In this document: positions 1-64,000 of the stretch, piece by piece
Position numbering within the stretch: the first letter of the stretch is position 1
Layout: the number at the start of each line of letters is the position of its first letter
NCBI GenBank assembly: GCA_964437465.1
Contig: CAYTGI010000003.1
Location: 5,731-69,730 of the forward strand
Length of the DNA stretch: 64,000 nt
Reading direction: 5' to 3'
Source of the DNA: an uncultured Candidatus Saccharibacteria bacterium
GTDB taxonomy: Bacteria > Patescibacteriota > Dojkabacteria > J137
The notes under the pieces: generated by a model
Told to the model about the DNA's origin: nothing
Databases searched by the model: none
What the model saw: only the letters and a program-made list of their open reading frames with translations
Program-made: the position numbers and the translations under genes

Positions 1-167
1 AATTCTACTCTTGAATAGCTCTCTTGATATAATATATCTAATTTCATTGAAATATAATAAAAAATAATTAAAATATTATATATTTTTAATATTGAAAGGT
101 AAATTAGATTGCTTAGTGGAAAACTATTCGTGATACAATTATTAGCGTATTTGTTAAATTAAATTGA

Positions 168-3100
168 ATGCTTGGTAAAGTAAAAAAACTATTTGATTCT
201 TCAAACAAAAAACTTAGAGCAACAAGAAATGACTTAACTGCAATAAGAGATTTAGAAGAAGACATAAAAAAAATGTCTGATAAAGACATAAAGAAAAGAA
301 TCTCAGAGATGAAAGATGAGTTAAAAGAACTAGTTAATAAAATTCCAGAAGAACAAAAAAAGTCTCTAACAAAAGTAAATCGAAGAGAAAAATTCCCTGA
401 TAATGAAAAAGAAGTACAGGAAAAGCTTTGGGAGTTTATGCCAGAAGTTTATGCAATGTTAAACGAATCTTTCAGACGAACAGTTGGATTCACCTATCAT
501 GATGTGCAATTACAAGCTGGAATATTATTAGGTAAAGGCCAGCTTCTTGTAGAGCAATATACTGGTGAGGGGAAAACTATGACTTTTATGCTTCCGCTTG
601 CACTTTATGCATTAGCAGGTCGAGGTGCACATCTTGTTACTGTCAATAACTATCTTACAAAAGTAGGTGGTGAGTACGCAGGCTACATGCTATCAAGGCT
701 AGGATTGTCTGTAGGAATTATCTCTCCTGATGGATCATTTAAATTTGTTGAGAATAAAGATCTTGAAAAATATAAATCTAAGGATTCGATTGAAGAGGAG
801 TATGACAGAATATCAATTGATGCAATGGGTGGGAGAAATCTAGTTTCATGTCAGAAAAGAGAAGCTTATTATTGCGATGTAACTTACGCTACAAATAATG
901 AGCTTGGATTCGACTATCTTAGAGATAATATGGCTTGGGATATTGGTAGATTAGCTCAAAGAGAACTGTACTTCTGCATTATTGATGAGGCCGACTCAAT
1001 TCTGATTGATGAGGCTAGAACTCCTTTGATTATTTCTGCAACTCCTGACGAAACTGATACAGAGAAGTACGCTCGTTTCGCAGCTGCTGTAAAAAATTTA
1101 GATGAAGGTGAGGAAAAAGACTACGTTGTTGATTATAAGGCTAGAAGTGTAAATCTAACTGAGTCAGGAATGTCTAAGGTTGAAGAGTTCTTAGAAGTAG
1201 ATAATGCTTGGGCTGACTACTCTACTGCTTACCACATAGAGAATGCACTTAAAGCAAAAGCATTATTCATTAAAGATGATCAATACATGGTTAGAAATGG
1301 AAATGTTTACATTGTAGATGAATTTACAGGACGTGTTCTTGAGGGAAGAAGATATTCAGAAGGTCTTCACCAAGCAATTGAGGCAAAAGAAGGTGTTGAA
1401 ATAAAACAAGAAAGTAAAACTTTCGCTACAATCACTTTCCAAAACTTTTTTAGAATATACAAAGTTCTGGCTGGTGGTTCAGGAACAATTATGACTGAAT
1501 CTGAGGAGTTTTATAAGATTTACGGTTTAGATTCAGTAGTTATACCTACAAATAAACCAAGAATTAGAATTGATTATCCAGATAGGATCTATAAAACAGC
1601 TGAAGCTAAATTTAAAGCAGTTGTTAGTGAAATTATTGAAATGCACGAACAAGGAAGACCAGTTCTTGTCGGTACTACTTCCGTTGAAAAGTCAGAATTA
1701 ATCTCTAAGCTTTTAGACAGAGAAGGTATTCCTCATGAAGTTCTAAATGCAAAATTTCACGAGCAGGAATCTAGAATTGTTGCTGAAGCTGGAAAGAAAG
1801 GTGCTGTAACTGTTGCTACAAACATGGCTGGTAGAGGTACAGATATTGTTATCGGTGGTGGATCTAGAGGTGATGATTCATATAACGAAGTGGCTGAACT
1901 TGGAGGACTACATGTAATTGGTACAGAAAGACATGATTCAAGAAGAATTGATAATCAGCTTAGAGGAAGGACAGGAAGGCAAGGAGAACCAGGAAGCACA
2001 AGATTCTACGTCTCGCTTGATGATCAGATTATGAGAGTTCTTGGTGGAGAATTCTTATCTAAACTTTTAAATATGGTTAGAGTTCCAGACGACATGCCTA
2101 TTGAGATGCAGATGATCGCAAATCAAATTGAAACTGCACAAAAAAGAGTTGAGGGAGTTAATTTTGACTCAAGAAAGCGTATTGTTGAATACGACGATGT
2201 TATGAATCAACATAGAGAGATTTTCTATACTAAGAGAAACAATGTTCTATTTACAACAGACCATGCTTTAGGTAAATTCATAGAAGCTGATAGAGCAATT
2301 GATATTAATCTTCCAGAACATGAAGATAAAAAAGCAAAATATCAAGATGAAGCTGATGACAATAAGGAAAGAGCTGAAGAAATGATTGAACACTTAGTTT
2401 TAAGTACTATTGAAAATCAGATTTTTTCTACAATTCCTGAAGGAACTAAAATAAAAGAAGAAACTGCTGAGAGGGTAATTGAAAGGATCACTAAAACTAT
2501 ACCAGCTCCTCTACTTCAAAGATCTATGGGAGTAGCTAGCTCATCCTTAGCAAAAGAGTATTTAAAGAAAATAGAAAAAGGTGAAGATCCTCAAGAAATA
2601 TTGATAGAAGCCTCTAAAAAATCATTTGAAGATAAAGTTAAAGAACTTGAAACTGATTACTACACGGTAATAAAAATGCTAAATCTTGAAACATTAGATA
2701 AAGCTTGGGTTGATCATTTAGAAATAATGAAAGATGTTAGAGATAGTATCTCTCTATCTGGCTATGCGCAGAGGAACCCATTAGTTGAATATAAAAATAT
2801 AGCATTTCAAATTTTTGAATCATTTATCACTAAAGTAGATTTAGAAGTGTCATCTAAATTCTTCAAAGTAACTAAAGTGCGAAGGGTTAGCCAACCTCAA
2901 AATATTCAAACTAATGATGATGAGGTTAGTGATGTTTTGACTGGGGACAGAGAGATGCTACCTGGTCCTGGTGATGCAGTTAGATCAAAAGATGTGATTT
3001 CAGATATTGATAATGCTGTGAAAAAACGAAATCAAAGAATGCGAACAAACTCTTCAGAACAAGGTTCAAGAACAGTTGTCTCAGAAAAAAAGTATGGAAG

Positions 3101-3209
3101 AAATGATCGTGTTACAGTTGAATACACTGATGGTAGAAAACATGAGGATGTTAAATATAAAAAAGTCCAAGCTGATGTTGAGGCAGGGAATGCTAGGGTG
3201 ATTAGCTAA
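168..3209 (+). CDS. secA: Preprotein translocase ATPase SecA (divergent; insertion in preprotein-binding region, no C-terminal Zn-finger)
   Basis: SecA DEAD-motor motifs are present (TGEGKTMTFMLPLAL, IIDEADSILIDEARTPLII, TNMAGRGTDI). Length is 1013 aa. The C-terminus lacks the CxCx8CH zinc-binding tail. Confidence 0.93.
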   Translation: MLGKVKKLFDSSNKKLRATRNDLTAIRDLEEDIKKMSDKDIKKRISEMKDELKELVNKIPEEQKKSLTKVNRREKFPDNEKEVQEKLWEFMPEVYAMLNESFRRTVGFTYHDVQLQAGILLGKGQLLVEQYTGEGKTMTFMLPLALYALAGRGAHLVTVNNYLTKVGGEYAGYMLSRLGLSVGIISPDGSFKFVENKDLEKYKSKDSIEEEYDRISIDAMGGRNLVSCQKREAYYCDVTYATNNELGFDYLRDNMAWDIGRLAQRELYFCIIDEADSILIDEARTPLIISATPDETDTEKYARFAAAVKNLDEGEEKDYVVDYKARSVNLTESGMSKVEEFLEVDNAWADYSTAYHIENALKAKALFIKDDQYMVRNGNVYIVDEFTGRVLEGRRYSEGLHQAIEAKEGVEIKQESKTFATITFQNFFRIYKVLAGGSGTIMTESEEFYKIYGLDSVVIPTNKPRIRIDYPDRIYKTAEAKFKAVVSEIIEMHEQGRPVLVGTTSVEKSELISKLLDREGIPHEVLNAKFHEQESRIVAEAGKKGAVTVATNMAGRGTDIVIGGGSRGDDSYNEVAELGGLHVIGTERHDSRRIDNQLRGRTGRQGEPGSTRFYVSLDDQIMRVLGGEFLSKLLNMVRVPDDMPIEMQMIANQIETAQKRVEGVNFDSRKRIVEYDDVMNQHREIFYTKRNNVLFTTDHALGKFIEADRAIDINLPEHEDKKAKYQDEADDNKERAEEMIEHLVLSTIENQIFSTIPEGTKIKEETAERVIERITKTIPAPLLQRSMGVASSSLAKEYLKKIEKGEDPQEILIEASKKSFEDKVKELETDYYTVIKMLNLETLDKAWVDHLEIMKDVRDSISLSGYAQRNPLVEYKNIAFQIFESFITKVDLEVSSKFFKVTKVRRVSQPQNIQTNDDEVSDVLTGDREMLPGPGDAVRSKDVISDIDNAVKKRNQRMRTNSSEQGSRTVVSEKKYGRNDRVTVEYTDGRKHEDVKYKKVQADVEAGNARVIS

Positions 3210-3229
3210 AAGTTAAAAATTTAGACGAT

Positions 3230-3748
3230 TTGAAAAACTATTTCCAAGCCAATCCAGACAAACCATTTCACCTCTCAATAGGCGCTGTAGTAATGAACGA
3301 AGATTATTCTAAAGTTCTTTTTCATCACATTCCTAAGTTTCAAGATTATGAAGACATTTATTTACTTATGAGAGAAAGTATGGAAACTGAAGAAAAATTT
3401 GAAGATACACTTACTAGAGGTGTTAAAGAGGAATTTGGTGCAGAAGTAGAGATTATTGATTTCCTAGGATCACTTGTTGCGATTGATAATTGGTTCGGGG
3501 AGATTAATAAAGAAACAGAAGTTCAAAAAACAACACTATATTTTCTTACTAAATTTAAGTCTCAAGATAAGAATCAAAGAGTAGATGAAGGAACAATTGA
3601 ATCGAAGTCTACTCTAGTTTGGTTAAGCATTGAAGAGGCTATAGAAAAAATGCGTAATTTCTTTTCAAAATATAAGATTAATAATCTGAATGAAGTGGAT
3701 GTACTCAATAGAGCTAGAGAATACATAGATATCCACATGCTCACATAG
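3230..3748 (+). CDS. NUDIX-family hydrolase
   Basis: Nudix-box-like segment RESMETEEKFEDTLTRGVKEEFGAEV, read against the REx2EExG signature. Size (172 aa) is typical. Confidence 0.5.
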   Translation: MKNYFQANPDKPFHLSIGAVVMNEDYSKVLFHHIPKFQDYEDIYLLMRESMETEEKFEDTLTRGVKEEFGAEVEIIDFLGSLVAIDNWFGEINKETEVQKTTLYFLTKFKSQDKNQRVDEGTIESKSTLVWLSIEEAIEKMRNFFSKYKINNLNEVDVLNRAREYIDIHMLT

Positions 3749-3771
3749 AGAATAATCTATTTATAATCCCC

Positions 3772-4044
3772 TTGCAAAAAAGGTCAAAGAATCATAGATT
3801 GTATACACAATTATTATTTTCAAACATGCCAAACTCATTTAAGACTTATTTCTGGGACATTGACTCAGAAAAGCTTAATCTCGAAGAAGATTACATTTAT
3901 ATTATTTCAAGATTATTAGAACTGGGTAAGTTCGAATCTGTACAATGGATATTCAACCATTACTCTAAACTAGATATACAAGATGCACTATATAATGGAA
4001 ATGTTTCAGAACAGACAAAAGAATTTGTTAAAGCTTTAATATAA
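3772..4044 (+). CDS. Hypothetical small protein, possible cognate partner (antitoxin-like) of the downstream nucleotidyltransferase
   Basis: 90-aa ORF ending 4 bp before the AbiEii-like gene on the same strand. No motif recognised. Confidence 0.35.
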   Translation: MQKRSKNHRLYTQLLFSNMPNSFKTYFWDIDSEKLNLEEDYIYIISRLLELGKFESVQWIFNHYSKLDIQDALYNGNVSEQTKEFVKALI

Positions 4045-4047
4045 ATA

Positions 4048-4677
4048 ATGTTATATAAAGAGGTTTTGCCAAAAAGATCATATGATCTCTTAGAGGAGAT
4101 TATGTTAAATCAGGATTTTGATGACTTTTATCTAGCTGGCGGGACAGCTTTAGCACTTCAACTTGGACATAGAATATCAATTGACTTAGACTTTTTTACA
4201 CAAAGTCAGTTCCCGATCTCACTTCTAAATGCATTTCCAGATAACTATACAACCAACTACGCAAGAAGAAATTCTATTCAAGTTATTTCGAGAGAAACTA
4301 AAGTTGAATTTATTTACTGGGCATTTCCGATTACAAAAGAAAAAAAAGTAGTTCAAGGTTTGAGACTTCTCGATCCAATTGACATTGGCTTGATGAAGCT
4401 TTTAGCGATACAGGGAAGAACGACTAAAAAGGATATTGTCGATTTGTATATTATTGATAAAGAAGTAATAAAATTAGAGGAATTAATTAAGCTATTCCAA
4501 GAACACTATCCAAAAGAAAGTTTTAATCTCTATCAAAGTTTCAAAGATATTTTCAATACAAAAAAAATTCATAGTGACCCTATGCCTAACATGAACACAG
4601 AATGTAACTTTAATGAGATTTTTGAGATGATGAAAGAGTTAGTAATTGGGGTTGTTAAGAAAGATTTTTTAAGTTGA
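4048..4677 (+). CDS. AbiEii/AbiGii-like nucleotidyltransferase (type IV toxin-antitoxin toxin family)
   Basis: N-terminal motif FYLAGGTALALQLGHRISIDLDFF is characteristic of the AbiEii nucleotidyltransferase fold. Tightly coupled to the upstream small ORF. Confidence 0.55.
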   Translation: MLYKEVLPKRSYDLLEEIMLNQDFDDFYLAGGTALALQLGHRISIDLDFFTQSQFPISLLNAFPDNYTTNYARRNSIQVISRETKVEFIYWAFPITKEKKVVQGLRLLDPIDIGLMKLLAIQGRTTKKDIVDLYIIDKEVIKLEELIKLFQEHYPKESFNLYQSFKDIFNTKKIHSDPMPNMNTECNFNEIFEMMKELVIGVVKKDFLS

Positions 4678-4727
4678 TGAATTTGAATTTAATAAATGTT
4701 AATTTGAATTAAGGTTATAAATAAAAA

Positions 4728-5075
4728 ATGATTTTAAGTTCAGTACCATCAGATACAAATAATGAGCCTCAGAATCAAAACAACGGTTCAGACGATACTA
4801 CTCCACCTCACTATCCAGACTCACAAACAACAGATAGAATAAAGAATCTTGCCTATGTTGGAACAGCACTAAATGAAACTGCGAGCGATACAACTTTTAT
4901 GACAAATTTTTATGTTGCGAAAGAATCTCTACTAAGATTTAAAGAGGGAATAGATAGGTTAAATTTAGATAGTGCATCCAAGAAAGGTATGTATGACTTA
5001 ATAGAATATCTGGATCAGAAGATTGACAAAAGAATTAAGTATGCGAACACAACTGGTGAAAAACCAATGACTTAA
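4728..5075 (+). CDS. Hypothetical protein
   Basis: 115-aa ORF with a low-complexity N-terminus. No recognised motif. Confidence 0.3.
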   Translation: MILSSVPSDTNNEPQNQNNGSDDTTPPHYPDSQTTDRIKNLAYVGTALNETASDTTFMTNFYVAKESLLRFKEGIDRLNLDSASKKGMYDLIEYLDQKIDKRIKYANTTGEKPMT

Positions 5076-5214
5076 GTCTATATCTGTGATATAATGTAAC
5101 TGCTCCCATTCCCTGGTTAGGGAATATTAAGGAGCAATGACTGCTCCGAAGTCATCACTTAAACTAAAGAATAAGTATTTGGATTGTGGTCGTGTTTAAT
5201 TTTTATAAAAATAA

Positions 5215-6537
5215 ATGAAAGATAATAAACAAAGATTCTCTAAGAGAGGGTCCAACAAAGATAGAAGAAATTTTAAAAATAAGAAAGGATCAGGAGGAGG
5301 ATATCAAAAAAATCCAAGATTCAACAATAATAGAAATAACAAAAGTAGAGGAAATAGGGGTTCTAGAGGTGATCGTATAAATATACCTTTAGAAAAGTTG
5401 TTTAATAAAAGACAAGAAGGTGAGGTAGAAGCAGAGTTTAAGCCAATGTTTAGGATTGAAGACTTACCTATAGATGATAGATTAAAGCAAAATGTCATAA
5501 GCAAAGGTTTTAAAAATCTTACGCCAATTCAAGATCAAGCTATTCCAGCTTCTGTAATAGGCCAAGATGTTGTTGGTATTGCTGATACTGGTAGTGGAAA
5601 AACAGCTGCATTTCTAATTCCTGCTATTAATAAAACTATTCAAGATCCTAAAAAAAATGTACTAATCATTACTCCAACAAGAGAGTTAGCTCTTCAAATT
5701 AATAAGGAATTTAGAGATCTTGCTAAAGGATTAAATATATTTTCTGCAGTATGTATTGGTGGAACAAATATGAAAAACCAAGTTTTTTTCTTAAGAAAGA
5801 AACATAATTTTGTTATAGGAACCCCGGGTAGAATACTAGATTTGGTAAGAACAAAAAACTTAAAGCTAAACAATACACACACATTAATTTTAGATGAAGT
5901 AGATAGAATGTTAGATATGGGGTTTATTGATGATGTAAAAGAGATTATTAATAATGTACCCTCATATAGACAAACATTATTCTACTCAGCAACGAATTCT
6001 AAACCAGTCTACAACTTAATGAGGAAGTTCTTAGCAGTAGATCATGCAACCTTCTCTGTTAAAAAAAGAGATACTAGTAAAAATGTTGATCAAGACATTA
6101 TAGAGGTAACTATCAATGATTCAAAAGAAGAAGTACTATTATCAATCTTGAACCAAGATAATGTAGAAAAGACAATTGTATTTGTTAGAACAAAAAGATT
6201 CGCAGAAAAATTAACTAGCTATCTTCAAAAAAATAAAATGAAGGTTGTATCACTTCATGGTGATAAATCTCAGAATCAACGAAAAAGAAGCTTAGAACTT
6301 TTCAAACAGGACAAAGTTGATATTCTCGTAGCTACCGATGTTGCAGCTAGAGGTCTAGATATTCCAGATGTTAGTCACGTTATCAACTATGATCTTCCTG
6401 AGAATTATGAGGATTATATTCATAGGGTTGGAAGAACAGGAAGAGCTGACAATGTAGGATCTGCACTAAATTTTGTCGATCATAAAAAATTAACAAATAG
6501 AGAAAGAGAAGAACTTTCAAAGATTAAAAGCTCATAG
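5215..6537 (+). CDS. DEAD-box ATP-dependent RNA helicase with R/G/N-rich N-terminal tail
   Basis: Q-motif and Walker A (DTGSGKTAAFLIPAI), DEVD box (DEVDRML), SAT, and HRVGRTGRA motifs. N-terminus is rich in RGG/NNRNN. Confidence 0.9.
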   Translation: MKDNKQRFSKRGSNKDRRNFKNKKGSGGGYQKNPRFNNNRNNKSRGNRGSRGDRINIPLEKLFNKRQEGEVEAEFKPMFRIEDLPIDDRLKQNVISKGFKNLTPIQDQAIPASVIGQDVVGIADTGSGKTAAFLIPAINKTIQDPKKNVLIITPTRELALQINKEFRDLAKGLNIFSAVCIGGTNMKNQVFFLRKKHNFVIGTPGRILDLVRTKNLKLNNTHTLILDEVDRMLDMGFIDDVKEIINNVPSYRQTLFYSATNSKPVYNLMRKFLAVDHATFSVKKRDTSKNVDQDIIEVTINDSKEEVLLSILNQDNVEKTIVFVRTKRFAEKLTSYLQKNKMKVVSLHGDKSQNQRKRSLELFKQDKVDILVATDVAARGLDIPDVSHVINYDLPENYEDYIHRVGRTGRADNVGSALNFVDHKKLTNREREELSKIKSS

Positions 6538-6590
6538 ATGCTAGTCATCAGTCCTGAAATTGTGTAAAGTTATTCATAGCTATTGAAATT

Positions 6591-8438
6591 ATGCTTGAAG
6601 GACTTTATAGACTATTAATTGGTCAAAAATACAAGGATTATGAAGAGGATAGATTAATATCTCTTTTTTTTACCAACATTTTTTCGATTCTTGGATTCTT
6701 AATCATATTAGCCTATGGTATTGTTAACCTGTACTTTGGGTTTTTCCTGCCTGCTTTTATGGAGATAGCTTCTTCATTTATTTTATTACTAGTCTTTATA
6801 TATACAAGAAAATCAGGGGATCCTACTAGCTTCAATTATGTAAAAATTGCACTAATTGTTGGTCTGTATGTATATGTATTTTTAACTGGAGGTTCTCAAG
6901 GGACCGGTTTTCTTTGGGTATACACTTTTCCAGTAGCTATTTTCGCAATAACATCTAGTTCTGTAGCAATAGCAGTAACATTATTTTTTTACTCATTTTT
7001 AATCATATTTCAAGTATTAAATTTAATAGGTATTTATTCTTTACCTTACACAGCTGAGGATGTAAATACATTTCTTTTTAGTATTGTTGTTGTTACAGCT
7101 GTTGTGTATTTGCTTAGAGTAAATTTGGAAAAAAGTAACAAAACTATAACGGAGCAAAGAGTAGAGCTTCAAAGGCTAAATCAAAGATACACATCTGAAT
7201 TAGAAAAGAAAAGTATTTTAGAAAAAGATTTTACATTAACAATAAAGAAGTTTAAAGATCAAAATAGTCAACTTGAAAATACAAAGGTGGCAATGATTAA
7301 CCTCCTTGAAGATATCAATGAGGAGAAGAATAGATCTCAAGAGCAAACAGATAGATTAAAGCAGTTTGAAGAAGCAGTGGAAAATGCTAATGATCATATA
7401 GTGTTTACTTCAACAGACGGGGAAATAATCTATGCTAATAAAGCTGTCGAAGAGACCACTGGATTTGAGAAAGAAGAGATTATTGGCAAAACTCCTCGAA
7501 TTTGGGGTGGGCAAATGTCGAAAGAGTTCTATGATGAGTTCTGGCGGACAATAAAGTATGATAAAAAAATATTTAAAGGTGAGGTAATAAATAGAAAGAA
7601 AAATGGAGAACTATATACAGCAAGTATTCAATCTATACCAATTTTAGGAGACTCTGGAGAAATAAAGTTTTTTGTTGGAATAGAAAGAGATATTACTGAG
7701 GATAAAGAAATTGAAAAACTAAAGTCTGAGTTTGTTTCTATAGCTTCACATCAATTAAGAACCCCAGCAACAGGTGTAAAATGGTTTACTGAAATATTAC
7801 TAGATGATAAAGCAGGAGAGCTTAACGATCAACAACGAGAATATATGAAAGAGGTATATCACAGTAATGAAAGAATGCTTAAGTTAATTAATGATCTCTT
7901 AAACGTATCTCGAATAGAAACTGGAAAGAAGTTTACGATAGAAATTAAAACTGTTGATGCAGCAGATATAATAAATCAAGAGATTAAAAATATGAAAATT
8001 ATAGCCGAAAAGAAGAATATAACCATCTTAAAAGATGAAAGTATTCCTAAAAAATTAGAGATAGACTTAGATCCAGATAAATTTTCTCAAGTTATAAAAA
8101 ATCTTATTGATAATGGAATAAAGTACTCACCAGAAAAAACAAAAGTAACTGTGGGGCTTCGTGAGGAGGAAGATAATGCTGTTTTCTGGGTTAAAGATGA
8201 AGGAATTGGAATTCCTGTCGCTCAGCAAGATAGAATATTTGAGAAATTCTTTAGGGCAGATAATGTCCTTAAAGCTGACACTGATGGAACAGGTTTAGGA
8301 CTATATATTGTAAAGGCTATTGTAGAAGGACATCAAGGTAGTGTTAGTTTTGAAACGGAAGAAGGTAAAGGTACAACATTTTTCATTAGTTTTCCAAAAG
8401 AACAACACAGTAAAGATAAGAGAACTATAAGAGTTTAA
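6591..8438 (+). CDS. Membrane sensor histidine kinase with PAS domain
   Basis: About 5 N-terminal transmembrane segments and a coiled coil. PAS-like segment (VFTSTDGEIIYANKAVEETTGF). H-box (SHQLRTP). HATPase N/G boxes (NLIDNGIKYS, GTGLGL). Confidence 0.85.
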   Translation: MLEGLYRLLIGQKYKDYEEDRLISLFFTNIFSILGFLIILAYGIVNLYFGFFLPAFMEIASSFILLLVFIYTRKSGDPTSFNYVKIALIVGLYVYVFLTGGSQGTGFLWVYTFPVAIFAITSSSVAIAVTLFFYSFLIIFQVLNLIGIYSLPYTAEDVNTFLFSIVVVTAVVYLLRVNLEKSNKTITEQRVELQRLNQRYTSELEKKSILEKDFTLTIKKFKDQNSQLENTKVAMINLLEDINEEKNRSQEQTDRLKQFEEAVENANDHIVFTSTDGEIIYANKAVEETTGFEKEEIIGKTPRIWGGQMSKEFYDEFWRTIKYDKKIFKGEVINRKKNGELYTASIQSIPILGDSGEIKFFVGIERDITEDKEIEKLKSEFVSIASHQLRTPATGVKWFTEILLDDKAGELNDQQREYMKEVYHSNERMLKLINDLLNVSRIETGKKFTIEIKTVDAADIINQEIKNMKIIAEKKNITILKDESIPKKLEIDLDPDKFSQVIKNLIDNGIKYSPEKTKVTVGLREEEDNAVFWVKDEGIGIPVAQQDRIFEKFFRADNVLKADTDGTGLGLYIVKAIVEGHQGSVSFETEEGKGTTFFISFPKEQHSKDKRTIRV

Positions 8439-9634
8439 TTTAGATTTATTCTGTAAATTTTATCATCACCTTCTCTTACTTCTCCTCTTCCGTCTCTATT
8501 TGAAGTTGTGAAATAAACATTATTATCTGGACCTTGTTTTAACTCACGTATTCTTCCATACTCGTTATTGGCAATACTACCTATTTGAGTAACCTCATCT
8601 CCTTTTATCTTAAGCACAATTATCCCCTCTCCCCTTAATGCAGCAACTAATAAAATATTATCCCAGTCGGTATTAGTACCTTCAATAAACAGTATACTTC
8701 CAGGTGCAATTGCAGGAGTGTATTGAATGATAGGTGTAAACATATTATTACTTGTCTCCTCTCCTCTAATTATGGGCCAACCATAATTCTGACCTCTTCG
8801 AATTAAGTTTATTTCATCTTGCCCTGTTCCTCCATCAAAACCAGATGGGCCATGTTCAGATTGATACATTTCTTTAGTTTCTGGATGCCAATCCATACCT
8901 TGAGCATTTCTATGTCCTAATGACCATATTTCACCTCTAGCTTCAGGATTGTTTAAAAATGGATTATCATCCGGTATAGAACCATCTTTATTTATTCTTA
9001 ACGTTTTTCCAGCTAATGATGAAAGATCTTGAGCCAATTCTTTCTGCGCAACATCTCCTGTTGTAATATATAGCTTACCATCAGGACCAAATCCTAGCTC
9101 ACCTCCTGAATGAACTCTTCCTGAAGGGATATCCTCAATGAGTGAGTCAACTTTACTTAGTGTTTCATTTTGATATAAGTATTTGTCAACTCTTAACAAT
9201 ACCTCAGAATTTGATGAATTATATGTATGGTAAATATAAATGAATGAATTTTGACTAAATTCAGGATCTTTTTTCATATCCATTAATCCTGCCTCACCTA
9301 TTGATACTATTTCATTGGATAAATCTAAAATAGGCTCATCTAGTACTACCCCATCTTTTATAATTTTAATTTGTCCGGTTCTTTCAGTAACTAAGGTAGT
9401 CTCTTCATCAATAAAAACTATTGACCAAGGAATCTCTAGATCTGAAGCATAAAGATCAACCTGTATTAAGTCTAAATTTACTAAATCATTATTTTCTGAA
9501 TTTAGCGATCTATTAGTACTAGCAAAAGGGGGTAAAATATCGAATTGGAAAAGTAAAAATAATATTACAAATAATGCAGTTGAAAGCAAACCAACTGTTA
9601 TAGAGAGAAATAAAGTAACTCTTCTATAGTTCAT
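8435..9634 (-). CDS. PQQ-dependent sugar (glucose/sorbosone) dehydrogenase family beta-propeller protein
   Basis: N-terminal transmembrane/signal segment. Motifs HSGGELGFGPDGKLYITTGD and GHRNAQG are typical of the soluble quinoprotein dehydrogenase family. Confidence 0.6.
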   Translation of the reverse strand: MNYRRVTLFLSITVGLLSTALFVILFLLFQFDILPPFASTNRSLNSENNDLVNLDLIQVDLYASDLEIPWSIVFIDEETTLVTERTGQIKIIKDGVVLDEPILDLSNEIVSIGEAGLMDMKKDPEFSQNSFIYIYHTYNSSNSEVLLRVDKYLYQNETLSKVDSLIEDIPSGRVHSGGELGFGPDGKLYITTGDVAQKELAQDLSSLAGKTLRINKDGSIPDDNPFLNNPEARGEIWSLGHRNAQGMDWHPETKEMYQSEHGPSGFDGGTGQDEINLIRRGQNYGWPIIRGEETSNNMFTPIIQYTPAIAPGSILFIEGTNTDWDNILLVAALRGEGIIVLKIKGDEVTQIGSIANNEYGRIRELKQGPDNNVYFTTSNRDGRGEVREGDDKIYRINLN

Positions 9635-10038
9635 TTTATTTCCTCGAAATTAAGTGCTAAGGAATTAATACAATATCTTTTTCCGGTTTTTTCAGCTGGA
9701 CCATCATTAAAAACATGTCCAAGGTGAGAACCGCAATTGGAGCAAATCACTTCATCTCTTATCATTCCGTGTGATCTATCTTCTTTTACATCAATTTTAT
9801 TTGAACTAATAGCATCATAGAAACTAGGCCAACCTGATCCTGATTCAAATTTAGTATGTGAGGAGAATAAGGGTTCAGCACAAACAATGCATTTGTATAT
9901 ACCAGTTTTTTTGTTACCTAGAAGATGTCCTGAAAAGGGAGCTTCTGTACCTCCTAATACACATACCTCGTATTGTTCTTTTGATAACTTTTCTTTTAAT
10001 TCTTGTTTTTTCTCTTCATCCATACTTAATGTTATCAA
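9631..10038 (-). CDS. msrB: Peptide-methionine (R)-S-oxide reductase MsrB
   Basis: Two CxxC pairs and the catalytic segment RSHGMIRDEVICSNCGSHLGHVFNDGP. Confidence 0.85.
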   Translation of the reverse strand: MITLSMDEEKKQELKEKLSKEQYEVCVLGGTEAPFSGHLLGNKKTGIYKCIVCAEPLFSSHTKFESGSGWPSFYDAISSNKIDVKEDRSHGMIRDEVICSNCGSHLGHVFNDGPAEKTGKRYCINSLALNFEEIK

Positions 10039-10088
10039 AATTTGAGGTAGATTAAATAAGTTTTATGCCTAATAAATTTATATTAAAA

Positions 10089-10348
10089 AACTTACGAGAA
10101 GTAGGGGTCTGGGGGACTTAGCAGTCAACCATGCGAGTAAGTTAGACTTGCTAAGCCCCCAGGACTTTTGCATACTTTTAGTCATAAAAGTATGTATATA
10201 AACTTTTTCTTATCCCTGTACTTTTTATAACTAAAAAGTACCAAAAAGTTTTGGGAAGAATTCCAGCCTATCTCTCAGTTACTCTTTGAGGCACGCATAT
10301 CAAGGAGAATTCTCCCCCTGCCTGCCGTCAGACAGGCAAAACCTCATG
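10089..10348. repeat. Copy A of a ~260-bp palindrome-rich repeat element (inverted relative to copy B)
   Basis: ~95% identical to the reverse complement of 26519-26775. Contains a long hairpin (ctgggggacttagca...tgctaagcccccag) and perfect palindromes catacttttagtcataaaagtatg, gtactttttataactaaaaagtac, ggagaattctcc, and a gcctgccg..caggc terminal hairpin. Confidence 0.85.
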
Positions 10349-10464
10349 ATACTATTACTTTATTTTGCTAGTTTGTAAAACTGGATATAAAACTTATGAT
10401 ATGTGATAAAAAACGTAACTCCTTTCTTCATACAACTTTCACATAACTTTGATAGAATCACTAT

Positions 10465-11142
10465 ATGAAGATATTAGTAGTAGAAGACGAAGATACAATA
10501 CGAGAGGTCGAAAAAGCCTATCTTCTTAGAGCTGGCTTCAAGATAATTGAAGCAGAAGATGGTAAAGAGGCATTAGAGAAATTTAAAAACGATAAATTTG
10601 ACTTAGTACTGTTAGATCTAAATTTACCCTATATTGACGGTATAGAAGTTTGTAAAAAAATTAGGCAAACAAGTAATGTTCCTCTTATAATGGCTACAGC
10701 TAGAGTTGAGGAGATTGATGAAATTGTTGGTTTAGAGATAGGAGCAGATGATTATATTAAAAAACCTTTTTCTCCTTCTGTTCTTGTCGCAAGGGTTCAA
10801 TCTCTTTTAAGAAGATCAGGACACGAAGTGATAGAAATTCAAGGTCTAATTATTGACCCTGAGAAAATGCTCGTAAAAGTTGCCGAAAAAGAAGTTAATC
10901 TTACGACAACTCAGTTCAATATTCTATACACACTTGCAAGTAAACCCGGAAAGGTATTTACTAGAGATGAAATTTTAGATAAAGCATATGACGAAACACT
11001 TCCTAAAGACGTACTTGATAGGACTGTAGATGCTCATATTAAAAGTATTAGAAAAGCTATTGAGAAAAATCCGAAAAAACCTGAATTTGTAATTACTGTA
11101 ATTGGCAAGGGGTATAAATTTAATGAAGAAAAAAGTAACTAA
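10465..11142 (+). CDS. OmpR-family response regulator
   Basis: Receiver domain (MKILVVEDE, LDLNLP, KP) plus C-terminal winged-helix DNA-binding domain (LTTTQFNILYTLA). Confidence 0.88.
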   Translation: MKILVVEDEDTIREVEKAYLLRAGFKIIEAEDGKEALEKFKNDKFDLVLLDLNLPYIDGIEVCKKIRQTSNVPLIMATARVEEIDEIVGLEIGADDYIKKPFSPSVLVARVQSLLRRSGHEVIEIQGLIIDPEKMLVKVAEKEVNLTTTQFNILYTLASKPGKVFTRDEILDKAYDETLPKDVLDRTVDAHIKSIRKAIEKNPKKPEFVITVIGKGYKFNEEKSN

Positions 11143-12322
11143 TACAAAAAACACATTTTTCAAAGAAGTTTATTCAGATTTTCTAAAGATTTCTAGAAAG
11201 ACAAGTGTAAAAATAGCAATAGTAGTATCTCTTGCAATGCTTACTCTTTTGGCTTTATTAAATTTAGTAGTTATAGAAAGAAGTAAAGATACTTTTGTAA
11301 ATGTTATTAAGACAATTACAATAGGTCCAGTTGATGGAGGTAATATAGTTTTAGAGAGGGAAGAAGTTAGGCAGTATAATATTCTCCATTTCTTTCAAGA
11401 TGGGACCGAAAGACCAACACCACTTCAAGAAGAATTTGTTGAGCAATTTCAGGCATCTTTAATAAGTGTTAGTTTGATCGCAATAGTTGTTTCATTGGTC
11501 ATCGGTTTTGTTTCCTCTCAGATTTTTACTAGGCCTTTAAGGTCCTTAAGCTCGGGTATGCGTAATTTAAGAAATAATGATTATAACCTAAGATTAAAAA
11601 ATATTGGTTCAGAAGAGTTTGATGAAGTAATCTGTGAGTTTAATAGACTTACAGATGAGCTATCTAAGGTTGAATCATTGAGAAAAGATTTAATTTCAGA
11701 CACCTCGCATGAACTTAAAACTCCAATAACAAGTTTACTTGGACAGTTAAACGGTATTAAAGAAGGTGTTTTTGAACTTGATGGAAAGAGAACAGACCTT
11801 CTAATAAATCAAGTAGAAAGATTAGCTGAAATAGTTAATAGACTTCAAGAATTTTCAAGAATACAAAGTAATCAGATAAAAATTAAAAAGAAAAGGATAG
11901 AATTCCTAACTTTTTTGAAAAATATTTTCTCTCAGTTTGAACAGGATTTAAAAAATAATAAGATTAAACAAAAATTTAATATTGATAAAGGCTTTGTTGT
12001 AAATGGAGATGAATACCTTCTCGAACAAGTTTTTTCAAACTTAATTCAAAATGCAATTAAATACTCAAAAGCAAGTAAAATTATAGTTACAGCAAATGAA
12101 AAATTAATTGAGTTTACTGATGATGGCATAGGAATTGCAGATACTGATAAGCCGTACATTTTTGAACGATTTTATAGAGTCGAAAAATCAAGAAATAGAA
12201 AAACAGGTGGTTTAGGTTTAGGCCTTGCTATTGTAAAAGAGATTGTAGAATCTCATGGATGGAAAATAAAAGTAAAAGATAATATTCCAAGAGGGACAAA
12301 GTTTATTATAAGCCTTCAATAA
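11102..12322 (+). CDS. Sensor histidine kinase (HAMP-HisKA-HATPase)
   Basis: Two transmembrane segments, H-box (SHELKTP), N-box (NLIQNAIKYS), G-boxes (DDGIGI, GGLGLGLAIVK). Overlaps the response-regulator gene by 41 bp. Confidence 0.82.
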   Translation: MARGINLMKKKVTNTKNTFFKEVYSDFLKISRKTSVKIAIVVSLAMLTLLALLNLVVIERSKDTFVNVIKTITIGPVDGGNIVLEREEVRQYNILHFFQDGTERPTPLQEEFVEQFQASLISVSLIAIVVSLVIGFVSSQIFTRPLRSLSSGMRNLRNNDYNLRLKNIGSEEFDEVICEFNRLTDELSKVESLRKDLISDTSHELKTPITSLLGQLNGIKEGVFELDGKRTDLLINQVERLAEIVNRLQEFSRIQSNQIKIKKKRIEFLTFLKNIFSQFEQDLKNNKIKQKFNIDKGFVVNGDEYLLEQVFSNLIQNAIKYSKASKIIVTANEKLIEFTDDGIGIADTDKPYIFERFYRVEKSRNRKTGGLGLGLAIVKEIVESHGWKIKVKDNIPRGTKFIISLQ

Positions 12323-12403
12323 AATTAACCTGAATTTCATACCAGTTTCATAAATATGTTTTAGTATTTATATTGTAAGGTATTATTTTTTAAATCCTTC
12401 TAT

Positions 12404-12910
12404 ATGAAAAAGAATAACATTATACAGATCACAGTAGTTTCAGCTGCAACAATTATAACTTTTACTGGTGCAACTTTAGTCATACCTAGAGCAGCTAAAG
12501 CAGAAGATTTAATTCCAAGTCAGACCCAAGTTCAGAGTTTTGAAGAGATAATTACTTCAGAGCCTAGAGCTCACAAAAAATATGACCATTTCTCTAAATT
12601 TCACGAAAATGGTATCAGAAATCATGCAAAAAGATTTGAAAAATGGAATCATAACAATGAGGTTTTAGAATATTTAGGTATAACTCGAACTGAAGCTCTT
12701 GAGGCAAGGATGAATGGAAAGAGTTTTAAGGATATTGCATTAGAAAAAGGGTTAGATGTTGAGGAGGTAGCTAATATATTTGAGGACAATCTTGTTGAGA
12801 AGTTAAACAAAAAGGTGGCTGATGGTAAATTAAGTACCCAAAGATATGAAAAAATAGTGAGTAATTTAGACGAATTAAAACAAAAATTTATAGAAGGGGA
12901 CTTTAATTAA
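12404..12910 (+). CDS. Hypothetical secreted protein
   Basis: N-terminal signal/transmembrane segment, helical and charged. No motif recognised. Confidence 0.35.
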   Translation: MKKNNIIQITVVSAATIITFTGATLVIPRAAKAEDLIPSQTQVQSFEEIITSEPRAHKKYDHFSKFHENGIRNHAKRFEKWNHNNEVLEYLGITRTEALEARMNGKSFKDIALEKGLDVEEVANIFEDNLVEKLNKKVADGKLSTQRYEKIVSNLDELKQKFIEGDFN

Positions 12911-12930
12911 GTATTCTTAATCATAATAAA

Positions 12931-12958
12931 AAAGAGAGCATATTGCTCTCTTTTTTTT
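12931..12958. terminator. Bidirectional rho-independent terminator
   Basis: Hairpin agagagc-atat-tgctctct flanked by an A-run and a T-run, between convergent ORFs. Confidence 0.6.
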
Positions 12959-12971
12959 GATTTAGTTCTAC

Positions 12972-13283
12972 TTACAAGAATGATATTGCAAGACCAATAA
13001 TAACCCCAACTAATAGAGCTACAATAGTAACTAGCAAATACTCACCCCCAGTATCAATTGATTTAAGTCCGTAATCAATTTTTTTAAGAACATTTGTGCT
13101 TTTCTTATCATCATCATTATGTGTATCAGCTTTTGGCTCATCCACTGCTCCCCCTGGAGTAATTGGTCTAATAACAGGTTTTGTTCCAACAGAAGATGAT
13201 GGAACGGACGCAATTTTTTCTTTACTTTCAGCATTGTCTTGACTTGTTCCGCTTGGAGCTAATGTTGTATTTAGTTTTTCCAT
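12972..13283 (-). CDS. Hypothetical tail-anchored membrane protein
   Basis: Low-complexity S/T/D-rich N-terminus and a C-terminal transmembrane helix. Confidence 0.3.
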   Translation of the reverse strand: MEKLNTTLAPSGTSQDNAESKEKIASVPSSSVGTKPVIRPITPGGAVDEPKADTHNDDDKKSTNVLKKIDYGLKSIDTGGEYLLVTIVALLVGVIIGLAISFL

Positions 13284-13570
13284 TTATGTAATTTTTTACC
13301 TTATATATTCTTACATTTATAAAAAATGAAGTCAAAGCATATATTTAGTTTGAAGTAGCAATGAAATCGAAAAATATTGACCTTTTTATTATTTCATTTA
13401 TATTACAAACACGTTCAAAACATCCATCTTCATTACATAAATCGCAGGGGTCTGAGATTATGAAACCATAAGGAAAAAATAGCATACAAAGTAGGAGTAT
13501 AATTCCTATTATTACATATTTTATTTTTCTCATGTTAGACCAACTATAATAGCCATGCCAAGAGTACTTA

Positions 13571-13954
13571 CTAATTCATGGGACATATTAAATAAATATA
13601 ATTTTTTACTTCGCCCCCCCAGATAACAGGGTTTAAACTTCCCATGGCTATAAAGCCAAACCAACTAATTATGGCTACAAAGAGTGTTAGAACTACATTA
13701 TCTAGTTCTTCTACATTTTGACCTGTATATGATATGAATAAAGCTAATGCAATTGCTGTAACTAATGCTTTAATCATTGATAAGATATAATCTAATGGAG
13801 AAGATTCTAAATCTTCAATCTTTTTACCTATTAAACCCATCCAGTAATTTCCAAATACTTTAGGATTAAACCATATCATTCCTAAAATAGTATTAAAAAC
13901 AACTGCTAGAACTAGGCCAATAACACTTATCTCAGCACCCAGTAGTTCAATCAT
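13571..13954 (-). CDS. Hypothetical integral membrane protein
   Basis: About four predicted transmembrane helices. Confidence 0.35.
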   Translation of the reverse strand: MIELLGAEISVIGLVLAVVFNTILGMIWFNPKVFGNYWMGLIGKKIEDLESSPLDYILSMIKALVTAIALALFISYTGQNVEELDNVVLTLFVAIISWFGFIAMGSLNPVIWGGEVKNYIYLICPMN

Positions 13955-13995
13955 AATTAAATTTTAATAAATATGTAATATTCTACTAAAAATAT

Positions 13996-16248
13996 TTAAT
14001 TACCTCCAAAATACTGCCATATAGCTTCTTTCACTTTTTCATCAGGAAATTGATAAATATAGTGAACCTGAACTTCACTAGTTTCAGAATTTATGCTCTG
14101 TCTTCTGACTATATCTTGATTGCTAGGTTCTCTTTCTTTTATTAGCCAGTTTTCCCTTATTCCAATACAAGATCCTGAACAGTTTGTTATTCCTCCACCA
14201 TAATATACGTTTTCTGGTTTTTCAAAAGGGGTTTTGGTTTGGAAATAGCTTGAAGATGAATCTATTTCTTTCATATAGTTTTTAAGCCAAGGAGCTATTG
14301 TAAATGCAGGCCAACCATATAATTGACTCATTGGTTCGTTATTATTGTTACCTGCCCAACCTAAGGTTACAAAATCTGGTGAATAAACTATTAAGAATGA
14401 ATCCTTATTCTCTTGTGTTGTTCCAGTTTTCCCAGATATGTCTCTATCATCCCAAGCAATTCGATCACCAGTACCAACATCTAAGTTCTTCAACGACTGG
14501 TTTAATAAATATACTGCTTCAGTATCAGCAATTTTTTTTGGATTAGGCTCTTTTTCGTAGATAATTTTTCCCTCTGAATCTTCAATTTTTAAAATAGGAT
14601 CTATTTCTACATACTCTCCTCCATTTGCAAATACTGAATACGCTCCAGCATGCTCAATAGGATATATATCACCTCCACCAAGAATTAGGGAAATTCCATA
14701 ATTTTGAACATCATTGTATGTTGTATAACCGAAAGCTTTTGAGGTTTCAATATATTCCTCTACTCCTATCATGTGCATAATAATTAGTGCGGGTATATTT
14801 CTAGATTCTCTAAGCATTCTCTCAGCATAAGCATTATATGTTCCTAAAAATTTAGAGTCCCAGTTCTTAGGGATATAATCTCCAAAAGATATAGGTATAT
14901 CAGGTAAGAAACTTCCAGGAGCTAGTAAGCTCTTTGAATAGGCTATATAATAACCTAGTGGTTTGTTAGTTGAGCCAGGAGATTGTAATGAAGTTAGAAT
15001 ATTAACCTCAGGATTGTATTTACAATTATTTCCTTTTTCATCACAGCCTATGTTACCTCCCTCAAATGATCTAGAACCACTCATTGTAATTATATCTCCT
15101 GTTTTTGGTATGATAGTCATTAATGCAGCGTTATATGCATTATATTTCTCATTATTGATAGAGGCGTTTAATGTGTACTCCTCTGCTTTTCTTTGAAGTT
15201 CGTAATCTAGTGTTGTATATATTTTATATCCGCCAGTTTGTAGATCGTCTAATGCAAATGGTTCTAACCCATTCTTATAATTTCTTTTTTGCAGTTGTTC
15301 TACAACATAATTTACAAAATGTCCCGATTTAATTTCTAGTTTTGGAGATTTATAATTTACTTGCTCTTTATAGGCACTGATTATTTTCTCAGGTGTTATT
15401 AAGTTTTCATCTTTGTAGCCTAGTAGTTGAAGTTGTGCATTAATAATTGAATGTTTTTGAAGCAACTGGGTATACACATATTCTTTTCTTTCTTCTAGGA
15501 GTTGTAGAGATAACTCATTATTTGAACTAATAGTTGGTGACAATTGTACAGGATCGTTAACAATTGCTGATAAAACTATTGATTCTGAGAAGCTTAAATC
15601 TGAAACATTCTTACCAAAGTAAAAGTCAGCAGCAGTTTTAATACCAATAATATTTGATCCATATGGTGTGATGTTGAAATATAGCTCCATCAAGCTTTCT
15701 TTTGGAAAATCTTTATCAATTCTAGAGGCAGTAAATATCTCCTCCACCTTTCTTGATATTGTAGGATCGTTTTTTTTAGTTAAAATTTTAACTATTTGTT
15801 GAGTGATGGTGCTTCCTCCGCATTTTTGATCAGTTGATACAGTTTTAATTGAGCATCTTACTATTGCATCAGCCCTGTAACCATCGTGAATAAAGAAAGT
15901 ACTATCCTCTGCAGCAAGAAAAGCAGCAATAGTATATGAATTTATCTCATTAAAAAATACTCTATCACTGTTGCTAAAGTCATTATGTAATCGAAATAAG
16001 CTTTCTCCTTTTCGATCATAGATTTCAGAAGCATAAGGGACTTCTGAAATTAAAGACTCAACATCAGGTATGGCTCTAGATCTCTCTTTTAAAAAATCAA
16101 GAACTAAAATAGATGAAATCTGTATTGTTAATATAGAGCTGACTATTAAAACTAAGATAATTAAGAATACTTTAGTATTTCTCTTTTTCCTTTTTGTTGG
16201 TTTTTTAAGCTGTGAAACTTTAGCAATACTTAAAGTTTGCTCAATCAT
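13996..16248 (-). CDS. Class A penicillin-binding protein (bifunctional glycosyltransferase/transpeptidase, PBP1A-like)
   Basis: GT51 motifs (AAEDSTFFIHDGY, GGSTITQQ) and transpeptidase motifs (SPGSTNKP, KTGTT). N-terminal transmembrane anchor. Confidence 0.85.
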   Translation of the reverse strand: MIEQTLSIAKVSQLKKPTKRKKRNTKVFLIILVLIVSSILTIQISSILVLDFLKERSRAIPDVESLISEVPYASEIYDRKGESLFRLHNDFSNSDRVFFNEINSYTIAAFLAAEDSTFFIHDGYRADAIVRCSIKTVSTDQKCGGSTITQQIVKILTKKNDPTISRKVEEIFTASRIDKDFPKESLMELYFNITPYGSNIIGIKTAADFYFGKNVSDLSFSESIVLSAIVNDPVQLSPTISSNNELSLQLLEERKEYVYTQLLQKHSIINAQLQLLGYKDENLITPEKIISAYKEQVNYKSPKLEIKSGHFVNYVVEQLQKRNYKNGLEPFALDDLQTGGYKIYTTLDYELQRKAEEYTLNASINNEKYNAYNAALMTIIPKTGDIITMSGSRSFEGGNIGCDEKGNNCKYNPEVNILTSLQSPGSTNKPLGYYIAYSKSLLAPGSFLPDIPISFGDYIPKNWDSKFLGTYNAYAERMLRESRNIPALIIMHMIGVEEYIETSKAFGYTTYNDVQNYGISLILGGGDIYPIEHAGAYSVFANGGEYVEIDPILKIEDSEGKIIYEKEPNPKKIADTEAVYLLNQSLKNLDVGTGDRIAWDDRDISGKTGTTQENKDSFLIVYSPDFVTLGWAGNNNNEPMSQLYGWPAFTIAPWLKNYMKEIDSSSSYFQTKTPFEKPENVYYGGGITNCSGSCIGIRENWLIKEREPSNQDIVRRQSINSETSEVQVHYIYQFPDEKVKEAIWQYFGGN

Positions 16249-16484
16249 AATATTTGATTGTATTTTGTTGATAAGTTATCCCTTAATTTAGATTAAGGAT
16301 GAGCGACTCATTCTGAGCCTTAAGCTAGACTTATTCAGGGTCGATAAATGTATCATTTAAGTTGTCGACATTATTAATTAATATGTCAACGAAGCTATAC
16401 TTAAATCTACATTAAGTTATTTATAACTGCAAGGGGATTTTAATAAATTAAGCGTAAAATTTTTACGTAACATCTGGGGACTTG

Positions 16485-16838
16485 TTATTCTAACCCTTTT
16501 TGTGTAAGTAGATTTTTGACATCTTCCTTCCATTTAAAAGTTTCTTTTGTATTTGCTTCAACAAAAACTGCATATTTGTCTAAGAAAGCTTGTAGCTTCT
16601 CAGACCCGCTTCTGGTGATGAATTGGTATGGCTTAACACCAGTTATACTATATTTACCTTCTACTCCCTTAAGTCGCAAATCAGTTAACTTTGATTTGAC
16701 TTCTTTTTTGATATCAGTTGGCATTTCTTTAATAATAGAAACCCAGAACTGGTGGATTCTATTTTGTTTATTAGCAGTAATTCGATAGTCTTCGAATTCC
16801 TCAGCTTTTACAAATAAATATTTAATATTCATATTCAT
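16485..16838 (-). CDS. Hypothetical protein
   Basis: 117-aa ORF with no recognised motif. Confidence 0.3.
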   Translation of the reverse strand: MNMNIKYLFVKAEEFEDYRITANKQNRIHQFWVSIIKEMPTDIKKEVKSKLTDLRLKGVEGKYSITGVKPYQFITRSGSEKLQAFLDKYAVFVEANTKETFKWKEDVKNLLTQKGLE

Positions 16839-16919
16839 TCAGATTTTATCATATTATTCCAAATCTGAATTGTTATCACACCTTTATTATGGTAGATTTT
16901 GAATAAATAGATCAAATAA

Positions 16920-18245
16920 ATGGGAATAAGGCTAAAAGTTGTTCTTACAAATTTCACAATATACCTTATCTATATGCTTATCGCGATAGGTATTGTTTCT
17001 GTATTTATTAGGGAAGAATTAAAAAAAGCAGCTCAGGAACAGAATATTGTCCTTGTAGAATCAGTAAATAATGTTTTTCTTAAGGATCTCTTGCTTTCTG
17101 AGTCTACAGTTGAGTTTTTATCTAATGATTCAAGGGTAAGTGAGTTTATATCTAACCAAACTATAGAGAGTACAAACAGAGTTGAAGATTTAATATTAGA
17201 AAATGTATCTAACATCCCTGGGCATGATTTTACTTATATTTTAGACACTGATGGACTAACAATATTCTCAACTGATTCAAGACTATTATATAATAACTAC
17301 TCATTTAGAGAATATTTTACAAATGCAATTGAGGGGGAAAGTGGGGCTTCTGTAGCTGTTGGAGTAACTACTAATGAACCAGGATTTTATTTCTCAAGTC
17401 CAATTTATGAGGAAGGAGATAGAGATACAATTATTGGTGTTTTGGTTATGAAATTTAATCCTTCTAATTTTTTTGATAGTGTTAACGAAACTCTTGATCT
17501 TGGTAAAAGTAGCCAAGTATCGATAGTGGATAAAAGAGGAATAATTTTCTTCTCTAGCCATAAGGAAAAACTATATAGCTTTTTAGGGCAACCTGGAGAA
17601 GGCATTATTCAAGAGACAAATGAGAAAAGGGTTTTGAACGAGCTTCCTATTAAAAGTCTAAATTATAATGACGCTCAAAACTATGTCACACACAGTGCTT
17701 CCGGTCTATTTCAGGTAAGGTCTCAAGATAATCCTAATAGTTTTTATACTATTCTAAAAGTTGATGATTATCCTTTCTTTATTTTCTCTTCCTTTAATAT
17801 TGGTGCGGTAGATTCAGCGTTACAAAATCTTTTATTAATTGTAATTTCAATAGTTCCAATACTTTTAATTGTTGGCGCGATTCTTACCACCTATATGACA
17901 ACTAAACAGCTAAAAAAACTTGATGAATTTATCAATATTACTACTGATGCAGCAAAGCGAAGGGCTAAAGTAGTAACAAACGAAATTGATCAAAGTGGTC
18001 AGAAGTTTGTAGAAAATTATAATAAGCTTATAGATGAGTATAACTCGTTGAAAGATAGCTTCGAGGGTGATTTAACTGACAAATTTAATAAATATATTGC
18101 TGAAATAGAAAGTCTTCAAGAAATTAATAAAACTTTGAGGGATAGACTGGACAATAAAATGGACTTGGATTCAAGACTTGGTAAGTATTTTGATGAAGAT
18201 ATTTTAGACAATGAAGATGTTGACTTAGAAAAAAAGGACATTTAG
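16920..18245 (+). CDS. Membrane protein with Cache-like extracellular sensor domain and C-terminal coiled coil (no output domain)
   Basis: Transmembrane segment, ~280-aa periplasmic domain, second transmembrane segment, then a coiled coil. Call rests on architecture alone. Confidence 0.3.
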   Translation: MGIRLKVVLTNFTIYLIYMLIAIGIVSVFIREELKKAAQEQNIVLVESVNNVFLKDLLLSESTVEFLSNDSRVSEFISNQTIESTNRVEDLILENVSNIPGHDFTYILDTDGLTIFSTDSRLLYNNYSFREYFTNAIEGESGASVAVGVTTNEPGFYFSSPIYEEGDRDTIIGVLVMKFNPSNFFDSVNETLDLGKSSQVSIVDKRGIIFFSSHKEKLYSFLGQPGEGIIQETNEKRVLNELPIKSLNYNDAQNYVTHSASGLFQVRSQDNPNSFYTILKVDDYPFFIFSSFNIGAVDSALQNLLLIVISIVPILLIVGAILTTYMTTKQLKKLDEFINITTDAAKRRAKVVTNEIDQSGQKFVENYNKLIDEYNSLKDSFEGDLTDKFNKYIAEIESLQEINKTLRDRLDNKMDLDSRLGKYFDEDILDNEDVDLEKKDI

Positions 18246-18375
18246 TCTATTTCTGCCTATTAACTTCATAAATGAAAAAAAGAACATTATTAATAATAAC
18301 TCCCTCTTATTCTACTGTTACTCAATAAAAAACACAATCTTCAATACTACTATAACTATATTTGAATGGTAAAAA

Positions 18376-18448
18376 AGCAGATGACGAGGCTCGAACTCGC
18401 AACCTCTTCCTTGGCAAGGAAGCGTTCTACCAATTGAACTACATCTGC
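18376..18448 (-). tRNA. tRNA-Gly (GCC)
   Basis: Reverse complement folds as a cloverleaf: GCAGATG acceptor, GTTC/GAAC D-stem, anticodon loop TTGCCAA, T-arm GCGAG-TTCGAGC-CTCGT. CCA not encoded. Confidence 0.85.
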
Positions 18449-18544
18449 TCTTACAGAATATTCTCTTCGTGAATTATATCAGATTTTGTAATTTTCAAGT
18501 TTTTAAAAGTTACACTAAAGACCATTTTTATCTATACTATATCT

Positions 18545-20047
18545 ATGAAGTTAAGTAATACATTTTTTTACATCTTTTGTGTAGTAATGATATTCATTTC
18601 TTCTGCTCTACTTCTATTTATTATTAGAAATATTTTTGTCATTTCAAATGCTCAAGAGGTAGTTTATATTCCACTAGATAGTGAAGTAGCAGTTTCATTT
18701 ATAGGTTCAGAAGTTGAAATCAACCCTTTTGTTTACATTAAGATGATTGATAATAATGGAACATACATAAATCCAGGTAGTTTAATGCCAAAGAGTTACA
18801 CTTATGAGGTAAATGAAGAACTATTGTTTAGAAATTTCGGAATTAATCTAGGTAATCAAAACTTTGCTCAAATTGATGAATCAAATAGAGTTATAAATTG
18901 TGAGAATGATACATATTACTTCGTAATAGATGAACAAAATTTTACAAAAGATCTACTAGATAATTTATCAAACGGGGTTAATTCTATAGAGCTATCGAAA
19001 TATATAGCTGAAGGGGAAACTGAAATGTTAGAGGTCTGTAAGAAATTTAACTCAGAAATAATTCAGATTAGCACAACACTTGAAAATAGTATTGGACTAG
19101 ATAAGACTTCAGTAAATAGTTATATCGGTCTATTTAATGAAAAGAATGATTATATATGGGATATATATAATCACAGTTTATTTGATTCTTATATTACCAA
19201 AGCAAAAGAAAAGTTTACCGTTGCTCCTTTCCCGGGTGCTTTTGAAGAGTTTGACAACTTTGTAGCTATTTATGTAAAACCCATAAACGGCAAAGAGATT
19301 AACGTTGAAAAAACTAAAGATAAAATCTCTAGATGGCTAAACAATAGAAATTCGATAATAGCTTTAGAATTTGACTCAGTTAATATTAATAGGAACTTTA
19401 ATAACAAGCCTGTTTACGACTTAACTAATTTAGTCGGTTCTGGGCAAACTAGAATAGATTTAATTAGGGATGGACAGGGTAATTCTGCTGTATATTTCGC
19501 AGAGCTGGGGTTAGAAGAAGTTCAGAAAGTAATAATTATGCCTGGTGAAGAGTTTTCTTATCTAAAGCAGATAGCTAAACAGCCTGGCTTAAATAGAACG
19601 GCTAGTGGAAGGTTAATTGGTATGGGATATTGCAATTCAACAACAACAATATTTAGAGCAGCTTTAGAAACTGGCTTACCAATAACTGATCGATCCTCTC
19701 ATGGAACAAATATTGCATCTTATGATTGGGGGTATCCAATGAATATTGTAGATTCCACATTTTATGCAGTTGAGGGATCTGAAATTGATTTAAAATTTAT
19801 TAATGACTTTGATTACCCAATTATGCTTTACTATGAAAAGGAGCAAGATGAAAATAATTTTCAGTATCATTACGTTCACATTTTTACCAGCTCAGAAGCT
19901 CAAAAAAGAAAGGTAGAACTATACGATTGGCGAAAATGGGGAGTTTATTCTCCTACACATTTCCAGGCTGAATTCAAAAGAAGAGTATGGGAAAATAATA
20001 ATGTAAAACTCGAGGATAGCTTTTTTAGTAGATATATAGATAGATAA
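18545..20047 (+). CDS. VanW-family protein
   Basis: N-terminal transmembrane segment. C-terminal segment GRLIGMGYCNSTTTIFRAALETGLPITDRSSHG resembles the VanW conserved core. Confidence 0.5.
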   Translation: MKLSNTFFYIFCVVMIFISSALLLFIIRNIFVISNAQEVVYIPLDSEVAVSFIGSEVEINPFVYIKMIDNNGTYINPGSLMPKSYTYEVNEELLFRNFGINLGNQNFAQIDESNRVINCENDTYYFVIDEQNFTKDLLDNLSNGVNSIELSKYIAEGETEMLEVCKKFNSEIIQISTTLENSIGLDKTSVNSYIGLFNEKNDYIWDIYNHSLFDSYITKAKEKFTVAPFPGAFEEFDNFVAIYVKPINGKEINVEKTKDKISRWLNNRNSIIALEFDSVNINRNFNNKPVYDLTNLVGSGQTRIDLIRDGQGNSAVYFAELGLEEVQKVIIMPGEEFSYLKQIAKQPGLNRTASGRLIGMGYCNSTTTIFRAALETGLPITDRSSHGTNIASYDWGYPMNIVDSTFYAVEGSEIDLKFINDFDYPIMLYYEKEQDENNFQYHYVHIFTSSEAQKRKVELYDWRKWGVYSPTHFQAEFKRRVWENNNVKLEDSFFSRYIDR

Positions 20048-21211
20048 ATGAAAAGAAAAATTATCATTACAGGGGGACATTCAACACCTGCTTTCGCAGT
20101 TTTAAATGAGCTACAAAGACATAGTGATTTGAAGGTTGTATGGGTGGGAGAAAAGTTTAATCAGTTGGGAAATAAAAATCCTTCTGCTGAATACACAACC
20201 GTTAAAGAAAAGTATAAAATCCGATTTATTAATCTTAAGTCAGGGAAATTAGTTAGAAAGTGGAATGCAGAAAATGCTGCTCATGGCCTATTCCAGTTAT
20301 TTAGACTTGTCGTTGGAAGCCTAAAAGCTTTATGTATAATTTTAACAGTTCGGCCAAGATTAATTTTATCTTTTGGAGGGTTTACAGCAGTCCCAATAGT
20401 GTTTTGGGCACATTTCTTTGGAATTAGAGTTATTACCCATGAACAAACCTTAGTTCCAGGCCTTGCAAATAAAATTATTGCAAAGTACGCAGATAAAATT
20501 CTTTTAAGTTGGTCAAGAGCTGCTCACGGTTTTCCAGAAAAAAAACTAATTCTAACTGGAAATCCCATTAGAGAAGAAGTTTTCCAAATTCAGTCAAATA
20601 TAACTGCAAACTTTGATGAGAATTTGCCCATTATCTACATTACTGGAGGAAACCAAGGGGCTCATGAAATCAACTCAAGAGTTTTTGCAATAATTAAAGA
20701 CCTTCTAGATATCGCTAATGTTATTCACCAGACAGGAAATTCAACTGTCACAAAGGACTATGAGAAAGCATTAGGGATTTGGGAAGAATTAGAAGATTAT
20801 AAAAAAGCAAGATATATTGTAAGATCCTACATGGGACCAGAAGTAATTGGTGAAGTTATGAATAGATCTGATCTAATAGTTTCCAGAGCTGGGGCAAATA
20901 CAATTACAGAGATCTTAGCTCTAGGTAAACATAGCATCTTAATTCCAATTCCATGGTCTTCTGGAAATGAACAAGAGGAGAATGCACAGTTAGTTGCTGA
21001 CGTAGGCCTTGCTTTAAGACTTACACAAAATGAAGAACTTGAGCCGATGGATTTGTATAATGCTATTGTTGATGGTTTAGATAGAGTTGAGAGAGGACTT
21101 GGTTTTAGAGGTAGAGATATGAAAAAGGTAAAAGAAGATGCTTCAAGCTTGGTTAAGCTAGATGCGGCTGATCTAGTGACTCAGGTCGTTCTAAAGATGG
21201 CTTACTCTTAA
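20048..21211 (+). CDS. murG: MurG-like undecaprenyldiphospho-muramoylpentapeptide beta-N-acetylglucosaminyltransferase
   Basis: G-loop IIITGGHSTPAFAV, and HEQTLVPGLANK and SRAGANTITEILALGKHSILIPIP segments collinear with E. coli MurG. Confidence 0.7.
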   Translation: MKRKIIITGGHSTPAFAVLNELQRHSDLKVVWVGEKFNQLGNKNPSAEYTTVKEKYKIRFINLKSGKLVRKWNAENAAHGLFQLFRLVVGSLKALCIILTVRPRLILSFGGFTAVPIVFWAHFFGIRVITHEQTLVPGLANKIIAKYADKILLSWSRAAHGFPEKKLILTGNPIREEVFQIQSNITANFDENLPIIYITGGNQGAHEINSRVFAIIKDLLDIANVIHQTGNSTVTKDYEKALGIWEELEDYKKARYIVRSYMGPEVIGEVMNRSDLIVSRAGANTITEILALGKHSILIPIPWSSGNEQEENAQLVADVGLALRLTQNEELEPMDLYNAIVDGLDRVERGLGFRGRDMKKVKEDASSLVKLDAADLVTQVVLKMAYS

Positions 21212-22277
21212 ATTTTTTAATCAAGTAATATTGAAACATAAGAATTACACAAATTGCTAAAACTATATAGTTCAGCAATAAGAAAGGATTTAAGATGCCG
21301 TCTACTAATGTTCCAAGAGCATTTTGAAAGTTATCTCTAAATTCATTATTTATAAAATTAAACTCATTTTCAGGCAGGTTTAATACGAAATTCTGTAAGA
21401 TAAGCACAATTATTACTGTTAATCCAGTCTGAATTAATACAGCCCTACCCAGTATCTTTAAAGATCTACTTAGATCTTTTCGATTATTTATAATAAACAT
21501 AACTACTAACAGTACTAAGAAAAGCAATAGATAATTTAAAACAACTTCAGTCGATCGATAAGCATCTTGTAGAAATACTAATGATCTAGAAATGTTAGAT
21601 ATTAATTCAGGATTTGTATCAAAAGCTATTAATAGTTCTCCTATTTTTGAATTATTTTGAATATTTAAAACCGAGTTAGAAATATCTGTATAATCAAGAG
21701 ATTGGATTTCTGAATCAATTCCTTCAGGAAGACAATCTAAAGTTGTCGGTACTCCATTGGATAAATTAACTTGTATTTCAAATTGTCTTTCATTTGAGCA
21801 GATAGGAAACTCAGCAACTTTGTTACCTAGATCTCTTTGTAAGTTAGGTACTGTGTTATCAATTCTTTCAGCAATTTTTTCTGAGGGGAAGAAGATTAGG
21901 AAATCAGCAGCTTCGAATTTTACATATTCAATTAACCTATCGATATTAGTATCTACAATCTCTTGGGTTAGGGCAGGATCAAGAAAACTAATTATGCCTT
22001 CTTGAACTATAGGTAGAAATTCTGAAGTTATTGGAGATACATCAACTAACTCACTATTTCCTCCAGCAAGACTAGAGGAAATTAATCTTTCAATCTCTTC
22101 GCTATTTTCTTCTCCAATATATTCTGGAATATCAGAATAAAGTCCACTCTCTTCTATAGTGTTTTTATATAAATCTCCATCTCTTAGGGCATAAAATAAA
22201 CCTGCTAGGGGTGTCAGAGTACTAAGCAATAACAAAATTATTGAAATTAGAAAGCCGTTAACGATTTTCTTCATCAC
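21153..22277 (-). CDS. Hypothetical membrane protein
   Basis: N-terminal transmembrane segment plus about three C-terminal transmembrane helices. Convergent with murG, overlapping it by 59 bp. Confidence 0.35.
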   Translation of the reverse strand: MMKKIVNGFLISIILLLLSTLTPLAGLFYALRDGDLYKNTIEESGLYSDIPEYIGEENSEEIERLISSSLAGGNSELVDVSPITSEFLPIVQEGIISFLDPALTQEIVDTNIDRLIEYVKFEAADFLIFFPSEKIAERIDNTVPNLQRDLGNKVAEFPICSNERQFEIQVNLSNGVPTTLDCLPEGIDSEIQSLDYTDISNSVLNIQNNSKIGELLIAFDTNPELISNISRSLVFLQDAYRSTEVVLNYLLLFLVLLVVMFIINNRKDLSRSLKILGRAVLIQTGLTVIIVLILQNFVLNLPENEFNFINNEFRDNFQNALGTLVDGILNPFLLLNYIVLAICVILMFQYYLIKKFKSKPSLERPESLDQPHLA

Positions 22278-22323
22278 TCTGATTATATTGAAATTAATAT
22301 CGATTTGAAAGCATTAATCTCAT

Positions 22324-23688
22324 TTATACATAATAAAACTTAGACTTCTTGAAATCATTTAAAATCTCTTCTTTATCATAAGGGCTTACAAACCATATTC
22401 TTGGTTTACTTTTGTTTAAAAACTTTTGAATAAATAGCTTTAATTCTTCTATCTGAAGTTCTTTCAATGCTTTATTCCCTTTTTTATAGTCATAATACAT
22501 GTAAGGTGAATTATCTAATGCTTCTACACCAAATCTTTCTGCATAATCATCAATAATAACTTCGTTACTTCTAAATATATGGTTGCTAATTATATTATTA
22601 AACCATGTTTTTCCATACTCGCTGTTAAAAAAATCTTCTACTCTGTTATAAATTGCATCGTAAGATGCATTTAATGTCTTTATTAAATTATCTCTATCAC
22701 AGGTAAACTTAAATCCTCTAATTTTTTGATCTATGCCAAATGTTACATCATATGTGTCTGCGCCGTAAATAAGCTGTTGTTCTTCTCTTAGAAATTGGTG
22801 ATTAATCTGCCAAAAGAACGAATTCAGTAGTATTGTCATTTTATTTTCTTTATATTCTATCTCTTCTGGGAGTGAATAATAGAAGCCAATTGAAATAAAA
22901 ACTCCACTCATGTTTTCTTCTTTAAAATGGTCGTAATCAAATTCTTGTTCAACATTAACTTTGTTTATTCTATGTTTTCTTCCTGATTTTTTTATATTAG
23001 AATATCTTTCTACTAGCTTTAATTCCTGTTCATCTAGTATTGTGGGTGACTGAATAGTCAGAATTAGATTTTCACTAGATATTATTGCGTTCTTATATTT
23101 TATTAAATCATTAACAGAAATTTTTTTAATACTGTCTTTTGTTCCGATTACTCTTTCTCCTCTATAAGAATAATACTTGCTAATGAATTTTCGTTCGTAC
23201 TGTAAATCTGGATCTCTATCTTCTTTATTATATCTTTCCAGTTCACCTAAAATTATCCCTCTTTCTTTTTCTATATAGTCTTGAATTTTACTGTCAGGAA
23301 AATTAATTATTCCCCAGAAATATCTTAAAATTCTTTTGGATGCTTTTTTATTACCATTCCCGTAGAAATATATGTATTTGAAAGATGTTGAGGCGTTAGC
23401 GCTAAAACCAGCTCTGTATTTAGTTCCAAACACAAAACCATCAAACTTATCTTTATCTGGAATATAGTCATTAGGATTACCGAACATTACATGTTCAAGA
23501 AAGTGCGCTGTACCATGAGGTACTCCAATTTCAGTTTCAAAAGCACTACCACCAGCGCATACAATTGAGAAATTAAATTCTATACTTTTAGGATTTATTG
23601 AATGTATTAATTCAAGACCATTCTTAAACACATATCTCCTGTTTTCTACTTTGAGGTTAAAGTCTTTCCACTTTTTTATTAGTTTCAT
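22324..23688 (-). CDS. M16-family (insulinase-like) metallopeptidase
   Basis: Inverted zinc motif HFLEHVMF (HxxEH) near the N-terminus. Two-domain size (454 aa). Confidence 0.6.
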   Translation of the reverse strand: MKLIKKWKDFNLKVENRRYVFKNGLELIHSINPKSIEFNFSIVCAGGSAFETEIGVPHGTAHFLEHVMFGNPNDYIPDKDKFDGFVFGTKYRAGFSANASTSFKYIYFYGNGNKKASKRILRYFWGIINFPDSKIQDYIEKERGIILGELERYNKEDRDPDLQYERKFISKYYSYRGERVIGTKDSIKKISVNDLIKYKNAIISSENLILTIQSPTILDEQELKLVERYSNIKKSGRKHRINKVNVEQEFDYDHFKEENMSGVFISIGFYYSLPEEIEYKENKMTILLNSFFWQINHQFLREEQQLIYGADTYDVTFGIDQKIRGFKFTCDRDNLIKTLNASYDAIYNRVEDFFNSEYGKTWFNNIISNHIFRSNEVIIDDYAERFGVEALDNSPYMYYDYKKGNKALKELQIEELKLFIQKFLNKSKPRIWFVSPYDKEEILNDFKKSKFYYV

Positions 23689-23732
23689 ATTTTTGATGAT
23701 ACCATGAAAAAGAGATACACTAACAAATCTAC

Positions 23733-25706
23733 TTACTCTACACTAGTATCTCTAAACTCACCGAGTTTAGCGAGATCGTCCGGATTTGTAGTTATTAGAT
23801 TATGTTCATTTTCACTTGCAACAACCTGAATAGCAACATGGTTAGCGCCCGCAAAGAAAATACCCTGACCTATTCCTGCTGAAAGTAAGAAAGACTTTTC
23901 TCCTTCAGTTAAATAGAAAACTTTTTGAAGTTTGTCTATCGCAGCTGGAGCCTGTTTTAAAAGAATCTGCATTGAAGCATTATTAACAATCGCCTTACCA
24001 TAATCTGAACTTAAGAAGTCATCTACGTCTTGTGTAATTGTAGTAAGACCTAATCCATATTTCCTAGCCCTTTTAGCGATTTGATATACAAAATAGGCAG
24101 CATCTTCATACTGCATCATAATCCATGCCTCGTCTATAATTAATAACCTCTTTCTTTTATCTTTCTTGATCTTAGTCCATATAAAATCAAGCATTGAGTA
24201 CATCGCCATAGGTCTTAGATCAGGGGTTAAGTCTCTAATACTAAAAGCTGTAAAAGTATTATGGATATCGATGGTAGATTTTTGATCAAAAACACCAGCT
24301 GCACTACCTTTAATGTACCTTTCAAGCCTTCTAGCCATCGAATGAGCTTCTTCTTCAGCCATTGCGTTAAGAACCTTATATAGATCTTCTAGTAGAGGAG
24401 GTTCATTAGCATGAGTAGATTTATCAGGGGTAATTCCTTTCTCAGAATAAGTAAGAATTATAGCTCTATCTAAAATAGCTGCTTCCTCTCCTGTAAGTTG
24501 GCCTCCTAGCATTATTCTAATAAGTCCCGAAACAGATCTAATCTTAAATCTTAATTCATCCTCATCTTGATCGTAGAGTCCTGATAACTCAAAAGGGTTA
24601 AGTTTTTGTTCTCCGTCCTGAGAAAACGATATGTATTCACCTCCAACAGCCTGACATAACCTATCGAACTCTTTTTCAGGGTCAATAATTATTATATCAA
24701 CACCAAGCATTAAAGATCTAACTGCCTCAAGCTTAACTGTGTAAGATTTACCAGAACCAGATGCAGCCAAAACAACTGAGTTTGCATTCGGCAAAGAAAA
24801 TCTATCAAAAATCACTAAAGAGTTATTGTGTAGATTAATTCCATATAGAACTCCTTTTTCCATTGTTAGCTCACTAGAGACAAATGGGAATGTACTTGCA
24901 ATAGCTGTCGTATCCAAGTTTCTAGTCATATTTATTTTATCCAAACCATACGGAATAGTTGTTTGGAAACATTCTTCCTGTTGTAAGGTTGCAACTTTTA
25001 TAATTAATCCAATTGTTGCTGCTGTCGATTCAAGATTTTTTGCAACTTGGTCTAGCTCATCCAATGTATCTGCGTGAATTGTTAAATACATTCCGTACTG
25101 GAAGAACTTCTCATTTCCAGCTGCTAGTTGTTGTTGTAAGTTAAGTGCGTCCTGCAGTTTTTGTTTAATTATTGGATCTCCTTGTTGACCAGCTTTGATT
25201 TCTAGGTTAATAGTAGCTTGAAATTCAGCAATTCTTCTTTTTAAAAGTTTAAGCATTTCAGTTGTATCTTTTGGATAGTAGAAAGTACTTATATCAATTG
25301 GATATTCAAAATTAATTAGTGGTTCTAGCCAATTAGGATTAACAATACTTGGATAATCTACCACGAAGTATGATCTAAAATATCTACTACCTATAACAAT
25401 ATTACTAAAGTTAACTTCAATAGCTGAAGGAGCAATTATATCCTTTACATCAATTAGACCACTAGCAAAATCTTGGATAGCTTTTTGTTCTTTTGATAAA
25501 GCTTGAGCCTCTTTGGAATTTACAGGTTGCTTACTCCTTTTTCCTGTAGAAAATTTTCTTCTTTGGTTATTAATTTTTTGACTTTGAAGTTGTGGATTTG
25601 CCCCTCTTTGAACTACCTGCATCCTTTGAGGTAACTGAGATTGTTGAGTATTACCTACCACTTCCTTTCCATTCTTTTTTGTCTTAAATATGTCAAAAAT
25701 TCCCAT
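23733..25706 (-). CDS. VirB4/TraC-family type IV secretion/conjugation-like ATPase
   Basis: Walker A VVLAASGSGKSY and Walker B LLIIDEAWIMM. N-terminal VirB4-like domain preceded by a Q-rich low-complexity segment. Confidence 0.6.
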   Translation of the reverse strand: MGIFDIFKTKKNGKEVVGNTQQSQLPQRMQVVQRGANPQLQSQKINNQRRKFSTGKRSKQPVNSKEAQALSKEQKAIQDFASGLIDVKDIIAPSAIEVNFSNIVIGSRYFRSYFVVDYPSIVNPNWLEPLINFEYPIDISTFYYPKDTTEMLKLLKRRIAEFQATINLEIKAGQQGDPIIKQKLQDALNLQQQLAAGNEKFFQYGMYLTIHADTLDELDQVAKNLESTAATIGLIIKVATLQQEECFQTTIPYGLDKINMTRNLDTTAIASTFPFVSSELTMEKGVLYGINLHNNSLVIFDRFSLPNANSVVLAASGSGKSYTVKLEAVRSLMLGVDIIIIDPEKEFDRLCQAVGGEYISFSQDGEQKLNPFELSGLYDQDEDELRFKIRSVSGLIRIMLGGQLTGEEAAILDRAIILTYSEKGITPDKSTHANEPPLLEDLYKVLNAMAEEEAHSMARRLERYIKGSAAGVFDQKSTIDIHNTFTAFSIRDLTPDLRPMAMYSMLDFIWTKIKKDKRKRLLIIDEAWIMMQYEDAAYFVYQIAKRARKYGLGLTTITQDVDDFLSSDYGKAIVNNASMQILLKQAPAAIDKLQKVFYLTEGEKSFLLSAGIGQGIFFAGANHVAIQVVASENEHNLITTNPDDLAKLGEFRDTSVE

Positions 25707-25708
25707 TT

Positions 25709-26380
25709 TTAAATACTTATAATTCCTCTTTCAATATCTTGTTCTCTAAGGTTTAGTATTTCAAGTCCAGTTTGATCTGGCTCATACATAGAGTAATAAA
25801 GCTTAATTAGTTCATCATTTTGTAGTTGTCTAGCAGCTATTCCTAGATTACCAAACTGTTTAAGAATATGATCTCTTTTGGGAAATAGTTCTTCTTTTGC
25901 TTTAACAACTAGTTCTGAAATATTTACAATTTTCTTCTCTTTTCCCAGTAGCTGTCTCATCCATCCTGTTGTTATGATTGGAAGCCTATTCGTAGGTATT
26001 ATTGCATAAAAACGTTTATCTAAAACTTGAGTTGACTGAGTCAAGTTAGTTATAAAGTCCTGATATATAGATACTTGATTAATTATCGCATCACTTGTAA
26101 TTCGCATTTTGTACTTATCTAGTAATTTAAGATATTTTGCAATGTCAGTTCTTTGAGTTCTAATTACAATTTGAATTGGGAAGGTAATTGAATTTAAAAA
26201 TGCTGCAAAAGAACCAATCCTAGCATCCTGTTCTTTTCCATCCAAAAGATCAAAGTTTAAGGAGGTTGTCTCTATTACAACAGAAACTTTACCGTTTTTT
26301 AGAACAACTAAATCATCTCTTATATCTTCTACATCAAGGTGTTGTTGTGTACTTACTTTTTTTGGATCAAATATTCCCAT
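25709..26380 (-). CDS. Hypothetical protein, possibly a stand-alone VirB4 N-terminal-domain-like paralog
   Basis: 223 aa, immediately upstream of and co-directional with the VirB4-like gene. Shares the N-terminal MGIFD start and resembles VirB4 N-domain texture. Weak. Confidence 0.3.
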   Translation of the reverse strand: MGIFDPKKVSTQQHLDVEDIRDDLVVLKNGKVSVVIETTSLNFDLLDGKEQDARIGSFAAFLNSITFPIQIVIRTQRTDIAKYLKLLDKYKMRITSDAIINQVSIYQDFITNLTQSTQVLDKRFYAIIPTNRLPIITTGWMRQLLGKEKKIVNISELVVKAKEELFPKRDHILKQFGNLGIAARQLQNDELIKLYYSMYEPDQTGLEILNLREQDIERGIISI

Positions 26381-26518
26381 AGTTTTAGATATTTTGCCTA
26401 TACTATCTTACAAGGTAGGGATAAGAGAATCAATTTTTAGTATATATGTGTCTCTAAATTGATTATGTTTTATATCTACTAGCTAGTTTCTTCAACTAGC
26501 AAAATAAAGAATAAGTAA

Positions 26519-26775
26519 CATGTGGGGTTTGCCTGCCGGCAGGCAGAGGGAGAATTCTCCTTGTTAAGCGTGCCTCAAAGAGTAACTGAGAGATAGGCTG
26601 GAATTCTTCCCAAAACTTTTTGGTACTTTTTAGTTATAAAAAGTACAGGGATAAGAAAAAGTTTATATACATACTTTTATGACTAAAAGTATGCAAAAGT
26701 CCTGGGGGCTTAGCAAGTCTAACTTACTCGCACGGTTGACTGCTAAGACCCCCAGACCCCAACTTCTCGTAAGTT
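26519..26775. repeat. Copy B of the ~260-bp palindrome-rich repeat element (inverted relative to copy A)
   Basis: Reverse complement aligns along its full length with 10089-10348, with about 12 mismatches or indels. Confidence 0.85.
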
Positions 26776-26872
26776 TGTTATTGCTACTTTATTAGATATA
26801 AAACTAATTATTTTGTATACTCATTCAGTTTTAAGGTGACTTTGGGTCGCTTTGTTGCTATAATATGGTGTC

Positions 26873-27241
26873 ATGAGTATATTCGAGATTTTTAGAAAAA
26901 CAGAATCAGGTTCAAGTGAAGTGGGAAGCTTTGAGTGCGGTAGCGATTCCCTTACTAAAGCGTTTATTGATCTAACTTCTATGGTTGGGCTTTCTAATCC
27001 AAATTCGCTAGTTTCAACCTCACCTAAAGGTGTCTCAATAAGCAAGAAAGGAGATAAGTATATTATTAAGTTACTTATGTTTGATCCTCCTGTAGAACTT
27101 GAATGGAGCGATCTTACTCCATTGAACAAGCTATTTAATACTCTTAATTCAATTTCAGAAGAAGAAAGAGAGGTTGGGAGTGTTAGCTTTAAAAAACTAA
27201 ATACTGGGCATAAATTCTTTCAAATAGCTTTAGCTAAATAG
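26873..27241 (+). CDS. Hypothetical protein
   Basis: 122-aa ORF (MSIFEIFRK...). Preferred over the overlapping antisense ORF only on composition. Confidence 0.3.
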   Translation: MSIFEIFRKTESGSSEVGSFECGSDSLTKAFIDLTSMVGLSNPNSLVSTSPKGVSISKKGDKYIIKLLMFDPPVELEWSDLTPLNKLFNTLNSISEEEREVGSVSFKKLNTGHKFFQIALAK

Positions 27242-28442
27242 TTTTCTCTATTATTGCTACACTCTCTAAATGATAAGTATGTGGGAACATATCAAACCCA
27301 TTGATTTTCTTAATTTTGTACCCATGATTTTCTAATTCTTTAATATCCCTAGCTTGTGTTACAGGGTTGCACGAAATATAAACTATCTTTTTAGGATCAA
27401 AACTTAATACATTGTTTATCCCATTTTGTTCTAATCCAATTCTAGGTGGATCGACAATTAAAATTTGTTCTTTATGAACCTCTTCAATTAAGTCATTAGA
27501 ATTTAGGTCTTTCTGTATCATTGAATAGTTATAGGCTTTATTCAAATCAATGTTTTGTTTCGAGTATTTGATATTTTCAGAATCAATCTCATAACCAAAT
27601 ACTTTTTTAAACTGTTTTGAAAAAATAATACCAATAGTGCCAACACCTGCATAAAGGTCAATGAGATATTCACTATTCTTTTCTTTTAGCTCTTGAGTTA
27701 TGTAATCAATAATTTTTTCAAAGGTTTTTAGGTTATTCTGAAAAAAAGTGTTAACTCCTACATCAAATACAGAATCCTTAACTTTTACTCTTATATATTC
27801 TTTTCTTAAACTCTTAACAACATCTCCTTCAGATAGGTCAGTTAGTTTGGGTTGTTTAACTAAATTTATAGAACTAAATCCAAGTTCTTCTGCTTCCTTT
27901 AAAATATTTTTGTACTTTTCTGTGTTACCCTCTTTCGATACAAAAGAAATCATACTCTCATTTCCTTGAGCTTTTACAACAATGTATCTTAGATCTCCAG
28001 TGTGTTTTACTAAATCATATATCTCTATTCCTTCCGAGATTGCTAATTCAAAAAGTAGTCTTGCTTTTAAAAACCATTCTTTTTTAAAAAGTACTGGTTC
28101 CGACATATCAACAACCCAGTTGAATCTACCCGCTTTACGTTGTCCAAAACGATTATTTGGTTCATGAAATGGGTTATAACTACAAACATAATCCATTCTA
28201 AATCTATATTCATGGATAATATCTGATTTAGTAATGTTAATTTTATATTTGTTATTAAAAATTATATTTAATGCTTGGTTTTTAATAAATATTTGATCTT
28301 CATAATTTAAGTCTTCTAAAGGAATTGAACCTATTTGGCCAAAATAAAGAGAAGGTTGATCTTTTACTTTACCCTCTCTTCTAAGTTTATTTGCTGATTC
28401 TACTAAGAATTTTTTATAAGTTTTATTAGAATCTATTATCAT
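27234..28442 (-). CDS. RlmD/TrmA-family RNA (uracil-5-)-methyltransferase
   Basis: SAM motif DLYAGVGTIGI and motifs VDPPRIG, ISCNPVTQARD, DMFPHTYHLE collinear with RumA/TrmA. Confidence 0.72.
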   Translation of the reverse strand: MIIDSNKTYKKFLVESANKLRREGKVKDQPSLYFGQIGSIPLEDLNYEDQIFIKNQALNIIFNNKYKINITKSDIIHEYRFRMDYVCSYNPFHEPNNRFGQRKAGRFNWVVDMSEPVLFKKEWFLKARLLFELAISEGIEIYDLVKHTGDLRYIVVKAQGNESMISFVSKEGNTEKYKNILKEAEELGFSSINLVKQPKLTDLSEGDVVKSLRKEYIRVKVKDSVFDVGVNTFFQNNLKTFEKIIDYITQELKEKNSEYLIDLYAGVGTIGIIFSKQFKKVFGYEIDSENIKYSKQNIDLNKAYNYSMIQKDLNSNDLIEEVHKEQILIVDPPRIGLEQNGINNVLSFDPKKIVYISCNPVTQARDIKELENHGYKIKKINGFDMFPHTYHLESVAIIEKTI

Positions 28443-29122
28443 TACTTCAATTCTCCCACGTAGTATCTTTCTAATTGATCAAGAGCAGTTTGCAGCGAAC
28501 CGTGCTGATTATTAAAGATTACACTAGCATCAATCCCACACATACTTGCAATCTGCTCGTAACCTCCTGGATGAGTATTCGCCCAGCTTTCAGGGATATC
28601 GTAGACTTTGTCATCAACAACAGTAAGGCATCTTATAGACAAGTCATCTGCCTCATTAACTTCTGATATTGAAAAAGTCTGTAGAGTTGGCTCTAAGGAC
28701 ATAGATTCAGTCATATCAACAGTACCTACTAAGTAATCATTTAACTGACTTATTGCATTCTGACTATCTCCATGAACGTTATTAAAAGCACTTGAAGCAT
28801 CTATACCACACATGTCTGCAATTTGATCATATCCACCTGGATGGATATTTGCGTAACTTTCTGGAATTCTATAAACATTGTTATTAACAATAGTTAAGCA
28901 CTCAGTTTCTAAGTTATCGGCCTCTTCAATCTCATCAAGTGTAAATGCAGCTACAATTTCATTTTCTTGTTCGTTTTGGATTAGTTCAGCTGGGGGTGTA
29001 TCTTGTGTTTTAATTGGATCCTCTTCGGAGTTTTCTTTAAGAAGAGTAAATCCAAGGTATATTATTAGAATTAAAATAATTGCCCCTAATACAGGGTAGA
29101 CCAGTTTATATACAAAGTTCAT
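28442..29122 (-). CDS. Membrane-anchored protein with two tandem cytochrome b5-like heme-binding domains
   Basis: N-terminal transmembrane segment. Two ~70-aa repeats, each with a b5 signature (VYRIPESYANIHPGGYDQI...VHG and VYDIPESWANTHPGGYEQI...QHG). Confidence 0.5.
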   Translation of the reverse strand: MNFVYKLVYPVLGAIILILIIYLGFTLLKENSEEDPIKTQDTPPAELIQNEQENEIVAAFTLDEIEEADNLETECLTIVNNNVYRIPESYANIHPGGYDQIADMCGIDASSAFNNVHGDSQNAISQLNDYLVGTVDMTESMSLEPTLQTFSISEVNEADDLSIRCLTVVDDKVYDIPESWANTHPGGYEQIASMCGIDASVIFNNQHGSLQTALDQLERYYVGELK

Positions 29123-29178
29123 GAGAAAAATTTAAAAAGTACTAATGAAGTTTATAGAAAGAATTAAGCTCAATCAAA

Positions 29179-30153
29179 TTATGTTTTTTTTCTTCTTTTA
29201 TTGAACTTTTTCCAGGGCTGATTATTTGTTTCAGAACTAGCTTTATTTTCTTTAATTGTATTTTTATCTCTATCTTCTGTTTGAATTTTCTTATTTTTAT
29301 TACTAAAAAACTTTAGCTGTACTCTTAAAATAAATTGGATTGATGGTACAATAAGAAGCAAACTTGATGCTATAAAAATTCCAGGAATAACAAAATTTAC
29401 ACCCATCCCGAAAAATAAAGGAAAAATAATGAAGAATATAGCTATCATTAAATAATTCTTTATAAGATCACTGTTATCTCTAAGATTTTCAATTACATTA
29501 TTAATTGTGTGCTTAGCATTTCTCCTTGTTTGAAGCCAGCTTAAGCTAAACAATATTGAAGACCATATTCCTGCATTAGCAATTGTTAAAATGTCTATAT
29601 CTCTAACTTGGTAAAACCTTGATACTACGGATATTAATGTTAACTGTGAAATTACAGATAAAAATATAAGAAATAAATTCAAAGCAAGGACTTTTAACAA
29701 TGCAAAGTAACCTCCTTCAATTTTAGAGGATCTAAAAATGAAGTAGATGTTTCCAAGATTAATAGAAATGAAGAATAAAGACACCGCAGATATAACAGAT
29801 AATAGAACATCCTGCTGACTTCTTTCAGGTATAATTTCTGAGATTGTATAGTCTATTTCTGTATCAGTAATATATTCCTCAATACTGTTTTGTACCTCCT
29901 CAAAGCCTATGTTTTGAAAATAAATTTTCTCATTTTGTCTATCTATTCTCGTTACACCTACTGAAGTTTGAAAGTTTCTAAAAAAATCTTCGCTAATTTC
30001 ATTCTCTGAACTTAAGTTCACAATAATTTTTTCATTAAAATCAGAAAAGTAGAAAATATTATTAACTAGTAATGTTGGAATAGATAGAACCAGTAAAAAG
30101 CTAATAAATATTACTAATGCATTATTTTTTATTCTTTTAAGATTTTTATTCAT
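29179..30153 (-). CDS. SecF-like membrane protein (architecture-based)
   Basis: Transmembrane segment, ~90-aa periplasmic loop, then about 5 transmembrane helices over 324 aa. Lies directly downstream of the SecD-like ORF with an 8-bp overlap. Confidence 0.35.
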   Translation of the reverse strand: MNKNLKRIKNNALVIFISFLLVLSIPTLLVNNIFYFSDFNEKIIVNLSSENEISEDFFRNFQTSVGVTRIDRQNEKIYFQNIGFEEVQNSIEEYITDTEIDYTISEIIPERSQQDVLLSVISAVSLFFISINLGNIYFIFRSSKIEGGYFALLKVLALNLFLIFLSVISQLTLISVVSRFYQVRDIDILTIANAGIWSSILFSLSWLQTRRNAKHTINNVIENLRDNSDLIKNYLMIAIFFIIFPLFFGMGVNFVIPGIFIASSLLLIVPSIQFILRVQLKFFSNKNKKIQTEDRDKNTIKENKASSETNNQPWKKFNKRRKKT

Positions 30154-31552
30154 AACTTTTTCTCAAACCAAATATGCTTCTTATAGTTTGGTTTTCAATT
30201 AAAAATGTATTAATAATAAAGTTTAGGTGAAAGAAAATTGTAATAACTAATGATATAAAACCAGCTACAATAACCTCTAAAGTCTGAGTAAACATACCTA
30301 AATCCACATTAAAGACATAAATAGATATTAGTGAAAGTATTGAGATTAATCCTAGAACAACGAAATCAAAATTCTTCTGAGTTAAATCAGTTTTATCCTC
30401 AGTTTTTAATAAATCAAATATAACAAAAGTAAAGATTGCAATAACTGTAATAATTCCAATAATAAATCCACTAGAGATTGGTGTTTGAACAAATTTCAAT
30501 ATATTAGTTAAAGTTAAAAGACCAAATGAAATTCCAGAAATGAATAGAATTGTCTTTCTTGCTTTTAAACTTTTACCTACATTCAGTACCAATAGTCCTA
30601 GTCCAACAATTATTGATCCTGCAATAAGTGTTGTCCCTTCTGGATTAAATACTGGAGCTTCTACTTTAGTTTCCTCAACAAGATTAATTGAGTAAGCTAA
30701 TGCTTCATCTTCTGTAAATAAACTATGAACTATGTTTAAGATATTATAATTTGACCTTGGATCACTTGATTCTACAAGTAAAGCTCTCATTGTTGATTCA
30801 TTAATGTCATCACGAATAATGTGCAGGATTTTTTCCCCGTCTATAATCATATTAGCTCCTATTTCTTCACCTGAAAAAAATCTATTAAAGTAAGAAACAA
30901 AGTTTGGAAGTCTTCTTACTGAGTCAATTCTTCTATCATCAACTGAAATTACTAAATTGCTTCCACTTACACTTGATCTTTGAGTTTGAGAACCACCAGC
31001 TCCATCATCTACATTTTGTTGGAAGCTTATGTTACTTGCGTATCTTATTGTTTTAATATCTTCCTCACTTACCTCGAAATCGATTTCACTTTCTGGATTG
31101 TTTGGATCTACTAGATATCTAAACTCAATTTCTCCTCTTGAAAACAACCAATCTGCATAAACTTCCCTCTCTGGATAGTTATTTGGAATTATAAGGTTTA
31201 GTTTGTATTCATCATTTGTTATCTCACCTTGAACTGTTATGTCGTATATTTCTGCAAATTTTATTCTAGAATCAATTGTATTGACTGCTTTTGTTAAAAA
31301 GTCTCTCTTATCTTCAGAAGAAATTTCCTCTTCTCCAAAGTCCACATTTGCAGTAAAAACCTCACTTGCATACACATCTTTACCTTGAGTTAAACTTCCG
31401 TAGTCTGCACCAATTCCTATTCGTGAAAATCCTACAGAAGGATATCTATAAGTCTGCCCATTTAAGTTAAAGGTGAATTCAGGTAGTGCTAGTACAAGAA
31501 GCAGAATAAATGTAATTATCGTTAAAAAGATTTTAAATGTTTTTATATTCAT
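30146..31552 (-). CDS. SecD-like membrane protein (architecture-based)
   Basis: Transmembrane segment, ~270-aa periplasmic domain, then a cluster of about 5 C-terminal transmembrane helices. No conserved motif verified. Confidence 0.35.
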   Translation of the reverse strand: MNIKTFKIFLTIITFILLLVLALPEFTFNLNGQTYRYPSVGFSRIGIGADYGSLTQGKDVYASEVFTANVDFGEEEISSEDKRDFLTKAVNTIDSRIKFAEIYDITVQGEITNDEYKLNLIIPNNYPEREVYADWLFSRGEIEFRYLVDPNNPESEIDFEVSEEDIKTIRYASNISFQQNVDDGAGGSQTQRSSVSGSNLVISVDDRRIDSVRRLPNFVSYFNRFFSGEEIGANMIIDGEKILHIIRDDINESTMRALLVESSDPRSNYNILNIVHSLFTEDEALAYSINLVEETKVEAPVFNPEGTTLIAGSIIVGLGLLVLNVGKSLKARKTILFISGISFGLLTLTNILKFVQTPISSGFIIGIITVIAIFTFVIFDLLKTEDKTDLTQKNFDFVVLGLISILSLISIYVFNVDLGMFTQTLEVIVAGFISLVITIFFHLNFIINTFLIENQTIRSIFGLRKSYE

Positions 31553-31593
31553 AGCAATGATTATACAAAAGGTTGGCTAAAACTCAAATAAAT

Positions 31594-32640
31594 TTACATG
31601 CTGGAAAGTTTATATTTTGTTCCTCTTCCCTTTCCTTCTATCTTTAAAAGCTTTTTTCTTACAAGATCATTCAGGTCTCTAAAGGCTGTCATTGTAGAAA
31701 CATCCATCATGTGACAATAATCTTCTCTCTTTATTGTGGGTACATTTTGTAAATATTTTAAAATTTTTAACTGTCTTTTGTTTAAGTTTAAAAATGGTTG
31801 TTGTTTTGATTTTTCTTCAATAGCAACAAATTCATTTATTTCTTCTCTTGAAGATATTAAATCACTTGAAACTATTGAAGTAAATATATCTATCCAATGG
31901 GACATATCATATGTTTTTCTTACAATGTCGTATCCTTTTAAGAATTTTTCTTCGTTATTTACGATCATTCTAATTACCGATGTGTAAGTCTTGGAACCAA
32001 AACCGTTTTTTAAAAAAAGATAATCAAGGATTGATAGAATGAAAAATTTGTTACCAGCAGGAAATGGTGAAATCTCCATCAATCTAAACATAACTATTGC
32101 AATTCTGACAATTGGAATTATTGTAGGTGAGGAATATTTGTACCATTCCACAAGTTCGTTAATCTCATTTTCAATTTCATTCACATTTAACGAAGTATCT
32201 CTAACGACAACATAACTATCCCATCTTTCATCTAACTTTTCGTTGAAAGATCGAAAATTAGCTTCCCATGTTTCTCTCCACTGATTTAAAATAAGTTTAG
32301 CTAAATGTAACATTATGGGTTTATCAAATTCTGAATACGTATCTGCTACATTTGATCTATTAAAATCCAAAACATTTTTGAAGTTCTTAATGATAATTGA
32401 TCTCATCTCATCCATAGTTTCAATCTTTTGAGAATTAGCAATTTTTTCAGCATCCTTTATTGTTAGTTCTAATCCAAGCATGTTTGAGAAATGCAAAATG
32501 TCATACGATTTTGTTTGAAGCAGAAGCTTTTGTCTAACACCGTAAGATAAATCCTGGTTTTCCAGAATTGCTTTACTTCTTTCAATCTTCACAAGATTCT
32601 GAACTACTTTATCGCTGTAATTGAATTTTGGTGTGTACAT
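31594..32640 (-). CDS. Fic/DOC-family protein with degenerate active-site motif and C-terminal winged-helix
   Basis: Fic-motif position reads ISPFPAGNKFF (HxFx[DE]GNGRxxR with His replaced by Ser and Arg replaced by Lys/Phe). C-terminal wHTH typical of Fic proteins (FRDLNDLVRKKLLKIEGKGRGTKYKL). Confidence 0.45.
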   Translation of the reverse strand: MYTPKFNYSDKVVQNLVKIERSKAILENQDLSYGVRQKLLLQTKSYDILHFSNMLGLELTIKDAEKIANSQKIETMDEMRSIIIKNFKNVLDFNRSNVADTYSEFDKPIMLHLAKLILNQWRETWEANFRSFNEKLDERWDSYVVVRDTSLNVNEIENEINELVEWYKYSSPTIIPIVRIAIVMFRLMEISPFPAGNKFFILSILDYLFLKNGFGSKTYTSVIRMIVNNEEKFLKGYDIVRKTYDMSHWIDIFTSIVSSDLISSREEINEFVAIEEKSKQQPFLNLNKRQLKILKYLQNVPTIKREDYCHMMDVSTMTAFRDLNDLVRKKLLKIEGKGRGTKYKLSSM

Positions 32641-33070
32641 ATTAAATCATAATACGTAAATGATATGAAAATAATAACATTTAAATTCAATGTATAAAAA
32701 TAGAAATAACTTTTTCTTTGGAGTAAAATCGTTGAATAAATTTAGAGTATAGAAAAGCTGTACAAAATTAAGTCACAACAGATCACTGATCTTGTTGAAA
32801 GGGGTTTCGAGTAACGATAAATCATCCAGGAGAAGGTAAGAGAAATTACGGAGAAGTTCATATTACTTCGAGCACTGTATTAACCCCAGGATATATCTTG
32901 AAGAATAATAACTTTAGAATAGTTTATAAATTTGAATGTGATGGAGATCTACAATTCTGGACTTAGGAAAGAGGGCATGAACCTGATGATATGTTAAATA
33001 TAAAATCAACTCAATTACATCAGCTTATTAAAAGTGGTGAAGTAGAACTTATTCCAACAACTACTGAATC

Positions 33071-33850
33071 CTAAATTTTTTTTTGTAAATCCTTAAGAGC
33101 ATTAAGTCTTCGAATGCCGTTATCTTTAACCTGAACTAGAAAACCTTCATAAGTATGATTTGTTCCATCTTTGTCGGGGTCTATCCATTCCTGGTTTTGT
33201 AGAGGTTCGGTTGAGTCTTTGATTACTATTTTTCCTTCTCTAGTTCCATTATCATCTCCATATTGTTCTGATGAGTTTATGTAATGAATCTCTCGAGTAT
33301 TTCCGTTATCATCTTTAACTACTTTTGTTACTAACATTATATGGTGAGAATTTTTCTTTTTTCCTTTGGATCTTATTACGTCTAGTGGTTTTACTTTATT
33401 AATTGATACTTTCTTTGCATTTTCAGAGTTAGTCATAATTTCAGCACCGAGTTTTTGTACTGGTTTTAATACATACGAAATTTTTCCGATTATACTTTTA
33501 TTAGGAATTTTAAACTTACCCCAAATTGGCTTACCGATTACCTCTAAGTGCCATTCATTTAAAACATGCATTATAAAGCCAGAACAATCTATTCCAATAC
33601 CTCTGTCTATTAAAAACTGTCTGATTTCTTTTTCTGTCATTTCATTAAAGTCTGCACCTTTTAGCTTTTCCCACATCTTTGCCTCAAGTTCGATTTCTTC
33701 CGGTGTTCCTTTTCCTACCATTGCTCTAAGATCTTTTGCCTTTCTTACATTAATAAAGTAGGGGCATCTGACGTCCTTCCCTCCAAGATTTAGGGCTTTA
33801 TATTTATTTATTATCTTCCAGATTGATTCTGGTAGTACTAATTCATTCAT
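33071..33850 (-). CDS. NlpC/P60-like (papain-fold) hydrolase
   Basis: Cys motif GIDCSGFIMHVL and downstream His-His (NSHHIMLV) match the NlpC/P60 Cys-His-His arrangement. Last gene of a 5-gene overlapped operon. Confidence 0.4.
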   Translation of the reverse strand: MNELVLPESIWKIINKYKALNLGGKDVRCPYFINVRKAKDLRAMVGKGTPEEIELEAKMWEKLKGADFNEMTEKEIRQFLIDRGIGIDCSGFIMHVLNEWHLEVIGKPIWGKFKIPNKSIIGKISYVLKPVQKLGAEIMTNSENAKKVSINKVKPLDVIRSKGKKKNSHHIMLVTKVVKDDNGNTREIHYINSSEQYGDDNGTREGKIVIKDSTEPLQNQEWIDPDKDGTNHTYEGFLVQVKDNGIRRLNALKDLQKKI

Positions 33851-34157
33851 TTAATTTTTTTGAATATTTTTTAATTTCTTTTAAAATTTCTTTTTCAAAA
33901 TTTTGCTGAGCTTTCATCCATTTTTCTATTTTACTTTTGAACTTACTTGCCTCTCCTGATATTATTAAATCTTCTAAAGGTTTTGAATACATCTGGTTTA
34001 CTGTATCAAAAGCTTTCTCAAATGTTTCCCCATTCAGGTGAGCTATTTCTTTTAGATATATTTCAAAATATTTAATCATAAAAGAAGTTAACTTTTCAGT
34101 CTCAACTTCATTATGAAACAAAGAACTAATTTCACTTATTATGTCATCAGACTTCAT
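33843..34157 (-). CDS. Hypothetical small helical protein
   Basis: 104 aa. Overlaps the upstream gene by 11 bp and the downstream gene by 8 bp. Confidence 0.35.
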   Translation of the reverse strand: MKSDDIISEISSLFHNEVETEKLTSFMIKYFEIYLKEIAHLNGETFEKAFDTVNQMYSKPLEDLIISGEASKFKSKIEKWMKAQQNFEKEILKEIKKYSKKLNE

Positions 34158-35583
34158 TTCTTATAGTCTTAAACGCTTCTGATAACCATGCAGGCAAACT
34201 TCTTTGCTTATCTATTATCCCATAATTAAACTGAAACCTACAAAGCTCGTCTAATTTTCTTTTTTTTGAATCAGGTTTTTGAAAATTAATAACAAATCCT
34301 GCACCCTCAATATCTTCAATTGAATAGCCATTACTTTTAAAAATTAGTGGCCTATCTTGTTCTTCATCAATGTATATTACGTTTTCTTTATCAGTTGGAT
34401 GTTTGTCTGACCAGTCTTTAGAAGAATTGTCACTTTGTAATCTATAAATTCCAGATTTAAAATTGTGGTCTTTTACATGGGTATCTTTATCAGCTCTTAA
34501 GAAAACTTGAGATCCTTTAAGATTAATCATATGTTCGTAGTCAAAGCTTATATGAATATCTAAGAATTCTGCAATATGCATTAAAAACTGGGGTATTGTA
34601 TTACCATGCTCTATTTCAAGATATGTTTGGAAAGGGATATTTGATGTTTGTCTTGCGTTAATCTCTATTAGGTATGCCTCATCTTCTTTAATAATAAGAT
34701 CTAATCCAAATAGTCCTCTATACCCTTGCTCTATTAACATCTTACCTATCTTGCTAATTTCTGTAGTAAGATCTACAAGTAGCTCATCACTAATTTCTTT
34801 TGAGTAAAACCAGTCAAAATCATTTCCTACAGTTGCCCCAACTGAGCTAGTTAATTCTTTAATCCCTGTAATTTGGTACTGTAGTCCTCCTATGTAAATA
34901 GAATTGTTATATATGCAAACATTTACTGTCATTGGAATACCTTCAATGTATTCACTTATTTTTACAATATTTCCAGCCTTCTCATTAGACATATTCTCAA
35001 GTTCATCTTTTGAAATAGAAAAATGAGTTCCTGAACCTGTGTGTGCTCTTTCTTCTTGTAGGACAAACTTATCTCCGAATTGTTCAATGATCTTTTCATG
35101 AGTTAGTTCATGAAAATATTTCTTCTGATTTTTAGGAGTTCTAATTTTTGCTCCTTCTAAATGACTTACTGCTTTAATTTTATTCTCAAAGATTTGATGA
35201 AGTTCATAATCGTTTCCTAAAAGTCTTCCACCCAAATTACTTATCTTATAATTCAGAGTATTAGTTGGTATGAATGTAAGTGCATAAAAACCTTTATTAG
35301 TCTTAATTTTATTAATCCAATCTTTTGTTTGATTTTGGCTTAATAAGTTACCAGTAGATTTATGAAGTAACTCTACACCTTCCTTTTCTAAACAGAAAAT
35401 TGAGATACCTTTTTCTAAAAGATTATCCACAATATCATTATCCTCAATACAACAGATATGAAAATTTTCGAGATATTTCTCTAATCCAATTGCTCTTTCA
35501 GCTTCTCTTGAAAAATATATTAGGGGTATATCCTTTGTTTTTTCATTGATCTTATCTACAAGTTCTTTGAATTCTTTTCTCAT
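34147..35583 (-). CDS. ATP-grasp family ligase
   Basis: ATP-grasp hallmark LIEINARQTS with the upstream GLFGLDLI segment. 478 aa with an extra N-terminal domain. Confidence 0.5.
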   Translation of the reverse strand: MRKEFKELVDKINEKTKDIPLIYFSREAERAIGLEKYLENFHICCIEDNDIVDNLLEKGISIFCLEKEGVELLHKSTGNLLSQNQTKDWINKIKTNKGFYALTFIPTNTLNYKISNLGGRLLGNDYELHQIFENKIKAVSHLEGAKIRTPKNQKKYFHELTHEKIIEQFGDKFVLQEERAHTGSGTHFSISKDELENMSNEKAGNIVKISEYIEGIPMTVNVCIYNNSIYIGGLQYQITGIKELTSSVGATVGNDFDWFYSKEISDELLVDLTTEISKIGKMLIEQGYRGLFGLDLIIKEDEAYLIEINARQTSNIPFQTYLEIEHGNTIPQFLMHIAEFLDIHISFDYEHMINLKGSQVFLRADKDTHVKDHNFKSGIYRLQSDNSSKDWSDKHPTDKENVIYIDEEQDRPLIFKSNGYSIEDIEGAGFVINFQKPDSKKRKLDELCRFQFNYGIIDKQRSLPAWLSEAFKTIRNEV

Positions 35584-36107
35584 TATTTTACGTAAAATAT
35601 TTTGAATCTTTTAAATTTGTCATCAGGTTCATAATCGTCGAAACCAAAAACGTTAGAGATTATTATGGATCCAGGTTTTAGTTCATTAAAAAGTTTTTCT
35701 CCTAACTCATTCATAGCTGATCTATAAATATATAGATAAACGATATCAAAATCTGAGTATGATTCTTTAAAAAAATCTCCATTTATGAATTTTGCATTTT
35801 CTTTAGACTTATTAAAAATATTTAACATTCTAGACAATAGTGTTAAAAAGGGATTTATATCAATTCCAGTTGAAGCAAGTCCTTTTCTTGATGCCCACCT
35901 AACTGTTCTCCCATCACCCGACCCTATATCAATAAATTTTTTCCCTTTGGGATCAATTTCCAGATAACTCCATAACTCATCTAATTTCTTTAATCTTGAA
36001 GGATAATAGGGTGTGTCGATAAAAAATCCTCTTAGAAGATAAATGGATAAAAAAATCCAAAGTGATATAAAAGTAAAAATACCTATCAAAAGCAAAATAT
36101 CCATCAT
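35583..36107 (-). CDS. Class I SAM-dependent methyltransferase
   Basis: Motif I FIDIGSGDGRTV, after an N-terminal transmembrane segment. Confidence 0.5.
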   Translation of the reverse strand: MMDILLLIGIFTFISLWIFLSIYLLRGFFIDTPYYPSRLKKLDELWSYLEIDPKGKKFIDIGSGDGRTVRWASRKGLASTGIDINPFLTLLSRMLNIFNKSKENAKFINGDFFKESYSDFDIVYLYIYRSAMNELGEKLFNELKPGSIIISNVFGFDDYEPDDKFKRFKIFYVK

Positions 36108-37039
36108 CTTCCAGAAGCAATTGTAATAAATATGCTATTTTCGTCTTTTTTATATTCTCTTAAGAATGCTGCAATGCCCAATAACGAAGTGTAGCTTAGC
36201 TCAATTCCACTTTTCTCAACAAATTCTTTTGCATTTTCCAGTTCATCGTTAGAGATTGAAAGTGCATAACCTTTAGTTTCTTTGATTATTTTTTCAAGCA
36301 TTGGTTTTCTGAGTAAAGATTTATCTACTATAGCATCTGCATAAGATTTTACTTCTGATACTTCAGTGTCTTCAACTAATGGATGGCAAGATTGAGTTTG
36401 AACTAGAACAATAGGGGGAATGTTTGATTCTTTCTCTAGCTCTAATTGTAATCCATGCGCAATACCTACAGCTGTTGTACCTGAAGATACTGAGCAGTAT
36501 ATCTTTGCTTTCATATTTCTATTTTTGTTTATTATTTCTTTAGCAATCTCAGAACCTAAAGACCAATAACCTTTTACTATCTCATCATCAGTAGAAGCTC
36601 TTAAGTTAGGTATGTTCTTTTCAGCGGAAATTCGAGCTGCTTTTTTTCTTGCTTTATTATCGAAATAAATTTCATGAGTATCTCCTGCTAGTTGGGTAAT
36701 AATATCTTTTTTCTGTTCATTAACTTCTGTAGATAAGACAATATGCATCTTAAAGTTTTGAAAGTTGTTAGCATATTTAAGAAAACTTATAGCAGCATTT
36801 CCAGAAGAAGAGATTACAGCTTCTTGGACTCCTTCTTTCATTAAGATCGAGATTTTATAAGCAGTTCCCCTGTCTTTCCATGATCCTGTAGGATTTTTAT
36901 CTTCTCGTTTAATAAATAAGTAGGAATTATTATCCAGTTCTATTTTGTCCACAGGAGTATATCCTTCTTCTAGTGTAAGGTGTTGTTTATCACTTAGTTC
37001 TACGCTTTTCTTTATAAAACGGTTTTTCCAGATACTCAT
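36104..37039 (-). CDS. Threonine synthase-like PLP-dependent (fold type II) enzyme
   Basis: Lysine motif KNPTGSWKDRG (matches ThrC NPTGSFKDRG), SSGNAAISFLKYA, and Gly-rich loop VSSGTTAVG. Confidence 0.6.
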   Translation of the reverse strand: MSIWKNRFIKKSVELSDKQHLTLEEGYTPVDKIELDNNSYLFIKREDKNPTGSWKDRGTAYKISILMKEGVQEAVISSSGNAAISFLKYANNFQNFKMHIVLSTEVNEQKKDIITQLAGDTHEIYFDNKARKKAARISAEKNIPNLRASTDDEIVKGYWSLGSEIAKEIINKNRNMKAKIYCSVSSGTTAVGIAHGLQLELEKESNIPPIVLVQTQSCHPLVEDTEVSEVKSYADAIVDKSLLRKPMLEKIIKETKGYALSISNDELENAKEFVEKSGIELSYTSLLGIAAFLREYKKDENSIFITIASGR

Positions 37040-37063
37040 ACCTGTTTTATAGCAAACCTATTC

Positions 37064-37363
37064 ATGATAAGATTATGTACGAAATATATAAATTTTACAA
37101 TGCATAATATGAGTGAAAATAAAGAAGGATGGATAAAAATTGAAAACGGAGAATTTTTATGTACTGAATGTGAGAATGTTGTAAAACCCTTGACTAGTAC
37201 AAGTGAAGGGATGGTTGAGGCAGATTTAGAAGATGTAAAGAAGCAGTTAAAAGAATTTCCAAACAAAGTAATCTACGCTGTTTGCCCAATTTGTGGAATG
37301 GAATATATTTTCAGGTTGGATGGAGAGGATCTTTTCGTAGAACCTAGTGATGAAGAGAAATAA
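37064..37363 (+). CDS. Zinc-ribbon protein
   Basis: CTEC...CPIC four-Cys arrangement. Divergent from the ThrC-like operon. Confidence 0.4.
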   Translation: MIRLCTKYINFTMHNMSENKEGWIKIENGEFLCTECENVVKPLTSTSEGMVEADLEDVKKQLKEFPNKVIYAVCPICGMEYIFRLDGEDLFVEPSDEEK

Positions 37364-37985
37364 ATCAAAGGAAGAATTTCAGGTTTCCTTGGACAAGATT
37401 GGTAAACTAATTTCAGACAGAGGACTTCAAACCTCTGTTTTTGAATATGATACAGATAAAGTCATAAAATTCCCCAAAAATAATATTGTTAATAAGTTTT
37501 TTAATACTGAACAGCTTAGTAAAAATTTTGATATATTAATCGATTCCTTCAAGGAATACATACCAGAAACAGTAATATCCCAGGTTGAAGGAAAAGAAGT
37601 AGCAATACAGAACAGGATATTCAATAACCATCATCTAAGCTCGAAGGAACCAATAGAAGTTTATTCCCAATTAGAGGAGATATATAAAAACTCTGAAAAA
37701 CTATTCAAAGATAAAGGAATTATGGTGGATCTCATTGGAGGAGAATCTTTTTGGCCATTTTTACTCAGGTACATATTTTCCCTAGGAAATAAAGAAAAGG
37801 CTAATCCTACCTTAAGCAACATACTAGTTGATGAAAAGAAAGGAGTCTATTTAACAGATTTTAATTCTGTTATTTCAAAATTCTCTCAAGCAAGATCTAT
37901 TAAAGATATATTTATTGTTATATATGCAAAAATACACTTTTTTATTCAGAAGTTTTATTTAAGAAATTTTGTAACTCACACATAA
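37347..37985 (+). CDS. Hypothetical protein
   Basis: 212 aa, overlaps the upstream Zn-ribbon ORF by 17 bp. Confidence 0.35.
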   Translation: MMKRNKSKEEFQVSLDKIGKLISDRGLQTSVFEYDTDKVIKFPKNNIVNKFFNTEQLSKNFDILIDSFKEYIPETVISQVEGKEVAIQNRIFNNHHLSSKEPIEVYSQLEEIYKNSEKLFKDKGIMVDLIGGESFWPFLLRYIFSLGNKEKANPTLSNILVDEKKGVYLTDFNSVISKFSQARSIKDIFIVIYAKIHFFIQKFYLRNFVTHT

Positions 37986-38183
37986 CATTGAAAAAGAAAG
38001 GTTTCACGAATAGCAGCAAAGATCAGAGGTTTTTTAGTAAAACTTCTGATTTTTTTGTTGTATATTTATATAAGCCAGTAGTGATATAAAATGTCCAACA
38101 CCGCTATTTAGGTCTGGCAAAATCGCTTTAGTCTGTGGACTATAAGTTGAGCCAGCATATATTGTCGTTTCGACAATTTTTAG

Positions 38184-38843
38184 CTACTGGCTGCTTTGTT
38201 CAATATTCTCAATTTCCTCTGTAACTTCTTCTTCTTCTTTATTTGTTTCTTGATCTATTAAAATACTACTTTCAGGTAATTCATCAGCCTGGCACCTTGA
38301 ATCCTGACTTTCGTTTACATTGTAATTTATGAGATATACAAGATAATAAGCTGGATCTTCTTGATTGAAGTTATCTTCTATACTAAAACTAAATCCATCA
38401 TTGGAAAAGTATGCATCATTAATATTAAACGGAAAAACTTTAATTAGTGACCCATTTACTAATTCATAGTTGTAAGGAAAATTAATTGATGTTCCATAAT
38501 TTTCTTGGAACTGTTCTAAGTAAAAAGAGCTCACCTCCTCTAAGGTTAGGTTTGAAGAAATAATATCGTATGCGACATAGTCGCAGCTATGTTTTTCATC
38601 TTCAGGGGTAATATCAAACCCTCCGATTAAAACTTCAGGACCAAGTATTGAGCTTGATTCAGATGGTAAGTTCAGGAGTTCAAACGAGCTTCTGTACTCA
38701 TCAAGGTTATTATTATTTATTAGAATTGATGAGGGAAATCCAAAAAAGAGCGATGTTAAAGTTAACGGGCAAATTAACATGAAAGGTATTGTAAAGAGGA
38801 ATAATAGAAGTTGAGGAGTGAATATTCTATCTGGCTTCATCAA
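38184..38843 (-). CDS. Hypothetical secreted protein
   Basis: N-terminal transmembrane/signal segment, acidic C-terminus. Overlaps pth by 17 bp. Confidence 0.35.
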   Translation of the reverse strand: MMKPDRIFTPQLLLFLFTIPFMLICPLTLTSLFFGFPSSILINNNNLDEYRSSFELLNLPSESSSILGPEVLIGGFDITPEDEKHSCDYVAYDIISSNLTLEEVSSFYLEQFQENYGTSINFPYNYELVNGSLIKVFPFNINDAYFSNDGFSFSIEDNFNQEDPAYYLVYLINYNVNESQDSRCQADELPESSILIDQETNKEEEEVTEEIENIEQSSQ

Positions 38844-39387
38844 TAATTTCTGTAATCTCTTCTTTTAGCGAACTAGTTAATATTTTTATCTCTTCAGTAG
38901 TAAATCTCCCTAGAACATAATCAGATCCAGAGATATTTTTTTTCTCATCTTTTGTCCTGTTATCTATACCTAATCTTAATCTCCAAAATTTAGTTGTGTT
39001 CAATACTTGCTCAATGGAAAGTATTCCGTTATGACCATGTGGTCCTTTTCCAAATTGAAGTTTGCTTTCTCCAATTTCAATATCAAGGTCGTCATGAACA
39101 ACTAATATTTCATCAGGTGTAATAGCAAAATATTTTATCAGCTTATTCACAGTTCTTCCTGAATTATTCATTAAGGTTGTTGGCTTAGCTAGGAGTGTTT
39201 TTTGTTTGTTCATCTGGATTGCAACTAGTTCTGCTTCGAACTTCTTTTCTTCTTTAAAATCAAACTCGCTAAAAAGATCTAAAAATATAAAGCCTGCATT
39301 ATGTCTTGTCTTTCTAAATTTGTCTCCAACGTTACCTAAACCTACAATTAGTCTTATATTCTTGAAATCGAAGTCATTTTGATTCAT
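38827..39387 (-). CDS. pth: Peptidyl-tRNA hydrolase
   Basis: N-terminal Pth signature LIVGLGNVGDKFRKTRHNAGF, and HGHNG. Confidence 0.88.
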   Translation of the reverse strand: MNQNDFDFKNIRLIVGLGNVGDKFRKTRHNAGFIFLDLFSEFDFKEEKKFEAELVAIQMNKQKTLLAKPTTLMNNSGRTVNKLIKYFAITPDEILVVHDDLDIEIGESKLQFGKGPHGHNGILSIEQVLNTTKFWRLRLGIDNRTKDEKKNISGSDYVLGRFTTEEIKILTSSLKEEITEIIDEAR

Positions 39388-39446
39388 TATGTACTATCTT
39401 TAAAACTTATGAATTATATCATTCTTAAACGTTTCTTCGTCAAAAC

Positions 39447-39989
39447 ATGAAATTAGTGTATAATCCTTGGATTTTAGTAAACAGTATGAAGTATTTGATA
39501 ATTCTTGGATTGGTTATATTTTTCTTCTTCTTTTTAATTGAGGGAAGAATCATTGCTCAAGAAGAAGCCGGGTTATTATCTTTAGAAAATAAGGCAGAGG
39601 AAGAAAAGTGTAATGCTATAAAAAATAATCTGCAATTTAGAGCTAGCTACTATAATGTTAATACAGATTTAATTATTTCTGATTATTCTAATCTTTATAG
39701 TTCTTTACTTAAAGCTCGTGATATTTACGATGAGCTAGATTTCTCAACTGTTGAACTAAATAGACATATTCAAAGATTAGAAAGATTTATTGAAGATACT
39801 AGAATTAATAAAGAGGATTTAGTATCAAGTTTAGGCAGTGCTTCAGAGCATGTTTGTGAGGATGAAAGAGCAATGAGAAGAGATATTATTGATGCTAAAG
39901 GTTATTTAAAAGATTTAAAGCAGGAGATTAGTGATTTAAATTCATTCTTATTACTAAAAGTTTCTCCAACTATACAAGATTTTAACTAG
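39447..39989 (+). CDS. Hypothetical membrane-anchored coiled-coil protein
   Basis: N-terminal transmembrane segment followed by a helical region. No motif recognised. Confidence 0.3.
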   Translation: MKLVYNPWILVNSMKYLIILGLVIFFFFFLIEGRIIAQEEAGLLSLENKAEEEKCNAIKNNLQFRASYYNVNTDLIISDYSNLYSSLLKARDIYDELDFSTVELNRHIQRLERFIEDTRINKEDLVSSLGSASEHVCEDERAMRRDIIDAKGYLKDLKQEISDLNSFLLLKVSPTIQDFN

Positions 39990-39994
39990 AAAAA

Positions 39995-40348
39995 ATGAAC
40001 GATTTTTTTAAAAATATTTGGAAAACATTGAGATTAATATTCGTAATCTTACTATTTGTTGTAATTGCTTTGCTTGTTGGTTATTTACTTGGGAATAGGG
40101 CTTTGGATAGAGATAAATTAGAAGATGAGATAAGGACAGATATAGAAAATAGTGTAAGAGATGATCTTGAGGAAGATATTAGGTCTGAGTATGAGGATAG
40201 GCTTGAACAAGCTGAAAAGTTAAGAGAGGAAGAGCTTCAGAATATGATTGATGCATTGTTAGACGATATCGATGCAAGAGTTAATGGTATAGATACTGAG
40301 TCTCAGCTTGAAGAGTTTAATGAGGAGATTGAGTTTGGAATAGAATAG
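39995..40348 (+). CDS. Hypothetical membrane-anchored acidic coiled-coil protein
   Basis: Transmembrane segment plus an E/D-rich helix. Confidence 0.3.
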   Translation: MNDFFKNIWKTLRLIFVILLFVVIALLVGYLLGNRALDRDKLEDEIRTDIENSVRDDLEEDIRSEYEDRLEQAEKLREEELQNMIDALLDDIDARVNGIDTESQLEEFNEEIEFGIE

Positions 40349-40365
40349 CTTCTAATTATATAGTT

Positions 40366-40788
40366 ATGAGTGAGAATTTTGACCTTCCCTATGATTATGA
40401 AATAGGTTGGGATGAAGATCCAGATGTACGTTCAAGAATAAATTTATCTCTTGATATATATTATGTAGATAGAGCAGTTTATATGAATGAAGTTGGAATC
40501 AAAATATTAGAAGATTTCAGAGATAGAGCTTTAGTAACATTATCAACCTTACATCAGACAGGATATCTAGAAAGTGTAGTTATGAGGGCTGGTCAAGAAC
40601 GCCACTACGATTATTTACAAAACTCTTTGATTGATCTCAGGGAATTTATACAAGGCATAAAAAAAGCTGATCAACTTTCTCAAAAAGAAATTGTGAAGAT
40701 AAACTTACTATCTGAGATTTGGATTAAAGTATCTCCATACATTCATAGTTCTCAAGATACAAACTATGAAATATTCTCTCAGAACTAG
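40366..40788 (+). CDS. Hypothetical protein
   Basis: 140-aa ORF with no motif. Confidence 0.3.
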   Translation: MSENFDLPYDYEIGWDEDPDVRSRINLSLDIYYVDRAVYMNEVGIKILEDFRDRALVTLSTLHQTGYLESVVMRAGQERHYDYLQNSLIDLREFIQGIKKADQLSQKEIVKINLLSEIWIKVSPYIHSSQDTNYEIFSQN

Positions 40789-40838
40789 TTGTCATTAAAT
40801 GGTAACATTGGTATAATCCCACAATTAATTTCTTTCTA

Positions 40839-41255
40839 ATGAGCGAAATACCACAAGGTCCTGTGTATGATGAAAGTAGAAAAGCAGTGCAATCAAGAAT
40901 AGAAAGAGCAAAGCATTACTATGCTAGCAATATAGATACTACTCCATCATTTTATTATGATCAATTAAGAACTTTAGGAGATATAGTTGAAGTTATTGAA
41001 GATTACAGAACCCACATTGATGATGCGTACTATGATGGCTTAATAAATATTAATATTAATGAGTTTTGGGAAAGAATTAAATCTCCTATTATTCAGTCAA
41101 TTAGGGCAAAAGGAATGCAAATAGATTTATCAGATTACCATAATAAAGAAATTATAATGCTGGTATCTTTAGATGTAAATGAGATTATAAGATGTTTTCC
41201 AGATCTTTTTCCATTTGAATTAACTAATATTTCTCCAAATAGTGATAAGAATTAA
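40839..41255 (+). CDS. Hypothetical protein
   Basis: 138-aa ORF with no motif. Confidence 0.3.
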   Translation: MSEIPQGPVYDESRKAVQSRIERAKHYYASNIDTTPSFYYDQLRTLGDIVEVIEDYRTHIDDAYYDGLINININEFWERIKSPIIQSIRAKGMQIDLSDYHNKEIIMLVSLDVNEIIRCFPDLFPFELTNISPNSDKN

Positions 41256-42340
41256 CTTAGTGGATGGTTCTCACGGTGGGCTTCTTCTGCAAATTTATCC
41301 GATGCATGAACGTATCTTGAAGTTGTTTGAAGACTAGAGTGACCTAGAAGTCTTTGGATTGCTGCTGGATTAGCCCCTTCTTCTGCTAAATACGTTGCGA
41401 AACCATGTCTTAGACTGTGCGCGCTTGTTGGAACAATTATTCCTAATTTTCTTCGATAGTCAGCTATTTTCATCTGTATATAGTTTTGTGAAAGTCGAAC
41501 TATATATGGATTCTCTGTAGCTTTTCTTGTTCCTTTTGTTGGAATAAACATTGCTGGGAATTCGTCCGTTCTAAATTTTAAGTATTCATTCATAAAGTGA
41601 ATTGCCCGCTCTGTTAAATAGACAAACCTTTGTTTTTTTCCTTTACCCATTACATAAATTTTATTATCAGCTAGTTGATTATTCTCAATTCTAATCATGT
41701 CTCGATCTAGAGAAGCTACCTCTGAAATTCTCATTCCAGTTGAGAAAATTAATTCTAAAATTGATCTATTTCTAGCAGCAACAACTGGATCATTTTCAAC
41801 TTCACTAGGGTACTCTAAAAGCTTTATTAATTCATCAAGCTCAGCTACCTGTTTTTCTTTTTTTTCAGCTTTAATCATTTTTACTGCATTCGCAGGGATC
41901 GGAGGTTCTTTGTCGATATCTTCTAGAAATGTTAAGTATCTACGAAGGGCAGATAACATTCGATTAACTGAGCTATCTGAAAGCTGACCTTTATATAAAG
42001 CCTTTTTCTTCTCGGAAATCTCCGATCTACTCTTTTCTATTATCTCCTTAGTTAATTCTTCTCCTTTTTGAAATGCATGAAGAATTGGAATATAGTTTTG
42101 ATCTCTTAAGAATCCCTTGTATTCAATAATATCTATTTTAGAAAGTTTCTCGAAAGAAGTTTCAATGTAGTATAAAAACGAAGAAAAGATCTCCAAATCT
42201 CGAGAGTAATTGTCTAATGTTTGTTTTGAATAATTATCATTTTTTAAACTCAAGATAAACTCTCGCATGAGAGGTAACGCATAAGGACTTAAAGTCTTTC
42301 TCGAATTTATATCTTTTACTCTATCTACCGCATCTTTCAT
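41252..42340 (-). CDS. Tyrosine site-specific recombinase/integrase (XerC/D-like)
   Basis: C-terminal catalytic box HSLRHGFATYLAEEGANPAAIQRLLGHSSLQTTSRYVH (R..HxxR..Y) and N-terminal core-binding domain. Confidence 0.85.
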   Translation of the reverse strand: MKDAVDRVKDINSRKTLSPYALPLMREFILSLKNDNYSKQTLDNYSRDLEIFSSFLYYIETSFEKLSKIDIIEYKGFLRDQNYIPILHAFQKGEELTKEIIEKSRSEISEKKKALYKGQLSDSSVNRMLSALRRYLTFLEDIDKEPPIPANAVKMIKAEKKEKQVAELDELIKLLEYPSEVENDPVVAARNRSILELIFSTGMRISEVASLDRDMIRIENNQLADNKIYVMGKGKKQRFVYLTERAIHFMNEYLKFRTDEFPAMFIPTKGTRKATENPYIVRLSQNYIQMKIADYRRKLGIIVPTSAHSLRHGFATYLAEEGANPAAIQRLLGHSSLQTTSRYVHASDKFAEEAHRENHPLS

Positions 42341-42364
42341 ACATTAGTATAGAGGTTTGGTGAG

Positions 42365-42370
42365 TATAAT
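42365..42370 (+). promoter_or_regulatory. Candidate -10 element (TATAAT) reading into the GC-rich structured region
   Basis: Perfect TATAAT hexamer just 5' of the structured segment. Such hexamers also occur by chance in AT-rich DNA. Confidence 0.25.
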
Positions 42371-42841
42371 GGCAAGGAGCAAGTGTTCACGTAGGTATGT
42401 ACACATGTATGCATGTAGGCGTGTACTCACGGATTTCCCCTTCTAGCAGGAGGGGTTAGGGGAGGTAGAATGTCGAGGTCTACCCCACCTTAATCCTCCC
42501 CTGCTAGGTGAGGAAATTATTTAATAAGACTAATTACTAAAAACTAACAACTAAATTTACTCAAGTACTGAGGTACCAAGGTACAAAAAAGATTAAAGAC
42601 AGAAGAAGAAAGATACCAGATTACAGAATTCAGATATTAGATACCAGATTGGATAGATCAGGCTACTAAGTTACTAGCCAAAAAAACTAAAAGCTAGCAG
42701 CTAATAGCTAATAGTTAATACCTAATCACCCAACTTCCTAATTCTAAACTTAATCTTAAAAATATAAGTTCATCACTAATAACTCGCTACTCACAACTAT
42801 TATCTTTCATAATGTATAATCAATTTAATTAACAAAAATAT

Positions 42842-43237
42842 ATGGAAGAAAATAATGACATTCAAAACGAAGTATCTACAGCTTCATCTCCAGATGTAGA
42901 AACAACTCCCGAATCTAAGTCAAAAGGTATTCTCTTTAGATCTTGGGCTTTAATTGCAGCTGGTATCGGGGTTTTAGTTGCAGCGCTTGGGACTTTTTTA
43001 AAATTTTTTATGAAGCTATCTTTTGTAGGAAAGTTCATTTTCATAACAATTTTAATTTTATTTTCTAGCTTTTTCTATGTTTTTGGTTATCGAACAGGAG
43101 TGGAAAATGGAAAATCTGAAGTTGAACAAGAAGTTTTAGAAATTACTAACTATGAAGTAGATGAGCTTGATGAATTAATGAATCAAATTGATCAGTTAAG
43201 AAATACTTTGGATACACTAAGAGAGATAAATGAATAA
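42842..43237 (+). CDS. Hypothetical membrane protein
   Basis: Two transmembrane helices and a C-terminal coiled coil. Overlaps glyA by 8 bp. Confidence 0.35.
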   Translation: MEENNDIQNEVSTASSPDVETTPESKSKGILFRSWALIAAGIGVLVAALGTFLKFFMKLSFVGKFIFITILILFSSFFYVFGYRTGVENGKSEVEQEVLEITNYEVDELDELMNQIDQLRNTLDTLREINE

Positions 43238-44606
43238 AAAGATAAAAGAGATAATAAAAAATGAGTACGATAGACAACACTCTACTTTAGGGATGATTCC
43301 ATCGGAAAACTACTCTTCTAAGTCTGTTAGAGAAGCTGTTGGTTCGGTTTTAATGCATAAATATTCTGAAGGTTATCCAAATGCTAGATACTATGAAGGG
43401 AATAGTGTTGTTGACGAATTAGAAGATTTAGCTCGAGAAATGGTTTTAAAGGTTATGCTTAAACATGATAAACCTGAAATTAAAGATGACTGGCACGCGA
43501 ACGTTCAAGTTCTTTCAGGAAGTTCAGCTAATTTAGCAGTTTATAACTCTGTTCTAAAGCCGGGGGATAAGATTATGAGTATGTATCTTCCGGACGGAGG
43601 ACATCTATCTCACGGTTGGAGCTATAACACCAAAGGTGCAAATTCTAAATCACAAAATATCAATTCTAAAATAACAGGTGATCTTGCATATTTAGGAGGA
43701 AATAAAAAAGTAAATTTTACTTCTAAAATCTTTGAAGTTTTACAGTATAAAACAGATCCGAAAACTGGATTATTTAACTACGATGAAATTGAAAAGCTAG
43801 CTTTAGAGTTTAAACCTAAATACATAATTACAGGTGGAACTTCTTATCCTAGGGATATTGATTATAAAAGAATGAGAGAAATTGCGGATAAAGTTGAAGC
43901 TTATTATCATGCGGATGTCGCCCATGAAGCTGGACTTATAGCCGGAGGAGCTGTTCCTTCACCTTTTGAATTCGCCGACTTTGTTACTTTTACTACTCAT
44001 AAAACACTTAGAGGACCTAAAGGAGCAGTTGCAATGTCTAGGAAGAAATATGCTAAGAAGCTAGATAGATCAGTTTTTCCAGGTCTTCAAGGAGGGCCAT
44101 TTAATCATCAAATTGCTGGGATTACTCAGGCTTTGTTTGAAGCTGATACTAAAGAGTTTGAAGGGTACGCCAAACAAGTTGTTAAAAACGCAAAGGTGCT
44201 TGCTGAAGAGTTAATGAATTATGATTTTAATGTAATTAGTAAAGGAACGGACAAACACTTAGTTTTAATTGAAGTACTCTCTAAAGGTATTCCTGGATCA
44301 CTATTCGCAAGAGCTTTAGCTTTAGTTGGAATAATCGCAAATAAAAATACTGTACCTTACGAAAAAGGAAGTCCTGCTAACCCATCCGGAGTTAGATTCG
44401 GGACTCCAATATTAACTACAAGAGGTATGAAAGAAGATGTAATAAAAGAGGTAGCAGCAATTATTAAAGATACTTTTGAAGTATGTTTAGAGCATGTTGA
44501 AGAATACGAAGATGACTTTGAAAAAACATTTTTAGAAGATGAGGAAACTGTTCTTCTTCAAAAAAGGGTTAGTTCGTTAGCAAATAAGTATAAACTTCCA
44601 GAATAA
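43230..44606 (+). CDS. glyA: Serine hydroxymethyltransferase
   Basis: Motifs LGMIPSENYSSKSVREAVGSVLMHKYSEGYP, the PLP-lysine region TTHKTLRGPKG, and SGVRFGTP. Carries a ~30-aa insertion (WSYNTKGANSKSQ...). Confidence 0.9.
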   Translation: MNKKIKEIIKNEYDRQHSTLGMIPSENYSSKSVREAVGSVLMHKYSEGYPNARYYEGNSVVDELEDLAREMVLKVMLKHDKPEIKDDWHANVQVLSGSSANLAVYNSVLKPGDKIMSMYLPDGGHLSHGWSYNTKGANSKSQNINSKITGDLAYLGGNKKVNFTSKIFEVLQYKTDPKTGLFNYDEIEKLALEFKPKYIITGGTSYPRDIDYKRMREIADKVEAYYHADVAHEAGLIAGGAVPSPFEFADFVTFTTHKTLRGPKGAVAMSRKKYAKKLDRSVFPGLQGGPFNHQIAGITQALFEADTKEFEGYAKQVVKNAKVLAEELMNYDFNVISKGTDKHLVLIEVLSKGIPGSLFARALALVGIIANKNTVPYEKGSPANPSGVRFGTPILTTRGMKEDVIKEVAAIIKDTFEVCLEHVEEYEDDFEKTFLEDEETVLLQKRVSSLANKYKLPE

Positions 44607-44643
44607 AATACTTAATAGTTAGCAATTAATAATTAACTAAAGA

Positions 44644-45147
44644 ATGGATACTAATGATTTGCTAAAACGAGTTAAATATATTGCATTGCAATGTAGGAGT
44701 TTAATAAATCATACTTTTAAGGATGATTATCCATCTTCAGGAAATATCGGTATATTTTCTCAAAGTTATTTAGAATTTGCATCTTTAAAAAACATATCAC
44801 AAAAACTTACAAATCCAAACAGTAATCCTAAACACAAGTATTTTGAATTAATAGACCCTATACTAGTTGGTAATGATACATTTACTCATCTGTACGTAAG
44901 GAAATATGATGATAGTGATTATGGGAAAAATAAAGGTGATGTTGATTATTTAGTTGATTTAGAAAAATATGTCCATCTAAAAGAAGCAGTTATAAAAGGT
45001 GGGTTTAAGAATGCTTTAATGTATAAAAGACCAGGTTGGGATACGATTCAGATTTCGAACAAAGGTTATGATGTTATCTCTTACTTATCAACTAAAGAAA
45101 TGGCAGAAAAAGTTAGAGTTAAGTTTGATTCTAAGACGGATCTGTAA
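44644..45147 (+). CDS. Hypothetical protein
   Basis: 167-aa ORF with no motif. Confidence 0.3.
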   Translation: MDTNDLLKRVKYIALQCRSLINHTFKDDYPSSGNIGIFSQSYLEFASLKNISQKLTNPNSNPKHKYFELIDPILVGNDTFTHLYVRKYDDSDYGKNKGDVDYLVDLEKYVHLKEAVIKGGFKNALMYKRPGWDTIQISNKGYDVISYLSTKEMAEKVRVKFDSKTDL

Positions 45148-45217
45148 TTCCTATAATGTCTTAAACAACTTTGGAACCTTCTACCTTTGGAACTTTTTAA
45201 CATTGAAACCTTCGGGC

Positions 45218-46114
45218 CTAATACTCAAAGTTACTCGATAACCTAACAACATTTCTCAATAAACATGCAACCGTAAGTGGACCGACTCCTCCAGGGACTG
45301 GTGTAATCCAAGAAGCTTTTTCTTCAAGCTCGTGAGACCAGATAAAATCACCTTTATATTGATCTTCTTTTTTCTCACTAGTAACATCAATTAGAATTGC
45401 CCCATTTTTAATCATTGTATGATCGATTAAATCTGTTTTTCCGGTTGCTGAAACAATGATATCTGCTTTAGTTGTAAACTCATGAAGATTTTCTGTATTT
45501 TTATTTGCTATAGTTACAGTCCCTCCTAGAGAGCTTAGAATCTGAGCTAAGGGTTTTCCAATTAAATTTGAGTTGTTTATAATAACAATATTCTTACCTA
45601 ATAGACTTTTTATTTTAAAGCTTCCTTCTGTTAAGGCTGACCAGGTTAAATTTTCTTCAATACATACATTTAAACATTCTAAAACAGCTTCAACGGTTGC
45701 TGGTGGTATTGATCCATTTAGTAAATAAGAGCTACTTCCTTGATTTAAAGCAGTTAATCCGTCTGCATCTTTTTCAGGTACTAGTGCGTTAAGAAACTCA
45801 TTTGCATACCCATTAAGATTATCGTAAAGAGGTAATTGAATTAGCGCTCCATTCACACCGACATTGTGTCTTAGCCTATTTATCTCATGCATAAATGCTT
45901 CCTTAGTTATATCATCAGGAAATTCATAAAGCCTAGGTTCAATTCCAACCTCTTTTGCTCTTTTCATTTTGAGCTTAACGAACATTCTGCTAGCTGGATC
46001 ATTTGAAGCAAGAAAAATTACTAATCGAGGTGTTCTACCAAGTATCTGGATGTTCTCTCTTATACCATTAAGAATATTATCTGCAATCTCTTTACCGTTT
46101 ATATAATTAGCCAT
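45218..46114 (-). CDS. folD: Bifunctional 5,10-methylene-THF dehydrogenase/cyclohydrolase
   Basis: N-terminal MANYINGKEIA and C-terminal PVPGGVGPLTVACLLRNV motifs. Size is 298 aa. Confidence 0.85.
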   Translation of the reverse strand: MANYINGKEIADNILNGIRENIQILGRTPRLVIFLASNDPASRMFVKLKMKRAKEVGIEPRLYEFPDDITKEAFMHEINRLRHNVGVNGALIQLPLYDNLNGYANEFLNALVPEKDADGLTALNQGSSSYLLNGSIPPATVEAVLECLNVCIEENLTWSALTEGSFKIKSLLGKNIVIINNSNLIGKPLAQILSSLGGTVTIANKNTENLHEFTTKADIIVSATGKTDLIDHTMIKNGAILIDVTSEKKEDQYKGDFIWSHELEEKASWITPVPGGVGPLTVACLLRNVVRLSSNFEY

Positions 46115-46132
46115 AAACCAATTCTACCACTC

Positions 46133-47062
46133 CTAGAGAATATTGTAATCTTTAGGGTTTCCTAATATGTTATCCCTAGTATCTTTTACAATTGTCTCTA
46201 CAGATTCTTTTGTTAAAAATGCAATATGCTTTGTTTGAATTACGTTATCTCTTAACAGTCTAGAATCAAACATATCGTCACAATCTCCAGAGTCCCACAC
46301 ATCAACTCCAAGCCCAGAAAGAATCCCTTCATCTAAAGCTTTAATTGTATCATCAGAATTAAGTATGTCTCCTCGCGCAGTATTAATAAGATAGTTTGGT
46401 TTAAACCTCATTTTACTGATTAAGTCATAATTTACAGAGTGTTTAGTATGCTCATTTAATGGAGCGTGTATTGAAACAAATTGAGATCTATCAAAAAGTT
46501 CTTCAAGAGAGTTCACCCTCTCTATTCCATCGTAAAATTGAACAACAGGATCAAAATAGATTACATACATTCCAAAACCTTTAGCAATTTCGGAGAAATG
46601 TTGACCGATCTTTCCTAATCCATAAATACCTATTGCTCTACCATGAAGAGCTGTACCCATAGATTCTTTTGTACGGTGATTTTCATAGTTCTTATGCTTT
46701 TTTATTTCTACTGGTATTTTACGAACTGTAGCTAGAAGTAATGTGAAAGCAAATTCTGCAATTGACTCTGGGGAGTATCTAGCAACTCTAAAAACTTCAA
46801 ATCCAATCTCTTTAGCTAAATCCACATTTACATTATTAAAACCGGCTGTTCTTAACGCTAACTTTCTAGTTCCTGAATCATACAGCTTTGGAAGGTCTGA
46901 ATCTGGAATTGTACAGTCAGTGAATATTGAAATAGCATAGTAACCTTGTGACTTTTCTAAAGTGTAAAGATCAGTAGTAAATTCAGCTTCAGGTATATTA
47001 ATTCTTTCAGTTTCAACTATCTCTTGTTCAAAATCTTGCCATTCAAAAAAAATAGATCTCAT
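46133..47062 (-). CDS. D-isomer-specific 2-hydroxyacid dehydrogenase (LdhA/SerA-like)
   Basis: NAD fold GIYGLGKIGQHFSEIAKGFGMYVIYFDP and catalytic region NTARGDI, ...H. Confidence 0.7.
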   Translation of the reverse strand: MRSIFFEWQDFEQEIVETERINIPEAEFTTDLYTLEKSQGYYAISIFTDCTIPDSDLPKLYDSGTRKLALRTAGFNNVNVDLAKEIGFEVFRVARYSPESIAEFAFTLLLATVRKIPVEIKKHKNYENHRTKESMGTALHGRAIGIYGLGKIGQHFSEIAKGFGMYVIYFDPVVQFYDGIERVNSLEELFDRSQFVSIHAPLNEHTKHSVNYDLISKMRFKPNYLINTARGDILNSDDTIKALDEGILSGLGVDVWDSGDCDDMFDSRLLRDNVIQTKHIAFLTKESVETIVKDTRDNILGNPKDYNIL

Positions 47063-47439
47063 TTTCTCTTCTTTTTAAGTTTAATTATGAATCTAAAGAA
47101 TATAAGTAGGCCTATTGTTGCAAAAAAGAAAATATGTTTAAGTAATTGATTTATGTCGACAATCGGCTCGAATTCTGATTTCCCATCATTCATCTTAATA
47201 AAACCAATAGGTTTAATACTTGAACTAATTCCATATCCTCCACCTTCTCCTTCAGCATCATCTCCAAGCTCATTTTTTCCTGTGCCCTTACCAATTCCTC
47301 CTCCTCCAGAATAAGAAACTTTTGAAACAGGAATGATTGTAGAACCATTCTTTTCTATTGGATCTCCGTAGACAGTTTTTGTATCAGAAGTTGACTCAAC
47401 TAAATTTTTAATTTGTTGTATTAAATCTTTTAGTTCCAC
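47059..47439 (-). CDS. GerW/YtfJ-like protein with Gly-rich loop and C-terminal transmembrane anchor
   Basis: Segment YGDPIEKNGSTIIPVSKVSYSGGGGIGKG...GGGYG...IKPIGFIKMNDG resembles the GerW/YtfJ family core. Assignment is from memory of that family. Confidence 0.4.
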   Translation of the reverse strand: MELKDLIQQIKNLVESTSDTKTVYGDPIEKNGSTIIPVSKVSYSGGGGIGKGTGKNELGDDAEGEGGGYGISSSIKPIGFIKMNDGKSEFEPIVDINQLLKHIFFFATIGLLIFFRFIIKLKKKRK

Positions 47440-47501
47440 AAACTAGTATATTTAAATCTAGAACTAAAGTCCAACTATCTTTTCTGTAGATCAAAGAATC
47501 A

Positions 47502-47507
47502 TATAAT
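47502..47507 (+). promoter_or_regulatory. Candidate -10 element upstream of the tRNA-Arg/tRNA-Lys cluster
   Basis: TATAAT lies 34 bp upstream of the tRNA-Arg 5' end. The -35 is weak. Confidence 0.3.
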
Positions 47508-47540
47508 GTTAAAATAGCAAAGCAAATTTTGGATTGATGA

Positions 47541-47614
47541 GCGCCAGTAGCTCAGCTGGATAGAGCAACTGCCTTCTAAGCAGTAGGTCCCAGGTTCGAA
47601 TCCTGGCTGGCGTA
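47541..47614 (+). tRNA. tRNA-Arg (TCT)
   Basis: Cloverleaf GCGCCAG/GCTC-AGCTGGATA-GAGC/ACTGC-CTTCTAA-GCAGT/CCAGG-TTCGAAT-CCTGG/CTGGCGT-A. Confidence 0.85.
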
Positions 47615-47649
47615 TGAAAGTAAATTAAAAATTCAAAAGGTTATAATTC

Positions 47650-47670
47650 AAATCTAGTTGGTCCTATAGC
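47650..47670 (+). pseudogene. tRNA 5'-fragment (acceptor + D-arm-like, GGTCCTATAGCTCAACCGGTA) immediately upstream of tRNA-Lys
   Basis: 21 nt closely matching the 5' part of the adjacent tRNA (GGGCTGATAGCTCAATCGGTAGAGC). No anticodon arm, T-arm or 3' half follows. Confidence 0.5.
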
Positions 47671-47681
47671 TCAACCGGTAT

Positions 47682-47764
47682 CCCGAAGAATGGGCTGATA
47701 GCTCAATCGGTAGAGCAGTTGCCTCTTAAGCAATTGGTTCTGGGTTCGAGTCCCAGTCAGCTCA
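47682..47764 (+). tRNA. tRNA-Lys (CTT)
   Basis: Cloverleaf GGGCTGA/GCTC-AATCGGTA-GAGC/GTTGC-CTCTTAA-GCAAT/CTGGG-TTCGAGT-CCCAG/TCAGCTC-A. Flanked by the 11-bp inverted repeat tcccgaagaat/attcttcggga. Confidence 0.8.
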
Positions 47765-47964
47765 TTCTTCGGGATTAAGCGATTGGTTGTGGGCTCCGAA
47801 AATTAAAATCCAAAGGATTTTAAAATTTTCGAGAGTCCTCGTTTTTCTATTGAAGACAAAATTAAAGAAAAAACGGGATTCGAGTCCAACCCGGATCATA
47901 AATAGGAAAAAAAGAATGAATTTTGATTTTGGAGACTAATGAAGAAATATATAGCAACTAAGGT

Positions 47965-49491
47965 TTAGCCATTTTCGTACTTATCTATCTTTTCCTTTAA
48001 TTCGATCATCTTAAGTTCTCTATCTACCATTAATCTATTCAGGTTTTCCAATTCTTCGTTTCTTTTTCTCAATTCATCTTCAATCATCTTACTTTCATTA
48101 ATATTAGTAGAGATGCTAGCTACAGCATAGATTTCTCCTTTATTGTTGAATAAAGGAAATTTTCTTGAAGAGTAAATTAGATCTCCATGATCCTTTGTAG
48201 GTAGTATTTCTTCAACAGTTATCTCATCTCCTATTGTTAAAGCCTTCTTGTCATTTTCCTCAATTTTATTCGCAATCTTAACTGGAAAAAGATCTAAATC
48301 TAGTCTATTTTCAATTCTATGGAATCTAATATCTAATATTTCAATAAATGCCTTATTTGCAAAAACGTACTTACCATTAAGGTCTTTAACATATATAAGT
48401 GCGGAGGTATTGTTTAAAATATCACTAAATCTGGATTTAGTGATTTGTAAATCCTCGTTTAATTTTTCAGCCTGATTATGTATTTTACTTGTAGAGAAGC
48501 TGACAAGATATATGATAATTCCACTAGTTAAAGATAAAGCACCTCCGACAAATAGAACTAATAAAGGAAAAATACTTAACACCTCTTCATTAGAAAAGTC
48601 AGGCTCAGAATAAATTAAAAATTTTATTCTTTTACCACCAAAAGATATAGTTTTTTCGTTTTTTAAAGTTTCATCAGAGACAATATCTATAACTTGACCT
48701 CTTGAATATATAATATTGTTATCTTCCCATACTTCTATATAAACATCAGCACTTTGTTTAGGTGAATTATCAAATATAGTGTCAAAAAAATCATTAACAC
48801 TGAAAGCCATAGAAATAAATCCTTCTACTTCAAGTTGATCTACAGGTTCATTGGTAGTATGTATATCTGCTGGAAAAGGGATTAGGTAATGAAATCCTGG
48901 TTCATTATTAATTAAAAAGTTAAATACATCCGAAGCTGAAGCTAACCCAGATGTCCAAGCACGATTCAAAGCTTCTCTTCTTACACTTTCTTGCCCGATA
49001 TCCCAGCCTAATGTATCCTCAAGTCCTTCTAATGGATAAATATATGTAGCAGGAAAGTATGGTCCGGTTTCAGATGTGCTCTCTATTTCAAACTCATCAA
49101 GTCCATCGTAGACAACCGAACGATCATTTCTAATACTTGTTTCAAATTCATCTACTGCATCTTTGGGTATTATCGGGACATAATAAACTGAGGCAATACC
49201 CCTCAAAGAATGTAAACTTAAAATATGACTGAAGTATTCTATCCAGCTTTTTCTATTAAATTCTTCTAATAAGTTAAAAGTTGAGCTTGCATCTTTTAAG
49301 ACAATCTCGTAGTTATCAATTTGACTTTCAGCGCTTGCGATGAGATTTTCAGAAGCTATGTCAAATCTTTCTCTTGATATATTTTTGAAAGAGTTCATTA
49401 GGATGTATGAAGAAGTAATAGTCAATATAATTAATACTAGAGGTATAAGGTATACTGACAATTTTAATATTTTTTGAAACTCTTTCTCCAT
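47965..49491 (-). CDS. CHASE-like periplasmic sensor + PAS domain membrane protein lacking kinase/output domain
   Basis: Transmembrane segment, ~270-aa extracytoplasmic domain, second transmembrane segment, PAS (ALIYVKDLNGKYVFANKAFIEIL), then a coiled coil and stop. No HisKA or HATPase. Confidence 0.55.
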   Translation of the reverse strand: MEKEFQKILKLSVYLIPLVLIILTITSSYILMNSFKNISRERFDIASENLIASAESQIDNYEIVLKDASSTFNLLEEFNRKSWIEYFSHILSLHSLRGIASVYYVPIIPKDAVDEFETSIRNDRSVVYDGLDEFEIESTSETGPYFPATYIYPLEGLEDTLGWDIGQESVRREALNRAWTSGLASASDVFNFLINNEPGFHYLIPFPADIHTTNEPVDQLEVEGFISMAFSVNDFFDTIFDNSPKQSADVYIEVWEDNNIIYSRGQVIDIVSDETLKNEKTISFGGKRIKFLIYSEPDFSNEEVLSIFPLLVLFVGGALSLTSGIIIYLVSFSTSKIHNQAEKLNEDLQITKSRFSDILNNTSALIYVKDLNGKYVFANKAFIEILDIRFHRIENRLDLDLFPVKIANKIEENDKKALTIGDEITVEEILPTKDHGDLIYSSRKFPLFNNKGEIYAVASISTNINESKMIEDELRKRNEELENLNRLMVDRELKMIELKEKIDKYENG

Positions 49492-49734
49492 TAATACATC
49501 TTAAATAAATAGTCTTTACATGTAAATTACATTTATTTAAGAATAGTAGCTTATGAGGTATAATTCATAGCAACTTACTTGGTGGCTATTGCTCCCCGCA
49601 AGGCGGGACTAATGTGGTCATATATTTTTACTACAATACGTTTGTAAAAATGTGACCTTATTGAGCAGTCTCCAACTTCGCTATTTGTATATCTATGTTG
49701 ATATAGTGAAGAAATGACATTACATAGAGTATTT

Positions 49735-49763
49735 GGTGGCTATAGCTCAGTTGGTAGAGCGTC
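49735..49763 (+). pseudogene. tRNA 5'-fragment (GGTGGCTATAGCTCAGTTGGTAGAGCGTC) upstream of tRNA-His
   Basis: 29 nt nearly identical to the first 29 nt of the adjacent tRNA-His, then diverges. A shorter similar piece (ggtggctattgctcc) lies at 49581-49595. Confidence 0.5.
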
Positions 49764-49783
49764 AAAGTTTTAGATTATAGTGG

Positions 49784-49860
49784 GGTGACCGTAGCTCAGT
49801 TGGTAGAGCGTCGGTTTGTGGTACCGAATGTCGTGGGTTCGAGCCCCATCGGTCACCCCA
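49784..49860 (+). tRNA. tRNA-His (GTG) with encoded G-1 and CCA
   Basis: G-1 then GTGACCG/GCTC-AGTTGGTA-GAGC/TCGGT-TTGTGGT-ACCGA/GTGGG-TTCGAGC-CCCAT/CGGTCAC-C-CCA. Confidence 0.85.
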
Positions 49861-49876
49861 CTGTAATTTAGAAGAG

Positions 49877-49926
49877 GTTTGCCTGCCTGCCGGTAGGCAG
49901 GTGGTACCGAATGTCACGGGTTCGGA
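49877..49926 (+). repeat. Third copy of the gcctgcc-ggcaggc hairpin motif, followed by a tRNA-His 3'-arm-like fragment
   Basis: ggtttgcctgcctgccggtaggcagg matches the terminal hairpin of the 260-bp element. It is followed by ggtggtaccgaatgtcacgggttcggac, close to the tRNA-His anticodon-arm and T-arm sequence. Confidence 0.6.
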
Positions 49927-50221
49927 CTTAATTTTCTAAACGATCCCGATACAATCGGGAGAGTTTATAGAAAATTTGTTCCCGTTTCGGGAGCCCCGTT
50001 AGCCACCCAAAGATTTTTTCTGCAGTTTATAATACACTCAAAAAGTTGACAGTATTAGGAAAATTTTACTCTAATAAAATATATTATAGGTGGTTTAAAA
50101 TCGTTTTAAGTATCAAAACACCATTTTTTTATAGTTTTTAAATATATTTGAGAAAATTCTTCTTTTTGAATAACTCAGTTTGAAGTAAAAAATTGTTTTT
50201 CTTTAACTTTATAAGCTAAAC

Positions 50222-50503
50222 TTGAATGTGAAGTACAATGCATTTGCTTTGATTGAAATTATTGTTGTAGCAGCTTTAATTGCTTTTTTATCAACAATAA
50301 CATTCATTGCTATTAGTCCATCTCAAAACTTTCAGGATGTAAATAGTGCTCTAAGAAAACAGGAGCTTCTAGTAATAGTAAATGCTATTGAATTATACCA
50401 ATTAGACAACAATGGCAATTTCTCATTATTACGTGGTCAGTTCCCTGTACCAATGTACGATATTTCTTTAGCTAATATTAGAATTGATACTGGTACTTGT
50501 TAG
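50222..50503 (+). CDS. Type IV pilin/pseudopilin-like small protein
   Basis: N-terminal KYNAFALIEIIVVAALIA resembles the prepilin leader and hydrophobic stem, with Glu at +5 after a putative NA|F cleavage. Confidence 0.4.
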   Translation: MNVKYNAFALIEIIVVAALIAFLSTITFIAISPSQNFQDVNSALRKQELLVIVNAIELYQLDNNGNFSLLRGQFPVPMYDISLANIRIDTGTC

Positions 50504-50837
50504 GGTATTCCAATAGAGCTACTACCTGAGTTAGAAAATGAATATTACATACCAAAAGAAGAAGCTATAAGTGGCCTATATCGAGTACTTCCTATTGAAA
50601 ATGTAGGTACATTTGCTTGTACTACTCTAGTAGATGGAAGTTTTTATTATATTTTTTTCTAGTTGAGTTTTTCCATAATCCGATTCAAACGCTATATGTT
50701 AACCACACATTAAACTTTTTTTTTAGGATTATTTAATCATCAAACAACTAACCTAGTCTTACCATATCTATCCCATATCTAATACATTTATATTCTTATT
50801 ATTCTTTATAATGTAGCTGTATTATAATATCTGATAG

Positions 50838-51836
50838 ATGGGAATAAATTTTTTTAGAGAAAATAAAGCAAAAAGATTTTTAAATTGGATATTAATAATA
50901 GCTATTATTTACATTATTTTTTTTAGGCCACAGATAAATGATTTATTATTTCAGGACTTTATAACTTTGTTTTTAAGCATTATTGTTGAGGCTTTCCCGT
51001 TTGTAGTTCTGGGTGTCTTAATCTCAATATTTGTAGCCTTATTTATAAAATCAGAAACGATATTTAAGTATATCTCTAAAAATCCAGTTGTTGCTAATAT
51101 GCAAATTTCTCTTTTAGGAACTTTTATGCCTGTTTGTGAATGCGGTAATGTGCCAGTTGCTAGAAGATTTTTAATGAAAAATTTTACTGTATCCCAAACA
51201 ATTACTTTTTTATTAGCTGCACCGATAGTAAATCCAATAACAATCTACTCTACTATTGCTGCATTCGGTTTTAATATTAACGTAGTTTTAATAAGAGTCT
51301 TTGGAGCATTATTAATTGCAAATTTAACTGCCCTAATTTTTATTTTTCTCAACGATCGTAAAAAGTTGCTTAGAGAAGATTTTATTGAATATTGTGAAGT
51401 TCATGGCGATCATTCACATAAACATACTTTAAAAGATGTGTTTACTGAAGGATCGGATATATTTAGAGATGAGTTTATACAAATAATGAAGATGCTTATT
51501 CTTGGATCATTTATTGCAGCAATTTCTCAGACTCTAATTCCTAGAGATGTAATTGTATCAATTGGTAATAATGGAGTGCTTTCAATTATTGCTATGATGA
51601 GCTTAGCTTTTGTTATTTCTATCTGCTCTAATGTAGATGCATTCTTCGCACTTGCATATGTGAATTCCTTTACTATAGGATCGATAATAAGCTTTCTTCT
51701 TTTCGGTCCAATGATTGATATTAAAATGTTAAGTATGCTTAAATCTACTTTTACAACTCGAACTTTATTGATAGTTAGTCTGTCTGTTGCATTACTATCC
51801 TTTATAATTGGTCTATTAGCTAATCTAATATTATGA
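50838..51836 (+). CDS. DUF318/COG0701-family permease
   Basis: Multi-transmembrane protein with a conserved Cys cluster (MPVCECGNVPVARRF). Paired with a downstream COG3689-like gene, as is typical. Confidence 0.5.
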   Translation: MGINFFRENKAKRFLNWILIIAIIYIIFFRPQINDLLFQDFITLFLSIIVEAFPFVVLGVLISIFVALFIKSETIFKYISKNPVVANMQISLLGTFMPVCECGNVPVARRFLMKNFTVSQTITFLLAAPIVNPITIYSTIAAFGFNINVVLIRVFGALLIANLTALIFIFLNDRKKLLREDFIEYCEVHGDHSHKHTLKDVFTEGSDIFRDEFIQIMKMLILGSFIAAISQTLIPRDVIVSIGNNGVLSIIAMMSLAFVISICSNVDAFFALAYVNSFTIGSIISFLLFGPMIDIKMLSMLKSTFTTRTLLIVSLSVALLSFIIGLLANLIL

Positions 51837-52558
51837 ACAAAATAAGTGAGGGAATAGTTATATTGGGATTCAGCGTATATTCGATATACTTAATAATAAT
51901 CGACGACATAAATCTATATATTCATCCTAGATTTGTATCTTTTTCTTTAGTAACTGCAATTATTGCGGCAATCTATGGATTGATAATAATTTTTTTAAAC
52001 AGAAAATCTTTCACTATAAAAGCATATGTACCTAAATTTTATATAAGCGCATTAATATTTGTAATTGTAGTTGGATTTGGCTTTCCTGCTATGCCGCTAA
52101 GTGCAGTTACTGCAGAAAAAAGGATAGATAATCTAAATAATACTAACTTATATTTAGAGCCGAACTCTTACGATCCAAGATTAAACAAGCTTTTAGATAA
52201 AGAAGATAAAGATATTAACGATTGGGTTTATATAGTAATCAACTATCAAAATAAAGAATATTTTAAAAATCAGAAAGTTAACCTAAATGGTTTTGTTCTT
52301 CCAGATAAAAACTATTCATCGGGATTTTTTTATATTACAAAGTTTACTATTACTTGTTGTGCTGTTGACGCAACACCAGTTGGATTGTCAGTAAGATACG
52401 ATTGGATGGATGAGTTTGCAGTTAACGATTGGGTTGAGCTGGAGGGAGATATAGAATTAAGATTTAGAGATGAAGAAAACAAGCTTAATCCATACGTGAT
52501 AATTTATCCAGATACTATTCGTAAAATTGATCCACCAGAGGATCCTTATCTTTTTTAA
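51833..52558 (+). CDS. DUF1980/COG3689-family membrane protein (permease partner)
   Basis: N-terminal transmembrane helices and a C-terminal domain with the CC motif (FTITCCAVDATPVG). Overlaps the upstream permease by 4 bp. Confidence 0.45.
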   Translation: MNKISEGIVILGFSVYSIYLIIIDDINLYIHPRFVSFSLVTAIIAAIYGLIIIFLNRKSFTIKAYVPKFYISALIFVIVVGFGFPAMPLSAVTAEKRIDNLNNTNLYLEPNSYDPRLNKLLDKEDKDINDWVYIVINYQNKEYFKNQKVNLNGFVLPDKNYSSGFFYITKFTITCCAVDATPVGLSVRYDWMDEFAVNDWVELEGDIELRFRDEENKLNPYVIIYPDTIRKIDPPEDPYLF

Positions 52559-52603
52559 ACCTTTCAAATGGCACTTATGAGTTTCAATATTTAGTATTGT
52601 GAT

Positions 52604-52641
52604 AAAAAAAAGACTCTTCTCAGTTAAAGAGTCTTTTTTTT
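52604..52641. terminator. Bidirectional rho-independent terminator
   Basis: A-run, then hairpin agactctt-ctcagtt-aaagagtct, then T-run, between convergent genes. Confidence 0.6.
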
Positions 52642-52655
52642 ATATATTCAATATA

Positions 52656-52907
52656 TTACTCAGCATCAGAAAGAATATGAGGAGACAGCATTCCTGCAAT
52701 CTTCATCATATGAATTTGCTCACTTCCTAAAACCTTTGCAAGTTTTTCATCAGGATTAATCATAGTCTTATTATTAGGATCCTGTAGATTGTTTTCTTTA
52801 ATATAAGCCCAAAGTTGCTTTGTTATTTGAGGTCTAGATAAAGGTTCTGAACCAACAATTGCTTGGAGTTCAGCAGATAGTGTTTTCTTAGTTTGTAATC
52901 CTGCCAT
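52656..52907 (-). CDS. SWIB/MDM2-domain protein
   Basis: LSRPQITKQLWAYIKENNLQDPNNKTMINPDEKLAKVLG matches the SWIB domain consensus. Confidence 0.6.
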   Translation of the reverse strand: MAGLQTKKTLSAELQAIVGSEPLSRPQITKQLWAYIKENNLQDPNNKTMINPDEKLAKVLGSEQIHMMKIAGMLSPHILSDAE

Positions 52908-53087
52908 TTTTATATTATAAAAAATTTATTTATAAGATAACTTAACATATTTCGGAGTTAGTATCATGTTTATCCATTGAAAACTCATTACTCTTATTCG
53001 ATACTTACAGCCAGATAATCAAGTTCCATGTACTTCATCAGGTGTCTAGCAGGATATCGGATCGTAATATTCCCGGCAACATGGTCA

Positions 53088-53768
53088 TCAATACCAAGAA
53101 ATACCTTCTTCAGTAACTTCAAAACCATAGATCATAATTGCGTGTCTTGTTTCTTGCTCCTCCAAAGGTCTATATAATCCATTTAGGTCAGAAACCCCAA
53201 CTATTAATACTTTTCCTTGATTAATATCTTTTGCTAGCTCGATAATCTTACTGTCAGGATCAAAGCCATCTCGATTGTAGTGATGCGCGGTATTATAATG
53301 TCTTTTAAACTCTCCTATTGCTCTAGAACCATAATCCAGTCTTGCTAATTCTAAAGCCATTTCAAAAAAGATAAAGTGATAAATTCGACCACCATTTGAT
53401 TCAGCAATTTTCTCAGCTACTTCATCGTATTCAACTTCTTCTCCTAAATACTGTAATGCATAATATGTAGCCAGCTCAGTGCAGTTTCCTTCACGTGCAT
53501 ATTGTTCATTAGGAATTGGAATATTAGCTTCTGGATTATCTGGATTAGCGGTTATTTTAATACCTGGAACAAATGTTTCATGGTAATATTTACCTTGGTC
53601 ATTGTCCATTTCTTGGCTTAGTGTGTTCAACATAACCATAGCACCAATTTCAAGTTCAATTGCCTTCTCTGTTATTGGTTCTTCTGCCATAAGATCTCTA
53701 TATAACTTACTTATATTATCACTGAGAAAATAGCTTGCATAGTTTAGATTATATATACATATATACAC
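53088..53768 (-). CDS. Putative papain-like (C39-like) cysteine peptidase-domain protein
   Basis: Candidate catalytic Cys (GNCTELATYYALQ) and His (TRHAIMIYGF). The true start is probably an internal Met near 53690. Confidence 0.3.
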   Translation of the reverse strand: MYICIYNLNYASYFLSDNISKLYRDLMAEEPITEKAIELEIGAMVMLNTLSQEMDNDQGKYYHETFVPGIKITANPDNPEANIPIPNEQYAREGNCTELATYYALQYLGEEVEYDEVAEKIAESNGGRIYHFIFFEMALELARLDYGSRAIGEFKRHYNTAHHYNRDGFDPDSKIIELAKDINQGKVLIVGVSDLNGLYRPLEEQETRHAIMIYGFEVTEEGISWY

Positions 53769-53805
53769 AAAGTTATTTAACTAGTATGATGTGCAAGATA
53801 TCCTT

Positions 53806-54399
53806 CTAATTAAGCTCAAGCATACCTCGGAACCCTCTTGAAGAATAAAAAGACTCAGCACCATTATGATACATAAATACAGTATCATATCGTCGATCTC
53901 CAAATAATGCCCCTCCAAGCTCTCTAATTTTTTGTGGAGTACTAAGCCAAGTGGATGTTTTTAAATCAAACTCTCCTAATTCTTGAAGAGCTCTATAAAG
54001 TTCTTCATTTAATATTTCTATTCCCATGTCTTTTGCAATTTCAACTGCATTTCCTCCTGGATTTATTCCTTTTTTCTTTCGTTGGTCTTCTCCTTCTTTG
54101 TCATAGCAAATACTTCTTCTATCTGGTGTTTCTTGGGAACAATCGATTATAAACAACTTATTTCCTAATTTAACTACATCGGGCTTACCACCAGTTCGCT
54201 CCATTGCAACAATTGATCCTATCTTGTTTTTTGTTAGCTTCTTTTCAACTTCAGTCCACTCTACTCCTTTATGTCTGTTCTTATTTTCTTCAAAGCGAGA
54301 TTTTAGAGTTTTCAATAATTCTTTTTTCTCATCAATACTAAATTTTTTATTAACTTTGATTTTAGTTATTGGGTTACCGCTTCCTTTTGGCATTTTCAA
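53806..54399 (-). CDS. DUF4256-like hypothetical protein
   Basis: Recollected similarity to the DUF4256 family (ERTGGKPDVV...GEFD.KTS.W..TP..IR.LGGALF.DRRYD.VF.YHNGAES.Y..RGFRG). Unverified. Confidence 0.3.
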   Translation of the reverse strand: MKMPKGSGNPITKIKVNKKFSIDEKKELLKTLKSRFEENKNRHKGVEWTEVEKKLTKNKIGSIVAMERTGGKPDVVKLGNKLFIIDCSQETPDRRSICYDKEGEDQRKKKGINPGGNAVEIAKDMGIEILNEELYRALQELGEFDLKTSTWLSTPQKIRELGGALFGDRRYDTVFMYHNGAESFYSSRGFRGMLELN

Positions 54400-54410
54400 A
54401 AATTTAATAA

Positions 54411-57400
54411 TTATTTTTTTCTTTTATATTTACTATATTTTCTATTTTGTCTTCTATCTTTTTTAAACTTATCACCAAAAGTGATACAAGAAGCTACCGC
54501 CCCAATTATTACTACTATTAAAACGAGATTAGTTAAATTAAACCCAGTAGGAAGTAGTTCTGAAATAAATGTTTCTTCAGTTTCATCAGTTTCTGAGGAT
54601 TGCTCTCCTTCTTCTGCTGTTAATTCCCAAACTGTTGGATCTATTGGCATCTCTGTTGAAGGGTCATCGGTACATACTGGTTGTTGATTAAATTCAATCT
54701 CATCGTTAATATCTCCGTCTTGATCATCATCCCAGTTTCCGCAGGCTTGATTTTGGACCATAATCATATCCTCAGGTATTGTAATTCTAAAAGTTAAAAC
54801 CACTTCATTTTCTGAATTTTCCTCATCAGTTCCTCCTGGATCAGGACCAATATTTCCTTCCCATACTAATTCCTCTGATATTTCGTTATACATGCAGTTA
54901 GTTGTTATTGAAATACCTCTAGGTTCACATGTAAAACTATTATCAACATAACTTGTTCCTTCTGGAATTGTATCTACAAGAATTACATCTAAAGCTTCAG
55001 TATTTCCATCATTCATCCATACCTGTTTCCATTCAAGCTCAGGTAAGCCCACTTCATTAAAAACTTTCTTTCCTGTAGGAGGGTCGAAAACGTTAGAATA
55101 AACAACTGGAGTTTCGGTAAAGTCTTCATTATCATCATCGTCTTCTTCATCAGAATATTTGTAAGAAATATAGACTTGGTTGTCTATCGTTTCAATTAAG
55201 GAATCATTTAGCTCTCTAACATCAACAGCAAAAACAACATCTCCAGATTCTCCAACTTCAAGATACCCTAGAGGAAACGCACAAACACTTCCAGCATTTC
55301 CATTTGGATCACAAATCCAGCCTGGGGTGCTTAGTGAAGAGTTGAAAGTAGTATTTTGTGGGACGTATTCAGTTATTACAGCATCTTCAGCATCCATATC
55401 ACCTCCATTTCCATAATTCAGTGTATATAAAAGTGTTTCTCCATATCCTATTTCTTCAACTTGAGGTTCTTTATCTATTCCTAAATTAGGTTTTGCGTCA
55501 ATATCGTCAGTATCAGTATCCTGATTATCATCAGGATTAAAATCTGGACCGTATTCTTCATCATAGTTTATTGAAGCAGCATTATAAATCTGATCCTCTC
55601 TAGCAGGTAAACTGTTATCCACATCTACAGCAAATAGAACTTCGTCTGTTTCTCCTGCTCCTAAGGATCCATAATCAAATACACATAGCTGATCAGGTTC
55701 TTCGTCGGTTGTGGAGCATGACCATCCTGGAGTACTATCTGATGAGTTAAAGCTAGTAAATTCTGGGGTAAAATCCTCTATTAACACATTGTTGGCGGTT
55801 GTGTTACCTTTATTTTCTATAGAAAGTGTATAGATTATAGTTTGTCCTGCATTAACAATTGTAAGTCCATCATCCTTAACAATAGATAAGTCTATCTCTC
55901 TTCTTACAGGGGTATCTTCATCGTCACTATTATTACCTGGTGTTAAGTCAGGACCACTTGCCCAGTCATCACTAATAGATATTGTATTATCTATTTGATT
56001 AACACTTTCTGGCATAGAACTGTTGACAGTTACAACAAATAAAGCTGATCCAGTATCTGATGGATTTAAGGTTCCAACAGAGTACGTACATGTACTTCCA
56101 GCTGTATCATCCGGAGCGCATATCCATCCTGGAGTACTAGACCCGCTATCAAAGGTAGTATATTCCGGTACAGTTTCTGTCAAAATTACATTTGTTGATG
56201 TTTGGTTTCCAGCATTTTCATAGAAAATATTATAAACAATCTGTTCTCCATTAAATACATCAATACCTGAATCATTTTTTGTAACAACAAGATCTGGACC
56301 TGCAATGACAGGTGTAACTTCAGAATCACTATTGTCACCAGGGTTTTCGTCAGTTCCATTTGTGCCATCATCTGAAATTGTAACGTTATTAGTTACATCG
56401 TTTACTCCTCCTGGGAAGACTGCATCTGTATCTACAACAAAATCAACTGATCCGCTATCACCAACATCAAGATCGCCAATAGAGAAAGTACAAGTACTAC
56501 CATCATTATTATCAGGAACACATGACCATCCAGGAGTGCTTGATCCTGGATTAAAAGTTGTATTATCAGGAACTACATCAGTAAGTACAACTCCTGTTGC
56601 ATCTTGACTTCCCACATTTGAATAGTCAATTGTATAGGTTATTGGATCTCCAGGAGGAACTGTAACATTACTATCCCCTTTTGAAACTTGTAAATCAGGA
56701 GCTGCTGTAACTGGTGTTGTATCTGGATCATCATTATTTGCAGGAGTTGGGTCAGCTCCGTTTGTCCCATCATCACTGATTGAGGCTGTATTATCAATTT
56801 CATCGTATCCAGAAGGTAAGGTTGTGTCTAAATCAACTGCAAAAGTTATAGAACCTGAATCACCTGCATCTAGATCGCCAATTGAGAAAGTACATGTACT
56901 GCCTTCGTTATTATCAGGAACACATGCCCATCCTGAAGTACTCGTAGCGCTATTAAATGTTGTACCAGTAGGAACATTATCTGTTATCTCAACTCCAGTA
57001 GCATCTTGATTACCAGAATTTGTATAGTCTAAAGTGTATGAGACAGTATCTCCTGGTAAGGCTGTTGCTCCTCCATCATCTTTAGTTATTTCTAAATCAG
57101 GTGCAGCATCAAGAGGATCAGTATCGGTACTTGTATTATTTCCTGGAGTTGGATCATCACCATGAGTTCCATCATCTGAAACATCTGCAGTATTAGTAAA
57201 GTTATCTATTCCAGATGGAATATTAGAGTCTATATCAACAGCAAAGTCTATTGTCGTGTTTGCTCCGTCAGTCAAGGTTCCAACTGAATACGTACAAGTG
57301 CTTCCAGAAGAGTTATCTGGTAGACATGTCCAACCTGGTGAACTTGATCCGTTATTAAAAGTTCCATAATCTGGCACTGTATCTGTAATCTCTACATTAT

Positions 57401-60400
57401 CAGCTTGAAAATCACCAACATTCTCAATAAACAGTGAATAAACGGTAGTTGAACCAGGAGTTACAGAATTAACTCCATTAGATTTTGTTATCTCTAAATC
57501 TGGAGCAGTAATAGTTAAGTCATCTTGTGCATCAATATCGTTCGTAGTTCTCTCATTAGGATTTGAACCATCAATGCTTGAATACTGGTTGATAGTAGCA
57601 GTATTAGTAATGACATCACCTCTTGATTGTCCAGTATCAATAGTTACGTCAAAAGTTATTGTACTTGTATCTCCAACTGCTAAAGTTGCCCATGAAGCTG
57701 TGATTGTTCCTCCAGACTCACTTAATGTGTCTGGTGCTACTCCAGAGTCGTGTGTTAAGTTTCCATCAAAGGTTAAACCTGATGGTAGTGGATCTTCTAA
57801 ATCTATTTCAAATGCATCACTTGTACCAGTATTTTCTATAGTTATCGTAACCTCAATTGAGTCGTTTACTGGTGCTTGATCAGGATTAAAGTTTTTTGTG
57901 ATAGTAATTTCAGGTTCAACTACTGTTGTTGTTACATCATTTGAAATACTTGGAGTTCCGCTATTAACAGTAATCTCAGCATTATTAACCAAATCTGTTT
58001 GTCCTGGAGGAAGACCATCGTTTCCAACTACATCTAATACATCAGCTTCAAGCTGAATTGTGAAAGTATTATTACTTGGATTTCCATCAACTGGAACTGA
58101 AAATGCTCCGAAAGAGAATGTTACAGGATTTCCACTTGAAGCTCCTCCTGAAATTGTTGGACTTGGTACAGTACCGTTAAATCCTGTTGAATCAACTGTT
58201 CCAGATCCAGAAACATACTGCATACCGTTTGGGATATTATCTACTACTTCAAGTGATGTTATAGAACCCTCAGGAACTATTACTTCAATCTCATAGGTAA
58301 CTGTTTCTCCTATTGTTACCTCACTTCCAGCAGTATAAGTCTCAGAAGTTGTTACAAGAGATTTTGTAGTAGTAGAAGACTCAAGTGTAACTGGTGCAGA
58401 GTCAGAATCATTATAGTCATTTATAAGAAATCCAGAACCATCTCTTTCTCCATCACCATCTCCTGAATTACCTGGGATATTTGATCCTGTAGGATTACTG
58501 GTTGTTCCTGTTCCAGGAAGACTAGTATAGGTTAGATCTGCTGTATTAGGAATTGTTGTTCCGACTAGAACAGCGTTGTCAACAGTTCCACTTAGATCTA
58601 TTGTTAGAGTTTCACCAGGTTCAAGAAAGCTTATTGAGACATCTACTAGGTTACCTGGAATATTAGAATTATCTGTTACAACTCCAGAACCTGAAGCAGA
58701 TGGAGTTACTGAAGATAAAATAACATCAGAGTCTATTGAATCTAATACATTTACATCATAAGCATTCAAAGCATTATTTCCTGTAGAGGTATTAGTCACT
58801 ACAATCTGATACTCAATGGTGTCTCCAGCATCAAGTGGAGTGGTAGTAACTGACTTTGAAATGTCTAGCTCTGGCTCAGCAACTATCACACTGACGTTTG
58901 ATGAGTTAGATCCAACTGTACTTATCCCAACATAACCTTGGAACCTATTGTTAAGGGTAATTCCTGACTGATTCCCTGATTCATTTAAAACTAAAGCATT
59001 AAACTCAACGACAATATATTCATTATCTGCATCTCTATCATCATTTGTAATATCTCCAAATTTAAAGTAAATATCAGTTCCACTAGAGTAAGAGTCTGAA
59101 TTGGAGGTAGAGTTGCTAGAAATTGCATCATCAGGTAGTTCACACTCCGGAGTGAATGAATCTACGTTTGCTTCATTCCCAGTAAAATTAAGGTCTGGGT
59201 TTGCTCCACCAGTACATCCTAAACCTCCCGGGGTTAAAGTTGTTGAGGTTGTTGTAGCTGCATTAGATATAAATGCTACGAATGAAGTTCCGTCATTTAA
59301 AAATTGCATTCCATCAGGGAGTCTATCCCTAAATTTGAAGTCAGGTGTTATCCCTTCAGCGACTCTTGCTTCAAGTCTATATCTTACTATTTCTCCAATA
59401 GCAACTCTTTCAGTTCCCGCAACATTGGTTGAATGTGCTTCAGAGGTGGAAACTATAGATTTATTAGGAAATGGTTCGAATACATTTATTGTAGCGCTAT
59501 CCTCAGTAAAGTAATCGTTAGCGCTTCCTCCTGGATCACCAGTATTTCCAGTTCTCTCTGTAGAGTTAGTATTAAAAGTAGATTGAGCAGTTGTAATATC
59601 TCCTGGTAATGAAGTCCACTCAACCTCTGCATCATTATCTATTGTTTGCCCTGTAAAAACAGTATTATCTAGTGTAACGTCGTAAGTTAATGTACAATCC
59701 TCTCCTAGTGGTAATTCATCAATCGTTGCTATTAAAGTAGGAGCCCCAGTATCATTTAAAACAGGTGGTGTTATTACTCCAGCTGAACATGAAAAGTTAA
59801 ACGTTGCAGCAGTATAAGTAAGATCGGAAGGAATGACATCATCAAAGCTAACATTATAAGCATTTAGATCACTATTACCGGTGTGTGAAATAGTAACTGA
59901 ATATTGAACTGTATCTGACGCATCTGCAGATGTTGGAGAAGCACTTTTACTAACTTGAAGATCAGGTTCTCTAATAGTTACATTCGGTGCATTATCACTA
60001 ACTTGTCCTAAGCTCCAACTTAACTCTGCATCGTTATTTCTATTTTGATTTCTTACATTTGCTGCAGTATTTAGTACAACTACGTCGTAAGTTATAGTTA
60101 TAGTTTCATCCGTTAAGTTATCTGTGTCACTATTTGTTAAGGTTCCAAAATCAAAAGTTATGTCTTCCCCTGAGTTTATTGCCGTTGAGTTACTACATAC
60201 ATCCCCAAATGTACCAATACTTGTTGAAAGTCCTGCTGAAGCTACTATTGATGAACAACTTACGAATGCTAGACCAGTATCTAGAGCATCATTTACAATT
60301 GCTGAAGTGAGTGTTCCTTCAGGTATAGTTAGCTCAACTTCATAAGTTATTATTTCTCCAATAGCAACATTGTTACCTGAAGTATGAGCTTGATTTGTTG

Positions 60401-63400
60401 AGTCAATGGTTTTGTCAACTAAAGGTGTTAAAGTAGTCACTTCTGCAGTATCAAACCTTGGTTCAACCATGTGGTTATCACCATTTTCAACTCCTGCATA
60501 GTTAAAAATATCAGCAGTGTTAGTAATAACCTCTTCTGGTTCTACTGATGTGGTTAACTCAAGATCATATGTAATAACTGCTATATTTCCGCCACTAGTT
60601 GAAGAGAAAGAGTCAAGAGATCCTTGTGTAGGGCTTGGGTTCGTTAGCACAATTCCATCTTCAAATATAGGATTGACATCTGTACCATCAATAGGAGTGT
60701 TCGCCAAAGAGTTTCCAGCTCCATCTGTTATACATAAATTTAACCCAGATCCAGGAATTTGAAATCCAGCTTCAAGTGTGTCTTTGAATTGAACATCAAA
60801 AGCACCGTTTACTCCACTTCCTTCATTTTCTAAAACAATAGCAAAGGTTACAATATCACCTGCATCTAAATCAGAAATATCACTATTTATTTCAGTTGTA
60901 TCTAATGCATTAGAAGAAACTGTACCTGTAAACCTCTGACATCCACCACCTGGAGCTGAAAAACTAACAGGAGAAAAAGGATCAGGATCATAAACTGGGC
61001 TTTCTCCATTTGTTGCTACAACTCCTTTTGTTATTTGTATGTCAGGTTGAGTTAGCTCAAATTGAATTATTGAGTCTGCTACTTCAGAACTTAAGTTAGT
61101 AGAACCTTCATTACTTCTTATCTGATTAGTTAAAAATAAGCCATCAGCAAAAGGATCATCAGCAGCGTTAATAGTAAATAGAAGATCGATCTGACTACTT
61201 TGTGTACTTGGATCATCAAAATCTCCATAATCTATTGTAAGTTGGTTAGCTGAAGTTGTTGTAGATAATGTCGGAACAAGCCCAGGAGAACCTAGGACTC
61301 CTACAGTTATGTCGTAGAGTGTGTCTGTTGGTCCAAATTTAACTACACCAGCTGCTGGAGGGGAGGATGTGTAACCTCCGTCTGTCGGACTAGTACTATC
61401 GAAAGTCCATGCTGGCCCAATTACTTCATCAGCATCTGGATCATCTACTTGGAAAACAGGTAGTGGGAAAAAATCGTCAAATGATACTTCTTCAAAGTCA
61501 GAAGTTGGTAATGTAAATTCTACTCTAAAAGTTATTGAATCTCCAGGAGCTACTTGAACAGGAGGAGTGAAAGATGTATTTCCGTTAATAGCATAAATTG
61601 TTTTTGATATTGATCCTCTCTCAATTCCAACAGAAGCACTACTCTCATCGGCTTCCGTAGAGCCTGTAGGGGAAAATGAACTATTATCTAAGACTGATCC
61701 CTCAATACTCACATCATTTGTTAACGTATCTCCTTGGTCAACACTTGGATCTCCTGAAGGAAAATCATCAGAAAATGATTCTTGAATAATTGTTCGATAT
61801 GTAACCGTCCCTGTTGTAGCCCCGTCATTAAAGCTATCACAATCTGGGGTTACAGTCCCTGTTTGTTCAATACATCCTCCAAGTACATTAGCATCTAAAG
61901 CTCTAGTTACCAACTCGTCAGAGATATTAAAAATAATTGTGGTAGTTCCATCATTAGGAGCGGGATCAGCTGGAGTATAGTTTGACAAAACTTCGTAATT
62001 TGCTAAATCAAAATTGCCACTGCTAGTTGATCCGTGCTCAGTTAAAGATAGAGTAGGTGTAAATGTATCGTCAAATCTTTGTCCATCAGAAATAACGTCT
62101 GTGGAGACTATATCAGTAAAACTGAAAAAATCGGAAATTTGGAAGCTATATGTATATTCCAAAACATCTCCTGGAGAATTCCCAGGTGAATTATTATCTT
62201 GAAAAACGGAAACTGATTTTTGAATTGCAATAGATTTGTCTGTAAGAGTGTGATCATTACTTGTTATGTCTGAAGATACGGGTGTTGGTAAATCTCTTGT
62301 ATCTATTGGGTCCCAGGTTCCTTCAGCTGCTGCATCATTTACAGAAGTTGTATCGTTTCCAGTAGTTTCTGAAATTATTAATGAAGAATTGGCATCTTCA
62401 TAGGGTACAAAGAATGAAAATGTTACAGAAGCATCGTTACTTCCTGTACCTCCAGTAACACTTGTACATGTAATTCTAAGTTCGTTATTTGGTGGATTTT
62501 GAGCTCCTGGTGTAGATGGCTCAGTATTTGTGGAACAAGTACCAGGAGAAACACTATCTACTTGTAAATATTCAATATTATCTGGGAGATAATCAATTAG
62601 ATCAAAATCATCTATAGTTTGTCCATCAGCTATATCAGCCGTTATTGTATACTGTCTTGGGAAATTAGGTCCTGTTGCTGTTTCAGACTCTGGCCCGATG
62701 TATGATTTACTAATTGAAAATAGAGTTGGTGTTAGAGATGAGGTGCTAAAAGTCTCAGTAATACTTGGATCGGATGTTGGATTATCTAGGGGATCTTCTC
62801 CAAATTGAAATCCTCCTCTAGCTTGAACATCTAAAGCAGTTGATAAATCAGCGTTTTCACTCATAGATACATTAACAGTTACATCCGCTGTAGGTTGTAA
62901 ATCAGTAAATGATCCAAAAGGTAGTTGAAGAGTGACTAAGGTATCTCCTGCAGTTCCACATATAGATAAAGGTGTATTTGGAGCAGTAACTGCATAGGGA
63001 TGATCTACGCATCCAGTACCTAACCCATCATCTGGAAATTCTTGGACAATGCTTGTAACAGAAGATCCTAAATATGTGGCACTTACAAAACTAAGTCCAT
63101 CTGCTTCGTCTCCAGGTCCAAAAGGAAAAATACCATCAGCTCCTGTGTTAGGGAAAATTAAATCTATAAATGGACCGTATCCAGTATCTGCACCACTATT
63201 ATTAAAGCTAACATTAAAAGAAAAATCTTCTCCTAATAATGATTCAGAAGGTAAAGAAGCAGAAACACTAGGAACAGCTGCAGCTTCTGTTTGACCTGTA
63301 AAAAAAATACTTAGTGCTGAGAATGCAATCGAGCTTGACGTTATTATAGCTAATGACACTACAGAATATCTAAGTGCCTTCTTTTTTAAATTCCTAGTGT

Positions 63401-63410
63401 TGATTTTCAA
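54411..63410 (-). CDS. Giant (2999 aa) cell-surface protein with multiple DUF11-type repeats and C-terminal LPXTG sorting signal
   Basis: N-terminal signal peptide. At least nine ~150-aa repeats open with P[DE]L.[IV][ST]K and carry GSTCT[FY]S..L. The C-terminus has LLPTGF, a hydrophobic helix and the tail KKDRRQNRKYSKYKRKK. Confidence 0.8.
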   Translation of the reverse strand: MKINTRNLKKKALRYSVVSLAIITSSSIAFSALSIFFTGQTEAAAVPSVSASLPSESLLGEDFSFNVSFNNSGADTGYGPFIDLIFPNTGADGIFPFGPGDEADGLSFVSATYLGSSVTSIVQEFPDDGLGTGCVDHPYAVTAPNTPLSICGTAGDTLVTLQLPFGSFTDLQPTADVTVNVSMSENADLSTALDVQARGGFQFGEDPLDNPTSDPSITETFSTSSLTPTLFSISKSYIGPESETATGPNFPRQYTITADIADGQTIDDFDLIDYLPDNIEYLQVDSVSPGTCSTNTEPSTPGAQNPPNNELRITCTSVTGGTGSNDASVTFSFFVPYEDANSSLIISETTGNDTTSVNDAAAEGTWDPIDTRDLPTPVSSDITSNDHTLTDKSIAIQKSVSVFQDNNSPGNSPGDVLEYTYSFQISDFFSFTDIVSTDVISDGQRFDDTFTPTLSLTEHGSTSSGNFDLANYEVLSNYTPADPAPNDGTTTIIFNISDELVTRALDANVLGGCIEQTGTVTPDCDSFNDGATTGTVTYRTIIQESFSDDFPSGDPSVDQGDTLTNDVSIEGSVLDNSSFSPTGSTEADESSASVGIERGSISKTIYAINGNTSFTPPVQVAPGDSITFRVEFTLPTSDFEEVSFDDFFPLPVFQVDDPDADEVIGPAWTFDSTSPTDGGYTSSPPAAGVVKFGPTDTLYDITVGVLGSPGLVPTLSTTTSANQLTIDYGDFDDPSTQSSQIDLLFTINAADDPFADGLFLTNQIRSNEGSTNLSSEVADSIIQFELTQPDIQITKGVVATNGESPVYDPDPFSPVSFSAPGGGCQRFTGTVSSNALDTTEINSDISDLDAGDIVTFAIVLENEGSGVNGAFDVQFKDTLEAGFQIPGSGLNLCITDGAGNSLANTPIDGTDVNPIFEDGIVLTNPSPTQGSLDSFSSTSGGNIAVITYDLELTTSVEPEEVITNTADIFNYAGVENGDNHMVEPRFDTAEVTTLTPLVDKTIDSTNQAHTSGNNVAIGEIITYEVELTIPEGTLTSAIVNDALDTGLAFVSCSSIVASAGLSTSIGTFGDVCSNSTAINSGEDITFDFGTLTNSDTDNLTDETITITYDVVVLNTAANVRNQNRNNDAELSWSLGQVSDNAPNVTIREPDLQVSKSASPTSADASDTVQYSVTISHTGNSDLNAYNVSFDDVIPSDLTYTAATFNFSCSAGVITPPVLNDTGAPTLIATIDELPLGEDCTLTYDVTLDNTVFTGQTIDNDAEVEWTSLPGDITTAQSTFNTNSTERTGNTGDPGGSANDYFTEDSATINVFEPFPNKSIVSTSEAHSTNVAGTERVAIGEIVRYRLEARVAEGITPDFKFRDRLPDGMQFLNDGTSFVAFISNAATTTSTTLTPGGLGCTGGANPDLNFTGNEANVDSFTPECELPDDAISSNSTSNSDSYSSGTDIYFKFGDITNDDRDADNEYIVVEFNALVLNESGNQSGITLNNRFQGYVGISTVGSNSSNVSVIVAEPELDISKSVTTTPLDAGDTIEYQIVVTNTSTGNNALNAYDVNVLDSIDSDVILSSVTPSASGSGVVTDNSNIPGNLVDVSISFLEPGETLTIDLSGTVDNAVLVGTTIPNTADLTYTSLPGTGTTSNPTGSNIPGNSGDGDGERDGSGFLINDYNDSDSAPVTLESSTTTKSLVTTSETYTAGSEVTIGETVTYEIEVIVPEGSITSLEVVDNIPNGMQYVSGSGTVDSTGFNGTVPSPTISGGASSGNPVTFSFGAFSVPVDGNPSNNTFTIQLEADVLDVVGNDGLPPGQTDLVNNAEITVNSGTPSISNDVTTTVVEPEITITKNFNPDQAPVNDSIEVTITIENTGTSDAFEIDLEDPLPSGLTFDGNLTHDSGVAPDTLSESGGTITASWATLAVGDTSTITFDVTIDTGQSRGDVITNTATINQYSSIDGSNPNERTTNDIDAQDDLTITAPDLEITKSNGVNSVTPGSTTVYSLFIENVGDFQADNVEITDTVPDYGTFNNGSSSPGWTCLPDNSSGSTCTYSVGTLTDGANTTIDFAVDIDSNIPSGIDNFTNTADVSDDGTHGDDPTPGNNTSTDTDPLDAAPDLEITKDDGGATALPGDTVSYTLDYTNSGNQDATGVEITDNVPTGTTFNSATSTSGWACVPDNNEGSTCTFSIGDLDAGDSGSITFAVDLDTTLPSGYDEIDNTASISDDGTNGADPTPANNDDPDTTPVTAAPDLQVSKGDSNVTVPPGDPITYTIDYSNVGSQDATGVVLTDVVPDNTTFNPGSSTPGWSCVPDNNDGSTCTFSIGDLDVGDSGSVDFVVDTDAVFPGGVNDVTNNVTISDDGTNGTDENPGDNSDSEVTPVIAGPDLVVTKNDSGIDVFNGEQIVYNIFYENAGNQTSTNVILTETVPEYTTFDSGSSTPGWICAPDDTAGSTCTYSVGTLNPSDTGSALFVVTVNSSMPESVNQIDNTISISDDWASGPDLTPGNNSDDEDTPVRREIDLSIVKDDGLTIVNAGQTIIYTLSIENKGNTTANNVLIEDFTPEFTSFNSSDSTPGWSCSTTDEEPDQLCVFDYGSLGAGETDEVLFAVDVDNSLPAREDQIYNAASINYDEEYGPDFNPDDNQDTDTDDIDAKPNLGIDKEPQVEEIGYGETLLYTLNYGNGGDMDAEDAVITEYVPQNTTFNSSLSTPGWICDPNGNAGSVCAFPLGYLEVGESGDVVFAVDVRELNDSLIETIDNQVYISYKYSDEEDDDDNEDFTETPVVYSNVFDPPTGKKVFNEVGLPELEWKQVWMNDGNTEALDVILVDTIPEGTSYVDNSFTCEPRGISITTNCMYNEISEELVWEGNIGPDPGGTDEENSENEVVLTFRITIPEDMIMVQNQACGNWDDDQDGDINDEIEFNQQPVCTDDPSTEMPIDPTVWELTAEEGEQSSETDETEETFISELLPTGFNLTNLVLIVVIIGAVASCITFGDKFKKDRRQNRKYSKYKRKK

Positions 63411-63577
63411 TTCTATACAACAAAAACATCTTGTTAAAATAATATATCGAAATTAACAAGCCATAACAACTCATAGTGAGTATATAAAGTTATTTTCATA
63501 TGAAGTAATAGAAAATATAAAGATGGCAATAGTGATAAATAGTAAAATTATCAAAATTAGGGTTTTAATATAGTCCT

Positions 63578-64000
63578 TCAATTCTGCTCTATCGGATTCG
63601 CCCTTACTACCAATCTTTTTTCTGCTGTCCATAATGGTGTACAAGTATATAAAGTTAAAATATGTTCATTTGTTTGTTCTTCTATATAAACTTCATCGGG
63701 ATTTACAATAAATACGTCAGAGACCTTGTATACATATTCCTGATTTTCCCAATAAACTGCAAGATAATCTCCAGTTTTAACTTTATCTAGGTGGTAAAAA
63801 GTATTGTTTCCCGTTGTGAATTGATATCTATGAGCTATTAACACCATGTTTCCTCCGTCAATTGGATTCCCAGAAAATTGCCTATGCCAAATACCTTTAT
63901 TTAAATTATCTATATCACCTCCTAAAATTTTTGAATCTAGAAAAATACTTGGCAGTATCAAACTGTTATCTCTTTTAGTTATTTTGTTGTCATCTTCAAC
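63578..64000 (-). CDS. Sortase (partial; N-terminus beyond window end)
   Basis: Catalytic triad context: LIAHR (His), TLYTCTP (Cys), RLVVRANP (Arg). The ORF runs off the window, so the true start is upstream of 64000. Confidence 0.75.
   Translation of the reverse strand, partial: VEDDNKITKRDNSLILPSIFLDSKILGGDIDNLNKGIWHRQFSGNPIDGGNMVLIAHRYQFTTGNNTFYHLDKVKTGDYLAVYWENQEYVYKVSDVFIVNPDEVYIEEQTNEHILTLYTCTPLWTAEKRLVVRANPIEQN

Follow-up and report, generated by a model that had tools for sequence, protein, structure and literature searches.

The stretch of DNA analyzed here (the window) comprises 64,000 nucleotides from an uncultured Candidatus Saccharibacteria bacterium and is AT-rich, with a GC content of about 31%. 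Among named organisms, the best relatives of its proteins are from Candidatus Dojkabacteria, which assigns it to the CPR/Patescibacteria. The window contains a locus in which a working tRNA-His gene (the inner gene) is nested in an older, complete tRNA-His gene (the outer gene or shell) that is split by three inserts. All features of this locus lie on the plus strand. In a consensus scan, the sole good promoter match 5' of the entire nested locus is a predicted sigma-70-like promoter, TTAAGA-16-TATAAT, at 49537–49564, which would serve the locus. It is followed at 49579–49607 by the first copy of an 11-nt direct repeat, TTGGTGGCTAT, corresponding to the leader and the acceptor 5' strand, and then by a further GC hairpin, CCCGCAAGGCGGG, at 49595–49607 (hairpin census); the second copy of the repeat is at 49734–49744. 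The stretch at 49579–49607 probably represents what is left of an older 5' piece, or else a partial duplication, and the repeat together with the hairpin suggests an older remnant layer.

The outer gene begins with piece 1 (49735–49763), which was assigned by alignment to the inner gene and contains G-1, the acceptor 5' strand, the D arm, and positions 26–28. Insert 1 (49764–49875, 112 nt) lies between positions 28 and 29 and carries the inner tRNA on a 24-bp stem, seen in the MFE fold and the helix table, in which 49768–49791 are paired with 49850–49873 and three of the pairs are G·U. The inner gene, an intact tRNA-His(GTG) at about 49784–49860 with encoded G-1 and CCA, was called by ARAGORN and matched the Rfam tRNA model at 66.1 bits, and the Rfam alignment displays the same extended stem as the MFE fold. 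Piece 2 (49876–49880), the GGTTT of positions 29–33, was read directly and is needed for the joined cloverleaf. Insert 2 (49881–49900), identified from the sequence and the hairpin census, is a 20-nt GC hairpin between positions 33 and 34 in the anticodon loop of the outer gene, and its junction has no flanking duplication. Piece 3 (49901–49924), also assigned by alignment to the inner gene, runs from the anticodon GTG to T-loop position 57. Insert 3 (49925–49991, 67 nt; sequence, fold, and hairpin census) lies in the T loop between positions 57 and 58 and consists of a long hairpin with the arms AATTTTCTA/TAGAAAATT and the tip TCCCGAT-ACA-ATCGGGA, with another small hairpin 3' of it. Both junctions of insert 3 contain T-loop sequence (TTCGGAC and TTCGGGAGC), with a duplication of 5–7 nt. 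Piece 4 (49992–50007), recognized by complementarity and ARAGORN, supplies T-loop positions 58–60, the 3' strands of the T stem and the acceptor stem, and C73. Direct reading shows a CAAAGATTTTTT run at 50008–50020, 3' of the outer acceptor stem; it is likely to be the putative terminator of the whole unit, and the terminator scan made no call at 50008–50020.

The pieces of the outer gene were evaluated by local alignment against 300 shuffled 800-nt sequences, for which the best null score was 22. Piece 1 is identical to positions −1 to 28 of the inner gene at 26 of 29 nucleotides (local score 43). An earlier note on this DNA had reported that the segment just downstream of the hairpin copies tRNA-His, and the alignment agrees: 49901–49924 matches positions 34–57 of tRNA-His at 22 of 24 nucleotides, with a local score of 38. 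That note had taken the segment for a partial 3' duplicate next to the hairpin, a description that has to be abandoned because the hairpin interrupts the anticodon loop of a second, complete gene, the 5' piece of which is present as well. Local alignment further detected a 3' end at 49991–50008. The four outer pieces are collinear with the intact gene and together span the whole tRNA. In piece 4, TAGCCACC is complementary to the upstream GGTGGCTA (8/8, acceptor stem), and CCCGT is complementary to ACGGG at 49916–49920 (5/5, T stem). ARAGORN identified the joined outer pieces as a tRNA-His(GTG) with all stems perfectly paired, and the outer gene shows no point damage despite its three inserts.

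The inner and outer genes differ at nine positions, all in the acceptor and T stems, and full pairing is kept in both. A tRNA-His pattern scanned against genome contigs matched 21 loci in many phyla, and among them was an uninterrupted Saccharibacteria tRNA-His (L005) that is identical to the joined outer gene at 73 of 74 positions; the inner gene is identical to the tRNA-His of another Saccharibacteria genome (L017) at 69 of 74. The stretches that the inner and outer genes share without a difference are a 21-nt D arm and a 15-nt anticodon arm. This shared central sequence does not point to gene conversion, as the tRNA-His anticodon arm is conserved across many phyla, which is also why the pattern scan returned so many of them. 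Exact-protein look-ups for the genes neighboring the tRNA-His locus found none on record, the contig of the best permease homologue was not syntenic with the window, and the homologue search with the CHASE-PAS neighbor found only itself.

Folding of the 296-nt region gave nested cloverleaves as the MFE structure (dG −131.6 kcal/mol, z = −9.7). The hairpin census detected two perfect hairpins with at least five G-C pairs in the 64-kb window, and both are within 49595–49992, as are 4 of the 18 hairpins with at least four G-C pairs. A second nested-type locus was found on the plus strand at 47660–47907, where a tRNA-Lys(CTT) gene (47692–47764; tRNA call, fold z = −8.4) is enclosed by TCCCGAAGAAT/ATTCTTCGGGA and by CAACCGGT/ATTGGTTG. 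On its 5' side is a tRNA-like 5' fragment, GGTCCTATAGCTC, and on its 3' side an AT-rich hairpin followed by a degenerate T-arm-like remnant (47874–47907). The outer shell of this locus is degenerate and could be parsed only in part. The nested layout with inverted repeats is found at two of the four tRNAs in the window.

The hairpin that had been noticed at 49877–49901 is present as the 20-mer CCTGCCTGCCGGTAGGCAGG at 49882–49901 or, equally, at 49881–49900, owing to an ambiguous G; CCTGCC pairs with GGCAGG in the stem, and GGTA forms the loop. In the 64 kb there are just three occurrences of the hairpin's 9-mer CTGCCTGCC, at 10318, at 49883, and, as the reverse complement, at 26538, against an expectation of about 0.02 per strand. 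The sites at 10318 and 26538 are the 3' ends of two repeats of ~280 nt that are 94% identical to each other, repeat 1 on the plus strand (10055–10334) and repeat 2 on the minus strand (26530–26809). Motif search and the hairpin census place the copy CTGCCTGCCGTCAGACAGGCA at 10318–10338 (plus strand) at the end of repeat 1 and the copy CTGCCTGCCGGCAGGCA, a perfect palindrome, at 26530–26546 (minus strand) at the end of repeat 2. The resemblance to the ends of these elements that the earlier note had pointed out is therefore real, but the match covers only 16 of 17 nt and nothing else is shared. The ~280-nt repeat had no Rfam match, no viral match, and no homologue in any fetched locus, and the genes downstream of its two copies are unrelated. 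The 3' flank of the hairpin in the outer gene is TGGTACCGAATG, with no T-run, and the terminator scan made no call there, so the hairpin does not have the character of an intrinsic terminator. This 20-nt hairpin may be a remnant, may be a mobile palindrome in its own right, or may have been there beforehand as a target site.

Metagenome contigs were scanned with a pattern of two D arms 20–50 nt apart, and at least 120 contigs matched. At least 32 unique loci have an outer acceptor 5' strand that pairs 7/7 across an intact inner tRNA with a downstream strand adjoining a 5/5 T arm; among the matches listed, the outer acceptor stem pairs at 7/7 in 32 loci, at 6/7 in two, and at 5/7 in two. The other scan matches are partial duplications in simple tandem arrangement. 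In 22 of the 44 7/7-paired matches among those listed, a single excision restores a 7-nt loop with U33 and the anticodon of the inner gene, and in the remaining half the loop is not restored in this way. When introns were allowed, ARAGORN called many of the loci as tRNAs whose "intron" of 104–170 nt is the inner tRNA, and the clean intron calls have the same anticodon as the inner gene (Val, Ile(TAT), Lys, Thr(GGT), and Phe). The position of the insert within the anticodon loop varies among the metagenome loci, and the duplications at the junctions measure 0–7 nt. The inner genes are almost always on a long inverted-repeat stem, the median flank duplex having a dG of −16.4 kcal/mol (31 loci). 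Some loci have several layers (L088, L038, and L052), and in tRNA-Thr the shell and the occupant (GCCGTTG and GCCGACG) are swapped between contigs.

The two contigs that were checked belong to Candidatus Jorgensenbacteria and Candidatus Falkowbacteria, both of which are CPR bacteria, and the nested architecture was also found on contigs of 235 kb and 775 kb. The same architecture is thus frequent in CPR metagenome contigs, and the locus in the window shares its features: an intact inner tRNA, 7/7 outer pairing, the same anticodon, inverted-repeat flanks, and an uninterrupted counterpart. A scan of viral sequences for paired D arms returned two simple 5' remnants only. Our literature search, which left most subscription journals outside its range, found no report of bacterial tRNA genes nested in tRNA genes, and the architecture is apparently undescribed in CPR bacteria.

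The flank stems of the nested loci group into families, and one of these families connects them with the hairpin in the window. In the tRNA-Thr and tRNA-Val loci L046, L048, L057, L065, L099/L136, L119, and L139, the flanks are (C)GCCTGCC...GGCAGG(C), which are the arms of the window hairpin; in L065 the insert is between positions 31 and 32 of an otherwise perfect tRNA-Thr, and in L139 there is, as in the window, an additional palindrome inserted in the T loop of the outer gene. The exact 20-mer of the window is found at L088:1135–1154, within the outermost remnant of a three-layer tRNA-Thr locus. L086 has a tRNA-Thr remnant with a loop-less palindrome, CCTGCCTGCCGGCAGGCAGG, between its positions 9 and 10, and a shorter loop-less core, GCCTGCCGGCAGGC, lies just 3' of the D arm of the outer gene in L040/L059/L124. 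The earlier note had also suggested that the hairpin is an attachment end of the repeat family. The part of this that stands is that its arms are the ends of tRNA inserts; there is no sign of the ~280-nt repeats themselves inserting at tRNA genes, which was looked for in the window and the fetched loci. Outside tRNA genes, the palindrome occurs in L114 (after a stop codon and before a T-run), in L102 (intergenic), and in the ~280-nt repeats. Many copies of the full 20-nt palindrome are found in IMG/VR contigs, and direct repeats flank some of them (14 nt in L184 and 8 nt in L164); these matches are mostly in GC-rich contigs, in which a 16-nt GC pattern is expected by chance.

The order of events was examined at an orthologous tRNA-Val locus by comparing the conserved neighborhood L19/tRNA-Leu/tRNA-Val(TAC)/tRNA-Phe/tRNA-Gly/3D-domain gene among relatives chosen by their 3D-domain protein, which is about 70–78% identical to the L095 query. 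The tRNA-Val gene is un-nested in four lineages (L265, L267/L273, L271, and L276) and nested in three (L269, L095, and L110). L269 has a D-loop insert with the flanks CCCCCACACC/GGTGTGGGGG, and L095 and L110, in which the two genes flanking the tRNA-Val locus are about 64% identical, have anticodon-loop inserts with the flanks TTCACCCCG/CGGGGCAAG. Because the orthologous loci in relatives are un-nested, the inserts are secondary, and because their positions and flanks differ, at least two independent insertion events took place. The inner tRNA of L269 is the outer shell of L095, where it has gained an extra G, so that one excision cannot restore its loop. Between L095 and L110, the flank stem keeps its pairing through a change from G-C to A-T, and the outer anticodon stems differ by compensatory pairs. 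Taken together, the role swaps, the multi-layer loci, and the sporadic nesting indicate serial replacement followed by loss of the shell.

From these results, we consider that the inserts probably arose at the DNA level, by insertion into the loop regions of tRNA genes, and that the nested copy replaces the broken gene. The inserts would enter as DNA, preferentially where the tRNA gene encodes loops or junctions, and the likely agent would be a recombinase that acts in trans on symmetric stem-loop sequences, in the way that integrases act on the anticodon loop and the T loop. Insertion would kill the resident tRNA gene, and selection would spare only those inserts that bring a tRNA of the same anticodon, which would account for the matching anticodons. 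The promoter-less nested copy would be transcribed from the promoter of the outer gene through to the outer terminator; the use of outer transcription signals is suggested by the position of the sole good promoter upstream of everything and of the T-run beyond the outer acceptor stem. The nested tRNA would then be freed from its long stem by RNase P and 3' processing, and the outer shell would gather more small palindromic inserts and eventually be deleted. The hairpin in the window would belong to the insert family with GCCTGCC...GGCAGG ends, either as a member without cargo or as what remains of one after internal deletion. In the flank stems, the transition mismatches comprise 10 G·U and 9 A·C; these are similar in number, so there is no bias toward pairing in the sense-strand RNA, as expected of decaying DNA inverted repeats.

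A broader form of the insertion reading is that CPR bacteria carry undescribed mobile miniature cassettes, each with a promoter-less tRNA and conserved inverted ends, that target a gene of the same anticodon, replace it, and turn over serially, leaving "onion" loci and empty hairpins. We put this forward tentatively and give it somewhat less than an even chance. The nearest tyrosine recombinase gene (Phage_integrase family, 41252–42340) is 7.4 kb from the tRNA-His locus, with the SHMT and FolD genes between them; it has XerC/D-type domains and looks housekeeping-like. No recombinase gene is adjacent to the tRNA-His locus in the window, and a Pfam scan of about 30 ORFs found no transposase.

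Several observations fit less easily with the insertion reading, among them the distance of the only tyrosine recombinase gene, the compensatory differences between L095 and L110, and the copies of the palindrome outside tRNA genes. The outer shells are strikingly intact, that of the window included, which fits very recent insertion with fast deletion and equally fits selection on the outer gene. Duplication lengths of 0–7 nt are not what a classical transposase or one overlap region of fixed length would leave. In addition, insert 1, at 28/29, is in a stem and not in a loop. Retro-insertion of a mature tRNA was also considered, as the inner gene encodes CCA and the other tRNAs of the window do not; it was rejected because elsewhere the inner and outer genes are either both with or both without CCA.

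Other explanations of the locus were weighed against insertion and replacement. The three inserts could be introns, in which case the outer gene would be alive and one transcript would yield two tRNA-His molecules. The flawless cloverleaf obtained by removing the inserts, 73/74 identical to a working gene elsewhere, agrees with this, as do the overwhelmingly perfect outer acceptor stems, the 22 of 44 perfect-acceptor shells among the matches listed that regain the right anticodon loop by one excision, and the pairing maintained between L095 and L110 in both the flank stem (G-C to A-T) and the outer anticodon stems. However, inspection of the sequence and the MFE structure found no bulge-helix-bulge geometry at the hairpin junctions, no match to a ribozyme or group I model was found with Rfam in the window or in ten nested loci, and the other half of the shells cannot regain their anticodon. 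Also against splicing are the similar frequencies of G·U and A·C in the flank stems, the sporadic nesting at orthologous loci, where the insert position differs, and the decay of shells, as seen when the L095 outer gene is set against the L269 inner gene and in the tRNA-Lys locus of the window. We know of no bacterial enzyme that splices at 28/29, 33/34, or 57/58, and we regard RNA splicing of the outer gene as unlikely; spliced outer genes are less likely than mobile cassettes. Still less support can be given to mis-assembly, by which shared k-mers would have led two strain variants of tRNA-His to be joined. The contig was assembled from a metagenome, and the 21-nt and 15-nt identities could have allowed such a switch, but the unique flanks form precise stems, which k-mer switching would not produce, and the same architecture is present in dozens of independent assemblies, including the contigs of 235 kb and 775 kb. 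This explanation is extremely improbable.

Two further explanations concern the hairpin itself. It could be a generic GC palindrome, either a terminator or a REP-like protein-binding site, that is present in a dead shell by chance; its occurrence after a stop codon and with a T-run in L114, in the intergenic region of L102, and at both ~280-nt repeat ends is consistent with this, as are its many copies in IMG/VR contigs, some with direct repeats (L184 and L164). The earlier note had considered that the hairpin might turn out to be a ubiquitous terminator, and the data speak otherwise: the window copy has no T-run after it, and the motif is rare, with three sites in 64 kb. Moreover, the hairpin falls precisely between positions 33 and 34 of the anticodon loop, the nested tRNA-Thr and tRNA-Val inserts have its arms as their conserved ends, and the palindrome is also found within tRNA remnants (L086 and L040). 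Coincidence of this kind is quite unlikely. Alternatively, the downstream tRNA segment could be a displaced att copy left by the integration or excision of an element, with the hairpin as the element end. tRNA-targeting tyrosine integrases use the anticodon loop and the T loop as sublocations, which matches two of the three insert positions; there is T-loop sequence at both junctions of insert 3, and a tyrosine recombinase gene is within the window. In its literal form, this explanation is contradicted by the 5' half upstream and the collinearity of all pieces, and the compensatory differences mean that neither tRNA copy is a recent duplicate of the other. The flanks are inverted and not direct repeats, and the inserts of 20–112 nt contain no island or integrase, the recombinase being 7.4 kb off. 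An att-site origin is accordingly very unlikely. Of the insertion footprint that had been proposed for this locus, insertion at a tRNA gene is retained, but the footprint is not a duplicated 3' att segment, since the collinear pieces make up a whole gene.

None of the known systems that we compared fits the defining features tested. Integrase islands at tRNA attB sites also target tRNA genes, insert at positions corresponding to 33/34 and 57/58, and leave tRNA fragments behind, and the loop sequence at both T-loop insert junctions is a further likeness. In contrast, the window inserts, of 20–112 nt, contain neither an integrase nor cargo genes, what the element supplies is an entire tRNA to replace the old one and not a displaced 3' segment, and the flanks are mutually pairing inverted repeats with both halves of the old gene in place. 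An att footprint would consist of a direct repeat of the 3' part only at the far end of an island, whereas here the copy is 41 nt from the intact gene; the integrase would be inside the element beside the tRNA, and the nearest one is at 41252–42340. The sublocations agree at 33/34 and 57/58, and the insert at 28/29 does not fit them.

Disrupted tRNA genes of archaea are similar in another respect. Nanoarchaeum split tRNAs have GC-rich complementary leaders, and Thermoproteales have multiple non-canonical introns; the window locus likewise has several short structured interruptions at non-canonical positions, a perfect cloverleaf after their removal (ARAGORN tRNA-His(GTG), all stems paired), and GC-rich helices beside the junctions. 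It differs in having a CPR bacterial host and, by inspection, no bulge-helix-bulge: neither arrangement of two 3-nt bulges separated by a 4-bp helix could be drawn. It also differs in that an insert holds a complete tRNA of the same anticodon, nesting is sporadic, and shells decay. A Pfam search for a splicing endonuclease or an RtcB-type ligase found no match among about 30 ORFs of the window, which represents 64 kb of the genome. Bacterial group I introns share the anticodon-loop position in a bacterial tRNA gene, but the nested inserts are 20 nt in one case and 67–170 nt in the others, with no catalytic core and no Rfam match. Group I introns have such a core and a length over about 200 nt; the window inserts are 20, 67, and 112 nt, and the search was performed at the gathering threshold and at E ≤ 5 over 49500–50230 and ten nested loci.

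Palindromes of the MITE, REPIN, or IS200/IS605-derived type are also short and GC-rich with conserved inverted ends, are present in several copies per genome and with the same sequence in unrelated genomes, and are flanked by direct repeats in some cases. The multicopy inverted ends are found here as well, in the form of the CCTGCC/GGCAGG arms, the 20-mer of L088, and the variants in L086, L114, L040, and L102. The type found in the window differs in its very low copy number, its preference for tRNA loops, the tRNA gene carried by many members, and the variable length of its duplications, and no linked transposase was found in the ORFs scanned. Integron attC sites resemble the nested loci in that imperfect hairpins surround a small promoter-less cassette that depends on external transcription, and the conserved unpaired motifs inside the stem of the Ile(TAT) family are another likeness. 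We observed neither an IntI gene nor an attI site or cassette array here. The motif order in attC is R''...R', and the Val-family flanks GTTAGAT...ATCTAAC, which were considered as attC cores, were rejected because their order is the opposite.

The tRNA genes are among the most conserved genes of any genome, and to our knowledge those of bacteria are normally uninterrupted except for rare group I introns. If insertion and replacement is correct, an essential single-copy tRNA gene is recurrently replaced by a new copy inside the old one, which would amount to a new way for very small genomes to turn over genes and exchange them horizontally. Such replacement could explain odd GC-rich palindromes in AT-rich genomes and would point to a recombinase or nuclease that recognizes folded tRNA-like DNA. 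If the shells were spliced instead, this would be the first multi-intron tRNA processing in Bacteria and would overturn what is, as far as we know, the prevailing view that protein-dependent tRNA splicing is absent from them. Annotation is affected as well: standard tRNA finders call only the inner gene and miss the shell, and their intron options give wrong anticodons for the shell.

The window contains, besides the tRNA-His locus, a second nested locus, in which an intact tRNA gene lies within a broken outer one. At 47660-47907, tRNA-Lys(CTT) is carried by a 19-bp extended stem (TCCCGAAGAAT/ATTCTTCGGGA), with a further 8-bp pairing outside it, and is enclosed by a degenerate tRNA-like shell. 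The 5' fragment of this shell is GGTCCTATAGCTC, and its other parts are an AT-rich hairpin (approximately 47806-47841) and a T-arm-like remnant (47874-47893). The tRNA-Lys(CTT) locus is the older of the two nested loci.

Around the 5' end of the tRNA-His locus, an 11-nt direct repeat, TTGGTGGCTAT, corresponding to the leader and the acceptor 5' strand, occurs in two copies within 49579-49744, with copy starts 155 nt apart. The copies bracket 144 nt (49590-49733), and this stretch opens with the GC hairpin CCCGCAAGGCGGG. The arrangement may represent a third, outermost tRNA-His remnant, or it may be a partial tandem duplication. Just downstream of the locus, a small ORF (50222-50503, plus strand) encodes a protein whose N terminus (NAFALIEIIVVAAL) resembles that of type IV pilins, and no Pfam match was found for it.

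The CCTGCC/GGCAGG hairpin present in the outer tRNA-His gene also forms the end of each of the two repeats of about 280 nt. Past this end the two copies retain weaker similarity, and each has a small hairpin resembling a terminator. Repeat 1 (10055-10334, plus strand) and repeat 2 (26530-26809, minus strand) are 94% identical and mutually inverted, and together they bound a segment of 16.2 kb. Computed folding predicted a strong structure for the repeats (z = -5.3), and they had no match in Rfam and no homologue in the fetched loci. The genes downstream of the two copies are unrelated to each other. The repeats could be a small RNA gene of unknown kind present in two copies, or they could be long inverted termini belonging to a 16.7-kb element. 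A TraG/VirB4-like P-loop ATPase gene (23733-25706, minus strand) lies inside the inter-repeat segment, about 0.8 kb from repeat 2, and is a hint of a conjugative or secretion module.

Among approximately 30 ORFs scanned in the window, the only recombinase was a tyrosine recombinase of the XerC/D type (41252-42340, minus strand) with Phage_integrase and SAM-like N-terminal domains. The same window contains a giant ORF of 2999 aa (54411-63410, minus strand) with internal repeats of period 402 nt (repeat families D1 and D2, 55312-57398). Free-standing endonuclease genes were found in two contigs that have the tRNA-Leu/Val/Phe/Gly cluster, just past the 3D-domain gene located after it: two LAGLIDADG ORFs in a nested lineage (L269:3579-5273) and HNH in an un-nested lineage (L271:3118-3588).

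At five nested tRNA-Ile(TAT) loci (L100, L106, L128, L068 and L094), the flank stems have in common an unpaired motif that is conserved: the 5' strand reads A(A/C)GAG and, facing it, the 3' strand reads CGAGTGA(A/G). The paired sequence around it is variable. CGAAG occurs near the 3' junction in L100, L106 and L094. The unpaired motif may serve for recognition by a protein or be kink-like. Downstream of the nested tRNA-Ile(GAT) in contigs L052 and L092 is an array of two extra tRNA-Ile 3' halves without matching 5' halves (in L052, minus strand, approximately 2785-3300 of the reverse complement); their acceptor strands differ, and their short spacers have a CTCGCC motif in common.

A perfect 20-nt palindrome, CCTGCCTGCCGGCAGGCAGG, was present in many viral contigs (IMG/VR), with several copies in a single contig in, for example, L147, L173 and L262. 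In some of them it is flanked on either side by direct repeats, of 14 nt in L184 (TCTCGTCTCTCGCT; palindrome at 8396-8415) and of 8 nt in L164 (CACAGAGA; palindrome at 1660-1679), and on this sequence arrangement it looks as if it were a tiny insertion itself.

Follow-up and report, generated by a model that had tools for sequence, protein, structure and literature searches.

A gene pair in a CPR bacterium probably encodes a sortase and its giant, head-bearing fibrillar surface protein

At one end of the window, the 64-kb stretch of DNA from a tiny-genome CPR bacterium analysed here, we found two genes on the minus strand: the 3´ part of a sortase gene and, behind a short spacer, a giant gene that opens with a TTG initiator and runs as one uninterrupted frame (Table 1), confirming the 9-kb gene for a 2999-aa protein described in an earlier note on this DNA. 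The 306-kDa product has a pI of about 4 and 479 D/E against 60 K/R, and is organised as about 18 Ig-like β-sandwich domains behind a signal peptide, with a sorting signal at the C-terminus. The mature chain (2913 aa) contains just 27 Lys, at least 17 of which stand at the first-strand position of domains, and the protein carries 15 Cys pairs; a domain that has any holds one or two of them. The proposed signal peptide is recognisable by eye from its n-region, core and TEA-AAA pattern. Promoter-like hexamers in the spacer were no commoner than in shuffles and no clear Shine-Dalgarno sequence was visible there; the promoter and terminator scan gave site numbers not above those in shuffles.

Table 1. 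Features of the giant gene and the neighbouring sortase gene, in window coordinates and in residues of the giant protein
Feature	Residues (aa)	Position	Strand	Basis
Sortase gene, 3´ part (C-terminal 140 aa)		63578..64000	-	PF04203, TIGR01076
AT-rich spacer of 167 nt, sortase stop to giant gene start		63411..63577	-	Sequence reading
Giant ORF, intact	1-2999	54411..63410	-	Collinear with P0121 (58% identity, 35 gaps) and, at 40% identity, with the orthologue in Dojkabacteria cMAG.21
Signal peptide (predicted)	1 to about 44	63279..63410	-	By eye: K/R-rich n-region, hydrophobic core, TEA-AAA
Head module, four all-β sandwich domains	45-788	61047..63278	-	AF2 model and family alignment
CLIPPER/DUF11 domain with an insertion of ~70 aa	789-990	60441..61046	-	PF01345 and TIGR01451 on slice
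Alternating array	991-1969	57504..60440	-	TIGR04226 and PF01345 slices
RrgB-D2-type domains in array	about 995-1131, 1331-1510, 1679-1830		-	TIGR04226
CLIPPER domains in array	1149-1290, 1513-1650, 1833-1969		-	PF01345
Six tandem 134-aa CLIPPER repeats, Cys pair in each	1970-2775	55086..57503	-	Alignment A1
Wall-proximal domain with two Cys pairs	2776-2935	54606..55085	-	Kept in L044 and L038 orthologues
Sorting signal region		54414..54605	-	Sequence reading and orthologue P0121
Acidic linker	2936-2951	part of 54414..54605	-
LLPTG pentapeptide	2952-2956	54543-54557	-
Hydrophobic segment	2961-2979	54474-54530	-
Basic tail	2980-2999	part of 54414..54605	-	11 K/R in 20 residues

We found no other sortase substrates within the 64-kb window, and Pfam searches of the genes around a VirB4/TraG-like ATPase gave no further recognisable type IV secretion system (T4SS) gene. 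A class A PBP is encoded in the window, which indicates peptidoglycan synthesis, and SecA assigns the window to the Dojkabacteria. Exact-sequence look-ups with the giant protein, DUF4256 (three start variants) and SecA recovered no contig that extends past the window end; the one match was a 2.3-kb Logan contig carrying the SWIB gene. The GC content of the giant gene (0.37 versus about 0.31) suggested a recent horizontal transfer, which we rejected on codon usage: codon usage is native, GC3 being 0.16 versus 0.19-0.22 in the neighbours, and the excess sits in GC2, a reflection of amino-acid composition.

The giant gene had been thought to contain near-identical DNA repeats, visible as recurring plus-strand pseudo-ORFs, that would make it prone to recombinational size variation. 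None of these points held. Identity in self-BLASTN peaked at 65% (over 783 nt). TRF found no array of domain length, only six trivial ones with periods of 6-12 nt and about 2-3 copies. An exact-repeat scan gave 19 nt as the greatest length of an exact repeat, and the repeat finder likewise detected no near-identical DNA. Compared pairwise, the tandem units are 48-66% identical in DNA and 42-59% identical in protein, and the plus-strand pseudo-ORFs are unrelated antisense shadows. Size variation was rejected on the orthologue P0121, which at 58% identity is collinear with the protein studied here, has an equal domain count and a length of 2996 aa (35 gaps), and keeps 15 of 15 Cys pairs in position. 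By these sequence comparisons, the repeats of the giant protein are old and diverged.

The assignment of the product as a giant DUF11-repeat surface protein was borne out by both of the models proposed for checking it: PF01345 matched with 372 bits over nine stretches, above its gathering score, and TIGR01451 with 267 bits over 13 stretches. At least nine repeats with PDLxITK-type openings had been counted, and we located ten, at aa 789, 1149, 1513, 1833, 1970, 2104, 2238, 2372, 2506 and 2641. Their length had been put at ~150 aa, but the tandem units measure 134 aa. The Cys pair ascribed to the repeats (W.C.P...GS.C) is present throughout the six tandem units, while two CLIPPER domains of the giant protein have no Cys pair. 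Only six of the ten repeats are in tandem; the other four alternate with RrgB-D2-type isopeptide domains, and are spaced by 320-364 aa because this second domain type sits between them. The RrgB D2 model TIGR04226 scored 156 bits on the whole protein, and on slices 48.8 and 36 bits, above its cut-off of 30 bits, and 28.8 bits, just below it; K...E...N positions are common to all three of these domains. The earlier reading overlooked the interleaved RrgB-D2-type domains, the Lys/Asp/Asn triads and a conserved 745-aa head.

Several lines of evidence place the repeats in a structurally characterised family. K7, G30, G57, L77 and N104 are invariant in the repeat alignment (A1), and the isopeptide-triad positions K7, D/E at 43 and N104 are occupied in nine of nine aligned repeats. 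These positions match the triad K715/D748/N806 of a crystallised CLIPPER domain (PMC12617251). An AF2 model of the repeat (pLDDT 95.7) had the CLIPPER structure 9IFR as its best PDB match in Foldseek (E 1.8e-8, TM 0.67/0.72). The repeats are CLIPPER (DUF11) domains and, on this modelling, have the CnaA-like β-sandwich fold. Among PDB sequences, the best match of the repeat profile was GhpA (9flp_A; E 1.6e-18), within residues 225-1107; single-sequence phmmer searches with the whole protein and with aa 789-1314 gave nothing, so that PDB sequence matches came from profiles only.

The repeats had been said to come straight after the signal peptide; instead, the 745-aa non-repeat head intervenes. 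The head (aa 45-788) matched nothing in Pfam or NCBIfam. Its AF2 model was of high predicted quality (pLDDT 91.4, pTM 0.83) and matched generic Ig-chain proteins alone in Foldseek, at TM 0.12-0.20, a list that includes 3qe5 at rank 3 and the archaeal S-layer protein 8c8l; no ligand-binding fold was recognisable in these matches, only Ig-like sandwiches. The head profile gave no informative structure among PDB sequences. It did define a large family: 1791 representatives of clusters built at 50% identity matched at E<=1e-3, and 1026 still did at E<=1e-30. The proteins measure 2–5 kaa and are spread over many phyla, and the head itself is 40-55% identical between phyla. In the best 150 representatives listed, the head begins about 20-280 residues from the N-terminus. 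Conservation reaches 90-97% at residues K235, D273, K398, K603, D646 and N762, and the CLIPPER domain at aa 789-990 is kept in an alignment of the head family (A2). On these data, the head is a widely conserved module that is missing from Pfam and has hitherto been unstudied.

At the other end of the protein, the domain at aa 2776-2935, to which DUF11 matches are weak, is followed by the LLPTGF sequence (aa 2952-2957), hydrophobic helix and basic tail that had been described. The label LPXTG-anchored did not survive re-inspection, as position 2 of the L-L-P-T-G motif is Leu and strict LPXTG is absent; the LPXTG-anchor models in NCBIfam scans (E<=1) did not match the giant protein. LLPTG satisfies the relaxed pattern L-x-x-T-G, and an identical LLPTGF is found in P0121. 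The pentapeptide of putative substrates in related loci fits the relaxed pattern. Among 80 loci with relatives of this sortase, a gene ending in L-x-x-T-G, a transmembrane segment and a basic tail lies within 500 nt in about 26, with position 2 being A (14), V (6), H/Q/E (4) or P (2). LLPTGF aligns in register with the LxxTG (L-[A/V/P/H/L]-x-T-G) of these sortase-neighbour genes, and with the LPxTGF of relatives that carry a fused sortase. Sortase-substrate motif analysis, which had been proposed as a check, therefore spoke against LPXTG and for the L-x-x-T-G of the neighbours in the sortase clade.

The sortase was correctly placed immediately upstream of the giant gene, and the adjacency is kept in three related genomes (window, L083 and L044), with the same order and strand in the window and L083 and a convergent arrangement in L044 and L038. 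The window end clips the gene: compared with the 201-aa sortase upstream of the L083 orthologue, to which it is 65% identical, the product lacks about 60 residues at its N-terminus, and the membrane anchor would lie in this missing part, past the window end. The fragment nevertheless scored 86 bits with PF04203 (E 2e-24) and 74 bits with TIGR01076 (cut-off 39), and the catalytic His (LIAHR), Cys (TLYTCTP) and Arg (LVVRA) are all present. None of the defined NCBIfam sortase classes, A-F and GN, was reached: the fragment scored at most 62 bits and the full-length orthologues (L044, L038) at most 71 bits versus class cut-offs of 140-166, so that specificity is not readable from any defined class.

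Sortases that tolerate a residue other than proline at position 2 have precedents in the class E enzymes of Actinobacteria, with their LAxTG substrates, and in Streptococcus pyogenes, where the pilin signals are EVPTG/QVPTG. To our knowledge, such signals (LAxTG, EVPTG/QVPTG) do not include one that combines Leu at position 2 and Pro at position 3. The neighbours in the sortase clade mostly carry LAxTG or LVNTG, yet with the class E model, whose cut-off is 160, the sortase and its orthologues scored just 53-56 bits. Our literature searches turned up no publication that deals with the specificity of CPR sortases or with fusions of LPXTG and sortase.

We also observed that 38 of the 133 family representatives examined (about 29%) have a sortase fused in the same polypeptide; in 36 of the 38, LPxTGF is followed directly by the sortase domain, without a membrane segment. 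The LPxTGF-sortase fusions tie the family and its xTGF site to sortase chemistry.

We propose, with a probability of roughly 0.7, that one gene of the pair encodes a dedicated sortase and the other its substrate, a covalently anchored fibrillar surface protein that presents the head for attachment. The giant protein would be exported by Sec via its N-terminal signal peptide, and its about 18 β-sandwich domains would fold extracellularly, most of them self-locking through an autocatalytic, Asp/Glu-assisted Lys-Asn isopeptide bond and many being additionally stapled by a disulfide. The C-terminal hydrophobic segment and basic tail would retain the protein in the membrane until the membrane-bound sortase cleaves it, presumably at LLPT|GF, and passes it to an acceptor amine, for which a peptidoglycan precursor is the likeliest candidate. 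The expected outcome is a protease- and force-resistant stalk, perhaps 70 nm long, with the head held off the cell to bind a target that is probably a host-cell or partner-cell surface. In its layout the giant protein is an ordinary kind of fibrillar adhesin with a non-textbook anchor motif; given that no ligand-binding fold was recognised in the head, the term adhesin rests on architecture and analogy, from which the earlier suggestion of a probable adhesin or host-attachment factor is the most reasonable inference.

One of the closest parallels is the CLIPPER adhesin of 9IFR (Protein Sci 2025, PMC12617251), which is like the protein described here in domain family, K/D/N triad positions and CnaA-like fold. 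CLIPPER adhesins also combine disulfides with isopeptide bonds, as predicted here, and share the layout of signal peptide, head, stalk and sorting signal (PMC12617251). The characterised example is, however, a Gram-negative adhesin with an OmpA-like anchor where we find a sortase signal, and has a CTTC disulfide motif where we find a W.C...GS.C hairpin pair (PMC12617251); unlike its stalk, the stalk here alternates CLIPPER and RrgB-D2-type domains, and bears an unannotated head. The Gram-positive LPXTG adhesins of the MSCRAMM and AgI/II types have in common with the giant protein the tripartite C-terminal signal (pentapeptide, hydrophobic segment, basic tail) and, as predicted here, an isopeptide-stabilised Ig-like stalk. 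They are served by housekeeping or dedicated sortases, the counterpart here being the adjacent sortase with its His/Cys/Arg triad, and differ in that we find an LLPTG pentapeptide, a sortase outside classes A-F/GN and a CPR bacterium as the organism.

An unlikely alternative, though the strongest, is that three to seven chains form a parallel bundle, a rigid grappling-hook-like appendage with the heads as hooks, anchored by sortase instead of T9SS. GhpA (Aureispira, PDB 9flp, a heptamer) and GhlA (Litorilinea aerophila, Chloroflexota, a trimer, compared by description only) are, as here, giant secreted Ig-like chains with a C-terminal cell anchor, and have an N-terminal distal module with CLIPPER-type domains. 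The best PDB profile match of the repeat falls inside the N-terminal hook module of GhpA (residues 26-1402), a hook for which a resemblance to AgI/II adhesins such as 3QE5 has been reported; 3QE5 is also the third-ranked structure for the head model. A DUF11 giant protein builds polar hook-tipped filaments in L. aerophila, and most of the named top matches of the head come from Chloroflexi MAGs (Anaerolineales, Caldilineae, Roseiflexaceae). However, the head profile had no match to GhpA even at E<=10, the similarity is limited to generic CLIPPER domains, the protein has no T9SS domain, and with 18 domains the chain is far shorter, a third to a quarter of the size of GhpA and GhlA.

Somewhat less probable still is a passive envelope part, a spacer, glycocalyx-like coat or S-layer-like shield without specific binding. 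Such a role would suit the extremely acidic, Lys-poor chain, the head with no identifiable binding fold and its model's match to 8c8l, and DUF11 proteins are known from archaeal sheath and S-layer contexts (PMC12617251). On the other side, the conservation of the head across phyla and its N-terminal placement in the best 150 representatives listed fit a specific function at the distal tip, and fibrillar adhesins are defined by just such a head-stalk-anchor order (PMC12617251).

We consider it very improbable that the protein is a pilin polymerised head-to-tail by the sortase into a covalent pilus, as in the Spa/Rrg pili of Gram-positive bacteria. TIGR04226 is an RrgB D2 pilin domain, one slice weakly matches the SpaH/EbpB major pilin model, and of the sortase classes it is C with which the full-length orthologues score highest; but their score is far below the class C cut-off (71 versus 160 bits), the giant protein has no [YFW]PK (YPK-type) motif, neither the window nor L083 has additional pilin genes beside the pair, and a 3000-aa subunit is without precedent in such pili. 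The idea that the length is an artefact, of a pseudogene or a mis-assembled repeat array, is barely credible: repeat-rich MAG genes are frequently collapsed or frameshifted and the ERZ25039527 homologue is broken into several ORFs, but the 9-kb frame stays open, P0121 comes from an independent sample and is collinear, and the units are too diverged for assembly collapse.

Beyond the anchored fibrillar protein, and only tentatively, the gene pair may represent, in split form, a large and so far undescribed family of 'self-sorting' giant proteins, made of head, CLIPPER stalk, co-evolving xTGF site and dedicated unclassified sortase. If so, the in-cis fusion without a membrane segment would imply that anchoring proceeds by self-cleavage in a single turnover. 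The head could then be a common target-capture tip, possibly with grappling-hook-like ends as in the Chloroflexota GhlA, with which a CPR bacterium would seize host cells.

The prevailing view of CPR bacteria (Patescibacteria) is that they live as cells attached to other microbes. Beyond type IV pili, we know of almost nothing that has been described as holding them to their partners. According to a survey of type IV secretion systems in CPR bacteria, no adhesins were detected (10.1101/2025.01.22.634366). The locus described here is a concrete candidate for CPR attachment, a predicted covalently anchored, cross-linked fibre with a defined head. The L-x-x-T-G signals beside the CPR sortase clade make proline at position 2 the exception, so that searches with the LPXTG pattern under-count CPR surface proteins, and the head family together with its sortase-fused relatives represents a sizeable gap in the domain databases.

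We read the giant gene near the right end of the window as encoding a fibrillar adhesin of an already known type, with a stalk of CLIPPER (DUF11, PF01345) isopeptide domains and a sortase anchor. PF01345 scored 372 bits on the protein, so the DUF11 identity of the repeats holds up in the HMM check that the earlier note had named, and the RrgB-D2-type domains were matched by TIGR04226 (156 bits for the whole protein; 48.8, 28.8 and 36 bits for slices). The mature chain (~306 kDa, pI ~4) has 479 D/E versus 60 K/R residues, and the protein holds 15 Cys pairs. Lysines are sparse, 27 in total, and at least 17 of them occupy the first-strand position at which each domain's isopeptide Lys would be expected. 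Nine aligned repeats share the invariant columns K7, G30, G57, L77 and N104, with D/E at position 43; judged by the alignment, K7, D/E43 and N104 are the Lys/Asp/Asn triad seen crystallographically in the CLIPPER domain 9IFR (K715/D748/N806; PMC12617251). For a single repeat modelled with AF2 (pLDDT 95.7), the top PDB hit was likewise 9IFR (E 1.8e-8, TM 0.67/0.72). Isopeptide bonds are predicted to form in the repeats. Disulfides co-occur in ~30% of CLIPPER domains (PMC12617251).

Features of the giant protein, its gene and other parts of the window
Feature	Nucleotides	Strand	Residues	Basis
VirB4/TraG-like P-loop ATPase, ~29 kb from giant gene	23733-25706	-		PF19044, E 3e-26
Small ORF, 93 aa, type IV prepilin-like N-terminus (…NAFALIEIIVVAALIAF…)	50222-50503	+		
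DUF4256 protein (E 2e-70) and 226-aa protein, directly 3´ of giant gene	53088-54399	-		
Giant ORF, uninterrupted, 2999 aa, TTG start	54411..63410	-		ORF reading
Mature chain, 2913 residues	54540-63278			
Promoter-like pair, -10-like TAGAAT overlapping TTG start	63405-63440	-		
AT-rich spacer, 167 nt, between sortase gene and giant gene, same strand				
Sortase gene, 3´ part, upstream of giant gene, cut by window end	63578..64000	-		PF04203
Signal peptide			1 to ~44	by inspection
Head, no Pfam/NCBIfam family	61047-63278		45-788	
Four CLIPPER/DUF11 domains (first with insertion) alternating with three RrgB-D2-type isopeptide domains			789-1969	
Six tandem 134-aa CLIPPER repeats, W.C...GS.C pair in each			1970-2775	
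Wall-proximal domain, kept in orthologues			2776-2935	
Acidic linker			2936-2951	
LLPTG pentapeptide			2952-2956	
Hydrophobic segment			2961-2979	
Basic tail, 11 K/R among 20 residues			2980-2999	

No Shine-Dalgarno sequence is visible before the TTG; the K/R-rich n-region and the N-termini of orthologues are what point to this start. The GC content of the gene (0.37 vs ~0.31-0.35 in neighbours) is a composition effect of a Thr/Ser/Gly/Pro/Ala-rich protein. Foreign DNA was ruled out as the cause, since the excess is confined to codon position 2 (0.46) and GC3 (0.16) is below that of the neighbours. Downstream, the 226-aa protein gave a weak, sub-threshold match to C39-like peptidases, and a SWIB protein is also encoded; none of the DUF4256, C39-like and SWIB genes is kept beside orthologues of the giant gene, and as the first two are not kept beside the orthologue at L083, they are probably unrelated to it. 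The next named relatives of SecA, encoded at the window's other end, are all Candidatus Dojkabacteria (55-74% identity), identifying the organism as a CPR/Patescibacteria bacterium, and a class A PBP encoded in the window indicates that it makes peptidoglycan. ATPases like the VirB4/TraG-like one have been described in the type IV secretion system of Patescibacteria; a survey of these systems reports no associated adhesin (10.1101/2025.01.22.634366). No other domains of such a system were recognisable in the checked flanking genes. The prepilin-like ORF had no Pfam match.

Near-identical DNA repeats had been proposed to make the gene prone to recombinational size variation, a claim that the DNA contradicts. 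The strongest self-BLASTN alignment reached 65% identity (over 783 nt), TRF reported just six trivial arrays (periods of 6-12 nt, ~2-3 copies) and none with a domain-sized unit, and exact internal repeats are at most 19 nt long, compared with 12-15 nt in shuffles. Identity among the six tandem units is 48-66% in DNA and 42-59% in protein, and the plus-strand pseudo-ORFs taken for repeat copies are mutually unrelated antisense shadows. An orthologue from an independent sample (P0121, 2996 aa, 58% identical) is collinear end to end with 35 gaps and shares all 15 Cys pairs and LLPTGF. Diverged units and this collinearity thus mark the array as old and stable, and also rule out a mis-assembled repeat count. 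One homologue (L082 10001-19882; ENA ERZ25039527 contig_15798) is broken up into five successive ORFs on one strand (953, 1048, 65, 224 and 961 aa), probably by frameshift errors; splitting of this type would explain why many family database entries end short, at ~800-1300 aa.

The 140-residue sortase fragment (PF04203, E 2e-24) retains the His (LIAHR), Cys (TLYTCTP) and Arg (LVVRA), in agreement with the earlier note that a sortase is encoded immediately upstream. At L083 the gene immediately 5´ of the giant one, in the same orientation, encodes a 201-aa sortase with an N-terminal TM segment, 65% identical to the fragment. At L044 (Dojkabacteria cMAG.21, 2794-aa orthologue) and L038 sortase and giant gene are convergent neighbours. 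Of the proposed LPXTG anchor, the sortase-type C-terminal signal stands but the motif does not: the pentapeptide is LLPTG, and none of the NCBIfam models for LPXTG anchors matched the giant protein. We surveyed 80 loci with sortase relatives (L002-L081), which come entirely or almost entirely from Patescibacteria MAGs. At ~26 of them a gene no more than 500 nt away encodes a C-terminus made up of L-x-x-T-G, a TM segment and a basic tail; the residue at position 2 is most often A (14), followed by V (6) and H/Q/E (4), with P in just 2. The signals beside this CPR clade are mostly LAxTG, LVNTG or LH/Q/EDTG; since canonical LPxTG is so rare (~2/26), LPXTG-pattern searches would overlook most CPR sortase substrates. 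Orthologues of the giant protein carry LAVTG, LVNTS(G), LLPTG and LAKTG. The sortase belongs to an unclassified clade, with even full-length orthologues reaching none of the NCBIfam sortase classes (at most 71 bits vs cut-offs of 140-166); its substrates resemble class E (LAxTG) signals. Anchor motif and sortase clade are where the protein differs from the textbook sortase-anchored fibrillar adhesin.

A C-terminal sortase domain (TIGR01076, 41-56 bits, above cut-off) is present in 38 of the 133 long family representatives examined. These fused relatives, all outside the window, include P0124, P0125, P0131, P0132, P0137, P0141 and 32 more. LPxTGF(A)P directly precedes the sortase domain in 36 of the 38, ~170 residues from the C-terminus and with no membrane segment between, which places substrate motif and enzyme in cis. 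We found no paper describing LPxTGF-sortase fusions. The window's LLPTGF aligns with their LPxTGF; together, adjacency, neighbouring signals and fused relatives mark LLPTG as the probable sortase site.

The 745-residue head, unmatched by Pfam and NCBIfam models, is the least expected part of the protein. An exhaustive search returned 1791 representatives of 50%-identity clusters at E<=1e-3 (1026 at E<=1e-30), with named matches in Chloroflexi, Planctomycetes, Acidobacteria, Myxococcota and others. In the best 150 listed, the head is 40-69% identical and starts ~20-280 residues from the N-terminus, mostly within ~100, of proteins mostly 2000-5000 aa long. Across the family the C-terminal anchors are swapped: LxxTG plus TM in low-GC CPR-like members, and elsewhere canonical LPxTG plus TM, IPTL/PEP-CTERM-like tails, a 'YWL...GP...LPxxxR' end or a fused sortase. 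An AF2 model built with 40 homologues (pLDDT 91.4, pTM 0.83) is all-beta, with four sandwich domains; its Foldseek matches, all of low TM, were confined to Ig-chain proteins (integrin legs, AgI/II C-terminal domains, S-layer, mastigoneme), a generic fold from which no ligand can be read. The conserved K235, K398 and K603, with D273, D646 and N762, suggest that isopeptide locking may extend to three of these sandwich domains.

The main rival, and the more novel reading, is kinship with grappling hooks. The repeat profile has GhpA of Aureispira as its top PDB match (9flp_A, E 1.6e-18), inside the N-terminal hook module, and the DUF11 giant protein GhlA of a Chloroflexota bacterium forms trimeric filaments with hooks at their tips; the head profile, however, had no match to GhpA, and we regard the kinship as a lead, not as membership. 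Best supported, at a probability of roughly 70% for the whole, is the sortase-anchored adhesin: the protein would be exported by Sec, fold outside the cell with autocatalytic isopeptide and disulfide locking, and be held back by its C-terminal TM segment and tail until the adjacent sortase cuts between T and G of LLPTGF and transfers it to a wall precursor. The product would be a covalently anchored stalk of ~18 domains, ~70 nm long if each spans 3.7-4 nm as the dimensions of GhlA and GhpA suggest, displaying the head so that it can attach, probably to a host cell. Of greatest interest are two features of the family as a whole: an unannotated head, and relatives that carry LPxTGF and a sortase in one chain.
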